Below, piece after piece: positions 1-64,000 of a stretch of 64,000 nt of DNA. The notes under the pieces are model-generated. The model had not been told where the DNA came from. It ran no database searches and saw only the letters and a list, made by a program, of their open reading frames with translations. A program made the translations under genes and the position numbers. Source of the stretch: Massalongia carnosa (taxonomy: Eukaryota); contig OZ287075.1 in NCBI GenBank assembly GCA_965645245.1, positions 744,001-808,000 of the forward strand. Reading direction: 5' to 3'. Every line of letters starts with the position of its first letter. Positions within the stretch are counted from its first letter, which is position 1.

Positions 1-1739
1 TCCTATGTTCAGCCGGAATGCGTTAGTTGTTCGTTAGTTGATAGTGAGAGTTGTTTCTCTTTCCTTGAGGAAGCTTTCTGTCCATTTCGTGATCCATTCC
101 GGAATTTTTCTCTTTCTCAGATTATGAATGAGCCTACGATGTGAAACCGTATCGAAGGCGCCTGAGACGTCCATACTAAGAAGCGATGCTACTTTTTCTT
201 TCCCTTGCTTCCAGACCGTGTGTACCTGCTCCGTGAGCAGTTCGAGCGCTGTGTCCGTTGCGCGGCCTGGTCTTGCTCCCATTTGCGTGTCTGGAATTAA
301 TCTGAGTTTTTCCATTAAATAGCTTATTTTCCTTGCTATAATGGATTCTAGCATTTTTCCAAGCGTGTTTAGGAGCGCAATGGGTCTCTACGCCTTAGGA
401 TCCGCGTAATTACTCTTTCCTGGTTTCTTTAGCGTGATAGTATTGGCGGTTTTGAACGCTCGAGGATAATAACCCTGCTCTGCGCAGGCTTGGAACAGTA
501 GTGTCAGCAACTTGATCAGATTTTCCGAGCATGCCTTGAGAATTCTATTTGTGATCCCGTCCGGACCGGGTACCTTGTCTAGTTTCGACCTACGAAGCGC
601 TGCCGCCACTTCTTCTTTCGTGATCAGGATGGGGCAGTCTGGGGTTTGCGGGTACGTGTATCCTACGATGTCGCTGAGATCTGCGTCCGGGGGTAGGGGG
701 AAGAAAGATCTCTTTAGCATTTTCGCTTTCTCTTCGAAGGTATTGGCTATCGTATTAGGGTCCTGGGTTGTGGCCAGGGGGGGTTTTGTGATTTCTCTAG
801 GGGCGTCACTTTTGTTTTTACCCCACTTTACTAGACGGAAGAGTCCGGATTGGGAAGATGTGATTGTGGCTATTTGCTGTTTGAAGCAGAGATTTTTTGC
901 TTTACCGATAATTTTTTGTTTCTTATAGTTTGCTTTAACGTAAGTTTTCCAATCCGCTAGGTTTCTTTCCGCGGTCCAGATTCTTCGTAGCCTACGAGTC
1001 TCTCTTGTTGCGTCGTCGCATTCCTTATTCCAAAAGGGTTTCGCCTCCGGGCTTGGTCTGGCCTATGGTACTGCTTTATCTACGATTTCCTTGAGGTAAT
1101 CCTGGATTTCCTTGGTATATTGATCGATTTCCTCGATGCTATACGACATGCGTGGTGCGGGGGTTCTTTTCTCGATTTCTTTTACCATGTCCATATTTAG
1201 AAGTTTCCAGGCCCTTCGTGGGAGCTTTGTCAGGGGTTCGCAGGAGAGCCGCAGTCTCGTTGAAATCGGTATTTGATCGGAAACTTGATTCATCTCCGGG
1301 ACCGTGGTGCAGTGTGTAACGGTTCGACCAAGCGTGGTGCGGACGGCAGGACCTATAGCGAACATAGCAGGAGTCCCAGTTATAGTAGAATAGAGCTTAG
1401 TCTGCGGACTAAGTATTGTGCCTTTTGCTCGGGAAGGACAGGTGGCGCAATGGTAGAAATCTATTCACTATCTCGCTTCGTCACACAGTATTCCAATCTC
1501 TCCGTTAAATCTTCTGTCATGAACACCAGTTCAATAGTGCTGCTGGTCGAGTTTCTTGCTACCCATGTAACTGTTCCTCTTGGAAGTATGAGAGAGAGAT
1601 TTTTGTTTTCTATAATGTCTAGCAGTTGCTCGGACGCCTCGTGCTGTCCTCGTACCCCTGCTCCACCCCAGTATGGGTGATGGAGATTGAAGTCTCCTAG
1701 AAGAATATGCTCTCCGGGGTCTTGTAATTGGTGTAATAC
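1..1739 (-). mobile_element. Tad-like LINE family C, degenerate ORF2 fragment (end of endonuclease through RT); runs off the window
   Basis: Minus-strand ORF pieces 34-354, 388-720 and 1063-1365 carry PGPDGI, QMGARPGR and LSMDVSGAFDTV motifs; HILLGDFNLHHP endonuclease motif near 1675-1710. Homologous to, but distinct from, family B. Cut at ~1740 by a family-A tail. Confidence 0.9.
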
Positions 1740-3615
1740 TTTTTTATTTTTTTATTCATTTATTCATTAAGTGTATTCAACCTAAGGTTATGACAATAAA
1801 ATATTTTAGGATATGTTTCTATAATACAAATAAATCAACCCTTTATAACCCATCTATGTATCGTCAATTTTCCCCCGTTTTTACTCCGTGTTAGTAACAA
1901 TCTATAGTAATCGAGAAATTATCGATTTTACAATTTGTCTTAGTAAGTTCGTAAATGTTTCAACATAAATCATTTCTGATATTACTGTTCGATCTCTCCC
2001 CAGCCTCCCGTTTAAACAATTTCGTCATCAAGCTGACCTAGTATCCATTTTCTAGTCGCGATTTTGTTATTGACAATGAATTTAATCAAAATGTCATTTC
2101 CAATTTTTGTATTAAACAACATATTCAAGTTGATAGTAGTATCGACATTTTGTTTCATGTTTTGAATTTCATCGAAATAGTGAATGCAATTCAATAACAA
2201 GTGTTCTGGCGTTTGTCGTTGATTGCATCTATTTGTGCATTTTGACGAATTATAATCTTTCAATCGATGTAAATATGATCGAAAATAACCGTGTCCGAAT
2301 TTTAATTGCATAATAGTGGCAAATATCAATTTGGAGCAGTTGTTTGATAAATAATAAAAACTCGATATGCCAGTTTGCATTTCGAATTTCTCATAGTATT
2401 TGCCTTTCGATTTGCATTGTTGCTATTGATTCGTCCATGTAGTTAGCATATTTTGATTTATTTAATCTTTTACATAGTCAAATGTTATCACCGAGGGCTC
2501 GACTAGGATTCGATTATGTCCCGTCTTTGCTGTTTTGTCTGCAATTTCGTTTTCGGTAATTTTCGAATGACTCGGAATCCATTGCAACATCACCTGATAA
2601 TTGCTTTCAAATAAGCGTTTTGCGAGCTTTCGAATTTGTCTTGCGAAAATATGATTTGTCAAGTTCTGAATTTCGTTTATCGCCTTTATGCTATCAGAAA
2701 AAATCCAAATCGTTTTTCTAAGTTCGATAAAATATTAGTATTCGACAATTATAGACCCATTTCATTGCTTGTAAAATCGCATGCAGTTCAGCATTTTTAA
2801 TGCTTGACTGTTTGCTTAATTTCCAGCTTTTCGAAATCGTATGATACTTGATCAGATAATCTTTTTCGATAAATCGATCAAATTTATCAATAATATTATT
2901 CCAATTCCGCAAAATTGGTGCAAATGTGACTGCAGACGTTGCAAATTCGATTTTTGATCCATCCGTATAAAATAAAACTCGGGATTTATCGGAGTTCATT
3001 GATTGAATTTTTGATAAGGTCGAATAAAAACTTGATTTTGCAGATTCTTTTGTATTTTCGATTTGAAATTCGATTTTGCAGATTCTTTTGTATTTTCGAT
3101 TTGAAATTCGATTTTGCATGACGATTTCCAAGGTTTAATGAAATGATTTAATTGTTCAAATTCATCAGTTTTGTGAACTATGTCAGAAACGGAATGAAGA
3201 ACGCGAATAAGCTGACTAGGGTGTCGTTTATTTGTCTGTTTTTCATCTTCGTTCTATTCGGCATATTTTTTGTTCCATAAGCTAGTGTCAAAACCGATGT
3301 TTTCATATTTTATCGAATATGTGTTTGGAATTCTTTGACAAATGGAATTATTTTCGGCAATCTTCAATAATCGAATTGCGTATTTTTGATTTTTCATTAA
3401 TAATCGAAGTTTGACTGGTAAAACATGTGATTCAATTTCCATCGACTGAACAGGTGTAGTTTCGAAAGTTCCTAAAATTTTCCGAATCATTCGATTTTGC
3501 AAATTCTGAAATAGTTTTTCATATTTCTTTTGACCATTATACCAAATTTCTGAACCGTAGTCCGAAATAAGAACAATGCATGACAAATAGAGCTGTCTGC
3601 ATGCGGTCGGTTTCA
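1740..3615 (-). mobile_element. 5'-truncated LINE family A2 (late RT, RNase H, CCHC, 3' UTR, A-rich tail)
   Basis: T-rich tail at 1740, then the family-A 3' UTR; ORF fragments 2012-2380, 2462-2662, 2718-3131 and 3254-3615; internal 38-bp tandem duplication at 3034-3109. Confidence 0.92.
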
Positions 3616-6600
3616 TTTGGGAGCATTTATTCGACCAACGAACAGTTCGAATGGACGAAACGTGATTCAAAGTCGTCGCACACGGAGCAAATATTACAAC
3701 ATTTGATGAAAACATGCAATATTTGCGAGACGAAATTCAAAAGTTCAATTCGAACATGAAATTATGCAATGTTCCCAGAGGGCTAGCACGTGATCGTCAT
3801 AAAATGATAAAATCATCCGTTGTTTTGACATTCAATGATCGAAATATGGCCTTGAACGCGTTAAAAGGAGTCAATATCGCGGGCCGACATTGTGACAAGG
3901 AAATATTTACCTCCGTTCGGCCAAACACACAATGTATTAATTGTCAAAAATTTGGACACAAGCATTATCAATGCAAAAGTCAAGCGAAATGCAGCATATG
4001 TGCGCAAAACCATGAAACACGCAATCATGAATGCACAACATGCAAGTCAAAATTTGCTTGTGCACACGTCGTCGTCAAATGCGCGAATTGCAACAAGAAT
4101 CATAAATCTAATGATGAAAATTGTGAAATGGTTATATCGTTAAATTTTCGAAAATCGACTGACGAATTAGCCGCTTTGTAATGGCAGGACAGCATTCGTT
4201 GACAAACATCGAAACTACACAAAATGTTAAATTTATTCAACATAATTGTGCAAAGTCAACGAATGCAATGATATCGTGTTTGGAATATGCTTTATCAAAT
4301 CAAATTGATATTGTTTTGTTTCAGGAACCATGGACACGAGATAAAAAAACAATATCACATCCGTCATTTACATGTATTATGCCAAAATAGCGACCTATCG
4401 CTCGAGAGTAGCTATATTTTTCACAAAAGGTAATCCGAAACTGCGATGCAGGCCTAGAACGGATCTTATTGACGATTCCGATATGCAAATAATTGAAATT
4501 ACAATTGATGATGTTCGAAAAGTGCAGATTTTCAATATTTATAACGAAAAAAAGTCAAAGTGATCGAGAAACATACACGATCGATCGACTTTTAATCTAA
4601 TTACAACCTAAATCAATTGATCAATTCGTCATCTGTGGAGATTTCAATGCAAATCATAACTGGAGGAATTAGAAAATTCAACAAGCTATTCGATCAGAAA
4701 ATCTTGCCAAATGGTTGAAAATAAACAGGTGTAGTTTGATAAACAAACCTGACTTATGTACATACTACGCCCATTCTGGAATTTCTTCATCTGTTATTGA
4801 TTTACCATTTGCAAATTCTAAAATCGAAAATGCAATTACAAATTGGTCAATCGATGAAAACGCAGTCACAGGTTCTGATCATGAAGTCATCTGATTTGAA
4901 CTAATCGCATCTTTCAAAAATTTGACGTCACATGCAACCGCATTATCGAATAAATACAATTGCAATAAAGCCGATTGGAATAAATTCGCGAAATATCTAG
5001 ACGAAAATTCAACCATCTACGAATCACAAGTTCAAAGTTTATTGATAATCATCAATTCGACGAGTCAGTGATATATTTGCAAAATATTATCAAAAACACG
5101 GCTGAAATGTTTATTCCGAAAACTAAAATTTGAACAAAATCGACAAATTGGTGGCCGCAAGATTTAACAGAATTTCGAAAAACCATGTGCAGACTTTTTC
5201 GAGAATAGAAGAATTATCCTACCGATTTTAGTCATCGGACGTTTAAACATAGTCGAATCGAGTATTTTCATGAAATTCGAAAAGAAAAACAACAATCCTG
5301 GTTGACTTTTCTAGAAAATGCAGACAATAAAGATGTATTTACCGCATATAAATACACTAAACCGCGCATATTCGAAAAAATACCGCCGATTCTTAATAAA
5401 AACAAGCTAAATGTTCAGTTCGATGACAAATGCGATGCATTTGTGTCAGCAATGTACACAAAAAACCCATTTATTGACGATAATGTGGAAGATTTATCAA
5501 ATAAAGATAGCGAAAATGACGATAATTGGCCAGATTTGAGCGAAAACGAGTTGAAAATGTGATTAGTTTATTTAATCCGAAGAAAGCATGCGGACCTGAT
5601 GCAATCAATTTTACAATTGTTCAAAAATCGTTTCAATCGTTGAAAAACGTGTTTTTTATGATTTATTCGAAATTCATTCGAATCGGTTATCACCCGTTAT
5701 GCTGGCGGACAGGACTCGGTGGAGTTCTGAAAAAACCTAATAAATCAGACTATTCGTTTCCAAAATCATATCGAATTATCACATTACTAAATTGTCTTGG
5801 TAAAATTGCTGAGAAAATCGTTGCAAATCGACTAGCCTACTTCGGCGAAAATTCGAATTTACAGGATATCGAACAGATGGGCGGACGCAAAAATCATTCT
5901 GCAATTGAGGCAGTAATGAACGTTGTTCATGATATTGAAGTTGCAAATAGAAATAAAAACGTCTTATCATGTTTATTAATCGATGTAAAAGGCGTAATTG
6001 ACTTTGTCTCGATTAATCAACTGCTAAATGTCATGAAAAAGCTGAAATTATCTAGCATAATAATTCAATGGGTCAAGCATTGAATGACAAAACGATCGAT
6101 CAATTTGATATTTGATGAAAATAAAAGCAAAACATATTATGTCGAATCAGGAATTCCACAAGTCTTACCAATCTCGCCTATTCTATTTCTGATTTACATT
6201 CGTCACTTGTTTCCGAAAATACGAATGAAATTCAATGCACATTCTCCCAGTTTTATTGACAATGTTGCAATATATGTCAAAAATAAAACTGCAAAACAGA
6301 ATTTCAAAGAAATCGAAATCATAGTCAAAATGGCCTTTGATTGGGCCGCATCGAATAATGTCAAATTTGATGACGATAAATCCGAGCTGATTTACTTCGA
6401 AAAGACAAGAAATGAATCGAAAGACACATTGGAATTACCAAACGGGATAGTACTAGAACCGAAAATTATAGTCAAATGGTTGGGCGTCTGGTTAGACCGA
6501 AAACTAAATTTCAAAAAACACGTCGAAACGCGGATCTCCTCTGCGAATCGATCGTTTTTTGCAATTCAGAATTTGATAATATCCGAATGGGGTCTGAAAT

Positions 6601-8189
6601 CGACCGCAAGCAGACAGCTTTATTTGTCAAGCATTACTCCTATTTGGGATTACGGTTCAGAAATTTGGTATAATGGTCAAAAGAAATATGAAAAACTATT
6701 TCAGAACCTACAAAATCGAATAATTCGAAAGATTTTAGGAACTTTCAAAACCACACCTATTCAGGCGATGGAAATTGAATCACATGTTTTACCAGTTAAA
6801 CTTCGATTATTAATGAAAAATAAAAAATACGAAATTCGATTATTGAAGATTGCCGAAAATAACCCTATTTGTCAAAGAATTCCAAACACATATTCGATAA
6901 AATTCGAAAACATCGGTTTTGACACTAGTCTATGGAACAACAAATATGCCGAATGGAACGAAGACGAAAAACAAACAAATAAACTACATCCTAGTCAGCT
7001 TAGTCGCGTTCTTCATTCTGTTTCCAACATAGTTCACAAAACTGATAAATTTGAACAATCAAATCATTTTATTAAACCTTGGAAATCGCCCTGCAAAATT
7101 GAATTTTAAATCGAAAATACAAAGGAATCTGCTAACTCAAGTTATTATTCGAGCTTAATCAAAATTAAATCAATGAACTCCGTTCGATAAATCCCGAGTT
7201 TTACTATATACAGATGGATCGAAAATCGAATTTGCAACGTCTGCAGTCACATTTGCGCCAATTATGAGGAATTGGAGTAATATTATCAATAATTTTGATC
7301 GATTTATCGAAAAAGATTGCCTGATCGAATATCATACGATTTGGAAAAGCTGGAAATTAAGCAAACAGTCAAGCATTAAAATTGCTAAACTGCATGCGAT
7401 TTTACAAGCAATGAAATGGGTCTATAAATTGTCGAATACTAATATTTTATCGAACTTAGAAAAAACGATTTGGATTTTTTCTGATAGTATAAAAGCGATA
7501 AACGAAATTCATAACTTGATAAATCATATTTTCGCAAGACAAATTCGAAAGCTCGCAAAACGCTTATTTGAAAGCAATTATCAAGTGATTTTGCAATGGG
7601 TTCCGAGCTATTCAAATATTACCGGAAACGAAATTGCAGAAAAAATAGCAAAGACGGGCCATAATTAAATCCTAGTCGGGTCATCGGCGATAAAATTTGA
7701 TTATGTAAAAGATAAAATAAATCAAAATACGCTAACCATATGGACGAATCAATGGCAACAATGCAAATCAAAAGGCAAATACTACGAGAAATTCGAAATG
7801 AAACCTGGCATATCGAGATTTTATTATTTATCAAACAACTGTTCCAAATTGATATTTGCTACTATTATGCAATTAAAATTCGACCACGGCTTTTTTCGAT
7901 CATATTTACAGCGATTGAAAGATTATAATTCGTCAAAATGCACAAATCGATGCAATCAACGACAAACGCCAGAACACTTGTTATTGAATTGCATTCATTA
8001 TTACGATAAAAATCAAAACATGAAACAAAATATCCATACTACGATCAACTTGAATATGTTGTTTAATACAAAAATCGGAAATTACATTTTGATTAAATTC
8101 AATGCCAATAACAAAATCGAGAAAAGAAAATGGATACTAGGTTAGCTTGATGACGAGATTTTCGAAACTGGAGATTGGGGGGAGATCGG
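3616..8189 (+). mobile_element. Degenerate LINE family A2 (ORF1 C-terminal half plus ORF2 with stops and frameshifts), lacking 3' UTR
   Basis: ORF1 zinc knuckles (CINCQKFGH, CANCNKNH) at 3714-4181; TAATG overlap into ORF2 at 4181; endonuclease, RT and RNase H fragments to ~8189. Confidence 0.92.
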
Positions 8190-8326
8190 ATTGGTATTTG
8201 TTCAATAGACTTTGTATTTGGGACTCGTAGTTTATTGCATTTTCGTCTAGAAACTTCGCGAATTTATCTAAATCGGCTTTATTGCAGTTTTATTTATTCG
8301 ATAATGCGGTTGCGTGTGACGTCAAG
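8190..8326 (-). mobile_element. Short LINE A1 ORF2 fragment
   Basis: Matches ~46497-46634 of the intact copy (ttgttcaatagactttgtatttgggactcg...gcgtgtgacgtcaag). Confidence 0.85.
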
Positions 8327-8327
8327 A

Positions 8328-10107
8328 TAAGAATGATAAAATAGAGTTGACATCTCCATCGTGAAGTCTCTATCCCAGTTTTCGTTCATCTCACTGGTGC
8401 GTTTTACGGCCCAAGACTATTGATGAATTCTACGATTAGGGTGAACGACGCCCCTTTTGCCCAGGTCAAACCCAATTTAATCCTTAAGCATACATCAAGG
8501 GCGGGTCTAGCCATAACCCATGCACCGGCGAACCGACGGGATCTCGTTACGAGCGAAATAGACATTCCCTGCTCTATATACACCGACATGATCATACTGT
8601 CCTCTCGGGCTATGCAGATGGTCTCCGTACGGTGGCCGCCATTGCATACCACGCCTCACGGGTTTTTTACGCCCACTTCGCGTTATTCATAAATGTCTCC
8701 CGTTTATGAACCGACCATGTCTCGCAGGGATTTCAACAACTATGCTCCTGACCAGGCAGTATAATATCGATTTTCCGTCTCTATTAACCAAAACGAGTCG
8801 AGGACAACTCGGAGGGGTTCTCGTTTGAAATTCGTCTATTAGCTCAGGGCCTAGACTATTATCAATTAACGGGTTCCTCGTATATTGCCCTCTTCTTGTC
8901 ACAAGGGTGTCCTATTTGATGACTAGGTTGCTTCCACCATCCCCGGTACGACTCCAGTTCGGACCGTGTTGCTGAAGGTAGCCATCAATCGGATGGTTTT
9001 CATAACCCAAATCCCTTGTATCGTGTAGGGTGTGACCCTACACTATGTGTCTATATGTTTTATTTCTTTCAGCCGGAGGGCTCCGTGTTGTAAACGAAGG
9101 AGACCCGTGTGACAGACATAGCTGACCCGTGTCGTACGTCTTTAGCTCTCAGCCGATGACTGCATGAAAGGACTTGAACCTTTAAGAGTATGACTGAACG
9201 TTGTTAACGAGGTCTATGAAAATCTTATTAACGAGGTCTTCGAGAACAATATTAACGAAGTACCGCTGAACTCTTTTCATTCGTTTTGTGATCCATCGAG
9301 GTCTACCCGTGTCAAATCCACACAATGCCCGTGTCAAAATGTATCATCTTCAGCTGATGACTGCTAGAAAGGACTTGAACCTCTAAAAATATGTACGCCG
9401 ATATTAACGGGGTGCAGGTCTGTCTTAACGAGCCCCCGCAGAACCCCCTTCACAGGGACGTGTTATTGATTTGTGACTGTGTTTTTTGTGACTGTGTTTT
9501 TTGAGACTGTGTGGTTTTTGACTTTGTGTTTGTGACTGTATGTTTGTGACTGTGTGCTTTGTGACTGTGTGCTTTGTACAACGTGTGATAGATGACTATG
9601 TGTTTTGTGACTCTGTGTTTTCTTCGATTTTATTTAACAGGCCGGGCCTATTAAATGGGATATTGTTATTCTGCTCCGAGATAGAGTTTTCTTGAGGTGA
9701 CAGCATTCGCCCCGGTGCCTTTACGCGTTCTGCTAATCCCAGCTGATGATTGCATGGGGAGACTAAACTCTCAGGGGCTAGAACGTGTGTCGATTGTGCC
9801 CGGGTGGGGGATGATACGGCTCCTTTGATCCACATCTTCTTCCAGCTGATGACTGCATGAAGGGACTTGAACTCTTAGAAGCATGGTGCAGGGACGCGCG
9901 TATTCTACCCCCCGGCGGTTGGCCTTCGTATCGTCTTCCGTTCGTACATCTGCGACGCGTGTGAACGCGTTAAATTAGCATTGTTTTAATGCGAAAAGAT
10001 AGGAGCAAATCTATGTTTGTCGGTCGCTCCACGGTGAGGCCTTTGGCGTCTCCGTGGTGAGGACCGATGGTGTAGAAGGAGGAGGACCGATAGTGTAGAA
10101 AGAGGAG
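8328..10107 (-). repeat. Unclassified ~1.8-kb non-coding repeat, copy 1 (passenger element)
   Basis: Colinear and highly similar to 50970-52791, with the same left boundary (taagaatgataaaatagag). Four 30-nt B-box-like repeats at 9150, 9351, 9740 and 9843; ends inside 22-bp monomers. No long ORF. Strand inferred from copy 2. Confidence 0.85.
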
Positions 10108-10408
10108 TTCGCTGTCATGATTTTATAAATCTTCGATATTATCGTCTATAAATGTATTTTTTGTGTACATTGCTGACACAAATGCATCGCATTTGTCATC
10201 AAACTGAAGATTTAGCTTGTTTTCAAGTAGAATCGGGGGTAATTTTTCGGATTATGCGCGGTTTAGTATATATATACGCCGTAAATACATCTTTATTTGC
10301 TGCATTTTCTAGAAAAGTCAACCAGGTTTGTTGTTTTGCTTTTCGAATTGAATAAAAATACTCGATTCGACTATGTTTAAACGTTATTCTCGACGATGTC
10401 TACACATG
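10108..10408 (-). mobile_element. LINE A2 ORF2 internal fragment
   Basis: Reverse complement of the A2 segment seen at ~5190-5515 (KYTKPRI...AMYTKN region). Confidence 0.8.
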
Positions 10409-10704
10409 CATTGCAACCCCCAAAACATCCGTACCCTATATTTTGATATACTGAAACTTTCCCAACTTATTCTCCTCAGTCTTTTCATTCATTTTAGCCT
10501 ACCAGAAGCTAAAACCCATCAGAATTGGGTACAGGAGAGCTCTTCCATGGCTCCTGCAGAGTTTTCATCGCGGTCTGTCCGCCTCTTCACCAAAAAGCGC
10601 GTCCAAAAAATCTACAAAACACAAAAACACCAACAACAACGTCAAAAATCGCTCGATTTTCGATATTTCTTCGGTTTAATTGTCGCATAGATCTCGTCTA
10701 TTAT

Positions 10705-10994
10705 TGTTGAATATTCCACTCCTACCAGTACAGTGAACACCTACCAGTTCAATGAACATAGCACCTACGACTGCCCAAGATGGACAGAGCACCTACAGAA
10801 ACCGTAGATGCCGTATTAGGCTTAGCCTAGAGATTAGATAAGATCAGCTCAGATAATCTTATCACCTCGCTTAGCAGAGGGTGACCAGTTATGGGACAAA
10901 GACTGCTGAACAGCACTCTTCATCCTTAACATCACGGTCATACATACCATTTTTATCATAGCCATATAGCCATAGTCATATACCTATTTCAACA
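10705..10994. mobile_element. Solo LTR (290 bp), copia-like termini
   Basis: TGTTGAA...TTCAACA termini; 5-bp TSD ATTAT (10700-10704 / 10995-10999); absent from other A1 5' UTR copies (~20209, ~49565). Confidence 0.9.
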
Positions 10995-12459
10995 ATTATC
11001 ACAAAAATTATCCACAAAATATCATCACTGTCGCGTAACTGTACAACCTGTTCTCGAGACAACAAAACTTCTTGGTGTTCATTTGAAATTTAAGGTTACA
11101 GGTACCGTATACAATATTCCATTTTGGGTTTTTTCGATTTACGTTGAACTGCCGACCAACAATTTGCTGAAAGAAACGAAGGGTAAAAACGTCTGGAATA
11201 GGGTTAAACCAAAGGCCCTGTTTCAGGCTAACCAGAATAGGAAGTCTCCTAGTCTCTCAATATACTTGATTTTTATTTCTGGATCAAAAACATTTTTTGA
11301 AAAAAAAATTTTGTTCGATCGTAAAATTCTTATTATATTCAAAATATCGTAGTGTTTAGGTAAAAAATTAAATAAGATTTATTGCCTAAGCGAGGAACGG
11401 TCTATTTTAACATGACTAGGATTTATTTGACTTGTTATTGTCAAACAAATAGGTTTTGTAAAGCAAGAGTCTTTAGACCAGTAAATCGGCGTAAAAACTC
11501 TCTATTCTGACAATTACGTCCGGGGAACGTCAGAATAAACTATTTGGTGGCGATAAAGGGGATATAGCAAAGGCAACATCTATTTATTTATAAATTCATG
11601 TTTAACGCGGTAATGAATCGCCGGAATATACCAAGGACACCACGCCCAGCCGGTCCCGCCCCCTATCGACCCCCTACCCGGTCCGCCCCCGACACTCCCC
11701 CGGACCATCTCCGGTGGCGTTGATAGGGAGCTCTCCCCGTCTTGAACCTATGGATCAAACTCGCGAATATGCATCATCCCCGTCAACACCGACACCAAAG
11801 GCAACGAAATTCCCATCGGGTCCATTTTCCACTATCTTGCCGATGCCTTCATTGAATTTGAACATTGGATCAAGCACATCAATCAAACAAAATAAAAGAC
11901 GAACATTTGACGAACATTCGAGAGATAGCCCAGAAGCGATCAATCGGGCAAATTCAATTGGGCTTCTAAAGTCGGCCAAAAAAGCACTATTGCAATCATT
12001 TGTACTCCACCAAAATCCACAAACGGCTATCGTAATTGACAACGTTAATACGTTGATTTCGAACAAAATCAATCAATTTACAAATATCCTTAGATATGAT
12101 TAACTACAAAATGGGCATAGTACTCGATCAAACTAGTCATCTTTCCTCAAAAACGTCACAACAACAAACGACTCCACTACAGAATGGTCCAAAAATCCAA
12201 AAACCTGTTGTTATATTGAATGAAAATTCAATTATCGAAAATCAGACCATTCGCAAAGGAGCCACCGGGGTCTCTGGTAACAATATTAGCACAACCGGTA
12301 CATGGAGTCAAATGCTTGGAAAAGCAACCGAAAACTCCGAAAATTGGACTACTATTCAAAGGAAAAGTTCAAATTATAATTCGAACAAAGTCGATCGATT
12401 TGATGCAATCAAGGCCAGACGACTCGTGATTTCACCGAAAATCTTGACGCTCAAATCGA

Positions 12460-14895
12460 GGAGCATTTGACTTTGTTTCGATTAATCAATTGTTAAATGT
12501 CATGAAAAAGCTGCATTTATCTCGCATAGTTATTCAATGGGTCAAGCATTTTATGACAAAACGATCGATCAATTTGATATTCGATGAACACAAAAGCAAA
12601 ACGTACTATATCGAATCTGGAATTCCACAAGGTTCACCAATTTCGCCAATTCTATTTCTGATTTATATTCGTTACTTATTTCCGAAAATACGAATGAAAT
12701 TCAATGCTCATTCACCTAGCTTTATAGACGATGTTGCAATATATGTCGAAAATAAAACTGCCACACAGAATTGCAAAGAAATCGAAATTATCGTCAAAAC
12801 AGCTTTTGATTGGGCCGCAACGAATAATGTCAAATTTGATGACGACAAATCTGAGTTGATTCACTTCGACAAGTCAAGAATGAATCAAAAGACAAAGTGC
12901 AATTACCAAACGGGACAATACTAGAACCGAAAAATTCTGTCAAATGGTTAGGAGTCTGGTTAGACCGAAAACTAAATTACAAAAAACACGTCGAAACGCG
13001 AATTGCTTCTGCAAATCGATCGTTTTTCGCAATTCAAAATTTGATGAAGTCTGAATGGGGACTAAAGCCAACTGCATGCAGACAGCTCTATTTGTCATGC
13101 ATTATTCCTATTTCGGACTATGGCTCAGAAATCTGGTATAACGGTCAAAAGAATTATGAAAAGCTATTTCAGAATCTGCAAAATCGAATGATTCGAAAGA
13201 TTTTAGGCACATTCAAAACGACGCCTGTTCAGGCGATGGAAATTGAATCGCATATTTTACCAGCCAAGCTACGATTGTTGATGAAAAATCAAAAATACGC
13301 AATTCGATTATTGAAGATTGCCGAAAATAATCCTATTTGTCAAAGAATTCCCAGTACCTATACGGTGAAATTTGAAAACATCGGTTTTGACACTAGTTTA
13401 TGGAACAACAGATATGCTGAATGGAACGAAGACGAGAAAAAATCGAGTAAACCTCATCCTAGTCAGCTTATCCGTATTCTTCATTCCGTTTCGGATATAG
13501 TTCACAAAACTGATGAATTCGAATCAGTAAATAATTTCATAAAACCATGGAAGCCGTCTTGTAAAATCAAGTTGCAAATCGAAAGATCAAAAGAAACAGC
13601 AAAGTCAAGTTATTATTCGAATTTATCAAAAATTCAATCAATAAACGCCGATAAATCGCAAATTTTACTCTATACCGATGGATCAAAAACCGAGTTTTCA
13701 ACTTCCGCTGTCACATTTGCACCAATTACGCGAAATTGGAACAATTTCACCGATAACTTCAATCGTTTTATCGAAAAAGATTGTCTCCTCAAACATCATA
13801 CGAATTCGAAAAGCTGGAAATTAAACAAACAGTCAAGCGTTAAAAACGCTGAACTGTATGCGACACTACAAGCAATAAAATGGGCATACAAATTGACAAT
13901 TGCGAATATTCTCTTCAATTTGGAAAGAACGATTTGGATTTTTTCCGATAGCATAAACGCGATAAACGAAATTCAGAACTTGACAAATCATACTTACGCA
14001 AAACAAATTCGAAAATTCTCGAAATGCTTATTCGGAAACAATTATCAGGTGGTTCTACAATGGATTCCTGGTCATTCGAAAATCGTCGAAAATGAAATTG
14101 CAGATAAAGCAGCAAAAGCGGGACATAGTCGAATCCTAGTCGAGTCTTCGATAATAAGATTTGATTATGTGAAGGGTCAAATAAATCGAAATATGTTAGC
14201 CACATGGGCGAATCAATGGCAACAATGCAAGTCAAAAGGCAAATACTATGAGAAATTCGAAATGCAGCCGGGCAAATCGAGTTTTTATTATCTGTCGAAT
14301 AATTGTTCGAAATTAATATTTGCGACTATTATGCAAATGAAATTCGGACACGGTTATTTTCGATCATATCTGCACCGATTGAAAGATTATAATTCGTCAA
14401 AATGCACAGGGCGCTGCAACGAACGTCAAACGCCAGAACACTTATTGATGAATTGCATATATTATTCAAATGAAATCCTAAACATGAAACAAAATATCGA
14501 TACCACAATTACTTTAAAAATGTTGTTTAATACTAGGATCGGAAATAATATTTTGATTAAATTTATTGTTGATAACAAAATCGCGACTAGAAAATGGATG
14601 CTAGGTCAGCTCGATGACGAAAAAATCGAAACGGGAGGTTGGGGAGAGATCGAACAGTAAAATTAGAAATGATTTATGCTGGAATATTTACGAGCTTTAC
14701 AAAAACAAATTTTAAAATCGATATTTCGATTACTAAAGGTTGTTACTAACACGGAGTAAAAACGGGGCAATATTGACGATAGATAGTTGGGTTATAAAGG
14801 GTTGATTTATTTGTAAAATAAAACCATATCTTAAAATAGTTTAGTGTCATAACCTTAGGTTGAATACACTTAATGAATAAATAAAAAAAAAAGAG
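12460..14895 (+). mobile_element. 5'-truncated LINE A1 inserted in sense orientation into ORF1 of another A1 copy
   Basis: Starts mid-RT (GAFDFVS); ORFs 12490-12924 and 12897-14660; 3' UTR and A tail to ~14892; TSD gctcaaatcga at 12449-12459 / 14896-14906. Confidence 0.93.
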
Positions 14896-14979
14896 GCTCA
14901 AATCGACTCTATGAAGTTGCGTGATCAAATTAACGCGCTATTAAAAAACGCAAATTTAAACATCATCGTCAATACTGTT

Positions 14980-17900
14980 TTTTTTTTTTATTCATTAAGT
15001 GTATTCAACCTAAGGTTATGACACTAAACTATTTTAAGATATGGTTTTATTTTACAAATAAATCAACCCTTTATAACCCAACTATGTATCGTCAATATTG
15101 CCCCGTTTTTACTCCGTGTTAGTAACAACCTTTAGTAATCGAAATATCGATTTTACAATTTGTTTTTGTAAAGCTCGTAAATATTCCAGCATAAATCATT
15201 TCTAATTTTACTGTTCGATCTCTCCCCAACCTCCCGTTTCGATATTTTCGTCATCGAGCTGACCTAGCATCCATTTTCTAGTCGCGATTTTGTTATCAAC
15301 AATAAATTTAATCAAAATATTATTTCCGATCCTAGTATTAAACAACATTTTTAAATAAATTGTGGTATCGATATTTTGTTTCATGTTTAGCATTTCATTT
15401 GAATAATGTATGCAATTCATCAATAAGTGTTCTGGCGTTTGACGTTCGTTGCAGCGCCCTGTGCATTTCGACGAATTATAATCTTTCAATCGGTGCAGAT
15501 ATGATCGAAAATAACCGTGTACGAATTTCATTTGCATAATAGTCGCAAATATTAATTTCGAACAATTATTCGACAGATAATAAAAACTCGATTTGCCCGG
15601 CTGCATTTCGAATTTCTCATAGTATTTGCCTTTTGACTTGCATTGTTGCCATTGATTCGCCCATGTGGCTAACATATTTCGATTTATTTGACCCTTTACA
15701 TAATCAAATGTTATTATCGAAGACTCGACTAGGATTCGACTATGTCCCGCTTTTGCTGCTTTATCTGCAATTTCATTTTCGACGATTTTCGAATGACTAG
15801 GAATCCATTGTAGAACCACCAGATAATTGTTTCCGAATAAGAATTTCGAGAATTTTCGAATTTGTTTTGCGTAAGTATGATTTGTCAAGTTCTGAATTTC
15901 ATTTATCGCGTTTATGCTATCGGAAAAAATCCAAATCGTTTTTTCCAAATTGAAGAGAATATTCGCAATTGTCAATTTGTATGCCCATTTTATTGCTTGT
16001 AGTATCGCATACAGTTCAGCGTTTTTAACGCTTGACTGTTTGTTTAATTTCCAGCTTTTCGAAATCGTATGATGTTTGAGGAGACAATCTTTTTCGATAA
16101 AACGATTGAAGTTATCGGTGAAATTGTTCCAAATTCGCATAATTGGTGCAAATGTGACAGCGGAAGTTGAAAACTCGGTTTTTGATCCATCGGTATACAG
16201 TAACATTCGCTATTTATCGGCGTTTATTGATTGAATTTTTGATAAAGTCGAATAATAACTTGACTTTGCTGTTTCTTTGGATCTTTCGATTTGGAACTTG
16301 ATTTTACAAGACGGCTTCCATGGTTTGATGAAATTATTTACCGATTCGAATTCATCAGTTTTGTGAACTATATCCGAAACGGAATGGAGAATACGGATAA
16401 GCTGACTAGGATGAGCTTTACTCGATTTTTTCTCGTCTTCGTTCCATTCAGCATATCAGTTGTTCCATAAACTAGTGTCAAAACCGATGTTTTCGAATTT
16501 CACAGAATAGGTACTGGGAATTCTTTGACAAATAGGATTATTTTCGGCAATCTTCAATAATCGAATTGCGTATTTTTGATTTTTCATCAACAATCGTAGC
16601 TTGGCTGGTAAAATATGCGATTCAATTTCCATCGCCTGAACAGGCGTGGTTTTGAATGTGCCTAAAATCTTTCGAATCATTCGATTTTGCAGATTCTGAA
16701 ATAGCTTTTCATATTTCTTTTGACCGTTATACCAGATTTCTGAGCCATAGTCCGAAATAGGAATAATGCATGACAGATAGAGCTGTCTGTATACAGTTGG
16801 CTTTAGTCCCCATTCAGACTTTATCAAATATTGAATTGCGAAAAACGATCGATTTGCAGAAGCAATTCGCGTTTCGACGTGTTTTTTGTAATTTAGTTTT
16901 CGGTCTAACCATACTCCTAACCATTTGACAGAATTTTTCGGTTCTAGTATTGTCCCGTTTGGTAATTGCACTTTGTCTTTTGATGCATTCTTGACTTGTC
17001 GAAGTGAATCAACTCAGATTTGTCGTCATCAAATTTGACATTATTCGTTGCGGCCCAATCAAAAGCTGTTTTGACGATAATTTCGATTTCTTTGCAATTC
17101 TGTGTAGCAGTTTTATTTTCGACATATATTGTAACATCGTCTATAAAGCTAGGTGAATGAGCATTGAATTTCATTCGTATTTTCGGAAATAAGTAACGAA
17201 TATAAATCAGAAATAGAATTGGCGAAATAGGTGAACCTTGTGAAATTCCAGATTCGATATAGTACGTTTTGCTTTTGTGTTCATCGAATATCAAATTGAT
17301 CGATCGTTTTGTCATAAAATGCTTGACCCATTGAATAACTATGCGAGATAAATGCAGCTTTTTCATGACATTTAGCAATTGATTAATCGAAACAAAGTCA
17401 AATGCTCCTTTGATATCGAGTAATAGACATGATAAAACGTTTTTGTTTCGGTTTGCGATTTCAATATCATGAACGACGTTCATTACCGCATCGATTGCAG
17501 AATGATTTTTCCGTCCGCCCATTTGTTCGGTATCTAACAAGCTCGAATTTTCGCCGAGGTAGGCTAGTCGATTAGCAACTATTTTCTCCGCAATTTTACC
17601 AAGACAATTCAGTAAGGTAATAATTCGATATGATTTTGGCAGCGAGTAGTCTGGTTTATTAGGTTTTTTTAAAACTGCACCGAGTCCTGTTCGCCAACAT
17701 GACGGGTGATAACCGATTTGTAGAAATTTAGAAAAAATAGTAAAAAACACGTTTTTCAATGGTTGAAACGATTTTTGAATTATTGTGAAATTGATTGCAT
17801 CAGGTCCACATGATTTCTTTGGATTAAACAAACTAATCGCATTTTGCAATTCATTTTCGGTTAAATTCGGCCAATTGTTGTCATTTTCGCTGTCTTGATT

Positions 17901-20550
17901 CGTTAAATCTTCAATATTATCATCCGTGAACGGGTTTTTTGTGTACATTGCTGACATAAACGCATCGCATTTGTGATCGAATTGAACATTTAACTTATTT
18001 TCATGTTGAATAGGTGGTATTTTTTCGAACATGCGCGGTTTAGTGTATTTATAAGCTGTAAATACTTCTTTATTAGCTGCGTTTTCGAGGAAAGCTAACC
18101 AAGTTTGCTGTTTCGCTTTTCGAATTGCATGAAAGTACTCGATTCGACTATGTCTAAAGGTTTGATGACTAAAATAGGACGGATTATTCTTCCATTCTCG
18201 ACGATGTCTACACATGATTTTTCGAAGTCCGGATAAATCTTGCGACCACCAATTTTTCGATTTTGCGCATATTTTTGTCTTCGGAATAAACATTTCAGCC
18301 GCGTTTTTCATAACGTTTTGCAAATATAACGCTAATTCATCAAATTGATAATTGTTCAATAGACTTTGTATTTGGGAATCGTAGTTTATTGCATTTTCGT
18401 CTAGAAACTTCGCGAATTTATCCCAATCGGCTTTATTGCAGTTGTATTTATTCGATAATGCGATTGCGTGTGACGTCAAGTTCTTGAAAGACGCGATAAT
18501 TTCAAATCGAATAACTTCATGATCTGAACCCGTTACTGCGTTTTCATCGATTGACCAATTTGTAATTGCGTTTTCGATTTTAGAATTTGCAAATGTTAAA
18601 TCAATAATAGATGAAGAGTTTCCTGAGTGAGCAAAAAATGTATATAGATCAGGCGTATTTATCAAACTACATTTGTTTAATTTTAACCATTTGACTAGAT
18701 TTTCTGATCGAATTGCATTTTGAATCTTCGAATTCCACCAGCTATGATGTGCATTGAAATCTCCACATATGACAAATTGATCAGTTGATATAGGTTGATA
18801 TTTAACTAAAAGTCGATCGATTGTATATGTTTCTCGATCGTTTAGACTTTTTTCATTGTAAAGGTTAAAAATCTGCACTTTTCGAACTTCATCAATTGTA
18901 ATTTCGATAATTTGCAGATCAGTATCGTCTATAAGATCCGTTCTAGGCGTGCATTGTAATTTTGGATTGCATTTTGTAACGAATATAGCTACTCTCGACC
19001 GATATGTCGCTATTTTCGGCATAATACATGTGAATGACGGATGGGAAATTGTTTTTTGATCTCGCGTCCATGGTTCCTGAAATAAAACAATATCAACACG
19101 ATTTAATACTGCATATTCCAGACACGAAATCATTGCATTCGTTGACTTTGCACAATTATGTTGAATAAATTTGACATTTTGTGTATTTTCGATATTTGTC
19201 AACGAATGTTATCCCGCCATTAACCAAGCATTAATTTATCATTCGATTTTCTAGGATTTAGCGAGATAAACATTTCGCATCCTACATCGTTCGATTGATG
19301 ATTTTTGTTGCAATTGACGCATTTCAGAATTGCATGTGCGCATGCGATTTTAGACTTGCATGTTGTGCATCCATGATTATGCGTTTCATGACTTTGTGCG
19401 CATATATTGCATTTTGCCGGACTTTTGCATTGATAATGCTTATGTCCAAATTTCTGACAATTAATATATTGCGTGTTTGGACGAACGGAAGCAAATATTT
19501 CCGTGACACAATGTCTACCCGCGATATTCACGCCTCTTAACGCGTTTGACGCTTGATTCTGATTATTGAAAGTCAAAACTACCGACGACGTGACTTTGTT
19601 TTGACGATCCCGAGCAAGCCATCTTGGTAAATCGCATAGTTGCATATTCGAATTGTATTTTTCGATTTCGGTTTGCAAATATTGCATGTTATTATCGAAT
19701 AACGAGATATTTACTCCGTGTGCTATGACTTTAAACCAGGATTCGTCTTTTCGAATTCTTTGTGATTCGAAAATGTTTTCCCATGAAGATTTATTTTTCA
19801 ACAATTCTTCGGCATTGTTGTGAGGGCTAGTGGTGAGAACGATATTCTGACCGGTTTTGGACTTTTCAACAGTATTGACGACAATTCGATCAGAAAATCT
19901 TGGATGTGATCGATCCCAAAAGCCAACCCTCAAAACATCGGTACCCTATATTTTGATATACTGAAACTTTCCCAACTTATTCTCATCATTCTTCTTATTC
20001 ATTTGAGCCTACCAGAAGCTAAAACCCATCAGAATTGGGTACAGGAGAGCTCTTCCACTGCTCCTGCAGAGTTTTCCTCGCGGTCTGTCCGCCCCTTCAC
20101 CAAAAAGCGCGTCCCAAAAATCTACAAAACACAAAAACACCAACAACAACGTCAAAAATCGCTCGATTTTCGATATTTCTTCGGTTTAATTGTCGCATAG
20201 ATCTCATCTATTATCACAAAAATCATCTACAAAATATCATCACTGTCGCGTGACTGTACAACCTGTTCTCGAGACAACAAAACTTCTTGGTGTTCATTTG
20301 AAATTTAAGGTTACCAGTACCGTATACACTATTCCATTTTGGGTTTTTTCGATTTTCGTTGAACTGCCGACTAACAATCTGCTGAAACGAAGGGGAAAAA
20401 CGTCTGAAATAGTGTTAAAACAAAGGCCCTGTTTGAGGCTAACCAGAATAGGAAGTCTCCTACTCTCTCATTGTACTTGATTTTTATTTCTGGATCAAAA
20501 ACATTTTTTAAAATAAAAAAATTTAATTTTCTGTTCGATCGTAAAATTCT
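14980..20550 (-). mobile_element. LINE A1 insertion with inverted 5' UTR segment (twin-priming type)
   Basis: Tail at 14980; minus-strand body to 19881 (mid ORF1); ~38-nt junction; plus-strand 5' UTR at 19919-20550; 33-bp duplication at 14947-14979 / 20551-20583. Confidence 0.88.
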
Positions 20551-23500
20551 AACGCAAATTTAAACATCATCGTCAATACTGTTGAAAAGTCCAAAACCGG
20601 TCAGAATATCGTTCTCACCACTAGCCCTGACAACAATGCCGAAGAATTCTTGAAAAATAAATCTTCATGGGAACACATTTTCGAATCACAAAGAATTCGA
20701 AAAGACGAATCCTGGTTTAAAGTCATAGCACACGGAGTAAATATCTCGTTATTCGATAATAACATGCAATATTTGCAAACCGAAATCGAAAAATACAATT
20801 CGAATATGCAACTATGCGATTTACCAAGATGGCTTGCTCGGGATCGTCAAAACAAAGTCACGTCGTCGGTAGTTTTGACTTTCAATAATCAGAATCAAGC
20901 GTCAAACGCGTTAAAAGGCGTGAATATCGCGGGTAGACATTGTGTCACGGAAATATTTGCTTCCGTTCGTCCAAACACGCAATATATTAATTGTCAGAAA
21001 TTTGGACATAAGCATTATCAATGCAAAAGTCCGGCAAAATGCAATATATGCGCACAAAGTCATGAAACGCATAATCATGGATGCACAACATGCAAGTCTA
21101 AAATCGCATGCGCACATGCAATTCTGAAATGCGTCAATTGCAACAAAAATCATCAATCGAACGATGTAGGATGCGAAATGTTTATCTCGCTAAATCCTAG
21201 AAAATCGAATGATAAATTAATGCTTGGTTAATGGCGGGATAACATTCGTTGACAAATATCGAAAATACACAAAATGTCGAATTTATTCAACATAATTGTG
21301 CAAAGTCAACGAATGCAATGATTTCGTGTATGGAATATGCAGTATTGAATCGTGTTGATATTGTTTTTTTTCAGGAACCATGGACGCGAGATCAAAAACA
21401 ATTTCCCATCCGTCATTAACATATATTATGCCGAAAATAGCGACTTATCGGCCGAGAGTAGCTATATTCGTTACAAAATGCAATCCAAAAATACAATGCA
21501 CGCCTAGAACGGATCTTATTAACGATTCTGATCTGCAAATTATCGAAATTATAATTGATGAAGTTCGAAAAGTGCGGATCTTTAACTTTTACAATGAAAA
21601 AAGTCTAAAGGTTCGAGAAACATATACAATCGATCGACTTTTAGTCAAATATCAACCTATATCAACTGCTCAATTTGTCATCTGTGGAGATTTCAATACA
21701 CATCATAACTGGTGGAATTCGAAGATCCAAAATGCAATTCGATCAGAAAATCTAGTCAAATGGTTAAAATTAAACAAATGTAGTTTGATAAATACTCCTG
21801 ATCTATATACATATTTTGCTCATTCAGGAAACTCTTCATCTATTATTGCTTTAACATTTGCAAATTATAAAATCGAAAACGCAATTACAAATTGGTCAAT
21901 CGATGAAAACGCAATCACGGGTTCAGATCATGAAGTTATTCGATTTGAACTTATCGCGTCTTTCAAGAACTTGAGATCACACGCAACCGCATTATCGAAT
22001 AATTACAACTGCCATAAAGACGATTGGGATAAATTCGCGAAGTTTCTAGACGAAAATGCAATTAACTACGAGTCACAAATACAAAGCCTATTGAACAATT
22101 ATCAATTTGACGAATATGCGTTATATTTGCAAAACATTATCAAAAACGCGGCTGAAATGTTTATTCCGAAGACAAAATGATGCGCAAAACCGAAAATTTG
22201 GTGGTCGCAAGATTTAACCGGACTTCGAAAAATCATGTGTAGACATCGTCGAGAATGGAAGAATAATCCATCTTATTTTAGTCATCAAATATTTAGACAT
22301 AGTCGAATCGAGTACTTTTATGCAATTCGAAAAGCGAAACAGCAAACTTGGTTAGCTTTCCTCGAAAACGTAGCGAATAAAGACGCATTTACAGCTTATA
22401 AATACACTAAACCGCGCATGTTCGAAAAAAAAGCACCTATTCAATGTGAAAACAAGTTAAATGTTCAATTCGATCACAAATGCGATGCGTTTGTGTCAGC
22501 AATGTACACAAAAAACCCGTTCACGGACGATAATATTGAAGATTTAAGGAATCAAGACAGCGAAAATGACAAAAATTCGCCGAATTTAACCGAAAATGAA
22601 TTGCAAAATGCGATTAGTTTGTTTAATCCAAAGAAATCATGTGGACCTGATGCAAGCAATTTCACAATAGTTCAAAAATCGTTTCAACAATTGAAAAACT
22701 GGTTTTTTACTATTTATTCTAAATTTATAAAAATCGGTTATCACCCGTTATGCTGGCGAACAGGACTCGGTGCAGTTTTAAAAAAAACCTAATAAACCAG
22801 ACTACTCGCTGCCAAAATCATATCGAGTTATTGTATTACTGAATTTTCTTGGTAGAATTGCGGAGAAAATAGTTGGTAATCGACTAGCCTACCTCGGCGA
22901 AAATTCGAGCTTGTTAGATACCGAACAAATGGGCGGACGGAAAAATCAATCTGCAATCGATGCGGTAATGAACGTCGTTCATGATATCGAAATCGCAAAC
23001 CGAAACAAAAACGTTTTATCATGTCTATTACTCAATGTCAAAGGAGCATTTGACTTTTTTTCGATTAATCAATTGCTAAATGTCATGAAAAAGCTGCATT
23101 TATCTCGCATAGTTATTCAATGGGTCAAGCATTTTATGACAAAACGATCGATCAATTTGATATTCGCTGAACACAAAAGCAAAACGTACTATATCGAATC
23201 TGGAATTCCACAAGGTTCACCCATTTCGCCAATTCTATTTCTGATTTATATTCGTTACTTATTTCTGAAAATAGGAATGAAGTTTAATGCTCATTCACCT
23301 AGCTTTATAGACGATGTTGCAATATATGTCGAAAGTTAAACTGCCAAACAGAATTGCAAAGAAATCGAAATTATCGTCATAACAGCTTTTAATTGGGCCG
23401 CAACGAATAATGTCAAATTTGATGACGACAGGTCTGAGTTGATTCACTTCGAAAAGTCAAGAAATGCATCAAAAGACAAAGTGCAATTACCAAACGGGAC

Positions 23501-24797
23501 AATACTAGAACCGAAAAATTCTGTCAAATGGTTAGGAGTCTGGTTAGACCGAAAACTAAATTACAAAAAACAAGTCGAAACGCGAATTGCTTCTGCAAAT
23601 CGATCGTTTTTCGCAATTCAAAATATGATGAAGTCTGAATGGGGACTAAAGCCAACTGCATGCGGACAGCTCAATTTGTCATGCATTAATCCTATTTCGG
23701 ACTATGGCTCAGAAATCTGGTATAATGGTCAAAAGAAATTTAATTGTCAAAAATTTGGACACAATCATTATCAATGCAAAAGTCAAGCGAAATGCAGCAT
23801 ATGTGCGCAAAACCATGAAACACGCAATCATGAATGCACAATATGCAAGTCAACAATTGCTTGTGCACACATAGTCGTCAAATGCGCGAATTTCAACAAG
23901 AATCATCAATGCAATGATGGAAATTGTGAAATGGTTATATCGTTAAATGTTCTAAAATCGACTGACGAATTAGCCGCTTTGTAATGGCAGGACAGCATTC
24001 GTTGACAAACATCGAAAATACAAAAAATGTTAAATTTATTCAACATAATTATGCAAAGTCAACGAATGCAATGATATCGTGTTTGGAATATGCTTTATCA
24101 AATCAAACTGATATTGTTTTGTTTCAGGAACCATGGACACGAGATCAAAAAACAATATCACATCCGTCATTTACATGTATTATGCCAAAAATAGCAACTT
24201 ATCGCTCGAGAGTAGCTATATTTATCACAAAAGGCAATCCCAAACTGCAATGCACGCCTAGAACGGATCTTATTGATGATTTCGATATGCAAATAATTGA
24301 AATTACAATTGATTAAGTTCGAAAAGTGCAGATTTTCAATATTTATAATGAAAAAATTCAAAGTGATCGAGAAACATACACGATCGATCGACTTTTAATC
24401 CAATTACAACCTTAATCAACTAATCAATTCGTCATCTGTAGAGATTTCAATGCAAATCATAACTGGTGGAATTCGAAAATTCAACAAGCAATTCGATCAG
24501 AAAATCTTGTCAAATGGTTGAAATTAAACAGGTGTAGTTTGATAAACACACCATTATATATATACTACGCCCATACTGGAAGTTCTTCATCTGTTATTGA
24601 TTTAACATTTGCAAATTGTAAAATCGAAAATGCAATTACAAATTAGTCAATCGATAAAAACGCAGTCACAGATTCTGATCATGAAGTCATCCGATTTGAA
24701 CTAATCGCATCTTTCAAAAAATTGACGTCACATGCAACCGCATTATCTAATAAATACAATTGCAATAAAGCCGATTGGAATAAATTCGCGAAGTATC

Positions 24798-25034
24798 TGT
24801 CGAAAGCCGATTAGTCAGTTGGATGATAGCACTACCTGCACTCGATCACGTGACCCTATGTAAATGCATGGCTAGTGAAGGAGCCTAATAGGCTAGCTCC
24901 GAGTAAGCTGCGGGAGCTAAATCACTAGCTTAGAAGATTAGGGCATCTCAACTGTATATAGAAGGCTTCGCCCACCTAGCTAGAGAATCAAGCAATCTAC
25001 TACCTATGCTTCGTTCACCTATGTCTTTTTAATA
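24798..25034. mobile_element. Decayed solo LTR (237 bp)
   Basis: Insertion relative to the empty site (aaatatctagacgaaaat at ~4991); starts TGTCGAAAG and ends with degenerate CTTTTTAATA; near-TSD gtatc/gtacc; TATA-like tgtatataga near 24953. Confidence 0.72.
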
Positions 25035-25442
25035 GTACCTAAACGAAAATTCAACCATCTACGAATCACAAGTTCAAAGTTTATTGAATAATCATCAATT
25101 CGACGAATCAGCGATATATTTGCAAAAGATTATCAAAAACGCGGCTGAAATCTTTATTCCGAAAACAAATATTTGCTCAAAATCGAAAAATTGGTGGTCG
25201 CAAGATTTAACTGAACTTCGAAAAACCATGTGCAGACATCGTCGAGAATGGAAGAATTATCCGTCCGATTTTAGTCATCGGACGTTTAAACATAGTCGAA
25301 TCGAGTATTTTCATGCAATTCGAAAAGCAAAACAACAAACATGGTTGACATTTCTATAAAATGCAGACAATAAAGATGTATTTACCGCGTATAAATACAC
25401 TAAACCGCGCATATTCGAAAAAATACCGCCGATTCTACATGA

Positions 25443-25615
25443 TGTCAGGGTCCTGAGGTCACCTGACATCAGACTAGCATCGATTAGGTAATGTGCCGAG
25501 GAACCGACTTTTCAGGGGTTATATAGAACTCCGCCCGAGTAAAGCTTTTAGACTTCGTCTGAAGATTTTGGTGTAGAACTAGGCTATTGAAATTGAACTC
25601 GTTTTATCCCTCACA
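25443..25615 (+). repeat. 5' LTR of the chromovirus
   Basis: tgtcaggg...ccctcaca; identical by eye to 31320-31492; TATA-like ttatatag at ~25519. Confidence 0.97.
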
Positions 25616-25616
25616 C

Positions 25617-25627
25617 AATCTTCAGAC
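25617..25627 (+). promoter_or_regulatory. Putative self-priming primer-binding site
   Basis: aatcttcagac is the exact reverse complement of gtctgaagatt in the LTR (25557-25567); there is no TGG tRNA-type PBS. Confidence 0.8.
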
Positions 25628-25660
25628 CTACAATCAGAATCATTAGGCTAATCAGAAAAC

Positions 25661-27252
25661 ATGAACTCATTAGAATCATCCAGCAGAGATATCGCTCCCT
25701 CGGGGCCGGCCTTCAACACTAGAGCTCGCTCCATGTCGCGACAATCGACACAGAGCATACCAGGCGAATATGAACCCGCCGACGAAGAGGTGGGAAATGA
25801 CACTGTTTTGCCGACAAACAAAGACAAAGGCAGGGAACCGAAGATCGAGGCCCCGACCTCAGAACCGAAAATCGACATAAGCAATTATGCCATTTATCGA
25901 AGTCTGACGGAAAGCAATCCGTCGAAATCAGCTATGATCATCAAGGTGGCCAATCGAGAAGAGTTGAGAAGGGCCCTTGTCCTAAAGGGAGACGGCGACA
26001 TATGGTACACTGTTCTAGCCGGCACGCTCCTACAACATGAGGTCTTGATCGAGAAATATCAGGACTTGAAAAAAAGAAACAAAGATCTAAAAGGTCTACA
26101 GGCAGAATGGACCCGAATGATAAAGAGCTGGGATCACGAGAGACTAGTATTTGAGGAGGATATCGCGGTTGAAAAATTGGAGACTCAGAAGGTCAAAGCG
26201 GAAAACTCGGACCTCATTCGTGAAATATCAGAGATGAAACGTCTAGCTCGCGAAGCTACTCAGACGTCGACCTCATCGACTGGTCAAACTGAAGATCAAT
26301 CCGCCGTCGCTGCCCCCTTAAGCAATTATCGACCCAAAGGCACCAACCCGAAGGAGGCCCTCGACGGTTCCAACTCAGACGCCTATAGTGCATGGGCGTT
26401 TACGGTGGAAAGAAAAATCAGAACCGACTCCCCAATGTACACTAGTGAGGAGTTGAAAATCGACTACGCCTTATCGCAGATGAAGGATCCCATTTTCGAC
26501 GCCATACACACCTGGGTAGTGGATGCCGGTCCCACTCTCTCTTTGAATACGTTCTTCAAGGAAATTGAGAGCTATCTCGGGATAGCATATTTGACAAAGG
26601 ACGCGAAGAAGGAATTGAAAGAAATAAGCATGAACAAAGATGAAACGGTGACTGAATACTATCATCGAATGTTCAAACTCTGGCAACGTGCAAAAACCCC
26701 CGCGGATGAGAGAATTGAGACGTTCAAGGACACCCTGCGGCCGAACATCGCGCTGTCTCTATTGGGACGGGACTTCATCAGTCTAGAAACCCTCTTGCAT
26801 GAAGCCAGGAAAATCGAACAGGGAAGAAAGGAGATGAATCAGAAGTACGCGAAGTCGGAATCTCAGAAGCCCGCGAAAACGACGACTTCTCCTTCTTCTT
26901 CCGTCGGTCGTGGTTTAAACAAAACCACGACCGCCACCTCCAGTACCTCGATCACAGTCAAACCAAAAGCGACTACGACCAACTCCGCCATCTCCGCCAA
27001 CCCGAACTCGAAATTCGGACAGGTCTCGACCAAACCGGAAGGATGGGTAGGAGCTTGGTACGAGGGGACGCTTCACCCGCCCAAGTTGGAGGACGGGGAA
27101 CGAGAGACTCTGTCACGACAGGGCCGATGTTGATCGTGCAGAGGATCAGGGCATAGGGGCCGAGACCCCTGTTGCATTAGGCAAGCAGTGAATCTCAGTA
27201 GAGTCGCCATTCGAGAAGACTCATCCGAGTCCGAGGACTCGGAAAAAGAATG
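25661..27252 (+). pseudogene. gag: Gypsy gag with a premature stop in the zinc knuckle
   Basis: 490-aa ORF ends at TGA 27131-27133 within C*SCRGSGHRGRDPC; the frame continues to ...SEKE* at 27252. Confidence 0.85.
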
Positions 27253-30200
27253 ATTCCTGATGATAGTCGCCATCAGGAATGTCGAGAAGTTTCATTAAGG
27301 GTTGTTAGAGCATCTGTTCTTTCTGTCGATCATCTCGTTCCGGGCAAGCATCTTTTATTTAGATGTAGTATAGCCTCTAATGAAAATCAGTTGATGATCG
27401 ATAACGGAAGTGAAGCTCAATTTCTTCATGAATCCTTTGCGCGCAAAAGAAAACTAGAGACCATTAGACTAAAAAAAAGAGACAGGGTCAGACTGGAACT
27501 TGGGGATGGAAAAGTCCATCAAATCATTGATAAGGCCGTTATCGTTCCCGTCAGAATCGGAGATCATGAGGAAAAGTTATTCTGCTATCTGGCCGACATA
27601 GGTAATCATACCTTGATCATCGGTGATGGATGGCTGCAGGAGCATAACCCTCACATTGATTGGGTTGAACGCACCATGACGTTCTCCAATCGGTGCGTCA
27701 GTAAGGGATGCGCACCTCGATCTCATTCAGTCTCAAAATTTGAATCCACAATCTTGGAGAAGGAAACGACTGCCTCAGCAAAGAACGAGGCCTTTGAAAA
27801 TTTCGATATTCAGTCCCTCACCCCGAAGCGATTTATGAAACTTCTTCGAAGATCGGGTCATCAGACTTACTGTTTCTATCCGAGGGAAAAGCTCAACAAG
27901 AAGTTAGACAGGTACGAGAAGAAGCTTCTGACTGCTTCAAGTATCAACGCAGTCACCAGCGACGATCATGAGAAGTTCATGAAAGACAAAGTCGAATTTA
28001 CTCTGGAAGAATTGAAAAAACGAGTACCCGAGGCCTATCATGGCGAGATTGAAGTCTTCATGAGGGCTAAGGCAGACGAGTTGGCACCTCATCGAAAAGA
28101 GGATCACGAAATCAATTTGATGCCCGGGATCGAGCCCCCGTTCATCAAGAATTATCGGCCCATGTCCGAACAGGAATTGACCGCGGTAAGAAAATATCTA
28201 GATGAGCACTTAGCAAAAGGGTTTATTCGTCCGAGCTCGTCAAAGGCGGCCGCGCCGGTACTATTGGTCAGGAAACCAAGCGGGGGTCTTCGCTTTTGCG
28301 TAGATTATCGAGATCTGAATAATATCACGGAGAGAAGTCGATACCCCATTCCATTGATCAGCGAGACATTGGCGAAACTCGCCAAAGCAAAGTGGTTTAC
28401 TAAATTGGACGTCATTCATGCATTCAATAGGATGAGGATTAAAGAGGGACAAGAGTGGCTCACGGCGTTCAATACTCGATACGGTCAATTTGAATATCTT
28501 GTGATGCCCTTCGGACTATGCAACGCTCCATCAACATTTCAGAGCTATATCAATAACTCCCTGCGAGAATACTTAGATTATTTCGTCACCGCCTATCTGG
28601 ACGACGTACTGGTGTTCAGTGAAACAGAAACGGAGCACATCGAGCAGGTACTGAAGGTACTTCGTCGTCTGAAAGAAAGAGGACTTCAACTGGACATAGA
28701 CAAGTGTGAATTCTCTGTCTCCGAAGTCAAGTACCTCGGAATGTTCGTAGGGGTGAATGGCGTTAGAATGGACCCAGAAAAGGTGACGGCCATACTAGAA
28801 TGGAAGACGCCCGCGTCAGTAAAAGAGGTGCAGTCCTTTCTTGGATTCGCTAACTTCTATCGTCGCTTCATTGAGCGATTCTCCGAAAAGGTGAAGTGTC
28901 TGACCGAGCTAACCCGCGGAGAGCAATATGTCACGAAAGGCGGAAAGAGACGCACCAAGTATCAAGACTTCGTGTGGACCACTGAATGTCAGCAAGCTTT
29001 CGAAGACATGAAGATTTCTTTTACCTCTGCGCCGATTCTTGCTCATTACGACCCAAGGCTAGAGACCTGGGTGGAGACAGACGCATCTGACTTCGTAGTA
29101 TCGGGGATACTCTCTCAGATGCATGAAGGCGTTCTGAAACCCGTGGATTATTTCTCGAAGAAGATGAGCCCCGCCGAATGCAATTATGAGATCTACGATA
29201 AAGAACTCCTAGCCATCGTAGAAAGTTTCGTCATCTGGAGACCGGAGCTAGCGGGAGTGGAGCAATCAACAAAGGTCTACTCAGATCATAAGAATCTGGA
29301 GACCTTCATGACTTTGAAACAACTAAATCGCCGTCAAGTGCGTTGGGCTGAGATGCTGGCGGAATATAATTTTCGCATTATGTATAGACCAGGCAAGCAA
29401 GGGGGCAAACCGGACGCCCTCACCAGAAGAGAGCAAGATCTGCCGATGGACGCGGAGGATGATCGCACCAGATATCAATATCAGGTGCTGCTAAAAGAAA
29501 ATCAGCTGGACGATGAAGTGAAACAGGACCTGAAGCTGTACGTGACAACCAGATCCATGGCCAATCGAGAACGGGTTGAAGACAACATTACTACTGACTC
29601 ATCCGATCAAATCAGGGATGAGGAAGTAGAGGACTTGACGGTAGAGGAGTTCACAATCAATTCGAATGATGATTCGGATGCAGAAAAGCCTGATGAATTA
29701 TTAGAAAATCTTTTAGCGGAGGCATATCAAGAAGACGCAATGATTCAGGAAGTCATGAAGGCTAAGTTGGAAAATCTGAAGAAATTGCCCGATAAAATTC
29801 TAAGCAACGGGCTGAGACTGGCGATGGGTGACTTGGAAGTCCGTCACGAAAGACTATACTACAAAACACGCCTCTTCATTCCGAATTTCGACAAGCTGAA
29901 GCTGCGTCTTTTATCGGATCATCATAATCCCCCGATGCAAGGACACCCCGGGTATCGAGGCATGTATGCCAAAATGCTGGAGAACTATTTCTGGATGTCC
30001 ATGAAGGATGATTGTCGAAGATACGCTACTAACTGCTCTACATGCCGAAGGTCTAAGGCGTACAACGATCAGAAACAGGGACTATTAGCCCCACTACCCA
30101 TACCTCATAAAAATGGACAGACTTATCTCTGGACTTTGTAGTCAAACTGCCCAAATGTCACAGACGGGGCCGGACGTACGAAAATATCTTGGTTATCGTG

Positions 30201-31319
30201 GACAGATTGACCAAACGTAGGTTGTACGAACCTATGGTGGATATAGGCACGAAGGACGTACTAGAAGTCCTCAAACGTCGGGTCTTTTCAACATACGGCT
30301 TGCCAAACTCCATCGTCCACGATCGCGGGACGCAATTGACAGCCCATCTGTGGAAGCGAATTTGTCAGCGATTAGGAGTCAAATCGAAACCGTCCTCCGC
30401 GCATCATCCAGAAACAGATGGTCAAACCGAAAATGCGAATAAGGTTATGAAGAACTACCTGAGAGCATACGTCAGACATGCTCAAGACGACTGGGTGGAC
30501 TACTTACCAGATGCCGAATTTGCAGTCAATAATCATACGAACGCTTCAACCGGAATGTCCCCCTTCTTCGCTGATCACGGTTATCACCCTCGTAGTGGCT
30601 CGGAGCCGCCTCAGCCTTTTGACTCAAATGTCACCGGACGCGCGGAACTGATGTCGGCAGACAAAATAACCGCCCGACAAGAAGCCATGACCAAATGGCT
30701 TATCGAGCACCTAACCTGGGCACAGGCAGATCAGATGAGATATGCCAATGAGTCGCGGGCCCCACATCCAGACTACAAGATAGGAGACATGGTATATGTC
30801 AACACCAAAGATTTCTCCGTCGACAAGCAGAGTCGCTCCCTGAGTTCCAAAAACGCGGGGCCATGGAAAATGATCCGAAACATAAATAACAAGGCCTATG
30901 AATTGGAAATTCCCGAACACTTGAAAAGAGTGGGGCTCACACCCATATTTCATCCATGGAAACTTCATCTGGCTCCTACGAACCCATTCCCCGGTCAACT
31001 AATTATACCGGGTCCCCCGATAATGATTCAAGAAGACGCCGAATCCAGTCCTCATGAAGAATATGAAGTCCTCGAAATCGTCGACTGCCGTGAAACTAAG
31101 AAATACGGCACTCAGTATAAAGCAACCTATATCGGCTCATGGGATGACTGGAACGCAAACCCACCCTGGCAGCCATGGACTGATTTCATTCGCGCCAAAG
31201 AAGAAATCAGAAAATTTCATACAGACAATAAAGGAAAACCCAACGCCCCAAAGGATGTCCTATTCATCAATAACAGTCAACCATCGACGTCCGGAGCCGC
31301 CGTCTCAGAGGAGGGGTAG
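27250..31319 (+). pseudogene. pol: Gypsy pol (protease, RT, RNase H, integrase, chromodomain) with one frameshift
   Basis: IDNGS protease site, YLDD RT, ETDASD RNase H, HHCC and DDE integrase, GPW motif, C-terminal EEYEVLEIVDCR chromodomain. 1-nt deletion near 30110 (PIPHK/KWTDLSLDFV). Confidence 0.93.
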
Positions 31320-31492
31320 TGTCAGGGTCCTGAGGTCACCTGACATCAGACTAGCATCGATTAGGTAATGTGCCGAGGAACCGACTTTTCAGGGGTTATA
31401 TAGAACTCCGCCCGAGTAAAGCTTTTAGACTTCGTCTGAAGATTTTGGTGTAGAACTAGGCTATTGAAATTGAACTCGTTTTATCCCTCACA
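31320..31492 (+). repeat. 3' LTR of the chromovirus
   Basis: Identical to the 5' LTR; preceded by a purine tract at 31307-31319. Confidence 0.97.
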
Positions 31493-34400
31493 CATGAAAA
31501 GAAGCTAAATGTTCAGTTTGATGACAAATGCGATGCATTTGTGTCAGTAATGTACACAAAAAACCCATTTATTGACGATAATTTGGAAGATTTATCAAAT
31601 CAAGACAGCGAAAATGATGATAATTGGCCAGATTTGACCGAAAACGAGTTGAAAAATGCGATTAGTTTATTTAATCCGAAGAAAACATGTGAACTGATGC
31701 AATCAATTTTACAATTGTTCAAAAATCGTTTCAATCGTTGAAAAACGTGTTTTTCATGATTTTATTCGAAAGTCATTCGAATCGGTTATAACCCGTTAAG
31801 CTGGCGGAGGACTCGGTGCAGTTCTGAAAAAACCTAATAAATCAGATTATTAGTTTCCAAAATCATATCGAATTATCACATTACTAAATTGTCTTGGTAA
31901 AATTGCTGAGAAAATCGTCGTAAATCGACTAGCCTACTTCAGCGAAAATTCGAATTTACTGGATATCGAACAGATGGATGGACGCAAAAATCATTCTGCA
32001 ATTGACGCAGTAATGAACGTTGTTCATGATATTGAAATTGCAAATAGAAATAAAAACGTCTTATCATGTTTATTACTCGATGTCAAAGGCACATTTGACT
32101 TTGTCTCGATTATTCAACTGCTAAATGTTATGAAAAAGCTGAAATTATCTCGCATAATAATTCAATGGGTCAAGCATTCATGATAATTGATGAAAACAAA
32201 AGCAAAACATATTATGTCTAATCAGGAATTCCACAAGGCTTACCAATCTCGAATATTCTATTTCTGATTTACATTCGTCACTTGTTTCCGAAAATACGAA
32301 TGAAATTTAATGCACATTCTCCCAGTTTTATTGAGGATGTTGCAATATATGTCGAAAATAAAACTGCAAAACAGAATTGCAAAGAAATCGAAATCATAGT
32401 CAAAACGGCCTTTGATTGAGCCGCATCGAATAATGTCAAATTTGATGACGATAAATCCGAGCTGATTCACTTCGAAAAGACAAGAAATATATCGAAAGAC
32501 ACATTGGAATTACCAAACGGAACAGTACTAGAACCGAAAAATGTAGTCAAATGGTTGGGCGTCTGGTTAGACCGAAAACTAAATTTCAAAAAACACGTCG
32601 AAACGCGGATCTCTTCTGCGAATCGATCGTTTTTTGCAATTCAGAATTTGATAAAATCCGAATGGGGTCTGAAACCGACCGCATGCAGACAGCTCTATTT
32701 CTCATGCATTATTCCTATTACTAACTACGACTCAGAAATTTGATATAATGGTCAAAAGAAATATAAAAACTATTTCTGAACCTACAAAATCGAATGATTC
32801 GAAAGATTTTAGGAACTTTCAAAACCATACCTTTTCAGGCGATGGAAATTGAATCACATGTTCTATCTGTTAAACTTCGATTATTAATGAAAAATCAAAA
32901 ATACGCAATTCGATTATTGAAGATTGCCGAAAATAACCCTATTTGTCAAAAAATTCTAAACACATATTCGATAAAATTCGAAAATATCGGTTTTGACACT
33001 AGTTTATCGAACAACTAATATGCCGAATGGAACGAAGACGAAAAACAAACAAATAAACGACATCCTAGTCAGCTTATTCGCGTTCTTCATTCCGTTTCCG
33101 ACATAGTTCACAAAACTGATGAATATGAACAAACAAATCATTTTAATAAACCTTGGAAATCGTCGTGCAAAATCGATTTTCAAATCGAAAATACATATGA
33201 ATCTGTTAAATCAAGTTATTATTCGACCTTATCCAAAATTAAATCAATGAACTCCGGTAAATCCCGAGTTTTACTTTATACAGATGGATCGAAAATCGAA
33301 TTTGCAACGTCTGCAGTCACATTTGCGCCAATTATGAGGAATTGGAGTAATATTATCAACAATTTTGATCGATTTATCGAAAAAGATTGTCTGATCAAGT
33401 ATCATACGATTTCAAAATGCTGGAATTTAAGCAAACAGTCAAGCATTAAAAATGCTGAACTGCATACGATTTTACAAGCAATGAAATGGGTCTTTAAATT
33501 GTCGAATACTAATATTTTATCGAACTTTGAAAAAACGATTTGGATTTTTTCTGATAGTATAAACGCGATAAACGAAATTCAGAACTTGACAAATCATATT
33601 TGCACCAGACAAATTCGAAAGCTCGCAAAACTCTTATTTGAAAGCAATTATCAGGTGATTTTGCAATGGGTTCCGAGTCATTCAAATATTACCGAAAACG
33701 AAATTGCAGACAAAATAGCAAAGACGGGCCATAATCAAATCCTAGTCGAGTCCTCGGCGATAACATTTAATTATATAAAAGATCAAATAAATCAAAATAT
33801 GCTAACCACATGGACGAATCAATGGCAACAATGCAAATCAAAGGGCAAATACTACGAGAAATTCGAAATGAAACCTGGCATATCGAGATTTTATTATTTA
33901 TCAAACAACTGTTCCAAATTGATATTTGCTACTATTATGCAATTAAAATTCGGACACGGCTATTTTCGATCATATTTACAGCGATTGAAAGATTATAATT
34001 CGTCAAAATGCACAAATCGATGCAATCAACGACAAACGCCAGAACACTTGTTATTGAATTGCATTCATTATTTTGATAAAAATCAAAACATGAATCAAAA
34101 TATCGATACTTCGATCAACTTGAATATGTTGTTTAATACGAGAATCGGAAATGATATTTTGATTAAATTCATTGTCAATATCCAAATCGCGACTAGAAAA
34201 TGGATACTAGGTAAGCTTTATGACGAGCTTTTCGAAACTGGAGGTTGGGGAGAGATCGAACAGTAAAATCAGAAACGATTTATGCTGAAGCATGCACGAA
34301 CTTACAAAGACAAATTGTAAAATCGATATTCTTCGATTACTATAGGTTGTTACTAACAAGGAGTAAAAATGGGCAAAAATTGACTATACCTAGATGAGTT

Positions 34401-34498
34401 ATAAAGGGTTGATTTATTAATAATATAGAAACATATCCTAAAATAGTTTAGTGTCATAACCTTAGGTTGAATACATTTAATGAAGAAATTAAAAAAAA

Positions 34499-34663
34499 TG
34501 CGGTTGCACGTGACGTCAAATTTTTGAAATATGAGATTAGTTCAAATCGGATGACTTCATGATCAGAACCTGTGACTGCGTTTTTATCGATTGACCAATT
34601 TTTAAATGCATTTTCGATTTTAGAATTTGCAAAAGTTAAATCGATGACAGATGAAGAACTTTC
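34499..34663 (-). mobile_element. LINE A2 endonuclease fragment
   Basis: Reverse complement of the SSSVIDLTF...GSDHEVIRF segment. Confidence 0.8.
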
Positions 34664-35651
34664 TTGAATATATTATCTCGTATTTTGTTGAGATCTTAAC
34701 AAGATCGAGCTATTGTATACTCTACATTGAACTCCGCAATCGCATCTTGAATAGCCACATCATGCCAATGTTGATATGGTTGAAACACTCCTACATCAAG
34801 CGGTTGCATACAATGCGGCAAGTGTAGTATCAGTGGATAAGGACGAATCCAGTTTTCATTGGTAAGCTTAATGAATTCAGGAGTATCATGACTACCGTGA
34901 TTATCCAAGAGCATCAACTTCCAATTACTCTCAGATCCTGCATCAGTTTCAATGTAATGTTGCAGATATGCAATCGCTATTTTATCCGATGTGATTCCAT
35001 TTTCTGACGAAACAATTCCAGTTCCTTTAGGCAGTTCCTCTGCAAACCAAATGCTCATCATATCATGACCTTGTATGACAAGTAAAGTAGGTGGCTAATA
35101 ATCACCGGCGGCGTTTATATTCTCGAAAATGGTGATAGATTTTCTATTCTCAGGATTAATAGAATAATACTCCTTTACGTCTGTTGGAACCAATTTCCCT
35201 TCATGCAGCCAACTCGAAAACCAGCCTCATCAAAATTTCGTTTATTCTTCATATTCAGCTCTCGATGAACCACCCGATAATCAGCGAACCATGCTTCAAC
35301 GTCCTTTACTTGTCCCGCCATATAGCGAACGACTGCTAGCGGTTTAGTCTTAATTTTATATAAATAGTTGGATTTCTTATGTTCTAAACTATCGCTTAGT
35401 AGGACCTTTATAATCAACATTCTGACTTCGCTTTAGACTCTTGATCGCGTTGAATATCAGTTCATGCGTCGTTTGAACACTATATATAAGTAACGAGCGA
35501 ATGAATTCATGTATTGCCTTGATCTGATGCTTCTCCAATATCTTATTATATACTCCTCTCTTCTCGACTTGATTCAACGCGCTGTTTTGAGCAAGTGAAC
35601 TTTAAAAAGTGGTACGAGGAATGTCAAATATGCGAGCAGCGTATATCTTGC
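34664..35651 (-). pseudogene. pogo/Fot1-type (Tc1/mariner) transposase remnant, 3' part
   Basis: NFDEAGFRVG, LLDNHGSH and HCMQPLDVGVFQPY DDD-domain motifs; HTH-like AARIFDIPRTT near 35610-35645; multiple stops. Confidence 0.88.
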
Positions 35652-36271
35652 TTTTTTATTTTATTTATTCATTAAGTGTATTCAACTTAAGGTTATGACA
35701 CTAAACTATTTTAGGATATTTTTCTATAATACAAATAAATCAACCCTTTATAACCCATCTATGTAACCCGAAAAACTTGTCGCGAAAATGACTACACTAG
35801 AACAAACAAACGCGCTCTCGAGAGCGCACAGCGAAAGGAGGGAATGTTTACACGTAAAGATCAAGAAGTATCTTGATCGAGTGTGCACCGTTGGTGACCC
35901 GGAGGCGTTGCAGTTGCCGAGAAACTCAGCGGAAATTTTGCAAGCGCAAAATCTAGTCGATGACAAAGTTGCAGAAACTCCCAACAACATAGGTGACACA
36001 TTACAGGCAATCCAACAATCATTGACACGCATAGAGCGCAATGAGACCACTCCTCGCAGCTATGCCGCTGCTGCTACAAGGCAAGGCCGAGATGAGCCCG
36101 CACTCCCAAAGAACCAAAACGTCAAGCCTCAACAGGCCCGCAAAGACAAAGCACCCACACCAAGAGAAGCGCGACGTGCCCGGGAAATGACCGTTCACAT
36201 CACGGAGGATGCGGACAAGGAAAAAATAAAGCTAATGCCAACCAAGGAGTTAGTAGAAACACTACAAAATG

Positions 36272-37212
36272 TGTCACGATTCTACACGGCACGACCTCGG
36301 CACTCGGCACCGCCTAGGGCAATCGTAGATGGAACACGCAGGCGATTTCGATTTCGTTCCCGCAGCTGCTAGAAGGTTCCATGACGACTATACCACATGG
36401 GTACTAGCGCTGTAGAGGATATATAGGGGCAGGTTCTGGTTGTCGATTGTCTTTTTCCTTCTTCATCTTTATTGCATTCGTTTCTAGTGTCCCTATGACT
36501 TGTCTCTAGGTAGATCATAACATTACAATAAAGATCGTCTTCATCTATTATCCTACGTGAGGGATGTAAAAGAACTCACCGAATCGAGGACTGAAGAAAG
36601 AACGACCCTTTCATTAGGCAAGTCGTACGAACCAGAGCCAGAACCACCAGAACCAGAAGGCCGCCATCCCTAAAGCGTGGCACCCAGAACCAGAACCAGA
36701 ACCAGAACCACCAGACACCAGACACCAGAAACCAGACAGCAGGCACCAGACACCAGACACCAGACCCCAGACACCAAAGTACTGACTGCACCGAAATTAC
36801 CGGAAAATCGACGAAAGAGCTTGGAAAGACACGGGAAACCTTGGCAAAGAATCGGAAGCACTTCAGCTAATGAACCAGTTTCACCGCTGACTACTGACTG
36901 CCTGCACCGCTTGCACCGCCTAGTTCGCGCTCAGGTGATCGCGATTTAAAGCGAAGGGTAGTGTCACGATTCTACACGGCACGACCTCAGCACTCGGCAC
37001 CGCCTAGGGCAATCGTAGATGGAACACGCAGGCGCTTTCGATTTCGTTCCCGCAGCTGCTAGAAGGTTCCATGACGACTATACCACATGGGTACTAGCGC
37101 TGTAGAGGATATATAGGGGCAGGTTCTGGTTGTCGATTGTCTTTTTCCTTCTTCATCTTTATTGTATTCGTTTCTAGTGTCCCTATGACTTGTCTCTAGG
37201 TAGATCATAACA
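36272..37212 (+). mobile_element. Non-autonomous miniature LTR retrotransposon (TRIM-like, 941 bp)
   Basis: 251-bp LTRs at 36272-36522 and 36962-37212 (3 differences), TG...CA; TSD AAATG at 36267-36271 / 37213-37217; 439-bp non-coding interior; PPT gcgaagggtag. Confidence 0.95.
36628..36777 (+). repeat. (CCAGAA)n/(CCAGACA)n minisatellite inside the miniature LTR element
   Basis: Directly visible degenerate 6-7-bp tandem units. Confidence 0.85.
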
Positions 37213-38217
37213 AAATGGAGCTGAAGGAATAAGGGGAGTGTCGCGTTTGTTAAACGGCGACATCAGGATTCACGCAGAGTCATTGGAAGCAAAGAAGACC
37301 CTGCAGGAGAAGACCGATTGGACCCGCATGGTGGCCGCCTCAGCTGCGGTGCACACCCGCACCTTCACCGTAAGAGCGAATGGAATCAGGGTGGAAAACA
37401 TCAAATTGGCCAATCAATCAACAGCCATCACCTACCTTCAGGCCGCTAACGCACGCCTGCACCCTAACCTGAAGATCGTCAAAGTAGCCTGGTCAATCAA
37501 GGCCATTAGAGAGAAAAAAGCGTACTCGACGCTTCATATAGAGGTCGCCACCGCCGAGATGGCTAACCGGCTCATCACCGAGGGCCTAATGGAAAGCTAC
37601 GAAATAAAGGACTGCGAGCGCTTCACACGTGGTTGCACCATGACTCAATGCTTCAACTGCCAAAAATACGGACACATCGGTAGAGTATGCCGCAATCCCG
37701 CCGCCTGTGGTCACTGCGCCGGTGGACATCAAAGCAAAGAATGTAATCTGGAGACAACGGGGGAATACCGCCGTTGCGCCGTATGCGGAGAGAAAGGACA
37801 CGAAGCATGGTCCACAGCATGCAAAGTCAGATTAGCTGAAAATCGAAAAACTGAAATAGCAATGCAATACCGCGCCCCCCTCTATGCAATTGAATCACAG
37901 CCGCCCTCATTTCATTTTCAACTTAAACGAGAGTCGACACCCATAGTCACACAAACGGACGAAATTCCGTCAACGTGGAAGATAGTAAACGGCAAAAAAA
38001 GAAAAATACACAACGCTACGCCCTCATCCGGCACACCCCCGGGCCCTCATCGGGGAGACGACGCACCTACCTGGGCTAATATAGGCATCATGAATCCTGA
38101 AAATATGGTAAAAACCTTAGCAAAACCAGTGCTGGGTAGGCCTCGTGCAGATTCCGTAGCATTAACGGCAGGAACTCAGGTCACATCGAACACAGCGGCC
38201 GAAACGATGGAAATCCT

Positions 38218-41200
38218 ATGAGGGACACAAAATCCCTCTCTATATTGCAGTATAATGTCAGAAATGACAGAGTGAGTACTATTATACCCCTCTTAGCAGA
38301 CACAAACACCCAGGACTATGATATTATTGCAATACAGGAACCGTGGCGCAATCCATCCTCCCCCACATCGCTTAGTTCTCATCAAAGCGGCTTTCACCTC
38401 CTATACCGCCCAGGAGGTGACACCAGAGTGTGCATTTATGTCAACGACCTAATAGACACTGACAGCTGGGAGGTGGAATTCACCTCGGCCGACATGTGCA
38501 CTTTGAAAATAAAGACCTACACCGAAGGCGTTATGGAAACAATTCACGTCTATAATGTGTATAATCCCTCTCCCGCTTCCTATTCATCCACTGACAGTCC
38601 CACGACCTTACCGGCGGCTCGGAGCATGCTTACCGCCGATGCGCATCACATACTACTTGGAGATTTCAACCTGCATCATCCCTTTTGGAATGGTCCCTCA
38701 AGACCCACACAACACGCTGCTGCTGATCAATTACTGGAAATAATCGATGATCATAATCTTTCGTTGACACTGCCGAAAGGCACCGTAACATGGGAAGCAA
38801 GAAACACGTCTAGCACGATAGATTTGGTTTTCATTTCAAAATACCTAGTCGAATGACTCGAACACTGCATGTCCAGACCAGAATTGAATCAATCGTCCGA
38901 TCACGTGCCGATATCAACCCGCATCCTACTCGGAAGCGAGCCGCAACCGAAAATCAAACTCAGAGCATGGAAACATCTAAACCTGGAAAAATTAAGGGAG
39001 GCCGAACGACACGCCCCTATACCGGAGTCTCCCCGTACCACTGCCGAGATTGATGCGTACACGGAATCGATTCAAAAATTTCTACAAAATGTCATCAACG
39101 AAGCAGTTCCATGGGCAAAATCTAGCGAATATGCTCAGCCATTCTGGACAGAAGAATGCAGCATTGCAACCAAAGCCACACGGAAACTACGCCGCATATG
39201 GTCCAGCACGTTAGACCTAACGGACTGGTCTAACTATATGAAATCCAATGATAAAAAACAGAAAATCATTCAAAAGGTAAAGAGAATAAACTTTCGTCAA
39301 GAAATCAATAAGGCCACCGAAACGCCTCAGGGACTATGGCGGCTAGCGAAATGGGCCAAAGACAAAAGGCATCAATCTAGAGAAGTATCCAAAATGCCGA
39401 TTTTAAAATTCAATAACCAAGTAGCAGACACGTTTGACCAAAAAGCCGAAATGCTGAAAGATGTCTTCTTTCCCGCACCACCACCGGCCGACCTAAGCGA
39501 CATAGAAGGATCCTTCTATCCTACATCGCCGCACTGCCCAATAACTATCACCAATTCAGAAGTATCGACGGCCCTGAGTCGGCTCAAGTCCGATAAGGCA
39601 CCGGGCCCAGACGGCATATCTAACAGAATACTCAAAGCATGCAGCGAAATACTTGTCGAACTACTAACACCTCTGTTTCAGGCGTGCGTCACACACTCGT
39701 AGCACCCGCGGGCCTTCAAAATGGCAAACACAATAGCGCTGAAAAAAATAGGTAAAGGAGACTATAGCACGCCGAAAGCCTACCGACCAATTGCACTGCT
39801 CAACACGCTCAGTAAAGTTATTGAATCCATCATTGGATCGAAATTAACCTATCTGGCGGAAAAACACCGGCTCCTACCCGATAGACAGATGGGAGCAAGG
39901 AAGGGCAGATCCACAGAGTCAGCACTGGAACTGCTAACTGAACAGGTTCACACGATTTGGGGACAGGGAAAAGACAAAGTAGCCAAACTGCTAAGCATGG
40001 ACGTCGCCGGCGCGTTCGATACGGTATCACATCAACGACTAACACACAACCTACGGAAAAGAAAAATTCCAAAATGGATCACCGACTGGTTAAACAGCTT
40101 TCTGAGCGATCGAAGCACCACTTTAGCAATAAATCGAAAAGTCACTGGGCGGTTTGCGGTAAGAACGGGTATCCCACAGGGCTCTCCCCTGGCATCCATT
40201 CTTTACCTATTTTACAATGCATATCTATTGGAAATATGTGATCGACCAGGCAAAAACACAAGTGCCATAGGATTCGTAGACGACGCAAACATTTTGGCAT
40301 ATGGAAAAAGCACCAAGGAAAACTGCAAAACTCTAGAGGCAATACACAGACAATGTGAGACGTGGGCTTCCCGGCACGGGTCCGTATTCGATCCGACGAA
40401 GTACGAACTCATACACTTGTCTAGAAATCCCAAAAGATTCAACATGACTGCATCCATCAATATTGCTAGCACCGAAATTGATCCTAAAACGGACATCAGA
40501 GTATTGGGCCTACAAATCGAAACCAAATTGAAATGGGGACCGCACGTTCGCAAAACGCAAGAGAAAATGGTCAAACAATCCATGGCATTGACAAAAATTT
40601 CCACATCATCCTGGGGTACCAACTTCGCCAAGGCAAGGCAGGTATACAGTGCCGTGGTGCGTCCGGCCATGACATATGGATCGACCGTATGGCACATGCC
40701 CAAAGAAGTCAAAAAGTCAAAAACGTCAACGAGCAAGCTCTCCGTCATGCAAAACAATTGCCTTCGCACCATAGCCGGTGCCTTTAATGCCACTCCCATC
40801 TCAGTACTAGAAGCAGAGACATTCATAGCGCCCATAGACACGAATCTCGACATGCTACAAGCACAGGCAAGGCACCGGCTCCGAGCCGGAGGCCAATTGA
40901 AGATCATCTCCTCCGCATGCAACAAAATAGCTGACAAACTTCGAGGCAAGGCAGGTCGCAAACGACTTCAAAAGCCCACCCCGGGAGAGCTAAAACACAT
41001 CTGGGCCAAAAGCCTACTGATCGACTCAAAAATAGTTCAGCCACCAAAGGCACACCCACCATGGTTCGAAGTTTACCCGGCGTGGCACCGCGAAGCTACC
41101 GTTGCGGCAACGGCCCGACACAAGCAGATGCAAACAATCAAAACACGACAAATAAAGGTCTGGAACGACTCGTGGTGCGCATATCAAAATCGCGTCATCG

Positions 41201-41571
41201 AACCCTCCATAGCACAATCAGTCCCACTGACCAAAAAACGGCTGAAAATACACACGCAGCTAAAAAAGGCAGAAAGCGCTCTAACAACTGAAATCCGCAT
41301 TTGCAAAATCGGGTTAGCTGACTTCCTCTACAAGCGACGGGTGCCCTCCGTCACCTCACCGGCCTGTTCATGTGGCTGGCACAAACAAAATCCAGAACAT
41401 GTAATCATGTTCTGCAGACTTATTCACAATAGAGAACAGATGTTTCGCGCCACCGGCACGAGCGACTATCAGCAGCTGACCAAATCATCAAAAATTCTGA
41501 AGATACTAACTGCTTGGCTAATGAAAACAGGTTTATTGTATCAATTCTCACTAGCATCAACATTATTGTAA
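38218..41571 (+). pseudogene. LINE B ORF2 (AP endonuclease, RT, CCHC; no RNase H) with two in-frame stops
   Basis: ORFs 38218-38856, 38869-39702 and 39721-41571 share one frame; IQEPW, GDFN, SDH, GIPQGSP, FVDD and CSCG...HVIMFC motifs; ATGA overlap with the ORF1 stop. Confidence 0.93.
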
Positions 41572-43360
41572 AATCAACAATAGTTGAACCTTTCTTTCTT
41601 TCTTCTCTTTTCACAAGGCATTACAGTTTTTTTTATTTATTTATTCATTAAGTGTATTCAACCTAAGGTTATGACACTAAACTATTTTAGGATATGTTTC
41701 TATATTACAAATAAATCAACCCTTTATAACCCATCTATGTATTGTCAATTTTTCCCTATTTTTACTCGGTGTTAGTAACAACCTATAGTAATCGAAGAAT
41801 ATCGATTTTAAAATTTGTCTTTGTAAGTTCGTGAATGTTTCAGCAGAAATCGTTTCTGATTTTACTGTTCGATCTCTCCCCAACCTCCAGTTTCGAAAAT
41901 CTCGTCATCAAGCTGATCTAGTATCCATTTTCTTTTCGCGATTTTGTTATTGACAATGAATTTAATCAAAATGTCATTTCCCATTTTTGAATTAAACAAC
42001 ATATTCAAATTGATCGTAGTATCGATATTTTGTATCATGTTTTGAATTTCATCGAAATAGTGAATGCAATTCAATAACAAGTGTTCTGGCGTTTGTCGTT
42101 GATTGTATCGATTTGTGCATTTTGACGAATTATAATCTTTCAATCGCTGTAAATATGATCGAAAATAGCCGTGTCCGAATTTTAATTGCATAATAGTAGC
42201 AAATATCAATTTGGAACAGTTATTTGATAAATAATAAAATCTCGATATGCCAGGTTTCATTTCGAATTTCTCGTAGTATTTGCCTCTTGATTTGCATTGT
42301 TGCCATTGATTCGTCTATTTAGTTAGCATATTTTGATTTATTTGATCTTTTACATAATCAAATGTAATCGCCGAGGACTCGACTAGGATTTGATTATGGC
42401 CCGTCTTTGCTATATTGTCTGTAATTTAGTTTTCGGTAATATTCGAATGACTCGGAACCCATTGCAAAATCACCTGAAAATTGCTTTCAAATAAGAGTTT
42501 TGCGAGCTTTCGAATTTGTCTGGCGAAAATATGATTTGTCAAGTTCTGAATTTCGTTTATCGCGCTTATACTATCAGAAAAAATCCAAATCGTTTTTTCT
42601 AAGTTCGATAAAATATTAGTATTCGACAATTTATAGACCCATTTCATTGCTTGTAAAATCGCATGCAGTTCAACATTTTTAATGTTGACTGTTTGCTTAA
42701 TTTCCAGCTTTCCGAAATCGTATGATACTTGATCAGACAATCTTTTTCGATAAATCGATTAAAATTATTGATAATATTACTCCAATTCCTTATAATTGGC
42801 GCAAATGTGACTGCAGACGTTGCAAATTCGATTTTCGATCCATCTGTATAAAGTAAAACTCGGGATTTATCGGAGTTCATTGATTTAATTTTGGATAAGG
42901 TAGAATAATAACTTGATTTAGCAGATTCCTTTGTATTTTCGATTTGAAATTTGATTTTGCAAGGCGATTTCCATGGTTTAATAAAATGACTTGATTGTTC
43001 AAATTCATCAGTTTTGTGAACTATGTCGGAAACGGAATGAAGAACGCGAATAAGCTGACTAGGATGTCGTTTATTTGTTTATTTGTCGTCTTCGTTCCAT
43101 TCAGCATATTTGTTGTTCCATTTTTTTTTTATTTTTTTATTTATTCATTAAGTGTATTCAACCTAAGGTTATGACACTAAACTATTTTAAGATATGGTTT
43201 TATTTTACAAATAAAGCAACCCTTTATAACCCAACTATCTATCGTCAATATTGCCCCGTTTTTACTCCGTGTTAGTAACAACCTTTAGTAATCGAAATAT
43301 CGATTTTACAATTTGTTTTTGTAAAGCTCGTAAATATTCCAGCATAAATCATTTCTAATT

Positions 43361-46300
43361 TTACTGTTCGATCTCTCCCCAACCTCCCGTTTCGATATTT
43401 TCGTCATCGAGCTGACCTAGCATCCATTTTCTAGTCGCGATTTTGTTATCAACAATAAATTTAATCAAAATATTATTTCCGATCCTAGTATTAAACAACA
43501 TTTTTAAAGTAATTGTGGTATCGATATTTTGTTTCATGTTTAGGATTTCATTTGAATAATGTATGCAATTCATCAATAAGTGTTCTGGCGTTTGACGTTC
43601 GTTGCAGCGCCCTGTGCATTTTGACGAATTATAATCTTTCAATCGGTGCAGATATGATCGAAAATAACCGTGTCCGAATTTCATTTGCATAATAGTCGCA
43701 AATATTAATTTCGAACAATTATTCGACAGATAATAAAAACTCGATTTGCCCGGCTGCATTTCGAATTTCTCATAGTATTTGCCTTTTGACTTGCATTGTT
43801 GCCATTGATTCGCCCATGTGGCTAACATATTTCGATTTATTTGACCCTTTACATAATCAAATGTTATTATCGAAGACTCGACTAGGATTCGACTATGTCC
43901 CGCTTTTGCTGCTTTATCTGCAATTTCATTTTCGACGATTTTCGAATGACTAGGAATCCATTGTAGAACCACCTGATAATTGTTTCCGAATAAGCATTTC
44001 GAGAATTTTCGAATTTGTTTTGAGTAAGTATGATTTGTCAAGTTCTGAATTTCGTTTATCGCGTTTATGCTATCGGAAAAAATCCAAATCGTTTTTTCCA
44101 AATTGAAGAGATTATTCGCAATTGTCAATTTGTATGCCCATTTTATTGCTTGTAGTATCGCATAGAGTTCGGCGTTTTTAATGCTTGACTGTTTGTTTAA
44201 TTTCCAGCTTTTCGAAATCGTATGATGTTTGAGGAGACAATCTTTTTCGATAAAACGATTGAAGTTATCGGTGAAATTGTTCCAATTTCGCATAATTGGT
44301 GCAAATGTGACAGCGGAAGTTGAAAACTCGGTTTTTGATCCATCGGTATAGAGTAACATTCGCGATTTATCGGCGTTTATTGATTGGATTTTTGATAAAG
44401 TCGAATAATAACTTGACTTTGCTGTTTCTTTGGATCTTTCGATTTGGAACTTGATTTTACAAGACGGCTTCCATGGTTTGATGAAATTATTTACTGATTC
44501 GAATTCATCAGTTTTGTGAACTATATCCGAAACGGAATGAAGAATACGGATAAGCTGACTAGGATGAGGTTTACTCGATTTTTTCTCGTCTTCGTTCCAT
44601 TCAGCATATCTGTTGTTCCATAAACTAGTGTCAAAACCGATGTTTTCGAATTTCACAGAATAGGTACTGGGAATTCTTTGACAAATAGGATTATTTTCGG
44701 CAATCTTCAATAATCGAATTGCGTATATTTGATTTTTCATCAACAATCGTAGCTTGGCTGGTAAAATATGCGATTCAATTTCCATCGCCTGAACAGGCGT
44801 GGTTTTGAATGTGCCTAAAATCTTTCGAATCATTCGATTTTGCAGATTCTGAAATAGCTTTTCATATTTCTTTTGACCGTTATACCAGATTTCTGAGCCA
44901 TAGTCCGAAATAGGAATAATACATGACAGATAGAGCTGTCTGCATGCAGTTGGCTTTAGTCCCCATTCAGACTTCATCAAATTTTGAATTGCGAAAAACG
45001 ATCGATTTGCAGAAGCAATTCGCGTTTCGACGTGTTTTTTGTAATTTAGTTTTCGGTCTAACCAGACTCCTAACCATTTGACAGAATTTTTCGGTTCTAG
45101 TATTGTCCCGTTTGGTAATTGCACTTTGTCTTTTGATGCATTTCTTGACTTTTCGAAGTGAATCAACTCAGATTTGTCGTCATCAAATTTGACATTATTC
45201 GTTGCGGCCCAATCAAAAGCTGTTTTGACGATAATTTCGATTTCTTTGCAATTCTGTGTGGCAGTTTTATTTTCGACATATATTGCAACATCGTCTATAA
45301 AGCTAGGTGAATGAGCATTGAATTTCATTCGTATTTTCGGGAATAAGTAACGAATATAAATCAGAAATAGAATTGGCGAAATAGGTGAACCTTGTGGAAT
45401 TCCAGATTCGATATAGTACGTTTTGCTTTTGTGTTCATCGAATATCAAATTGATCGATCGTTTTGTCATAAAATGCTTGACCCATTGAATAACTATGCGA
45501 GATAAATGCAGCTTTTTCATAACATTTAGCAATTGATTAATCGAAACAAAGTCAAATGCTCCTTTGACATCGAGTAATAGACATGATAAAACGTTTTTGT
45601 TTCGGTTTGCGATTTCGATATCATGAACTACGTTCATTACCGCATCGATTGCAGAATGATTTTTCCGTCCGCCCATTTGTTCGGTATCTAACAAGCTCGA
45701 ATTTTCGCCGAGGTAGGCTAGTCGATTAGCAACTATTTTCTCCGCAATTTTACCAAGACAATTCAGTAAGGTAATAATTCGATATGATTTTGGCAGCGAG
45801 TAGTCTGGTTTATTAGGTTTTTTTAAAACAGCACCGAGTCCTGTTCGCCAACATAACGGGTGATAACCGATTTGTATAAACTTAGAATAAATAGTAAAAA
45901 ACACGTTTTTCAATTGTTGAAACGATTTTTGAATTATTGTGAAATTGATTGCATCAGGTCCACATGATTTCTTTGGATTAAACAAACTAATCGCATTTTG
46001 CAATTCATTTTCGGTTAAATTCGGCCAATTGTTGTCATTTTCGCTGTCTTGATTCGTTAAATCTTCAATTTTATCATCCGTGAACGGGTTTTTTGTGTAC
46101 ATTGCTGACACAAACGCATCACATTTGTGATCGAATTGAACATTTAACTTATTTTCATATTGAATAGGTGGTATTTTTTCGAACATGCGCGGTTTAGTGT
46201 ATTTATAAGCTGTAAATACGTCTTTATTCGCTGAGTTTTCAAGGAAAGCCAACCAAGTTTGCTGTTTCGCTTTTCGAATTGCATGAAAGTACTCGATTCG

Positions 46301-47374
46301 ACTATGTCTAAATGTTTGATGACTAAAATAGGACGGATTATTCTTCCATTCTCGACGATGTCTGCACATGATTTTTCGAAGTCCGGATAAATCTTGCGAC
46401 CACCAATTTTTCGATTTTGCGCATATTTTTGTCTTCGGAATAAACATTTCAGCCGCGTTTTTGATAACGTTTTGCAAATATAACGCTGATTCATCAAATT
46501 GATAATTGTTCAATAGACTTTGTATTTGGGACTCGTAGTTTACTGCATTTTCGTCTAGAAACTTCGCGAATTTATCCCAATCGGCTTTATTGCAGTTGTA
46601 TTTATTCGATAATGCGGTTGCGTGTGACGTCAAGTTCTTGAAAGACGCGATAAGTTCAAATCGAATAACTTCATGATCTGAACCCGTGACTGCGTTTTCA
46701 TCGATTGACCAATTTGTAATTGCGTTTTCGATTTTAGAATTTGCAAATGTTAAATCAATAATAGATGAAGAGTTTCCTGAATGAGCAAAAAATGTATATA
46801 GATCAGGCGTGTTTATCAAACTACATTTGTTTAATTTTAACCAATTGACTAGATTTTCTGATCGAATTGCATTTTGAATCTTCGAATTCCACCAGCTATG
46901 ATGTGCATTGAAATCTCCACATATGACAAATTGATCAGTTGATATAGGTTGATATTTAACTAAAAGTCGATCGATTGTATATGTTTCTCGATCGTTTAGA
47001 CTTTTTTCATTGTAAAGGTTAAAGATCTGCACTTTTCGAACTTCATCAATTGTAATTTCGATAATTTGCAGATCAGTATCGTTTATAAGATCCGTTCTAG
47101 GCGTGCATTGTAATTTTGGATTGCATTTTGTAACGAATATAGCTACTCTCGGCCGATAAGTCGCTATTTTCGGCATAATACATGTGAATGACGGATGGGA
47201 AATTGTTTTTTGATCTCGCGTCCATGGTTCCTGAAATAAAACAATATCAACACGATTTAATACTGCATATTCCAGACACGAAATCATTGCATTCGTTGAC
47301 TTTGCACAATTATGTTGAATAAATTTGACATTTTGTGTATTTTCGATATTTGTCAACGAATGTTGTCCCGCCAT
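43361..47374 (-). CDS. LINE ORF2 polyprotein: AP endonuclease, reverse transcriptase, RNase H, CCHC finger (1337 aa)
   Basis: FQEPW, GDFNAHH, IDLTF, GSDH; YRIITLLN, GIPQGSPISP, FIDD; YTDGS, AEL, FSDS, WIPSH, NEIADKAAK; C...QTPEHLLMNC. Confidence 0.97.
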   Translation of the reverse strand: MAGQHSLTNIENTQNVKFIQHNCAKSTNAMISCLEYAVLNRVDIVLFQEPWTRDQKTISHPSFTCIMPKIATYRPRVAIFVTKCNPKLQCTPRTDLINDTDLQIIEITIDEVRKVQIFNLYNEKSLNDRETYTIDRLLVKYQPISTDQFVICGDFNAHHSWWNSKIQNAIRSENLVNWLKLNKCSLINTPDLYTFFAHSGNSSSIIDLTFANSKIENAITNWSIDENAVTGSDHEVIRFELIASFKNLTSHATALSNKYNCNKADWDKFAKFLDENAVNYESQIQSLLNNYQFDESALYLQNVIKNAAEMFIPKTKICAKSKNWWSQDLSGLRKIMCRHRREWKNNPSYFSHQTFRHSRIEYFHAIRKAKQQTWLAFLENSANKDVFTAYKYTKPRMFEKIPPIQYENKLNVQFDHKCDAFVSAMYTKNPFTDDKIEDLTNQDSENDNNWPNLTENELQNAISLFNPKKSCGPDAINFTIIQKSFQQLKNVFFTIYSKFIQIGYHPLCWRTGLGAVLKKPNKPDYSLPKSYRIITLLNCLGKIAEKIVANRLAYLGENSSLLDTEQMGGRKNHSAIDAVMNVVHDIEIANRNKNVLSCLLLDVKGAFDFVSINQLLNVMKKLHLSRIVIQWVKHFMTKRSINLIFDEHKSKTYYIESGIPQGSPISPILFLIYIRYLFPKIRMKFNAHSPSFIDDVAIYVENKTATQNCKEIEIIVKTAFDWAATNNVKFDDDKSELIHFEKSRNASKDKVQLPNGTILEPKNSVKWLGVWLDRKLNYKKHVETRIASANRSFFAIQNLMKSEWGLKPTACRQLYLSCIIPISDYGSEIWYNGQKKYEKLFQNLQNRMIRKILGTFKTTPVQAMEIESHILPAKLRLLMKNQIYAIRLLKIAENNPICQRIPSTYSVKFENIGFDTSLWNNRYAEWNEDEKKSSKPHPSQLIRILHSVSDIVHKTDEFESVNNFIKPWKPSCKIKFQIERSKETAKSSYYSTLSKIQSINADKSRMLLYTDGSKTEFSTSAVTFAPIMRNWNNFTDNFNRFIEKDCLLKHHTISKSWKLNKQSSIKNAELYAILQAIKWAYKLTIANNLFNLEKTIWIFSDSINAINEIQNLTNHTYSKQIRKFSKCLFGNNYQVVLQWIPSHSKIVENEIADKAAKAGHSRILVESSIITFDYVKGQINRNMLATWANQWQQCKSKGKYYEKFEMQPGKSSFYYLSNNCSKLIFATIMQMKFGHGYFRSYLHRLKDYNSSKCTGRCNERQTPEHLLMNCIHYSNEILNMKQNIDTTITLKMLFNTRIGNNILIKFIVDNKIATRKWMLGQLDDENIETGGWGEIEQ

Positions 47375-48957
47375 TAACCAAGCATTAATTCATCATTCGA
47401 TTTTCTAGGATTTAGCGAGATAAACATTTCGCAACCTATATCGTTCGATTGATGATTTTTGTTGCAATTGACGCATTTCAGAATTGCATGTGCGCATGCG
47501 ATTTTAGACTTGCATGTTGTGCATTCATGATTATGCGTTTCATGACTTTGTGCGCATATATTGCATTTTGCCGGACTTTTGCATTGATAATGCTTATGTC
47601 CAAATTTCTGACAATTAATACATTGCGTGTTTGGACGAACGGAAGCAAATATTTCCGTGTCACAATGTCTACCCGCGATATTCACGCCTCTTAACGCGTT
47701 TGACGCTTGATTTTGATTATTGAAAGTCAAAACTACCGACGACGTGACTTTGTTTTGACGATCCCGAGCAAGCCATCTTGGTAAATCGCATAGTTGCATA
47801 TTCGAATTGTATTTTTCGATTTCGGTTTGCAAATATTGCATGTTATTATCGAATAACGAGATATTTACTCCGTGTGCTATGACTTTAAACCAGGATTCTT
47901 CTTTTCGAATACTTTGTGATTCGAAAATGTGTTCCCATGAAGATTTATTTTTCAACAATTCTTCGGCATTGTTGTCAGGGCTAGTGGTGAGAACGATATT
48001 CTGACCGGTTTTGGACTTTTCAACAGTATTGACGATGATGTTTAAATTTGCGTTTTTTAATAGCGCGTTAATTTGATCACGCAACTTCATAGAGTCGATT
48101 TGAGCGTCAGGATTTTTCGGTGAAATCACGAGTCGTCTGGCCTTGATTGCATCAAATCGATCGACTTTGTTCGAATTATAATTCGAACTTTTCCTTTGAA
48201 TAGTAGTCCAATTTTCGGAGTTTTCGGTTGCTTTTCCAAGCATTTGACTCCATGTACCGGTTGTGCTAACATTGTTACCAGAGACCCCGGTAGCTCCTTT
48301 GCGAATGGTCTGATTTTCGATAATTGAATTTTCGTTCAATTTAACAACAGGTTTTTGGATTTTTGGACCATTCTGTAGTGGAGTCGTTTGTTGTTGTGAC
48401 GTTTTGGATGAAAGATGACTAGTTTGATCAAGTACTATGCCCATTTTATAGTTAATCATATCTAAGGATGTTTGTAAATTGATTGATTTTTTCGAAATCA
48501 ACGAATTAACGTTGTCAATTACGATAGCCGTTTGTGGATTTTGGTCCAGTACAAATGATTGCAATAATGCTTTTTTGGCCGACTTTAGAAGCTCAATTGA
48601 ATTTGTCCGATTGATCGCTTCTTGGCTATCTCTCGAATGTTCGTCAAATGTGCGTCTTTTATTTCGTTTGATTGGTGGGCTTGATCCAATGTTTAAGTTC
48701 AATGAAGGCATCGGCAAGATAGTGGAAAATGGACCCGATGGGAATTTCGTTGCCTTTGGTGTCGGTGATGACGGGGCTGATGCATATTCGCGAGTTTGAT
48801 CCATAGGTTCAAGACGGGGAGAGCTCCCTATCAACGCCACCGGAGATGGTCCGGGGGAGTGTCGGGGGGGGGCCGGGTAATGGGTCGATAGGGGGGCGGG
48901 ACCGGCTGGGGGTGGTGTCCTTGGTATATTCCGGCGGTTCATTACCGCGTTAAACAT
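47374..48957 (-). CDS. LINE ORF1 gag-like nucleic-acid-binding protein (527 aa)
   Basis: Pro-rich N-terminus and C-terminal CCHC knuckles (CINCQKFGH, CNICAQSH, CVNCNKNH); TAATG overlap with ORF2. Confidence 0.95.
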   Translation of the reverse strand: MFNAVMNRRNIPRTPPPAGPAPLSTHYPAPPRHSPGPSPVALIGSSPRLEPMDQTREYASAPSSPTPKATKFPSGPFSTILPMPSLNLNIGSSPPIKRNKRRTFDEHSRDSQEAINRTNSIELLKSAKKALLQSFVLDQNPQTAIVIDNVNSLISKKSINLQTSLDMINYKMGIVLDQTSHLSSKTSQQQTTPLQNGPKIQKPVVKLNENSIIENQTIRKGATGVSGNNVSTTGTWSQMLGKATENSENWTTIQRKSSNYNSNKVDRFDAIKARRLVISPKNPDAQIDSMKLRDQINALLKNANLNIIVNTVEKSKTGQNIVLTTSPDNNAEELLKNKSSWEHIFESQSIRKEESWFKVIAHGVNISLFDNNMQYLQTEIEKYNSNMQLCDLPRWLARDRQNKVTSSVVLTFNNQNQASNALRGVNIAGRHCDTEIFASVRPNTQCINCQKFGHKHYQCKSPAKCNICAQSHETHNHECTTCKSKIACAHAILKCVNCNKNHQSNDIGCEMFISLNPRKSNDELMLG

Positions 48958-49886
48958 GGATTTATAAATAAATCGATGTTGCCTTTGCTATATCCCCTTT
49001 ATCGCCACCAAATAATTTATTCTGACGTTCCCCGGACGTAATAGTCAGAATAGAGAGTTTTTACACCGATTTACTGGTCTAAAGACTCTTGCTTTCCAAA
49101 CCCTATTTATTTGACAATAACAAGTCAAATAAATCCTAGTCGAGTTAAAATAGACCGTTCCTCGCTTAGGCAATAGATCTTATTTAACTCTTTACCTTGA
49201 CACTACGATATATGGAATATAATAAGAATTTTACGATCGAACAGAAAAATTTTTTTTTTTTTTTTTTTGAAAAATGTTTTTGATCCAGAAATAAAAATCA
49301 AGTACAATGAGAGAGAGGAGACTTCCTATTCTGGTTAGCCTGAAACAGGGCCTTTGGTTTAACCCTATTTCAGACGTTTCTCCCCTTCGTTTCAGCAGAT
49401 TGTTGGTCGGCAGTTCAACGAAAATCGAAAAAACCCAAAATGGAATAGTGTATACGGTACCGGTAACCTTAAATTTCAAATAAACACCAAGAAGTTTTGT
49501 TGTCTCGAGAACAGGTTGTACAGTTACGCGACAGTGATGATATTTTGTAGATAATTTTTGTGATAATAGATGAGATCTATGCGACAATTAAACCGAAGAA
49601 ATATCGAAAATCGAGCGATTTTTGACGTTGTTGTTGGTGTTTTTGTGTTTTGTAGAATTTTTGGACGCGCTTTTTGGTGAAGGGGCGGACAGACCGCGAG
49701 GAAAACTCTGCAGGAGCAGTGGAAGAGCTCTCCTGTACCCAATTCTGATGGGTTTTAGCTTCTGGTAGGCTCAAATGAATGAGAAGAATGAGGAGAATAA
49801 GTTGGGAAAGTTTCAGTATATCAAAATATAGGGTACCGATGTTTTGGGGGTTGGCTTATTGCTGATGAGTTCAGATTACTGTGCAC
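48958..49886 (-). promoter_or_regulatory. Long structured AUG-free 5' leader of LINE A1
   Basis: No ATG on the sense strand by manual scan; stems with compensatory changes against the A2 leader at 58524-59435. Confidence 0.75.
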
Positions 49887-50969
49887 TTTGTTGTTCCATA
49901 AACTTGTGTCAAAACCGATATTTTCGAATTTTATCGAATATGTGTTTGGAATTCTTTGACAAATAGGGTTATTTTCGCCAATCTTCAATAATCGAATTGC
50001 GTATTTTTGATTTTGCATTAATAATCGAAGTTTAACTGGTAAAACATGTGATTCAATTTCCATCGCCTGAACAGGTGTGGTTTTTAAAGTTCCTAAAATC
50101 TTTCGAATCATTTGATTTTGTAGGTTCTGAAATAGTTTTTCATATTTCTTTTGACCATTATACCAAATTTCTGAGCCGTAGTCCGAAATAGGATTAATGC
50201 AAGACATATAGAGCTGTCTGCATGCGGTCGGTTTCAGACCCCATTCGGATTTCATCAAATTCGGAATTGCAAAAAACGATCGATTCGCAGAAGAGATCCG
50301 CGTTTCGACGTGTTTTTTGAAATTTAGTTTTCGGTCTAACCAGACGCCCAACCATTTGACTACATTTTTCGGTTCTAGTACTGTCCCGTTTGGTAATTCC
50401 AATGTGTCTTTCGATACATTTCTTGTCTTTTCGAAGTGAATCAGCTCGGATTTATCGTCATCAAATTTGACATTATTCGATGCGGCCCAATCAAAGGCCG
50501 TTTTGACTATGATTTCGATTTCTTTGCAATTCTGTTTTGCAGTTTTATTTTCGACATATATTGCAACATCGTCAATAAAACTGGGGGAAAGTGCATTGAA
50601 TTCATTCGTATTTTCGGAAACAAGTGACGAATCTAAATCAGAAATAGAATAGGCGAGATTGGTGAGCCTTGTGGAATTCCTGATTCGATATAATATATTT
50701 TGCTTAAATTTTCATCAAATATCAAATTGATCGATCGTTTTGTCATAAAATGCTTGACCCATTGAATTATTATGCGAGATAATTTCAGCTTTTTCATGAC
50801 ATTTAGCAGTTGAGTAATCGAGACAAAGTCAAATGCGCCTTCGACATCGAGTAATAAACATGATAAGACGTTTTTATTTCTATTTGCAATTTCAATATCA
50901 TGAACAACGTTCATTACTGCGTCAATTGCAGAATGATTTTTGCGTCTGCGCATCTGTTCGATATCGAGC

Positions 50970-52791
50970 TAAGAATGATAAAATAGAGTTGACATCTCCT
51001 TCGTGAAGTCTCTATCCCAGTTTTCGTTCATCTCACTGGTGCGTTTTACGGCCTAAGATTATTGATGAATTCTACGATTGGGGTGAACGACGTCCCTTTC
51101 GCCCAGGTCAAACCCAGTTTACTCCATAAGCATATATCAAGGGCAAGTCTAGCCGTTGCCCATGCGCCGGCGAACCGACGCGGTCTCGTTACGAGCGAGA
51201 TAGACATTCCCTGCTCTATATACACCGACTTGCGCATACTGTCCTCTCGGGCTATGCAGACGGTCTCCGTACGGTGGCCGCCATTGCATACCACGCCTCA
51301 GGGGTTTTTTACGCCCACTTCGCGTTATTCATAAAGGTCTCCCGTTTATGAACCGACCATATCTCGCAGGAATTTCGACCACTATGCTCCTGACCAGGCA
51401 GTATAGTATCGATTTTCCATCCCTATTAACCAAAAAGAGTCGAGGACAACTCGGAGGGGTGCTCGTTTGAAATTCGTCTATTAGCTAAGGGCCTAGACTG
51501 TTATCAATTAACGGGTTCCTCGTATATTGCCCTCTTCTTGTCCCAAGGGTGTCCTATTTGATGACTAGGTTGCCTCCACCATCCCCGGTACGACTCCAGT
51601 TCGGGCTGTGTTGCTCAAGGTAGCCATCAATCGGATGGTTTTCATAACCCAAATTCCTTGTATCGTGTAGGGTGTGACCCTACACTATGTGTCTATATGT
51701 TTTATTTCTTTCAGCCGGAGGGCTCCGAGTTGTAGACGAAGGAGACCCGTGTGACAGACATAGCTGACCCGTGTCGTACGTCTTTAGCTCTCAGCCGATA
51801 ACTGCATGAAAGGACTTGAACCTTTAAGAGTATGAATGAACATTGTTAACGAGGTCTATGTAAATCTTATTTACGAGGTCTTCGAGAACAATATTAACGA
51901 AGTTCCGCTGAACTCTTTTCATTCGTTTTGTGATCCATCGAGGTCTACCCGTGTCAAATCCACACCATGCCCGTGTCAAAATGCATCATTTTCAGCTGAT
52001 GACTGCTAGAAAGGACTTGAACCTCTAAAAATATGTACGCCGATATTAACGGGGTGCAGATCTGTCTTAACGAGCCGCCGCAGAACCCCCTTCACAGGGA
52101 CGTGTTATTGATTTGTGACTGTGTTTTTTGTGACTGTGTGTTTTTTGACTGTGTGTTTGTGACTGTATGTTTGTGACGGTGTGTTTTGTGACTGTGTGCT
52201 TTGTATAACGTGTGATTGATGACTATGTGTTTTGTGACTCTGTGTTTTCCTCGATTTTATTTAACACGCCGGGCCTATTAAATGGGATATTGTTTTTCTG
52301 CTCCGAGATGGAGTTTTCTTGAGGTGACAGCATTCGCCCCGGTGCCTTTACGCGTTCTGTTGATCCCAGCTGATGACTGCATGGGGAGACTTGAACTCTC
52401 AGGAGCTAGAACGCGTGTCGATTGTGCCCGGGTAGGGGATGATGCGGCTCCTTTGGTCCACATCTTCTTCCAGCTGATGACTGCATGAAGGGACTTGAAC
52501 TCTTAGAAGCATGGTGCAGGGACGCGGGCATTCTACCACCCGGCGGTTGGCCTTCGTATCCTCTTCCGTACGTACGTCTGCGACGCGTGTGAACGCGTTA
52601 AATTAGCATTGTTTTATTGCGAAAAGATAGGAGCAAATCTATGTTTGTCGGTCGCTCCACGGTGAGGCCTTTGGCGTCTCCGTGGTAAGAACCGATGGTG
52701 TAGAAGGAGGAGGACCGATGGTGTAGAAGGAGGAGGACCGATGGTGTAGAAGGAGGAGGACCGATGGTATAGAAGGAGGAGGACCGATGGT
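50970..52791 (-). repeat. Unclassified ~1.8-kb non-coding repeat, copy 2 (passenger element)
   Basis: Homologous to 8328-10107; four 22-bp monomers at its right end; 30-nt repeats at 51792, 51993, 52367 and 52471; lies inside the TSD of a LINE A2 insertion. Confidence 0.87.
52692..52791 (-). repeat. Tandem 22-bp monomers (accatcggtcctcctccttctac-type), about 4.5 units
   Basis: accgatggtgtagaaggaggagg-type unit repeated on the plus strand; about 2 units in copy 1 (10063-10107). Confidence 0.9.
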
Positions 52792-55700
52792 AAGGCATTA
52801 CAGTTCCCACACGTCTTTTGCACCGCGTCTCCCGCCCGACGTCGACCCGTAGTCACATCGGAAGGGTATCAAGGGACATAGTTTTTACACCTGTGAAAGG
52901 TTTTCCATGTAACATAACTTAGATAGCTTTGCCCGCATGGGCCGGCCTACGGCCGGTATCATATCGGAGTATGAATACATCATCATCATCATCATCATAA
53001 CCCATCTATGTATCGTCAATTTTCCCCCGTTTATACTCCGTTTTAGTAACAACCTATAGTAATCGAGAAATTATCGATTTTACAATTTGTCTTAGTAAGT
53101 TCGTAAATGTTTCAACATAAATCATTTCTGATTTTACTGTTCGATCTCTCCCCAGCCTACCGTTTCGACAATTTCGTCATCAAGCTGACCTAGTATCCAT
53201 TTTCTAGTCGCGATTTTGTTATTGACAATGAATTTAATTAAAATGTCATTTCCAATTTTTGTATTAAACAAAATATTCAAGTTGATAGTAGTATCGACAT
53301 TTTGTTTCATGTTTTGAATTTCATCGAAATAGTGAATGCAATTCAATAACAAGTGTTCTGGCGTTTGTCGTTGATTGCATCTATTTGTGCATTTTGACGA
53401 ATTATAATCTTTCAATCGATGTAAATATGATCGAAAATAACCGTGTCCGAATTTTAATTGCATAATAGTGGCAAATATCAATTTGGAGCAGTTGTTTGAT
53501 AAATAATAAAAATTCGATATGCCAGTTTGCATTTCGAATTTCTCATAGTATTTGCCTTTCGATTTGCATTGTTGCCATTGATTCGTCCATGTAGTTAGCA
53601 TATTTTGATTTATTTAATCTTTTACATAGTCAAATCTTATCACCGAGGGCTAGACTAGGATTCGATTATGTCCCGTCTTTGCTGTTTTGTCTGCAATTTC
53701 GTTTTCGGTAATTTTCGAATGACTCGGAATCCATTGCAAAATCACCTGATAATTGCTTTCAAATAGGCGTTTTGCGAGCTTTCGAATTTGTCTTGCGAAA
53801 ATATGATTTGTCAAGTTCTTAATTTCGTTTATCGCCTTTATGCTATCAGAAAAAATCCAAATCGTTTTTCTAAATTCGATAAAATATTAGTATTCGACAA
53901 TTTATAGACCTATTTCATGCCTTGTAAAATCGCATGCAGTTCAACATTTTTAATGCTTGACTGTTTGCTTAATTTCCAGCTTTTCGAAATCATATGATAC
54001 TTGATCAGACAATCTTTTTCGATAAATCGATCAAAATTATTGATAATATTATTCCAATTCCGCAAAATTGGTGCAAATGTGACTGCAGACGTTGCAAATT
54101 CGATTTTTGATCCATCCGTATAAAGTAAAACTCGGGATTTATCGGAGTCCATTGATTGAATTTTTGATAAGGTCGAATAATAACTTGATTTTGCACATTC
54201 TTTTGTATTTTCGATTTGAAATTCGATTTTGCATGACGATTTCCAAGGTTTAATGAAATGATTTAATTGTTCAAATTCATCAGTTTTGTGAACTATGTCA
54301 GAAACGGAATAAAGAACGCGAATAAGCTGACTAAGGTATCGTTTATTTTTCTGTTTTTCATCTTCGTTCCATTCGGCATATTTATTTTTCCATAAGCTAG
54401 TGTCAAAACCGATGTTTTCATATTTTATCGAATATGTATTTGGAATTCTTTGACAAATTGGATTATTTTCGGCAATCTTCAATAATTGAATTGCGTATTT
54501 TTGATTTTTCATTAATAATCGAAGTTTGACTGGTAAAACATTTGATTCAATTTCCATCGACTGAACAGGTGTGGTTTTGAAAGTTCCTAAAATTTTCCGA
54601 ATCATTCGATTTTGCAAATTCTGAAATAGTTTTTCATATTTCTTTTGCCCATTATACCAAATTTCTGAATCGTAGTCCGAAATAGGAACATTGCATGACA
54701 AATAGAGCTGTCTGCATGCGGTCGGGTTCAGACCCCATTCGGATTTCATCAAATTCTGAATTGCAAAAAATGATCGATTCGCAGAAGAGATTCGCGTTTC
54801 GACGTGTTTTTTGAAATTTAGTTTTCGGTCTAGCCAGACGCCCAACCATTTGACTACATTTTTCGGTTCTAGTATTGTCCCGTTTGGTAATTCCAATGTG
54901 TCTTTCGATACATTTCTTGTCTTTTCGAAGTGAATCAGCTCGGATTTATCGTCATCAAATTTGACATTATTCGATGCGGCCCAATCAAAAGCTGTTTTGA
55001 CTATGATTTCGATTTCTTTGCAATTTTGTTTTGCAGTTTTATTTTCGACATATATTGCAACATCGTCAATAAAATTGGGAGAATGTGAATTAAATTTCAT
55101 TTGTATTTTCGGAAACAAATGACGAATGTAAATCAGAAATAGAATAGGCAATATTGGTGAACCTTGTGGAATTCCTGATTCGACAAAATATGTTTAACTT
55201 TTATTTTCATCGAATATCAAATTGATCGATCGTTTTGTCATGAAATGCTTAACCCATTGAATTATTATGCGAGATAATTTCAGCTTTTTCATGACATTTA
55301 GCAGTTGATTAATCGAGACAAAGTCAAATGCGCCTATGACATCGAGTAATAAACAGGATAAAACGTTTTTATTTCGATTCGCAATTTCGATAACATGAAC
55401 GAGGTTCATTACTGCGTCAATTGCAGAATGATTTTTGCGTCCGCCCATCTGTTCGATATCTAGTAAATTCGAATTTTCGCCGAAGTAGGCTAGTCGATTT
55501 GCAACGATTTTCTCAGTCATTTTACAAAGACAATTTAGTAATGTGATAATTCGATATGCTTTTGGTAGCGAATAGCCTGATATATTAGGTTTTTTCAGAA
55601 CTGCACCGAGTCCTGTCCGCCAGCATAACGGGTGATAACCGATTCGAATGAATTTCGAATAAATCATGAAAAACACGTTTTTCAACGATTGAAACGATTT

Positions 55701-58700
55701 TTGAACAATTGTAAAATTGATTGCATCAGGTCCACATGCTTTCTTCAGATTAAATATATTAATCGCATTTTGCAGCTCGTTTTCGGTCAAATCTGGCCAA
55801 TTATCATCTTTTTCGCTGTCTTGATTTTGTAAATCTTCGACATTATCGTCTATAAATGGGTTTTTATTGTACATTGCTGACACAAACGCAGTCCGAAGAC
55901 TAAAATCGGACGGATAATTCTTCCATTCTCGACGATGCCTGCACATGATTTTTCGAAGTTCGGTTAAATCTTGCAACCACCAATTTTTCGATTTTGCACA
56001 TATTTTGTTTTCGGAATTAACATTTTAGCCGCGTTTTGATAATTTTTTGCAAATATATCGCTTATTCTTTGAATTGATGATTATTCAATAAAATCTGTAC
56101 TTTTAATTCGTAGTTGATTGAATTTTCGTCTAGAAACTTCGCGAATTTATTCCAATCGGCTTTATTGCAATTATATTTATTCGATAATGCGGTTGCATGT
56201 GACGTCAAATTCTTGAAAGATGCGATTAGTTCAAAGCGGATGACTTCATGATCTGAACCTGTGACTGCGTTTTCATCGATTGCCCAGTTTGTAATTGCAT
56301 TTTCGATTTTGGAATTTGCAAATGTTAAATCAATAACAGATGATGAACTCCCAGAATGTGCGTCGAATGTGCATAAATCAGGTGTGTTTATCAAACTACA
56401 TTTGTTTATTTTCAACCATTTGACTAAATTTTCTGATCGAATTGCGTGTTGAATTTTTGAATTCCACCAGTTATGATGTGCATTGAAATCTCCACAAATG
56501 ACGAATTGATTAGTTGATGTAGGTTGATATTTGATTAAAAGTCGATCGATCGTGTATGTTTCTCGTTCATTTTGACTTTTTTCTTTATAAATTTTGAAAA
56601 TCTGCACTTTTCGAACTTCATCAATTGTAATTTCAATAATTTGCATATCGGAATCGTCAATAAGATCCGTTCTAGGCGTGCATTGCAGTTTGGGATTGCA
56701 TTTTGTGACAAATATAGCTACTCTCGAGCGATAAGTCGCTATTTTCGGCATAATGCATGTAAATGACGGATGTGATATTGTTTTTTGATCTCATGTCCAT
56801 GGTTCCTGAAACATAACAATATAAATTTGATTTGATAAAGCAAATTCCAAACACGAAGTCATTGCATTCGTTGACCTTCCACAGTATTGTTGAATAAATT
56901 TGACATTGTGAGTATTTTCTATATTTGCCAACGAATGCTGTCCTGCCATTATAAGGCGGATAATTCGTCAGCCGATTTATGTGGATTTAATGCAGTAAAC
57001 ATTTCACAATATTCATCATTTGATTGATGATTTTTATTGCAGTTTGCACATTTCACAACAACGTGTGCACACGCAGTTTTCGATTTGCATGTTATGCATT
57101 AATGATTACGTGTTTCATGATTTTGTGCACAAATATTACATTTTGATTTGTTTCGACACTGATAATGCTTGTGTCCGAATTTTTGACAATTAATACATTG
57201 TGTATTCGGACGAACGGAAGTAAATATTTCCGTGTCACAGTGTTTTCCCGCGATATTTACGCCTTTTAACGCGTTTAAGGCCTGATTTCGATCGTTAAAA
57301 GTCAAAACGACCGAAGAATTGACTTTATTTTCGCGGTCTCGCGCTAGTCATCTGGGTAAATCGCATAATTTCATGTTAAGGTTGAATTTCTGGATTTCAT
57401 TTTGCAAATATTGCATATTTTGATCAAACGTTGCAATATTTACTCGATGTGCGATCACTTTAAACCAGGATTCGTCTTTTCGAATTCTTTGTGCATCGAA
57501 CATATGTTCCCATATAGATTTGTTTTCCAACAATTCTGCAGCAGTGTTTTTCGAACTAGTAGTGAGAACGATATTCTGACCGGTTTTCGATTTTTCGACC
57601 GTGTTGATTACGATATCTAACTTCGCGTTGCTGAATTGCGCGTTGATTTGATCTCGAAGTTTCAATAAGTCGATATCGCCGATTTGAATTTTTGGTGTAA
57701 ATATCAGTCGTCTGAGTTTGATTGCATTTAATTCGTCGGTTTTGTCGAATTTGTTCGAGGTTTGACTCGAATTTTTCGATCTGGAAACAGTGGTCCAATT
57801 TTCGGAATTCGCAGTTGCTTTTCCAAGCATTTGACTACAGGATAGAGGCGTGTTATTGACCTTTGTACTCGTAACCCCGGCGGTTTCCTTTCGTGCGTTC
57901 GTGTTGACGACTTTATTTGGATTTTCAGTCGTATTGACTTGTTGAACCCGAGTCGATTTTCGCGTTGTTTCTGAGGTTTGATTACTAATCTGATCAATTA
58001 CCTTGTCCAATTTCCAATTCATCATGTCTAGTGTTGTTTTGATATTAATTGATTTTTTTGTCAATAAGGAATTGACATTATCAATGACTATTGCTGTTTC
58101 TGGATTTTGATCTAAGACAAATGACTTCAATAACGCGGTTTTAGCCGTTTTGAGTAATCCAATCGATTGTGCTCGATTGATTGCTTCTTGGCTTTCCTCT
58201 ACTCGTTCGTCGAATGTTTTTCGTTTGTTACGTTTGATAGGCGGGCTTAATTCTATATTAGAATTTAACGATGGCATGGGTAGATTGGTAGTAAATTGTC
58301 CAGATGGGAATTTGGTTGCTTTTGGGGTCGGCGTAGTCGGGGCGGACGAATATTCATGTGATTAATCCATAGACTCGTCAACTACAGGCGATTTTTCTAT
58401 AAGTCCTACTGACGAGAGCCCCGGAGATTCCATTTGGGGATGGTTTTGAGGAGTGCTCAGGGGTGTTCCCGGGGAGGCTCTAGATATAATTCGTCGAGTT
58501 CTAGGGAGTACCGGATTGAACATGATGTAATAAATAAATCGATATGCCTTTTCAATATCCCTTTTATCACCACCAAATAATTTAATTCTGATGTTCCCCG
58601 GACGTACTAATCAGAATAGAAATTTACACCAATTTACAGGTCTAACGACTCTTGCTTTCCTATCCCTATTTATATGACAATAACTCGTCAAATAAATCCT

Positions 58701-59435
58701 AATCGGGTTAAAATAGACCGTTCCTCGCTTAGGCAGTAAACCTTATTTAACCCTTTACAGATACTACAATAGTTGAAAATAATGAAAGTTTTTTTTTGCT
58801 TTTTTGTGATAAAAATATATCTAAGGCAAGGTAAGATAAAAAGAGACTTCCTATTTTGATTAATCTGAAATAGGATCTTTGGTATAATCCTATTCCGGAC
58901 GTTTTTCCCCTTCTTTTCAGTGATCTGTTGACCGGCCGTTCAATGGAGATCGATAAAGCCTAAAATGGTATATGCAGAAATTATACGTGAAATATACTGT
59001 GAAAATTTGTGCTTGCGGAAGTTCCCGTAACCTTAAATGAGAAATGAACTTCAAAAAAGTTGGTCGTCGCGACAGTTGTTGTACGGTACCGCGACAGTAG
59101 ATATTTTTTGTAGATAATTCTTGTAGTAATAATTGAGGGTAATGCGACAACAGAACAGAAGAAAGTGAGAAAAAAGAGCGATTTTTGGTGATATTGTTGG
59201 TATTTGTTGTTTTTTATAACTTCTTGAGCGCGCTTTATCACGTCTGTCGCGTGCGACCAGCAGAAAATCTCTGCTGGAGCTTTGCTAGAGCTCTCCTACA
59301 CTCAATCTGAGTCCGTTTTTGCTCTGGAGGAGCTCAAATGACTAAGAAAGAGATGTTCAATTGACTGTGAAAGTTATAGAGTATCAAAAGTTGCGGTACT
59401 TGTGTTTCGATAGGTGGTCTTTGGTGTTTTTATCC

Positions 59436-59645
59436 CTGCGTATATCATGCTTTCAAGTGGATTTTCTATTAGAAACTGCTTAGCATCATTCAGAGGCGTG
59501 ACAGTATCATTACAATTCATGATTATGATGATGATCAATAATGAAATAGTTGATGTAGTCAAATGCGTCGTGTTGATGGAATGGAAATAAAATTGCGAAA
59601 AGACGAACTTTGCTTTCCGCCGAACTTTGCTATCCCCGACTAGAG
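59436..59645 (-). mobile_element. 5' part of the pogo/Fot1 transposon (transposase N-terminus and probable terminal region)
   Basis: MNCNDTVTPLNDAKQFLIENPLESMIYA joins the SKIYAARIF segment at ~35650 across the LINE TSD; duplicated agcaaagttcg motif at 59603-59631. Confidence 0.7.
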
Positions 59646-59705
59646 GCGAATGCCTCGAGTCGGCCCAGGTAAGCGAGAGACTAGCCGACGATAGTAGCAA
59701 ATACC

Positions 59706-60038
59706 AATTTAGAACAGTTGTTTGATAAATAATAAAAACTCGATATGCCAGGTTTCATTTCGAATTTCTCGTAGTATTTGAATTTTGATTTGCATTGTTA
59801 CCATTGATTTGTCAATGCGGTTAGCATATTTTTATTTATTTGATCTTTTAAATAATCAAATGTTATCGCCGAGGACTCGACTAGGATTCGATTATGGCCC
59901 GTCTTTGCTGTTTTGTCTGCAATTTCGTTTTCGGTAATTTTTGAATAACTCGGAACCCATTTCAAAATAACCTGATATTTGCATTCAAATAAGCGTTTTG
60001 CGAGCTTTCGAATTTATTTTGCAAAAATATAATTTTTC
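59706..60038 (-). mobile_element. LINE A2 RNase H-region fragment
   Basis: Matches ~42208-42540. Confidence 0.82.
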
Positions 60039-60092
60039 AAGTGGCTGGGCGTATAGAGGAAAGACTTAGTCTCATCGTTTCAATTACGATCA

Positions 60093-63000
60093 TAAACTTG
60101 TCGCGAAAATGACTACACTCGAACAAACAAGCGCTCTCGAGAGCGCACAGCGAAAGGAGGGAATGTTTACAAGTAAAGATCAAGGAATATCTTGATCGAG
60201 TAGGCACCGTTGGTGACCCGGAGGTGTTGCTGTTGCTGAGAAACTCGGCGAAAATTTTGCAAGCGCAAAATCTAGTCGATGACAAAGTTGCAGAAACTCC
60301 CAACAATATAGGTGACACATTACAGGCAATCCAATAATCATTGACACGCAAAGAGCGCAATGAGACCACTCCTCGCAGCTATGCCGCTGCTGCTACAAGG
60401 CAAGGCCGAGATGAGCCCGTACCTCCAAAGAACAAAAACGTCAAGCCTCAACAGGCCCGCAAAGACAAAGCACCCACACCAAGAGAAGCGCGACGTGTCC
60501 GGGAAATCACCGTTCACATCACGGAGGATGCGGACAAGGAAAAAATGAAGCTAATGCCAACCAAGGAGTTAGTAGAAACACTACAAAATGGAGCTGAAGG
60601 AATAAGGGGAGTGTCGCGTTTATTAAACGGCGACATCGGGATTCACGCAGAGTCATTGGAAGCAAAGAAGACCCTGCAGGAGAAGACCGATTGGACCCGC
60701 ATGGTGGCCGCCTCAGCTGCGGTGCACACCCGCACCTTTACCGTAAGAGCGAATGGAATCAGGGTAGAAAACATCAAAGTGGCCAATCAATCAACAGCTA
60801 TCACCTACCTTCAGGCCGCTAACGCACGCCTGCACCCTAACCTGAAGATCGTCAAAGTAGCCTGGTCAATCAAGGCCATTAGAGAGAAAAGAGCGTACTC
60901 GACGCTTCATATATAGGTCGCCACTACCGAGATGACTAACCGGCTCATTACCGAGGGACTAATAGAAAGCTACGAAATAAAGGACTGCGAGCGCTTCACA
61001 CGTGGTTGCACCCTGACTCAATGCTTCAACTGCCAAAAATACGGACATATCGGTAGAGCATGCCGCAATCCCGCCGCCTGTGGTCACTGCGCCGGTGGAC
61101 ATTAAAGCAAAGAATGCAGTCTGGAGACAACGGGGCAATACCGCCGTTGCGCCGTCTGCGGAGAGAAGGGACACGAAGCATGGTCTACAGCATGCAAAGT
61201 CAGATTAGCTGAAAAGCGAAAAACTGAAATAGCAATGCGAAACCGCTCCCCCCTCTATGCAATCGAATCACAGCCGCCCTCATTTCAATTTCAACTTCAA
61301 CGAGAGTCGACAACCGCAATCACACAAACGGACGAAATTCCGTCAACGTGGAAGATAGAAAACGGCAAGAAAAGAAAAATATACAACGCTACGCCCTCAT
61401 CCGGCACACCCCCGGGCCTTCATCGGGGAAAGGACGCACCTACCTGGGCTAATATAGGCATCATGAATCCTGAAAATATGGTAAAGGCCTTAGCAAAACC
61501 AGTGCTGAGTAGGCCTCGTGCAGATTCCGTAGCATTAACGGCAGGAACTCAGGTCATATCGAACACAGCGGCCGAAACGATGGAAATCGTATGAGGGACA
61601 CAAAATCCCTTTCTATATTGCAGTATAATGTCAGAAATGACAGAGTGAGTACTATTATACCCCTCTTAGCAGACAAAACACACCCAGGACTATGATATTA
61701 TTGCAATACAGGAACCGTGGCGCAATCCATCCTCCCCCACATCGCTTAGTTCTCATCAATGCGGCTTTCACCTCTTATACCGCCCAGGAGGTGACACCAG
61801 AGTATGCTTTTATGTCAACGACCTAATAGACACTGACAGCTGGGAGGTGGAATTCACCTCGGTCGACAATTGCACTTTGAAAATAAAGACCTACACCGAA
61901 GGCGTTATGGAAACAATTCACGTCCATAATGTGTATAACCCCTCTCCCGCTTCCTATTCATTACTGACAGTCCCACGACCTTACCAGCGGCTCGTAGCAT
62001 GCTTACGGCCGATGCGCATCACATACTACTTGGAGATTTTAACCTGCATCATCCCTTTTGGAATGGTCCCTCAAGACCCACACAACACGCTGCTGCTGAT
62101 CAATTACTGGAAATAATCGATGATCATAATCTTTCGTTGAAACTGCCGAAAGGCACCGTAACATGGGAAGCAAGAAACACGTCTAGCACGATAGATTTGG
62201 TTTTCATGTCAGAATACCTAGTCGAAAGACCCGAACACTACATGTCCAGACCAGAATTGAATCAATCGTCCGATCACGTGCCGATATCAACCCGTATCCT
62301 ACTCGGAAGCGAGCCGCAACCGAAAATCAAACGCAGAGCATGGAAATATCTAAACCTGGAAAAATTAAGGGAGGCCGAACGACACGCCCCTATACCAGAG
62401 TCTCCCCGTACTACTGCCGAGATTGATGCGTACGCGGAATCGATTCAAAAATTTCTACAAAATGTAATCAACGAAGCAGTTCTATTGGCAAAATCTAGCG
62501 AATATGCTAAGCCATTCTGGACAGAAGAATGCAGCATTGCAACCAAAGCCACACGGAAACTACGCCGCATATGGTCCAGCACGTTAGACCTAACGGACTG
62601 GTCTAACTATATGAAATCCAATGATAAAAAACAGAAAATCATTCAAAAGGCAAAGAGAACAAACTTTCGTCAAGAAATCAATTAGGCACCCGAAATGCCT
62701 CAGGGACTATGGCGGCTAGCGAAATAGGCCAAAGACAAAAGTCATCAATCTAGAGAAGTATCCAAAATGCCGATGCTAAAATTCAATGACCAAGTAGCAG
62801 ACACGTTTGACCAAAAAGCCGAAATGCTGAAAGGTGTCTTCTTTCCCGCACCACCACCGGCCGACTTAAGCGACATAGAAGGATCCTTCTATCCTACATC
62901 GCCGCACTGCCCAATAATCATCACCAAGTCAGAAGTATCGACGGCCCTGAGTCGGCTCAAGTCCGATAAGGCACCGGGCCCAGATGGCATATCTAGTAGA

Positions 63001-64000
63001 ATACTCAAAGCATGCAGCGAAATACTTGTCGAACTACTAATACTTCTGTTTCGGGATTGCGTCATACACTCGTACCACCCGCGGGCCTTCAAAATGGCAA
63101 ACACAATAGCGCTGAAAAAAATAGGTAAAGGAGACTATACCACGCCGAAAGCCTACCGTCCAATTGCACTGCTCAACACGATCAGTAAAGTTATGGAATC
63201 CATCATTTGATCGAAAATAACCTATCTGGCGGAAAAACACCGGCTCCTACCCGATACACAGATGGGGGCAAGGAAGGGCAGATCCACAGAGTCAACACTG
63301 GAACTGCTAACTGAACAGGTTCACACGATTTGGGGACAGGGAAAAGACAAAGTAGCCAAACTTCTAAGCATGGACGTCGCCGGCGCGTTCGATACGGTAT
63401 CACATCATCGACTAACGCACAACCTACGGAAAAGAAAAGTTCCAAAATAGATCACCGACTGGTTAAACAGCTTTCTGAGCGATCGAAGCACCACTTAACA
63501 ATAAATCGAAAAGTCACTGGGCGGTTTGCGGTAAGAACGGGTATCCCCCAGGGCTCTCCCCTGTCAACCATTCTTTACCTATTTTACAATGCAGATCTAT
63601 TGGATATATGTGATCGACCAGGCAAAAATATAAGTGCAATAGGATTCGTAGACGACTCTAACATTTTGGCATATGGAAAAAGCACCGAGGAAAACTGCAA
63701 AACTCTAGAGGCAATATACAGACAATGTGAGAAGTAGGCTTCCCGGCACGGGTCCGTATTCGATCCGACGAAGTACGAACTCATACACTTGTCTAGAAAT
63801 CCCAAAAGATTCAACATGACTGCATCCATCAATATTGCTAGCACCGAAATTGAACCTAAAATGGATATCAGAGTATTGGGCCTACAAATCGACAACAAAT
63901 TGAAATTGGGACCGCACGTTCGCAAGACGCAAGAGAAAATGTTCAAACAATCCATGACATTGACAAAAATTTCCACATCAACCTGGGGTGCCACCTTCGC
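60093..64000 (+). mobile_element. Second, more degenerate LINE family B copy; runs off the window
   Basis: Colinear with 35773-40630 but without the LTR insert; ORF1 ATG at 60109, ORF2 ATG at 61591; many stops and frameshifts. Confidence 0.93.

Follow-up and report, generated by a model that had tools for sequence, protein, structure and literature searches.

A 29-nt hairpin (SL-A, 49152-49180, minus strand) in the leader of a non-LTR retrotransposon is in all likelihood a selected structure of the sense-strand RNA, judging from comparison of the element with its relatives. The element lies in the window, that is, the whole 64,000-nucleotide stretch of Massalongia carnosa DNA analysed here. 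SL-A is composed of a 5-bp stem (AGAUC/GGUCU), the loop UAUUGCCUAAGCGAGGAAC and an inner CCU/AGG helix, and LINEs whose ORF2 proteins are 27-47% identical carry it too, in sense orientation and 82-194 nt ahead of the start codon of ORF1. How APE-type LINE proteins single out the RNA of their own element (cis-preference) has long been an unsettled problem, and the recognition signals known so far are mostly those of R2 or sit in the 3' UTR. A leader hairpin as short and well delimited as SL-A, conserved through deep fungal LINE divergence, therefore offers a concrete handle for mutation, pull-downs and modelling. The hairpin appears to be undescribed so far; literature searches, which covered titles and the openings of abstracts, returned no description of a conserved leader hairpin in fungal LINEs.

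The host element, LINE A1, occupies 43122-49886 on the minus strand (6765 bp) and is bounded on both sides by a perfect 13-bp target-site duplication (TSD), ATGGAACAACAAA, at 49887-49899 and 43109-43121. Because the TSD, both ORFs and an A-rich tail at the 3' end are present, A1 is a complete, intact insertion, and since the TSD is perfect and neither ORF is broken, it would be a young and possibly active copy. ORF2 (43361-47374, minus strand, 1337 aa) contains APE endonuclease, RT and RNase H domains, with Pfam E-values of 1.5e-19 for Exo_endo_phos_2, 1.9e-35 for RVT_1 and 1e-9 for RNase_H. At E<=0.001 it has 59 relatives; the close ones that carry a name come from fungi (Lasallia, Sclerotinia, Pleurotus and Ceratobasidium). 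ORF1 (47374-48957, minus strand, 527 aa) is rich in Pro at its N-terminus and in putative Cys/His knuckles at its C-terminus, where three knuckle-like motifs were read from the translation. It is homologous to the ORF1s of related metagenomic loci, the C-terminal knuckle part being the part kept between A1 and the metagenomic element L034, and it matched no Pfam family at E<=0.001, zf-CCHC included. The APE/RT/RNase H ORF2, the two ORFs, the A-rich tail, the TSD and the fungal relatives are those of fungal Tad-like LINEs, and A1 is probably a "Tad-like" LINE. Upstream of ORF1 lies an AUG-free 5' leader of 929 nt (48958-49886, minus strand), whose 5' end was placed from the TSD and from the homology between A1 and another copy, A3. 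The family also deserves attention for its abundance in at least one sequenced organism: 1855 contigs of run X1 match window positions 48700-49830 (1.1 kb) at >=80% likeness, and the LINE family is extremely abundant in the organism of that run.

SL-A belongs to a conserved block that makes up the last ~260 nt of the A1 leader (48958-49215, minus strand). Three copies of the block are found in the window: that of A1; that of A2, a decayed element with broken ORFs (58524-58775, minus strand; SL-A at 58715-58743 and the hairpin H4, described below, at 58585-58617); and that of A3, an A1-like element with an internal deletion (11335-11598, plus strand; SL-A at 11375-11403, H4 at 11504-11536), which was missing from the earlier note on this DNA. 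A1 is identical to A2 at 219 of 258 positions (85%) and to A3 at 241 of 258. When the A1-A2 identity was computed along the element in 150-column bins, it amounted to 53-78% in the distal leader, 71% and 86% in the two bins of the block, 48-71% in the first bins of ORF1, 72-83% at the ORF1 C-terminus and 70-92% in ORF2. The block is thus kept better than the ORF1 N-terminus (85% vs 48-71%), as the earlier note had claimed; it is clearly better kept than its neighbours, is approximately equal to ORF2 and does not rise above the element as a whole. A run of ~21 A on the sense strand (~49247-49268, minus strand) divides the poorly kept distal leader from the block, and the A-runs at the matching site are shorter in A2 and A3; the distal part of the leader may have been added at the 5' end later on. 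Two cores previously described as invariant are so in all three copies: the 21-nt core has three exact matches in the window, where 0 of 100 shuffles gave any, and the 14-nt core has three matches against 0.08 expected.

The 21-nt core is the loop of SL-A. In an alignment of A1, A2 and A3 with three metagenomic elements (L034, L039 and L024), the lower stem takes the form AGNNN/NNNCU and is extended differently in each lineage; it is followed by a 5' asymmetric internal loop, UAYUG (UAUUU in L039), by the inner helix CCU/AGG (CCC/GGG in L039) with an AAGCG tip, and by a 3' AAC. The stems read AGAUC/GGUCU in A1, AGGUU/GGUCU in A2, AGGGU/GCCCU in L034 and AGAGU/GCUCU in both L039 and L024. Pairing is maintained in 47 of 48 cells (97.9%), compared to 33-54% in six slid controls. 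Three of the eight pairs have changed on both sides, and the covariation score was reached by 1 of 500 shuffles, a signal that would derive from few independent events, as the carriers form only four lineages when A1, A2 and A3 are counted as one. The closing pair is U·G in five of the six sequences and the next pair is U·G in three of six, and these are mismatches on the opposite strand. With the closing pair U·G in five of six, SL-A is predicted to form only on the sense strand, which argues against a site in duplex DNA, an antisense RNA and a hairpin in the first-strand cDNA. Between the A1 and L034 leaders, the sole significant match is a 19/19 segment of the loop (E 3.4e-6), the remainder being at chance level, and the corresponding match between A2 and L034 is 17/17. 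The loop is therefore an island of identity between stems that have drifted yet remain complementary, the classical mark of a loop that is read sequence-specifically.

The comparison set consisted of 77 metagenomic loci (678 kb) encoding ORF2 relatives at 24-50% identity. A fuzzy search of both strands with the 21-nt core gave two matches, L034 with 2 mismatches and L039 with 4, both in sense orientation. In both elements ORF1 and ORF2 are intact and the hairpin ends 145 and 166 nt, respectively, before the ORF1 AUG; the ORF2 proteins of A1 and L034 are only ~27% identical. A hairpin descriptor specifying a 5-bp stem and a loop ending in GGAAC additionally matched L001, L024 and L038, which constitute one family with a shorter-loop version; the hairpin ends 82 nt before the ORF1 AUG in L024 and L038, and no ORF1 was called in L001. 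To remove the circularity of a covariance model trained on all six sequences, a window-only model was built from A1, A2 and A3. It gave four matches in the 77 loci, of which the top two were L034 (30.8 bits, E 0.0058) and L039 (28.6 bits, E 0.018), each aligned exactly to the hairpin. The L024 family scored weakly with this model (16.2 bits, E 1.1), although it supplied the best match in each of its three loci, and its membership is proposed from position and from this top-match status per locus. With the six-sequence model (R1), SL-A of A1 scores 59.5 bits, and the additional matches were two decayed L001 copies, a second hairpin of L039 (20.9 bits) and a chance-level match in L021 (14.8 bits, E 6.4). 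The alignment of leaders from other LINEs, which the earlier note had proposed, thus brought out SL-A at the same place and on the same strand with covarying stems. The decayed L001 copies (4901-4939, plus strand; 3768-3806, minus strand) are L024-type hairpins with many G/C to A/T changes (GC 0.36 and 0.26), a pattern that looks like repeat-induced point mutation in that metagenomic fungus. An nhmmer search with the whole block found only the SL-A segment of L034 (E 0.022), the rest of the block having no detectable homologue outside the family. The exact 21-nt core had no match in collections of metagenome contigs and genome contigs, nor did a degenerate SL-A pattern in genome and viral contig collections; these collections contain hardly any fungi, so that the blanks carry little weight.

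Within the window, SL-A is enclosed by an outer 8-bp stem, H1 (49142-49190, minus strand; MFE -13.7 kcal/mol, z -3.14). The earlier note had reported a compensatory change here, and it is found: GAGTTAAA/TTTAACTC in A1 corresponds to GGGTTAAA/TTTAACCC in A2 (58705-58753), an A-U pair having become G-C, and the stem is partly broken in A3. A second reported change lies in H4 (49019-49051, minus strand), an 8-bp stem whose loop UAUUACGUCCGGGGAAC is the 14-nt core; ATTCTGAC/GTCAGAAT in A1 becomes ATTCTGAT/ATCAGAAT in A2 (58585-58617), with C-G replaced by U-A. In total, the window copies show three double-sided compensatory changes (H1 pair 2 and H4 pair 8 in A2, and H1 pair 1 in A3), two G·U-preserving changes in SL-A and, in the dead copies A2 and A3, six changes that break a pair. 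A1 and A2 differ at 8 of 84 paired positions versus 14 of 89 unpaired positions, counts that are approximate. The folding energy of the whole block gives no strand-specific signal (z -3.05 for the A1 sense strand, -4.87 for the A1 antisense strand), and the value for the A2 sense strand is not significant (z -0.17). RNAalifold, applied to the three copies, proposed a different long-range fold in which 1 of 65 pairs is compensatory.

The remaining hairpins of the block are confined to the LINE-A family. The AU-rich hairpin that had been noticed before, ATTTATTTGAC/GTCAAATAAAT, is present at 49105-49134 (minus strand) as H2, an 11-bp lineage-specific stem with one mismatch each in A2 and A3; a 30-nt fold overlapping it (49103-49132) has an MFE of -8.7 and a z of -4.79. 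The variants at >=5% near H2 in run X1 (49116, 49122 and 49123) all fall in the loop and none in the stem, and in the X6 contig one G-C pair of H2, mapped to position 49113, becomes G·U, so that H2 is mildly supported by variation. The interrupted hairpin H3 (49055-49088, minus strand; MFE -11.3, z -3.89), weakly supported in itself, is contradicted by the majority X1 variant 49065 A>G (186613 of 238600 depth), which breaks an inner pair. Neither H2 nor H3 has a counterpart outside the family. Run X1 shows no variant at >=5% inside SL-A or H4, an absence that is unselective because the adjoining 49124-49357 is also variant-free. In the single X6 contig (1131 nt), none of the 23 other letters and 16 gap letters falls inside SL-A or H4. 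The coverage by runs X7 and X8 (small shares) is limited to parts of 49316-49611 and 49688-49830, outside the block. The summed contig depth of X1 peaks over SL-A/H1 (810036 and 721439) and H4 (619552), compared to 26654-541758 in the other 27 bins, a depth that cannot rank gene parts.

Another finding is that a second GGAAC-loop hairpin lies ~60-100 nt downstream of SL-A in both the LINE-A and the L034/L039 families. The positional analogues of H4 are at 1093-1115 in L034 (AUAGAGC, loop AAAGGGAAC, GCUCUAU) and at 1190-1224 in L039 (AUAUAGGG, loop ending GGGGAAAA, CCCUAUAU); the stems are unrelated in sequence, and GGAAC or a near variant of it stands at the end of each loop. Over the whole region, 9 of 58 predicted pairs are compensatory between L034 and L039. 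On these comparisons, the second hairpin is probably also a selected structure on the sense LINE RNA. The loop-E-like AGUA/GAA pointed out earlier in A2 does exist there and is not kept elsewhere: the site reads UAGUAC only in A2, UAUUAC in A1 and AAUUAC in A3, and the loops of L034 and L039 differ. Consequently, the earlier description of the block as an undescribed cis-acting RNA holds for SL-A and, less firmly, for the H4 hairpin, but does not extend to H2, H3 or the loop-E feature, which are not kept beyond the family. A distal-leader hairpin with a GGGAAC loop in L008 and L004 was dropped from consideration, being not kept in the related L011. A search of the elements for a pairing partner of the GGAAC loops found no conserved GUUCC.

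No RNA family in Rfam accounts for SL-A. No Rfam family reached its gathering score in the whole window, and E-value scans of the A1 leader, of L034, L039 and L024, and of SL-A alone returned chance-level lncRNA, miRNA and snRNA rows or none, so that the Rfam scan suggested in the earlier note yielded nothing like SL-A. ARAGORN found no tRNA-like genes. HDV-like ribozymes and the Pr77 hallmark occur at LINE 5' ends, and SL-A shares with them the character of a conserved structured RNA in a LINE leader; however, they sit at the extreme 5' terminus and form a nested pseudoknot, whereas SL-A lies ~700 nt in and has no Rfam match. None of the HDV-like, hammerhead, twister, pistol and hatchet ribozymes of Rfam was detected at E<=10 in 48900-49850 or 49135-49200. 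The ribozyme previously offered as an option is therefore unsupported, no known class matching and the conserved unit being a 29-nt hairpin. Two possible resemblances of the SL-A loop, one to 5S rRNA and one to a conserved segment close to the LSU rRNA 5' end that is often used as a primer site in fungal barcoding, were dropped, as neither was backed by an Rfam match.

The leader of A1 contains no AUG in 929 nt; the expectation for the 896-nt part that was tested is 14.3 ATGs, and not one of 1000 shuffles had so few. Similarly, the A2 leader has none against 15.6 expected, and no AUG occurs within 751 nt (L034), 1120 nt (L039) or 565 nt (L024) upstream of the ORF1 AUG. Among 19 related leaders, 10 show AUG depletion (p<=0.05), and they include ones that lack SL-A. 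An AUG-free leader implies that ribosomes scan from the 5' end and makes a role as an IRES unlikely, and the depletion points to strict 5'-end scanning in this group of LINEs as the probable mode. The upstream AUGs that an IRES would tolerate do not occur in A1, and the translation element proposed earlier is, as an IRES, disfavoured. More broadly, the block could control translation, either as an IRES or as a structure that tunes whether the AUG of ORF1 is chosen as start codon. The distance from SL-A to that AUG is always 82-194 nt, and the AUGs of A1 and L024 have U at -3, which a helper element could compensate. The missing upstream AUGs, on the other hand, are the signature of scanning rather than of internal entry, and the individual hairpins fold at -5 to -14 kcal/mol; hairpins of such modest energy are too weak to stop scanning. 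Translation control is accordingly an unlikely function.

The reading that we prefer, which falls a little short of probable, is that SL-A is a sequence-specific protein-binding hairpin on the LINE RNA. The block would be the AUG-proximal part of the leader of the sense RNA, with SL-A as its working part. Ribosomes would scan through the modest hairpins of -8 to -14 kcal/mol to ORF1 with no internal entry, and the SL-A loop would be read sequence-specifically by a protein. The likeliest reader may be the element's own ORF1p, whose putative Cys/His knuckles would grip the unpaired G-rich loop in the way that retroviral nucleocapsid grips psi; that the partner is ORF1p specifically is possible, albeit rather doubtful. 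The RNA that has been freshly scanned and translated would thereby become the one that is coated and carried into retrotransposition, resulting in cis-preference or packaging. In retroviruses and LTR retrotransposons, psi packaging hairpins are bound by CCHC nucleocapsid. The last letters of the loop are GCGAGGAAC in SL-A and CCGGGGAAC in H4, and the two hairpins end 194 and 61 nt before the A1 ORF1 AUG, so that hairpins with unpaired G-rich loops lie, as in psi, between the 5' end and the AUG of a gag-like ORF. In both cases, short hairpins expose G-rich loops in the leader directly ahead of a gag-like ORF, the one of A1 ending in Cys/His knuckle-like motifs. In contrast to psi, the setting in A1 is that of a non-LTR element, which offers no dimerisation or primer-binding context, the binding is a prediction, and a GGNG tetraloop is much shorter and less conserved than the loop of SL-A. 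The G-rich unpaired loops, the adjacent ORF1 with its putative knuckles and the scanned leader together suggest a psi-like nucleation site for ORF1p. Among the three functions offered in the earlier note, a packaging signal is the most plausible, with SL-A acting through a putative binding of ORF1p. A parallel is found in stringent-type LINEs, whose RT is reported to recognise stem-loops of the 3' UTR (PMC4176376, PMC5135761). There, too, a small hairpin with a specific loop serves as an identity tag of the LINE RNA, but those hairpins are located 3', where reverse transcription starts, whereas SL-A is 5' of ORF1.

The distribution of SL-A bears on who reads it. In the remaining 72 of the 77 loci, the six-sequence model detected no comparable hairpin; among these are 15 elements that combine an ORF1 of >=400 aa with a leader longer than 300 nt. 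In an ORF2 tree of 32 rows, SL-A occurs in two separate, well-supported clades, A1+L001+L024 and L034+L039, a pattern that requires at least 2 changes, or ~7 losses if SL-A is ancestral. Thus, either an ancestral SL-A would have been lost ~7 times with replacement of the leader, or it would have moved or been captured twice. ORF1 similarities mirror those of ORF2, and hence nothing points to an exchange of a complete 5' module with ORF1 in it. Moreover, relatives lacking SL-A carry homologous ORF1s, and therefore LINEs of this group can do without an ORF1p-specific site. The hairpin also has no match in the second, GC-rich LINE family of the window and is thus not common to all LINEs of the genome; that family, which encodes APE and RT domains and an ORF1 with CCHC knuckles, is seen at 35788-41571 and 60341-63737 (both plus strand).

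With its scattered occurrence and near-invariant loop, SL-A also leaves room for the reading in which the block is a site for a host factor, or a mimic of a cellular RNA motif acting in export, stability or silencing evasion, that was acquired separately or passed between two lineages. The identity of the loop over 19 nt between elements whose ORF2s are ~27% identical, the tree with its two or more changes, and ORF1 relationships that follow ORF2 with no exchange of the entire 5' module are all in keeping with such an origin; no cellular RNA family matches, however, and leaders are reportedly replaced often in mammalian L1, which makes repeated loss plausible too. We regard this explanation as having a small probability. 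An improbable variant is that SL-A is a portable identity tag, its 19-nt loop being fixed by copying or by docking onto a highly conserved host component, and that unrelated LINE lineages captured or exchanged it independently of the ORFs; if true, it would explain both the identical loops in two clades and their absence from the lineages between.

Binding to ORF2p instead of ORF1p would make the block an R2-like 5' regulatory RNA that times second-strand cleavage or synthesis after first-strand copying. In R2, a structured 5' RNA joins the element's protein after the RT has removed the 3' RNA, whereupon second-strand cleavage starts (10.1101/2023.04.07.536001). SL-A occupies a comparable 5' position on the sense RNA, and both would be structured RNAs near the 5' end of a non-LTR element, acting in cis through the element's protein. 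However, R2 has a single ORF, a restriction-like endonuclease and a large multi-arm RNA, whereas A1 is an APE-type two-ORF LINE with a 29-nt hairpin; the likeness is one of position alone, and most ORF2 relatives lack SL-A. This alternative is quite improbable.

It is very improbable that the block has no function, having been kept by slow decay, a gene-conversion tract or chance, or that it is a self-cleaving ribozyme of an unknown class. The independent sequences are few, A2 and A3 are dead copies, and the identity of the block equals that of ORF2 without exceeding it; nevertheless, the window-only model recovers the hairpin of L034 and L039 where it is expected, the stems differ while the loops match, and no ribozyme class of Rfam matches. 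Least probable is a DNA-level element (an internal promoter, a transcription-factor site or an antisense promoter), for although the conserved sequence lies inside a LINE leader, where internal promoters lie, and the antisense strand folds well too (z -4.87), a duplex site gives no reason for covarying inverted repeats or one-strand G·U pairing, and the block starts >650 nt from the 5' end of the element.

The window as a whole is a nest of transposable elements. A Ty3/gypsy-type element with gag, protease, RT, RNase H and integrase occupies 25661-31319 (plus strand). Two more LINE-A-type copies stand head to head at 15208-19933 (minus strand) and 20650-23984 (plus strand), both 5'-truncated within ORF1 and hence leaderless. 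Finally, the A3 leader is interrupted at ~10706-10995 (plus strand) by a ~285-bp insertion that has a 5-bp duplication (ATTAT) as well as short terminal inverted repeats and, judged by eye, looks like a MITE.

Follow-up and report, generated by a model that had tools for sequence, protein, structure and literature searches.

A chimera with MINE-like anatomy, made of a structured passenger RNA and a family A LINE, in Massalongia carnosa

Template switching by reverse transcriptase (RT) is the standard model for joints between a LINE and an unrelated RNA, and L1 has in addition its SpIREs, the spliced integrated retrotransposed elements. The fungal system that concerns us most, MINE, was reportedly first described by Fudal and colleagues in 2005, and for nearly twenty years MINE and its RNA component WEIRD have been an oddity of one fungus, mentioned, in the literature searched, only in papers on Magnaporthe. 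In Magnaporthe grisea/oryzae, MINE is a fusion of the WEIRD RNA with the LINE MGL (Gogvadze et al., 2007, PMC2104539), and the part of that paper drawn on here describes a full-length non-coding RNA, target site duplications (TSDs) of 10-20 bp and 28 joint sites, with no copy of the RNA found standing by itself. For the U6/L1 chimeras both template switching and RNA ligation have been put forward (PMC6789731).

We have analysed a stretch of 64,000 nucleotides from Massalongia carnosa, hereafter the window, and find in it a unit with the same anatomy as Magnaporthe MINE in another fungal lineage, a kind of chimera previously described only there. It is probably a MINE-type retroelement, in which the passenger, a structured non-coding RNA some 1.8 kb long, is fused by its 3′ end to RNA of a Tad1/I-like LINE (family A) and inserted together with it, the fusion having arisen recurrently through an RT template switch.

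The insertion in the window

The first-pass annotation had proposed that a 14-bp TSD encloses a single insertion, and this holds: AAGGCATTACAGTT has only two exact matches in the window, at 41615-41628 and 52792-52805, where 0.01 would be expected by chance, and contigs from two public runs (X1 and X4) carry the empty site in other copies of LINE B, with ...CTTTTCAC (window 41585-41614) directly before 52792. On the minus strand the insertion, 41629-52791, reads from the 1.8-kb passenger through 2.6 kb of the 3′ part of LINE A2 to an A-rich tail, passenger and LINE being in the same orientation and the LINE tail lying at the far end of the unit. The proposed layout, passenger followed by LINE A2 from mid-RT to tail, stands, but the 9.3 kb between passenger and tail are not one LINE: LINE A2 comprises 50968 to 49887 plus 43121 to 41629, split by a full-length LINE A1. 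The latter has a 5′ UTR, an ORF1 of 537 aa and an ORF2 of 1342 aa with the order EN-RT-RNase H (Pfam Exo_endo_phos, RVT_1, RNase_H), as well as a 13-bp TSD of its own, TTTGTTGTTCCAT, at 43109-43121 and 49887-49899; it is a later insertion and lies outside the chimera. The target was the 3′ UTR of a LINE B, which resumes at 52806-52999 and ends in (CAT)n. The window as a whole is densely packed with LINE copies, a graveyard of such elements. The features of the locus are as follows.

35767-41614, plus strand: host LINE B, GC-rich, with gag-like CCHC, EN and RT frames (Pfam); self-BLAST to 60094-64000
41615-41628, no strand: left TSD copy AAGGCATTACAGTT, in the 3′ UTR of host LINE B; from exact matching and the loose ends of X1 and X4 contigs at 52792
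41629-43121, minus strand: LINE A2 3′ part including the A-rich tail (41629-41650); self-BLAST 90-94% to other A2 3′ ends
43122-49886, minus strand: nested full-length LINE A1, ORF1 48987-47374 and ORF2 47389-43361; self-BLAST 98% to the copy at 14979-19881
49887-50968, minus strand: LINE A2 from within the RT domain, the 5′-truncated end of the LINE part of the chimera; self-BLAST 93-95% to three other A2 copies
50970-52791, minus strand (sense): passenger copy 1, 1.8 kb
50969-51440, minus strand: 3′ domain of the passenger, conserved and structured, with the RNA 3′ end ...CATTCTTAG at 50969/50970
51441-52690, minus strand: middle part of the passenger, with repeated motifs and a 15-bp tandem array at 52112-52248
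52691-52791, minus strand: 5′-terminal part of the passenger, made up of a 23-bp tandem repeat with 98% matches, adjoining the TSD
52792-52805, no strand: right TSD copy AAGGCATTACAGTT, from exact matching

The two passenger copies in the window (copy 2 is described below) have the 3′ end ...CATTCTTA in common, followed by G in copy 1 and T in copy 2. In the middle part there are four copies of GTTCAAGTC-N7-GCAGTCATCAGCTG (51792, 51993, 52367 and 52471 in plus-strand coordinates) alongside motifs of the types CGTTAA and GACACGGG; these motifs are found again in related families. The 23-bp repeat at the 5′ end has 4.4 units in copy 1 and about 2 in copy 2. A coding function for the passenger was rejected, as tblastx is indifferent to frame, with matches of similar scores in all frames on both strands, and the longest frame, of 113 codons, lies on the antisense strand. 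We found no TSD, tail, terminal inverted repeat (TIR) or terminal direct repeat belonging to the passenger itself, in agreement with the earlier statement that it has no tail or TSD of its own; the accompanying statement, that it lacks an ORF, needs the 113-codon antisense frame as a qualification.

Relatives of the passenger and its structured 3′ domain

Related passengers, 67-85% identical, are present in fungal metagenome contigs. A metagenome scan with an internal motif yielded 39 loci, of which 25 carry the 3′ domain at 137-208 bits, and a metagenome scan with the 24-nt passenger end gave no matches. The passenger end ...TTRG is common to both window copies, to contigs from three public runs (X3, X4 and X7) and to 18 further aligned rows from other loci; 11 of 12 aligned lineage rows finish in G. 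At the other extremity, the passenger 5′ end CCTCGCGGTGTC is identical in eight loci of one related family.

The 3′ domain, about 470-480 nt long, is conserved and has 13 predicted helices (RNAalifold on alignment A1). Of the 85 predicted pairs, 44 show compensatory changes. With partners slid, paired cells fall from 94.5% to 34-48% and double-change pairs from 44 to 8-13, and in a shuffle control the observed value was reached by none of 500 shuffles on four of five measures and by 2 of 500 on the fifth. A covariance model of the core, R1, scores 181.6 bits at 51226-51413 in copy 1 and 176.5 bits at 8584-8771 in copy 2, the next best match in the window reaching only 13 bits. The 5′ UTRs of LINE A and LINE B lack the domain, and the idea that the passenger is the own 5′ UTR of either was rejected for this reason. 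The 3′-terminal hexamer is able to pair with an internal conserved CYRRGG, a pairing that would disfavour a free acceptor end.

The search for a known RNA that the first-pass annotation had suggested returned no family. Rfam 15 gave nothing that reached the gathering score, either in the window or across 12 loci, with no match to rRNA, and a tRNA search found none. At E<=1 there was no match in one related locus (L024) or in eight short loci, known self-cleaving ribozymes likewise being absent there and in the window copy; within window positions 50800-53000 the only match was SpR10 at 19.7 bits (gathering score 50), which is at chance level. Telomerase RNA was considered on account of the length and the precise end, and was rejected given that no conserved CCCTAA-type template is apparent in the alignment by eye and that Rfam has no match. 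A group I or II intron and a known self-cleaving ribozyme were discarded since no covariance model matched, and the order of helices in the 3′ domain is at odds with what we take to be the group I consensus. The RNA family and its structure appear to be undescribed. In all, neither an own TSD, tail or TIR nor a match to a known RNA or transposable-element end was seen.

Joints between the passenger and LINEs

Compared against five uninterrupted LINE copies, the joint of copy 1 falls at about aa 566 of ORF2, in the RT domain, and the 296-aa frame of the adjoining LINE A2 piece (49887-50968) contains the C-terminal part of RVT_1 (Pfam). The second passenger copy in the window and its surroundings are these.

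8190-8326, minus strand: A1-like LINE piece adjoining copy 2 at its 3′ end, 137 bp read from 8326 to 8190; 95.6% to A1 and 85-90% to A2 copies
8328-10107, minus strand: passenger copy 2, 94.3% to copy 1 over 1781 columns
10108-10408, minus strand: LINE fragment directly 5′ of copy 2, sense, an A2-like part of ORF2; 89% to 5514-5239

The LINE piece at copy 2 corresponds to 46634 to 46498 of the A1 copy, which places the joint at about aa 252 of ORF2, and it is cut off at 8188/8189, where a rearrangement leads into a LINE of opposite orientation. The fragment at 10108-10408 may be the target LINE itself or may stem from a second switch. Copy 2 had been described as a diverged copy that ends at the same base and is joined to A1 at a different position; the divergence and the A1-like joint stand, and the shared end is good to 1-2 nt, given the final G against T.

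Further joints of this family come from contigs of public runs, four runs being used, all of which consist of contigs. In an X7 contig the passenger end is joined to A1 near the start of ORF1, 14 nt before an in-frame ATG, the 30-nt flank being window 48789-48818. The joint in an X3 contig is set off by 82 intervening letters and, if those are LINE sequence, lies about 80 nt further 5′ than that of copy 1. X4 contigs add two more unlike flanks, unplaced, at the same passenger boundary. The window family therefore has four placed joints: the start of ORF1 (X7), about aa 252 and about aa 566 of ORF2, and X3, conditional on the 82 letters. The first base after the passenger is C in all five joints readable there, namely those of copies 1 and 2 and those of X3, X4 and X7, whose alignments all start at 50968, and so the passenger boundary is good to 1-2 nt. 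The passenger copies are 94% alike against about 83% for A1 and A2. Run X1 contains thousands of contig pieces with the passenger; its listed variant positions are covered by 7-48 contigs, those of the LINE part by 26-59.

The metagenome loci show the same arrangement. Of 16 boundary flanks, 8 match LINE ORFs by tblastn, all 8 on the sense strand; the ORF2 matches begin 10-58 nt from the boundary and one ORF1 match (L014) begins at 147 nt, and 6 more flanks are LINE 3′ parts by DNA homology. The length of the LINE part differs among copies and ranges from 0.66 kb to almost the full element, and one passenger family, 90-97% alike, sits on three LINE subfamilies that are mutually about 70% alike or non-aligning. 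The 10 insertions of the related family use 9 different joints, one joint being shared, and 5 of these insertions have a readable TSD around passenger plus LINE: 17 bp (L015), 11 bp (L024), 13 bp (L001), about 9-10 bp (L027) and 10 bp with one mismatch (L022); the TSD is unreadable for window copy 2, L037 and L014. The proposal of repeated capture is thereby upheld, with the same passenger end found on A2 at about aa 566, on A1 at about aa 252 and in ORF1, and beside the further X3 and X4 flanks; the accompanying prediction of many copies sharing one 3′ end at differing LINE positions within one TSD is borne out in the runs and metagenome loci, as far as their reach allows. Several fungal lineages have kept the passenger RNA family, which is found fused to the RNase-H-bearing LINE that happens to reside there.

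These data bear on two other views of the passenger. In so LINE-dense a window LINE flanks would be expected for anything, and the passenger could in principle be an independent DNA or LTR-type element, such as a Helitron, a solo LTR or a fragment of rDNA spacer, that landed among LINEs by chance. We regard this as extremely improbable, as one TSD surrounds passenger plus LINE in the window and at five other loci, the LINE flank never changes side or strand (all eight flanks with ORF matches), and the terminal repeats and rRNA matches of such elements are missing, as noted above. It is also very unlikely that some LINE A subfamily simply has the passenger as its own 5′ UTR and promoter, the shorter forms being internal deletions of full-length elements. 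The repeated promoter-like modules and 5′ tandem repeats do recall LINE 5′ UTRs, and in the X7 contig and in L014 the passenger heads a LINE of almost full length; however, deletions would not preserve the same passenger base at at least four LINE positions in the window family and nine in the related family, passengers 90-97% alike head LINE subfamilies only 70-83% alike, and the window's full-length copies of A1 and A2 carry a different, mutually homologous 5′ UTR with no trace of the domain.

We identified no LINE-free source gene for the passenger in the window, the run contigs or the metagenome loci, the sole candidate being a locus beside a Zn2Cys6 gene (L030/L004). This has no RT frame within 2.7 kb downstream and no direct repeat of at least 11 bp, and about 270 nt downstream there is a short purine-rich repeat that could be a LINE tail.

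The joining reaction and comparison with known systems

On the template-switching model that we favour, it is through its defined 3′ end, ...TTAG, that a passenger RNA would become attached to the 3′ part of LINE A RNA. The LINE RT would start at the LINE 3′ end, leave the LINE template inside ORF2 (or ORF1) and continue onto the 3′ end of the passenger RNA, copying towards the passenger 5′ end, and target-primed reverse transcription would insert the hybrid in a single step, which would account for the one A-rich tail and the one 14-bp TSD. Joining would recur, rather than descend from one ancestral fusion.

The bases at the joints complicate this picture. Nine joints, three of the window family and six of the related family, were compared with an intact LINE of the same subfamily; L015, L016, L009, L039, L025 and L010 were left out, their reference LINEs being too diverged. 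In the related family AG directly precedes the joint in the intact LINE in six of six cases, which at an AG frequency of about 0.10 has a chance of about 1e-6, and the first LINE base is C in seven of the nine joints. Plain end-to-end template jumping does not predict the AG rule, which resembles the use of a 3′ splice site. A wobble-microhomology model for the A before the joint was rejected, because five of six chimeras keep the passenger G and not the LINE A.

The joint could accordingly be made by splicing, with the passenger end ...TTRG| acting as a 5′ splice site, in cis (a read-through or master transcript) or in trans, towards cryptic AG| acceptors in LINE RNA, the product then being retrotransposed as a single template in the manner of spliced L1 insertions. 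Besides the AG rule, the terminal G of most lineage rows fits a donor, TACTAAC lies 26 nt upstream of one joint and CTAAC upstream of two, and the X7 joint, 14 nt before the ORF1 ATG, is where a functional leader exon would be expected. We nevertheless consider splicing unlikely. None of the three window-family joints follows AG (TA|C, AA|C and CT|C in the intact LINE), GT follows the passenger end in none of 20 aligned rows, so that no unspliced donor is seen, YAG is present in only three of six acceptors, branch-like motifs occur at about chance frequency by a rough estimate, and the 5′ UTRs of LINE A and B are without the passenger domain.

RNA ligation would instead join a passenger ending in a 2′,3′-cyclic phosphate, left by self-cleavage or by processing under the control of the structured 3′ domain, to 5′-OH fragments of LINE RNA in a reaction of the tRNA-ligase type that takes place ahead of reverse transcription. 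The precise passenger end, which is independent of downstream sequence and lies beside a large conserved structured domain, is consistent with this, and the low rate at which chimeras re-amplify as units (the one shared joint per 10 insertions) would fit chimera transcripts being cut at the passenger end; the joining of U6 to L1 with RtcB provides a precedent in the portion of that study used here (PMC6789731). The lack of known self-cleaving ribozymes at E<=1 in the window copy, L024 and the eight short loci speaks against ligation, which also leaves the AG preference unexplained, and we hold it to be quite improbable.

Returning to template switching, the frequency of the passenger in X1 is far above that of accidental captures such as U6-L1, which points to a specialised process, though not necessarily template jumping. 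We consider a dedicated LINE rider more likely than a housekeeping RNA captured accidentally; in such a rider the repeated middle modules would act as promoter and the 3′ domain would make or present the 3′ end. Taken further, it is conceivable, although we put it forward tentatively and think it less probable than not, that the passenger family represents widely conserved structured fungal RNAs of 1-2 kb that live only as LINE riders, with promoter modules of their own, a 13-helix domain setting a precise 3′ end irrespective of the downstream sequence and a fresh LINE 3′ part in each generation, WEIRD being a member. Joining might then take place on RNA, through attack or splicing at AG| or through ligation, or else by a directed RT jump, and the same reaction might occasionally land the passenger just before ORF1, as in the X7 form. 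If this is true, X7-type joints would equip LINE lineages with a 5′ UTR and promoter that they did not have before. The covariance model, the defined 3′ end and the joint rule (AG|, C) make the identity of the RNA and the mode of joining testable, and the joint rule could tell template jumping from RNA-level joining. For the annotation of fungal repeats, such units should be treated as chimeras and not as new LINE subfamilies.

Among the systems with which the unit can be compared, SINEs with a LINE-derived tail, for example Mg-SINE, share the use of LINE machinery, priming at the LINE 3′ end and an internal promoter-like 5′ part, but their junction is fixed and the short tail is inherited by all copies, whereas the LINE part of the passenger differs per copy. 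SpIREs likewise have a fixed upstream end joined to differing internal LINE positions, and the AG before the LINE side in the one related family is a further likeness; in SpIREs, however, the upstream part is the LINE's own 5′ UTR, which the passenger is not, and the passenger has neither a donor GT nor, in the window family, the AG. With U6/L1 and snRNA-L1 chimeric pseudogenes the unit has in common a precise non-polyadenylated 3′ end, a 5′-truncated LINE with its tail, and a single TSD. The passenger, however, is long and has no match among known snRNAs or Rfam families, the chimeras are apparently far more frequent relative to the LINE, and the LINEs are fungal and RNase-H-bearing, not L1. 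The first-pass annotation had likened the case to U6-L1 and to R2 template jumping; MINE/WEIRD is the closer and more specific precedent (PMC2104539).

There are differences from MINE as well, in so far as that description covers them. The passenger measures 1.8-2.0 kb against 1.1 kb for WEIRD, and the MGL joint consensus GCC|A/U is found at none of our nine joints; one family has AG| instead, and the LINE side begins with C at seven of the nine. This consensus is a property reported for MGL and not a defining feature of the MINE architecture. The paper, in that same part, reports no relatives of WEIRD in other genomes, whereas the passenger RNA family occurs in several lineages and covaries. 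Two published 20-nt WEIRD primers (PMC3978060) have no match with up to five mismatches in the passenger family, a comparison that covers these primer sites of WEIRD. What the two systems share, as far as that description of MINE extends, is the architecture itself: a full-length non-coding RNA of about 1-2 kb on the 5′ side, with no solo copy identified, a constant 3′ end, a 5′-truncated resident fungal LINE of variable length, direct repeats flanking the whole unit (10-20 bp in MINE) and many distinct joint sites of which few are shared.

The chimeric insertion and its surroundings

The sequence AAGGCATTACAGTT occurs exactly twice, at 41615–41628 and 52792–52805, where 0.01 occurrences would be expected by chance. 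In contigs of two public sequence runs, X1 and X4, the target is empty: ...CTTTTCAC, which equals window 41585–41614, stands immediately before 52792. The paired duplication and the uninterrupted target together show that 41629–52791 is a single insertion, as the first-pass annotation had proposed from its 14-bp target-site duplication (TSD); it is located in the 3′ UTR of LINE B. Its segments are as follows.

52791→50970, minus strand: passenger copy 1 (about 1.8 kb), first segment of the insertion
50968→49887, minus strand: 5′ segment of LINE A2, adjoining the passenger
43122–49886, minus strand: nested full-length LINE A1, with its own 13-bp duplication TTTGTTGTTCCAT (43109–43121 and 49887–49899)
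43121→41629, minus strand: remainder of LINE A2, finishing in an A-rich tail

The annotated order and strand, with the passenger followed by LINE A2 from mid-RT to the A tail, stand, and the joint (the passenger/LINE boundary) falls at about residue 566 of A2 ORF2, within the RT domain; the A2 part is not continuous, being split by the nested A1. Insertion of passenger and LINE as a unit by the LINE machinery is, in our judgement, almost certain. Both ORF1 (537 codons) and ORF2 (1342 codons) of the nested A1 are open, and because this intact element, 98% identical to the copy at 14979–19881, lies within the LINE part of the chimera, family A was active later than the formation of the chimera.

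Passenger copy 2 (8328–10107) is 94.3% identical to copy 1 and stops at the same place. The 137 bp directly beyond it match A1, near residue 252 of ORF2, with 95.6% identity, in agreement with the earlier claim of a common end joined to a different position of a different subfamily. No duplication is readable around copy 2, and the locus is rearranged beyond the 137-bp LINE piece. The passenger was also described as lacking an ORF, and indeed has no reading frame longer than 113 codons; Rfam, proposed there as one check against known families, returned no match for it.

The window consists of eukaryotic retrotransposons almost throughout (self-comparison and Pfam). LINE family A is AT-rich and its subfamilies A1 and A2 are about 83% alike by self-comparison. 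Pfam places CCHC knuckles in its ORF1 and endonuclease, RT and RNase H domains in its ORF2, whose named relatives in a protein search were all fungal (Lasallia, Sclerotinia, Pleurotus and Ceratobasidium). Together with the lichen-metagenome label of one run containing the passenger, these relatives make a lichen-associated ascomycete the probable host. The GC-rich LINE B is also present (self-comparison and Pfam), with a 252-bp internal direct repeat in its 5′ region (36271–36522 and 36961–37212, 98.8% identical). Self-comparison and Pfam further identified one Ty3/gypsy element:

25443–31494: carries frames for gag, for protease-RT-RNase H and for integrase

The 175-bp direct repeats at its ends (25443–25617 and 31320–31494) are 100% identical and its host is a LINE A copy, on account of which its insertion seems to be very recent.

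Further joints and relatives of the passenger

Sequence runs containing the passenger came from four coded organisms and one lichen metagenome, none recorded as RNA, and the contigs of four runs were aligned to window 50500–53100. For X1, 6844 contig pieces aligned, the listed variant positions being covered by 7–48 contigs in the passenger and 26–59 in the LINE part, a depth that does not equal copy number; on the basis of these contig numbers the passenger is a high-copy repeat. Positions 50968/50970 mark a break point beyond which the aligned contigs continue differently. In run X7 the 30 letters after the passenger exactly match window 48789–48818 (LINE A1 ORF1), 14 nt upstream of an in-frame MDQTREY ATG. 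The result is a near-full-length LINE with the passenger at its head, possibly an instance of a LINE acquiring a new 5′ UTR and promoter. In run X3 the LINE position that adjoins the passenger in the window is separated from the passenger end by 82 letters, and X4 supplies two more unlike flanks at the passenger end. Counting both copies in the window, one passenger end is shared by at least four placed joints.

Searched against metagenome contigs, the 24-nt passenger end gave no match, while the internal motif CAGCTGATGACTGC-N7-GACTTGAAC retrieved 39 loci (L001–L039), many of which align to the passenger with 67–84% identity over four blocks. In a group of large contigs the relative is a repeat of about 1.96 kb, here termed P2, whose copies are 90–97% alike, with a sense 3′ end constant in all copies (L024 position 5123) and a 5′ start, CCTCGCGGTGTC, constant in eight loci. 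When 3′ ends were aligned (20 rows, at least six diverged lineages), all stopped at a homologous ...TTRG and diverged beyond it. LINE ORF matches were found by tblastn with the window's LINE proteins in 8 of 16 post-boundary flanks, always on the sense strand (8/8); those to ORF2 begin 10–58 nt beyond the boundary and the ORF1 match of L014 at 147 nt. The joints so placed lie in ORF1 (L014) and near ORF2 residues 488, 634, 723, 728, 790 and 832. DNA homology locates six of the remaining eight flanks in more 3′ parts of these LINEs, and the other two are short. Five loci have duplications around the whole unit.

L015: 17 bp
L024: 11 bp
L001: 13 bp
L027: about 9–10 bp
L022: 10 bp, one mismatch

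The LINE tails of units with duplications are A-rich or AT-rich; no flanking duplication was found at L037 or L014. At L024 (7072–7084) one extra G separates the TSD from the first passenger base, and at L015 (7072–7088) there is none; the extra G would fit cap copying, a single case that proves nothing.

Counting L001 and L033 as one locus, L016 and L021 as overlapping at the same place, and L002 and L032 as one since their statistics are identical, we distinguished 10 P2 insertions. These have nine different joints, L001 and L027 sharing a joint at different sites. Three subfamilies, about 70% alike or not alignable, supply their LINE parts. Because such like passengers sit on unlike LINE subfamilies, at many joints, the fusion is very probably recurrent, drawing on a homogeneous passenger source. 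The annotation's prediction of copies with one 3′ end fused to varying LINE positions is supported, as far as the contigs examined reach, in both the window family and P2.

P2-family units form islands of 45–57% GC within DNA of 14–27% GC (flanks of L001, L024, L027, L016 and L037), and several copies carry G-to-A and C-to-T differences such as repeat-induced point mutation might leave. A passenger homologue at L030 2733–4200 (the same place as L004 and L028) lies in normal-GC DNA downstream of a Zn2Cys6/fungal transcription-factor gene. It is the one candidate for a LINE-free source locus: the next 2.7 kb contain no RT frame, and no flanking repeat at L030/L004 reaches 11 bp. It could be a solo passenger or, alternatively, a chimera whose LINE tail is very short.

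Predicted structure of the passenger RNA

Conservation of the passenger is not coding, because tblastx matches are spread over both strands and all frames with similar scores. The last ~470–530 nt of the passenger, the 3′ domain, were aligned in 12 sequences, with a mean column identity of 61% and more than 100 invariant columns. RNAalifold proposed 85 pairs in 13 helices, with compensatory changes in 44 pairs. Paired cells amounted to 94.5%, versus 34–48% when partners were slid by 1–3 columns, and the 44 pairs changed on both sides compare with 8–13 after the same sliding; 0 of 500 shuffles reached the observed value on four of five measures, and 2 of 500 on the fifth. By this modelling the passenger is a structured RNA of predicted fold.

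A covariance model of helices 1–7 (R1) matches only the two passenger copies in the window (181.6 and 176.5 bits; next best 13 bits), so the 5′ UTRs of LINE A and LINE B there lack the domain. R1 also matches 25 of the 39 metagenome loci (137–208 bits). P2 has an additional R1 match, diverged and expanded, some 1 kb 5′ of the 3′ domain (24–71 bits; L024 6297–6634, L035 883–1220, L022 5605–5917 and others), which suggests an internal duplication; the window passenger has a single match. Neither L024 nor any of eight short loci matched Rfam at E ≤ 1.

The passenger begins with short tandem repeats at its 5′ end, and its middle (window 51792–52500; L007 5260–6035) is modular. Three short motifs in the modules are conserved between lineages: CGTTAATA, GGTTCAAGTCC...GCAGTCATCAGCTG and GACACGGGC. 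The second is similar to a Pol III B box or tRNA T-arm combined with an E-box; no tRNA was found by ARAGORN. In 9 of 12 rows the 3′-terminal hexamer (TCTTAG, CCTTGG) could pair, counting wobble, with a conserved CYRRGG (alignment columns 529–534). The RNAalifold structure has CYRRGG paired with columns 421–425 rather than with the hexamer, and the RNA 3′ end may adopt alternative pairings.

The joining step and comparison with MINE

In the accepted model, the RT abandons its LINE template and switches to a second RNA, at that RNA's 3′ end. Comparison of P2 joints (L001, L002, L022, L024, L031 and L037) with uninterrupted LINEs (L014, L015, L016 and L031) placed all six, each with an intact LINE of the same subfamily (88–98% identical), directly after AG; at an AG frequency of 0.09–0.105 in P2 LINEs, the chance of 6/6 is about 1e-6. 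Such positions speak for splicing at a 3′ splice site, as do the G conserved at the passenger's last position and, in one P2 case, TACTAAC 26 nt upstream. However, GT follows the passenger in 0 of 20 rows, YAG is found at only three of the six P2 joints, and AG precedes none of the three window-family joints comparable with an uninterrupted LINE, where the preceding LINE bases are TA, AA and CT; we regard splicing as unlikely. The next base after the joint is C in 4/6 P2 cases and 3/3 of the window family. RNA ligation before reverse transcription is reported for U6/L1 (PMC6789731), and ligation as the joining step here seems quite improbable. For template switching itself we put the chances at about even.

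P2 chimeras rarely re-amplify with their joint (one shared joint among 10 insertions), despite carrying the LINE 3′ end. Because of this, and because the solo copy is missing, we suspect that formation of the passenger end, from any transcript, is directed by the 3′ domain. We lean towards the passenger being a dedicated rider rather than a housekeeping RNA.

The closest parallel is MINE of Magnaporthe, a chimera of WEIRD RNA and the LINE MGL. As reported, WEIRD is a non-coding RNA of 1.1 kb, of unknown function, present at full length and fused to 230–5461 nt of the 3′ part of MGL; the 33 chimeras recorded have 10–20-bp direct repeats and 28 joint sites, and neither a solo WEIRD nor a WEIRD relative in another genome was reported (PMC2104539). 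The two published WEIRD primers, the sole WEIRD sequence compared, do not match the passenger, and the Magnaporthe joint consensus GCC|A/U is present in 0/9 joints of the window and P2 families. No description of such elements from beyond Magnaporthe was found in the literature searched. The passenger–LINE unit has the same anatomy as MINE, a non-coding RNA joined to the 3′ part of a LINE, and because of this match we class it as a MINE-type chimeric retroelement.
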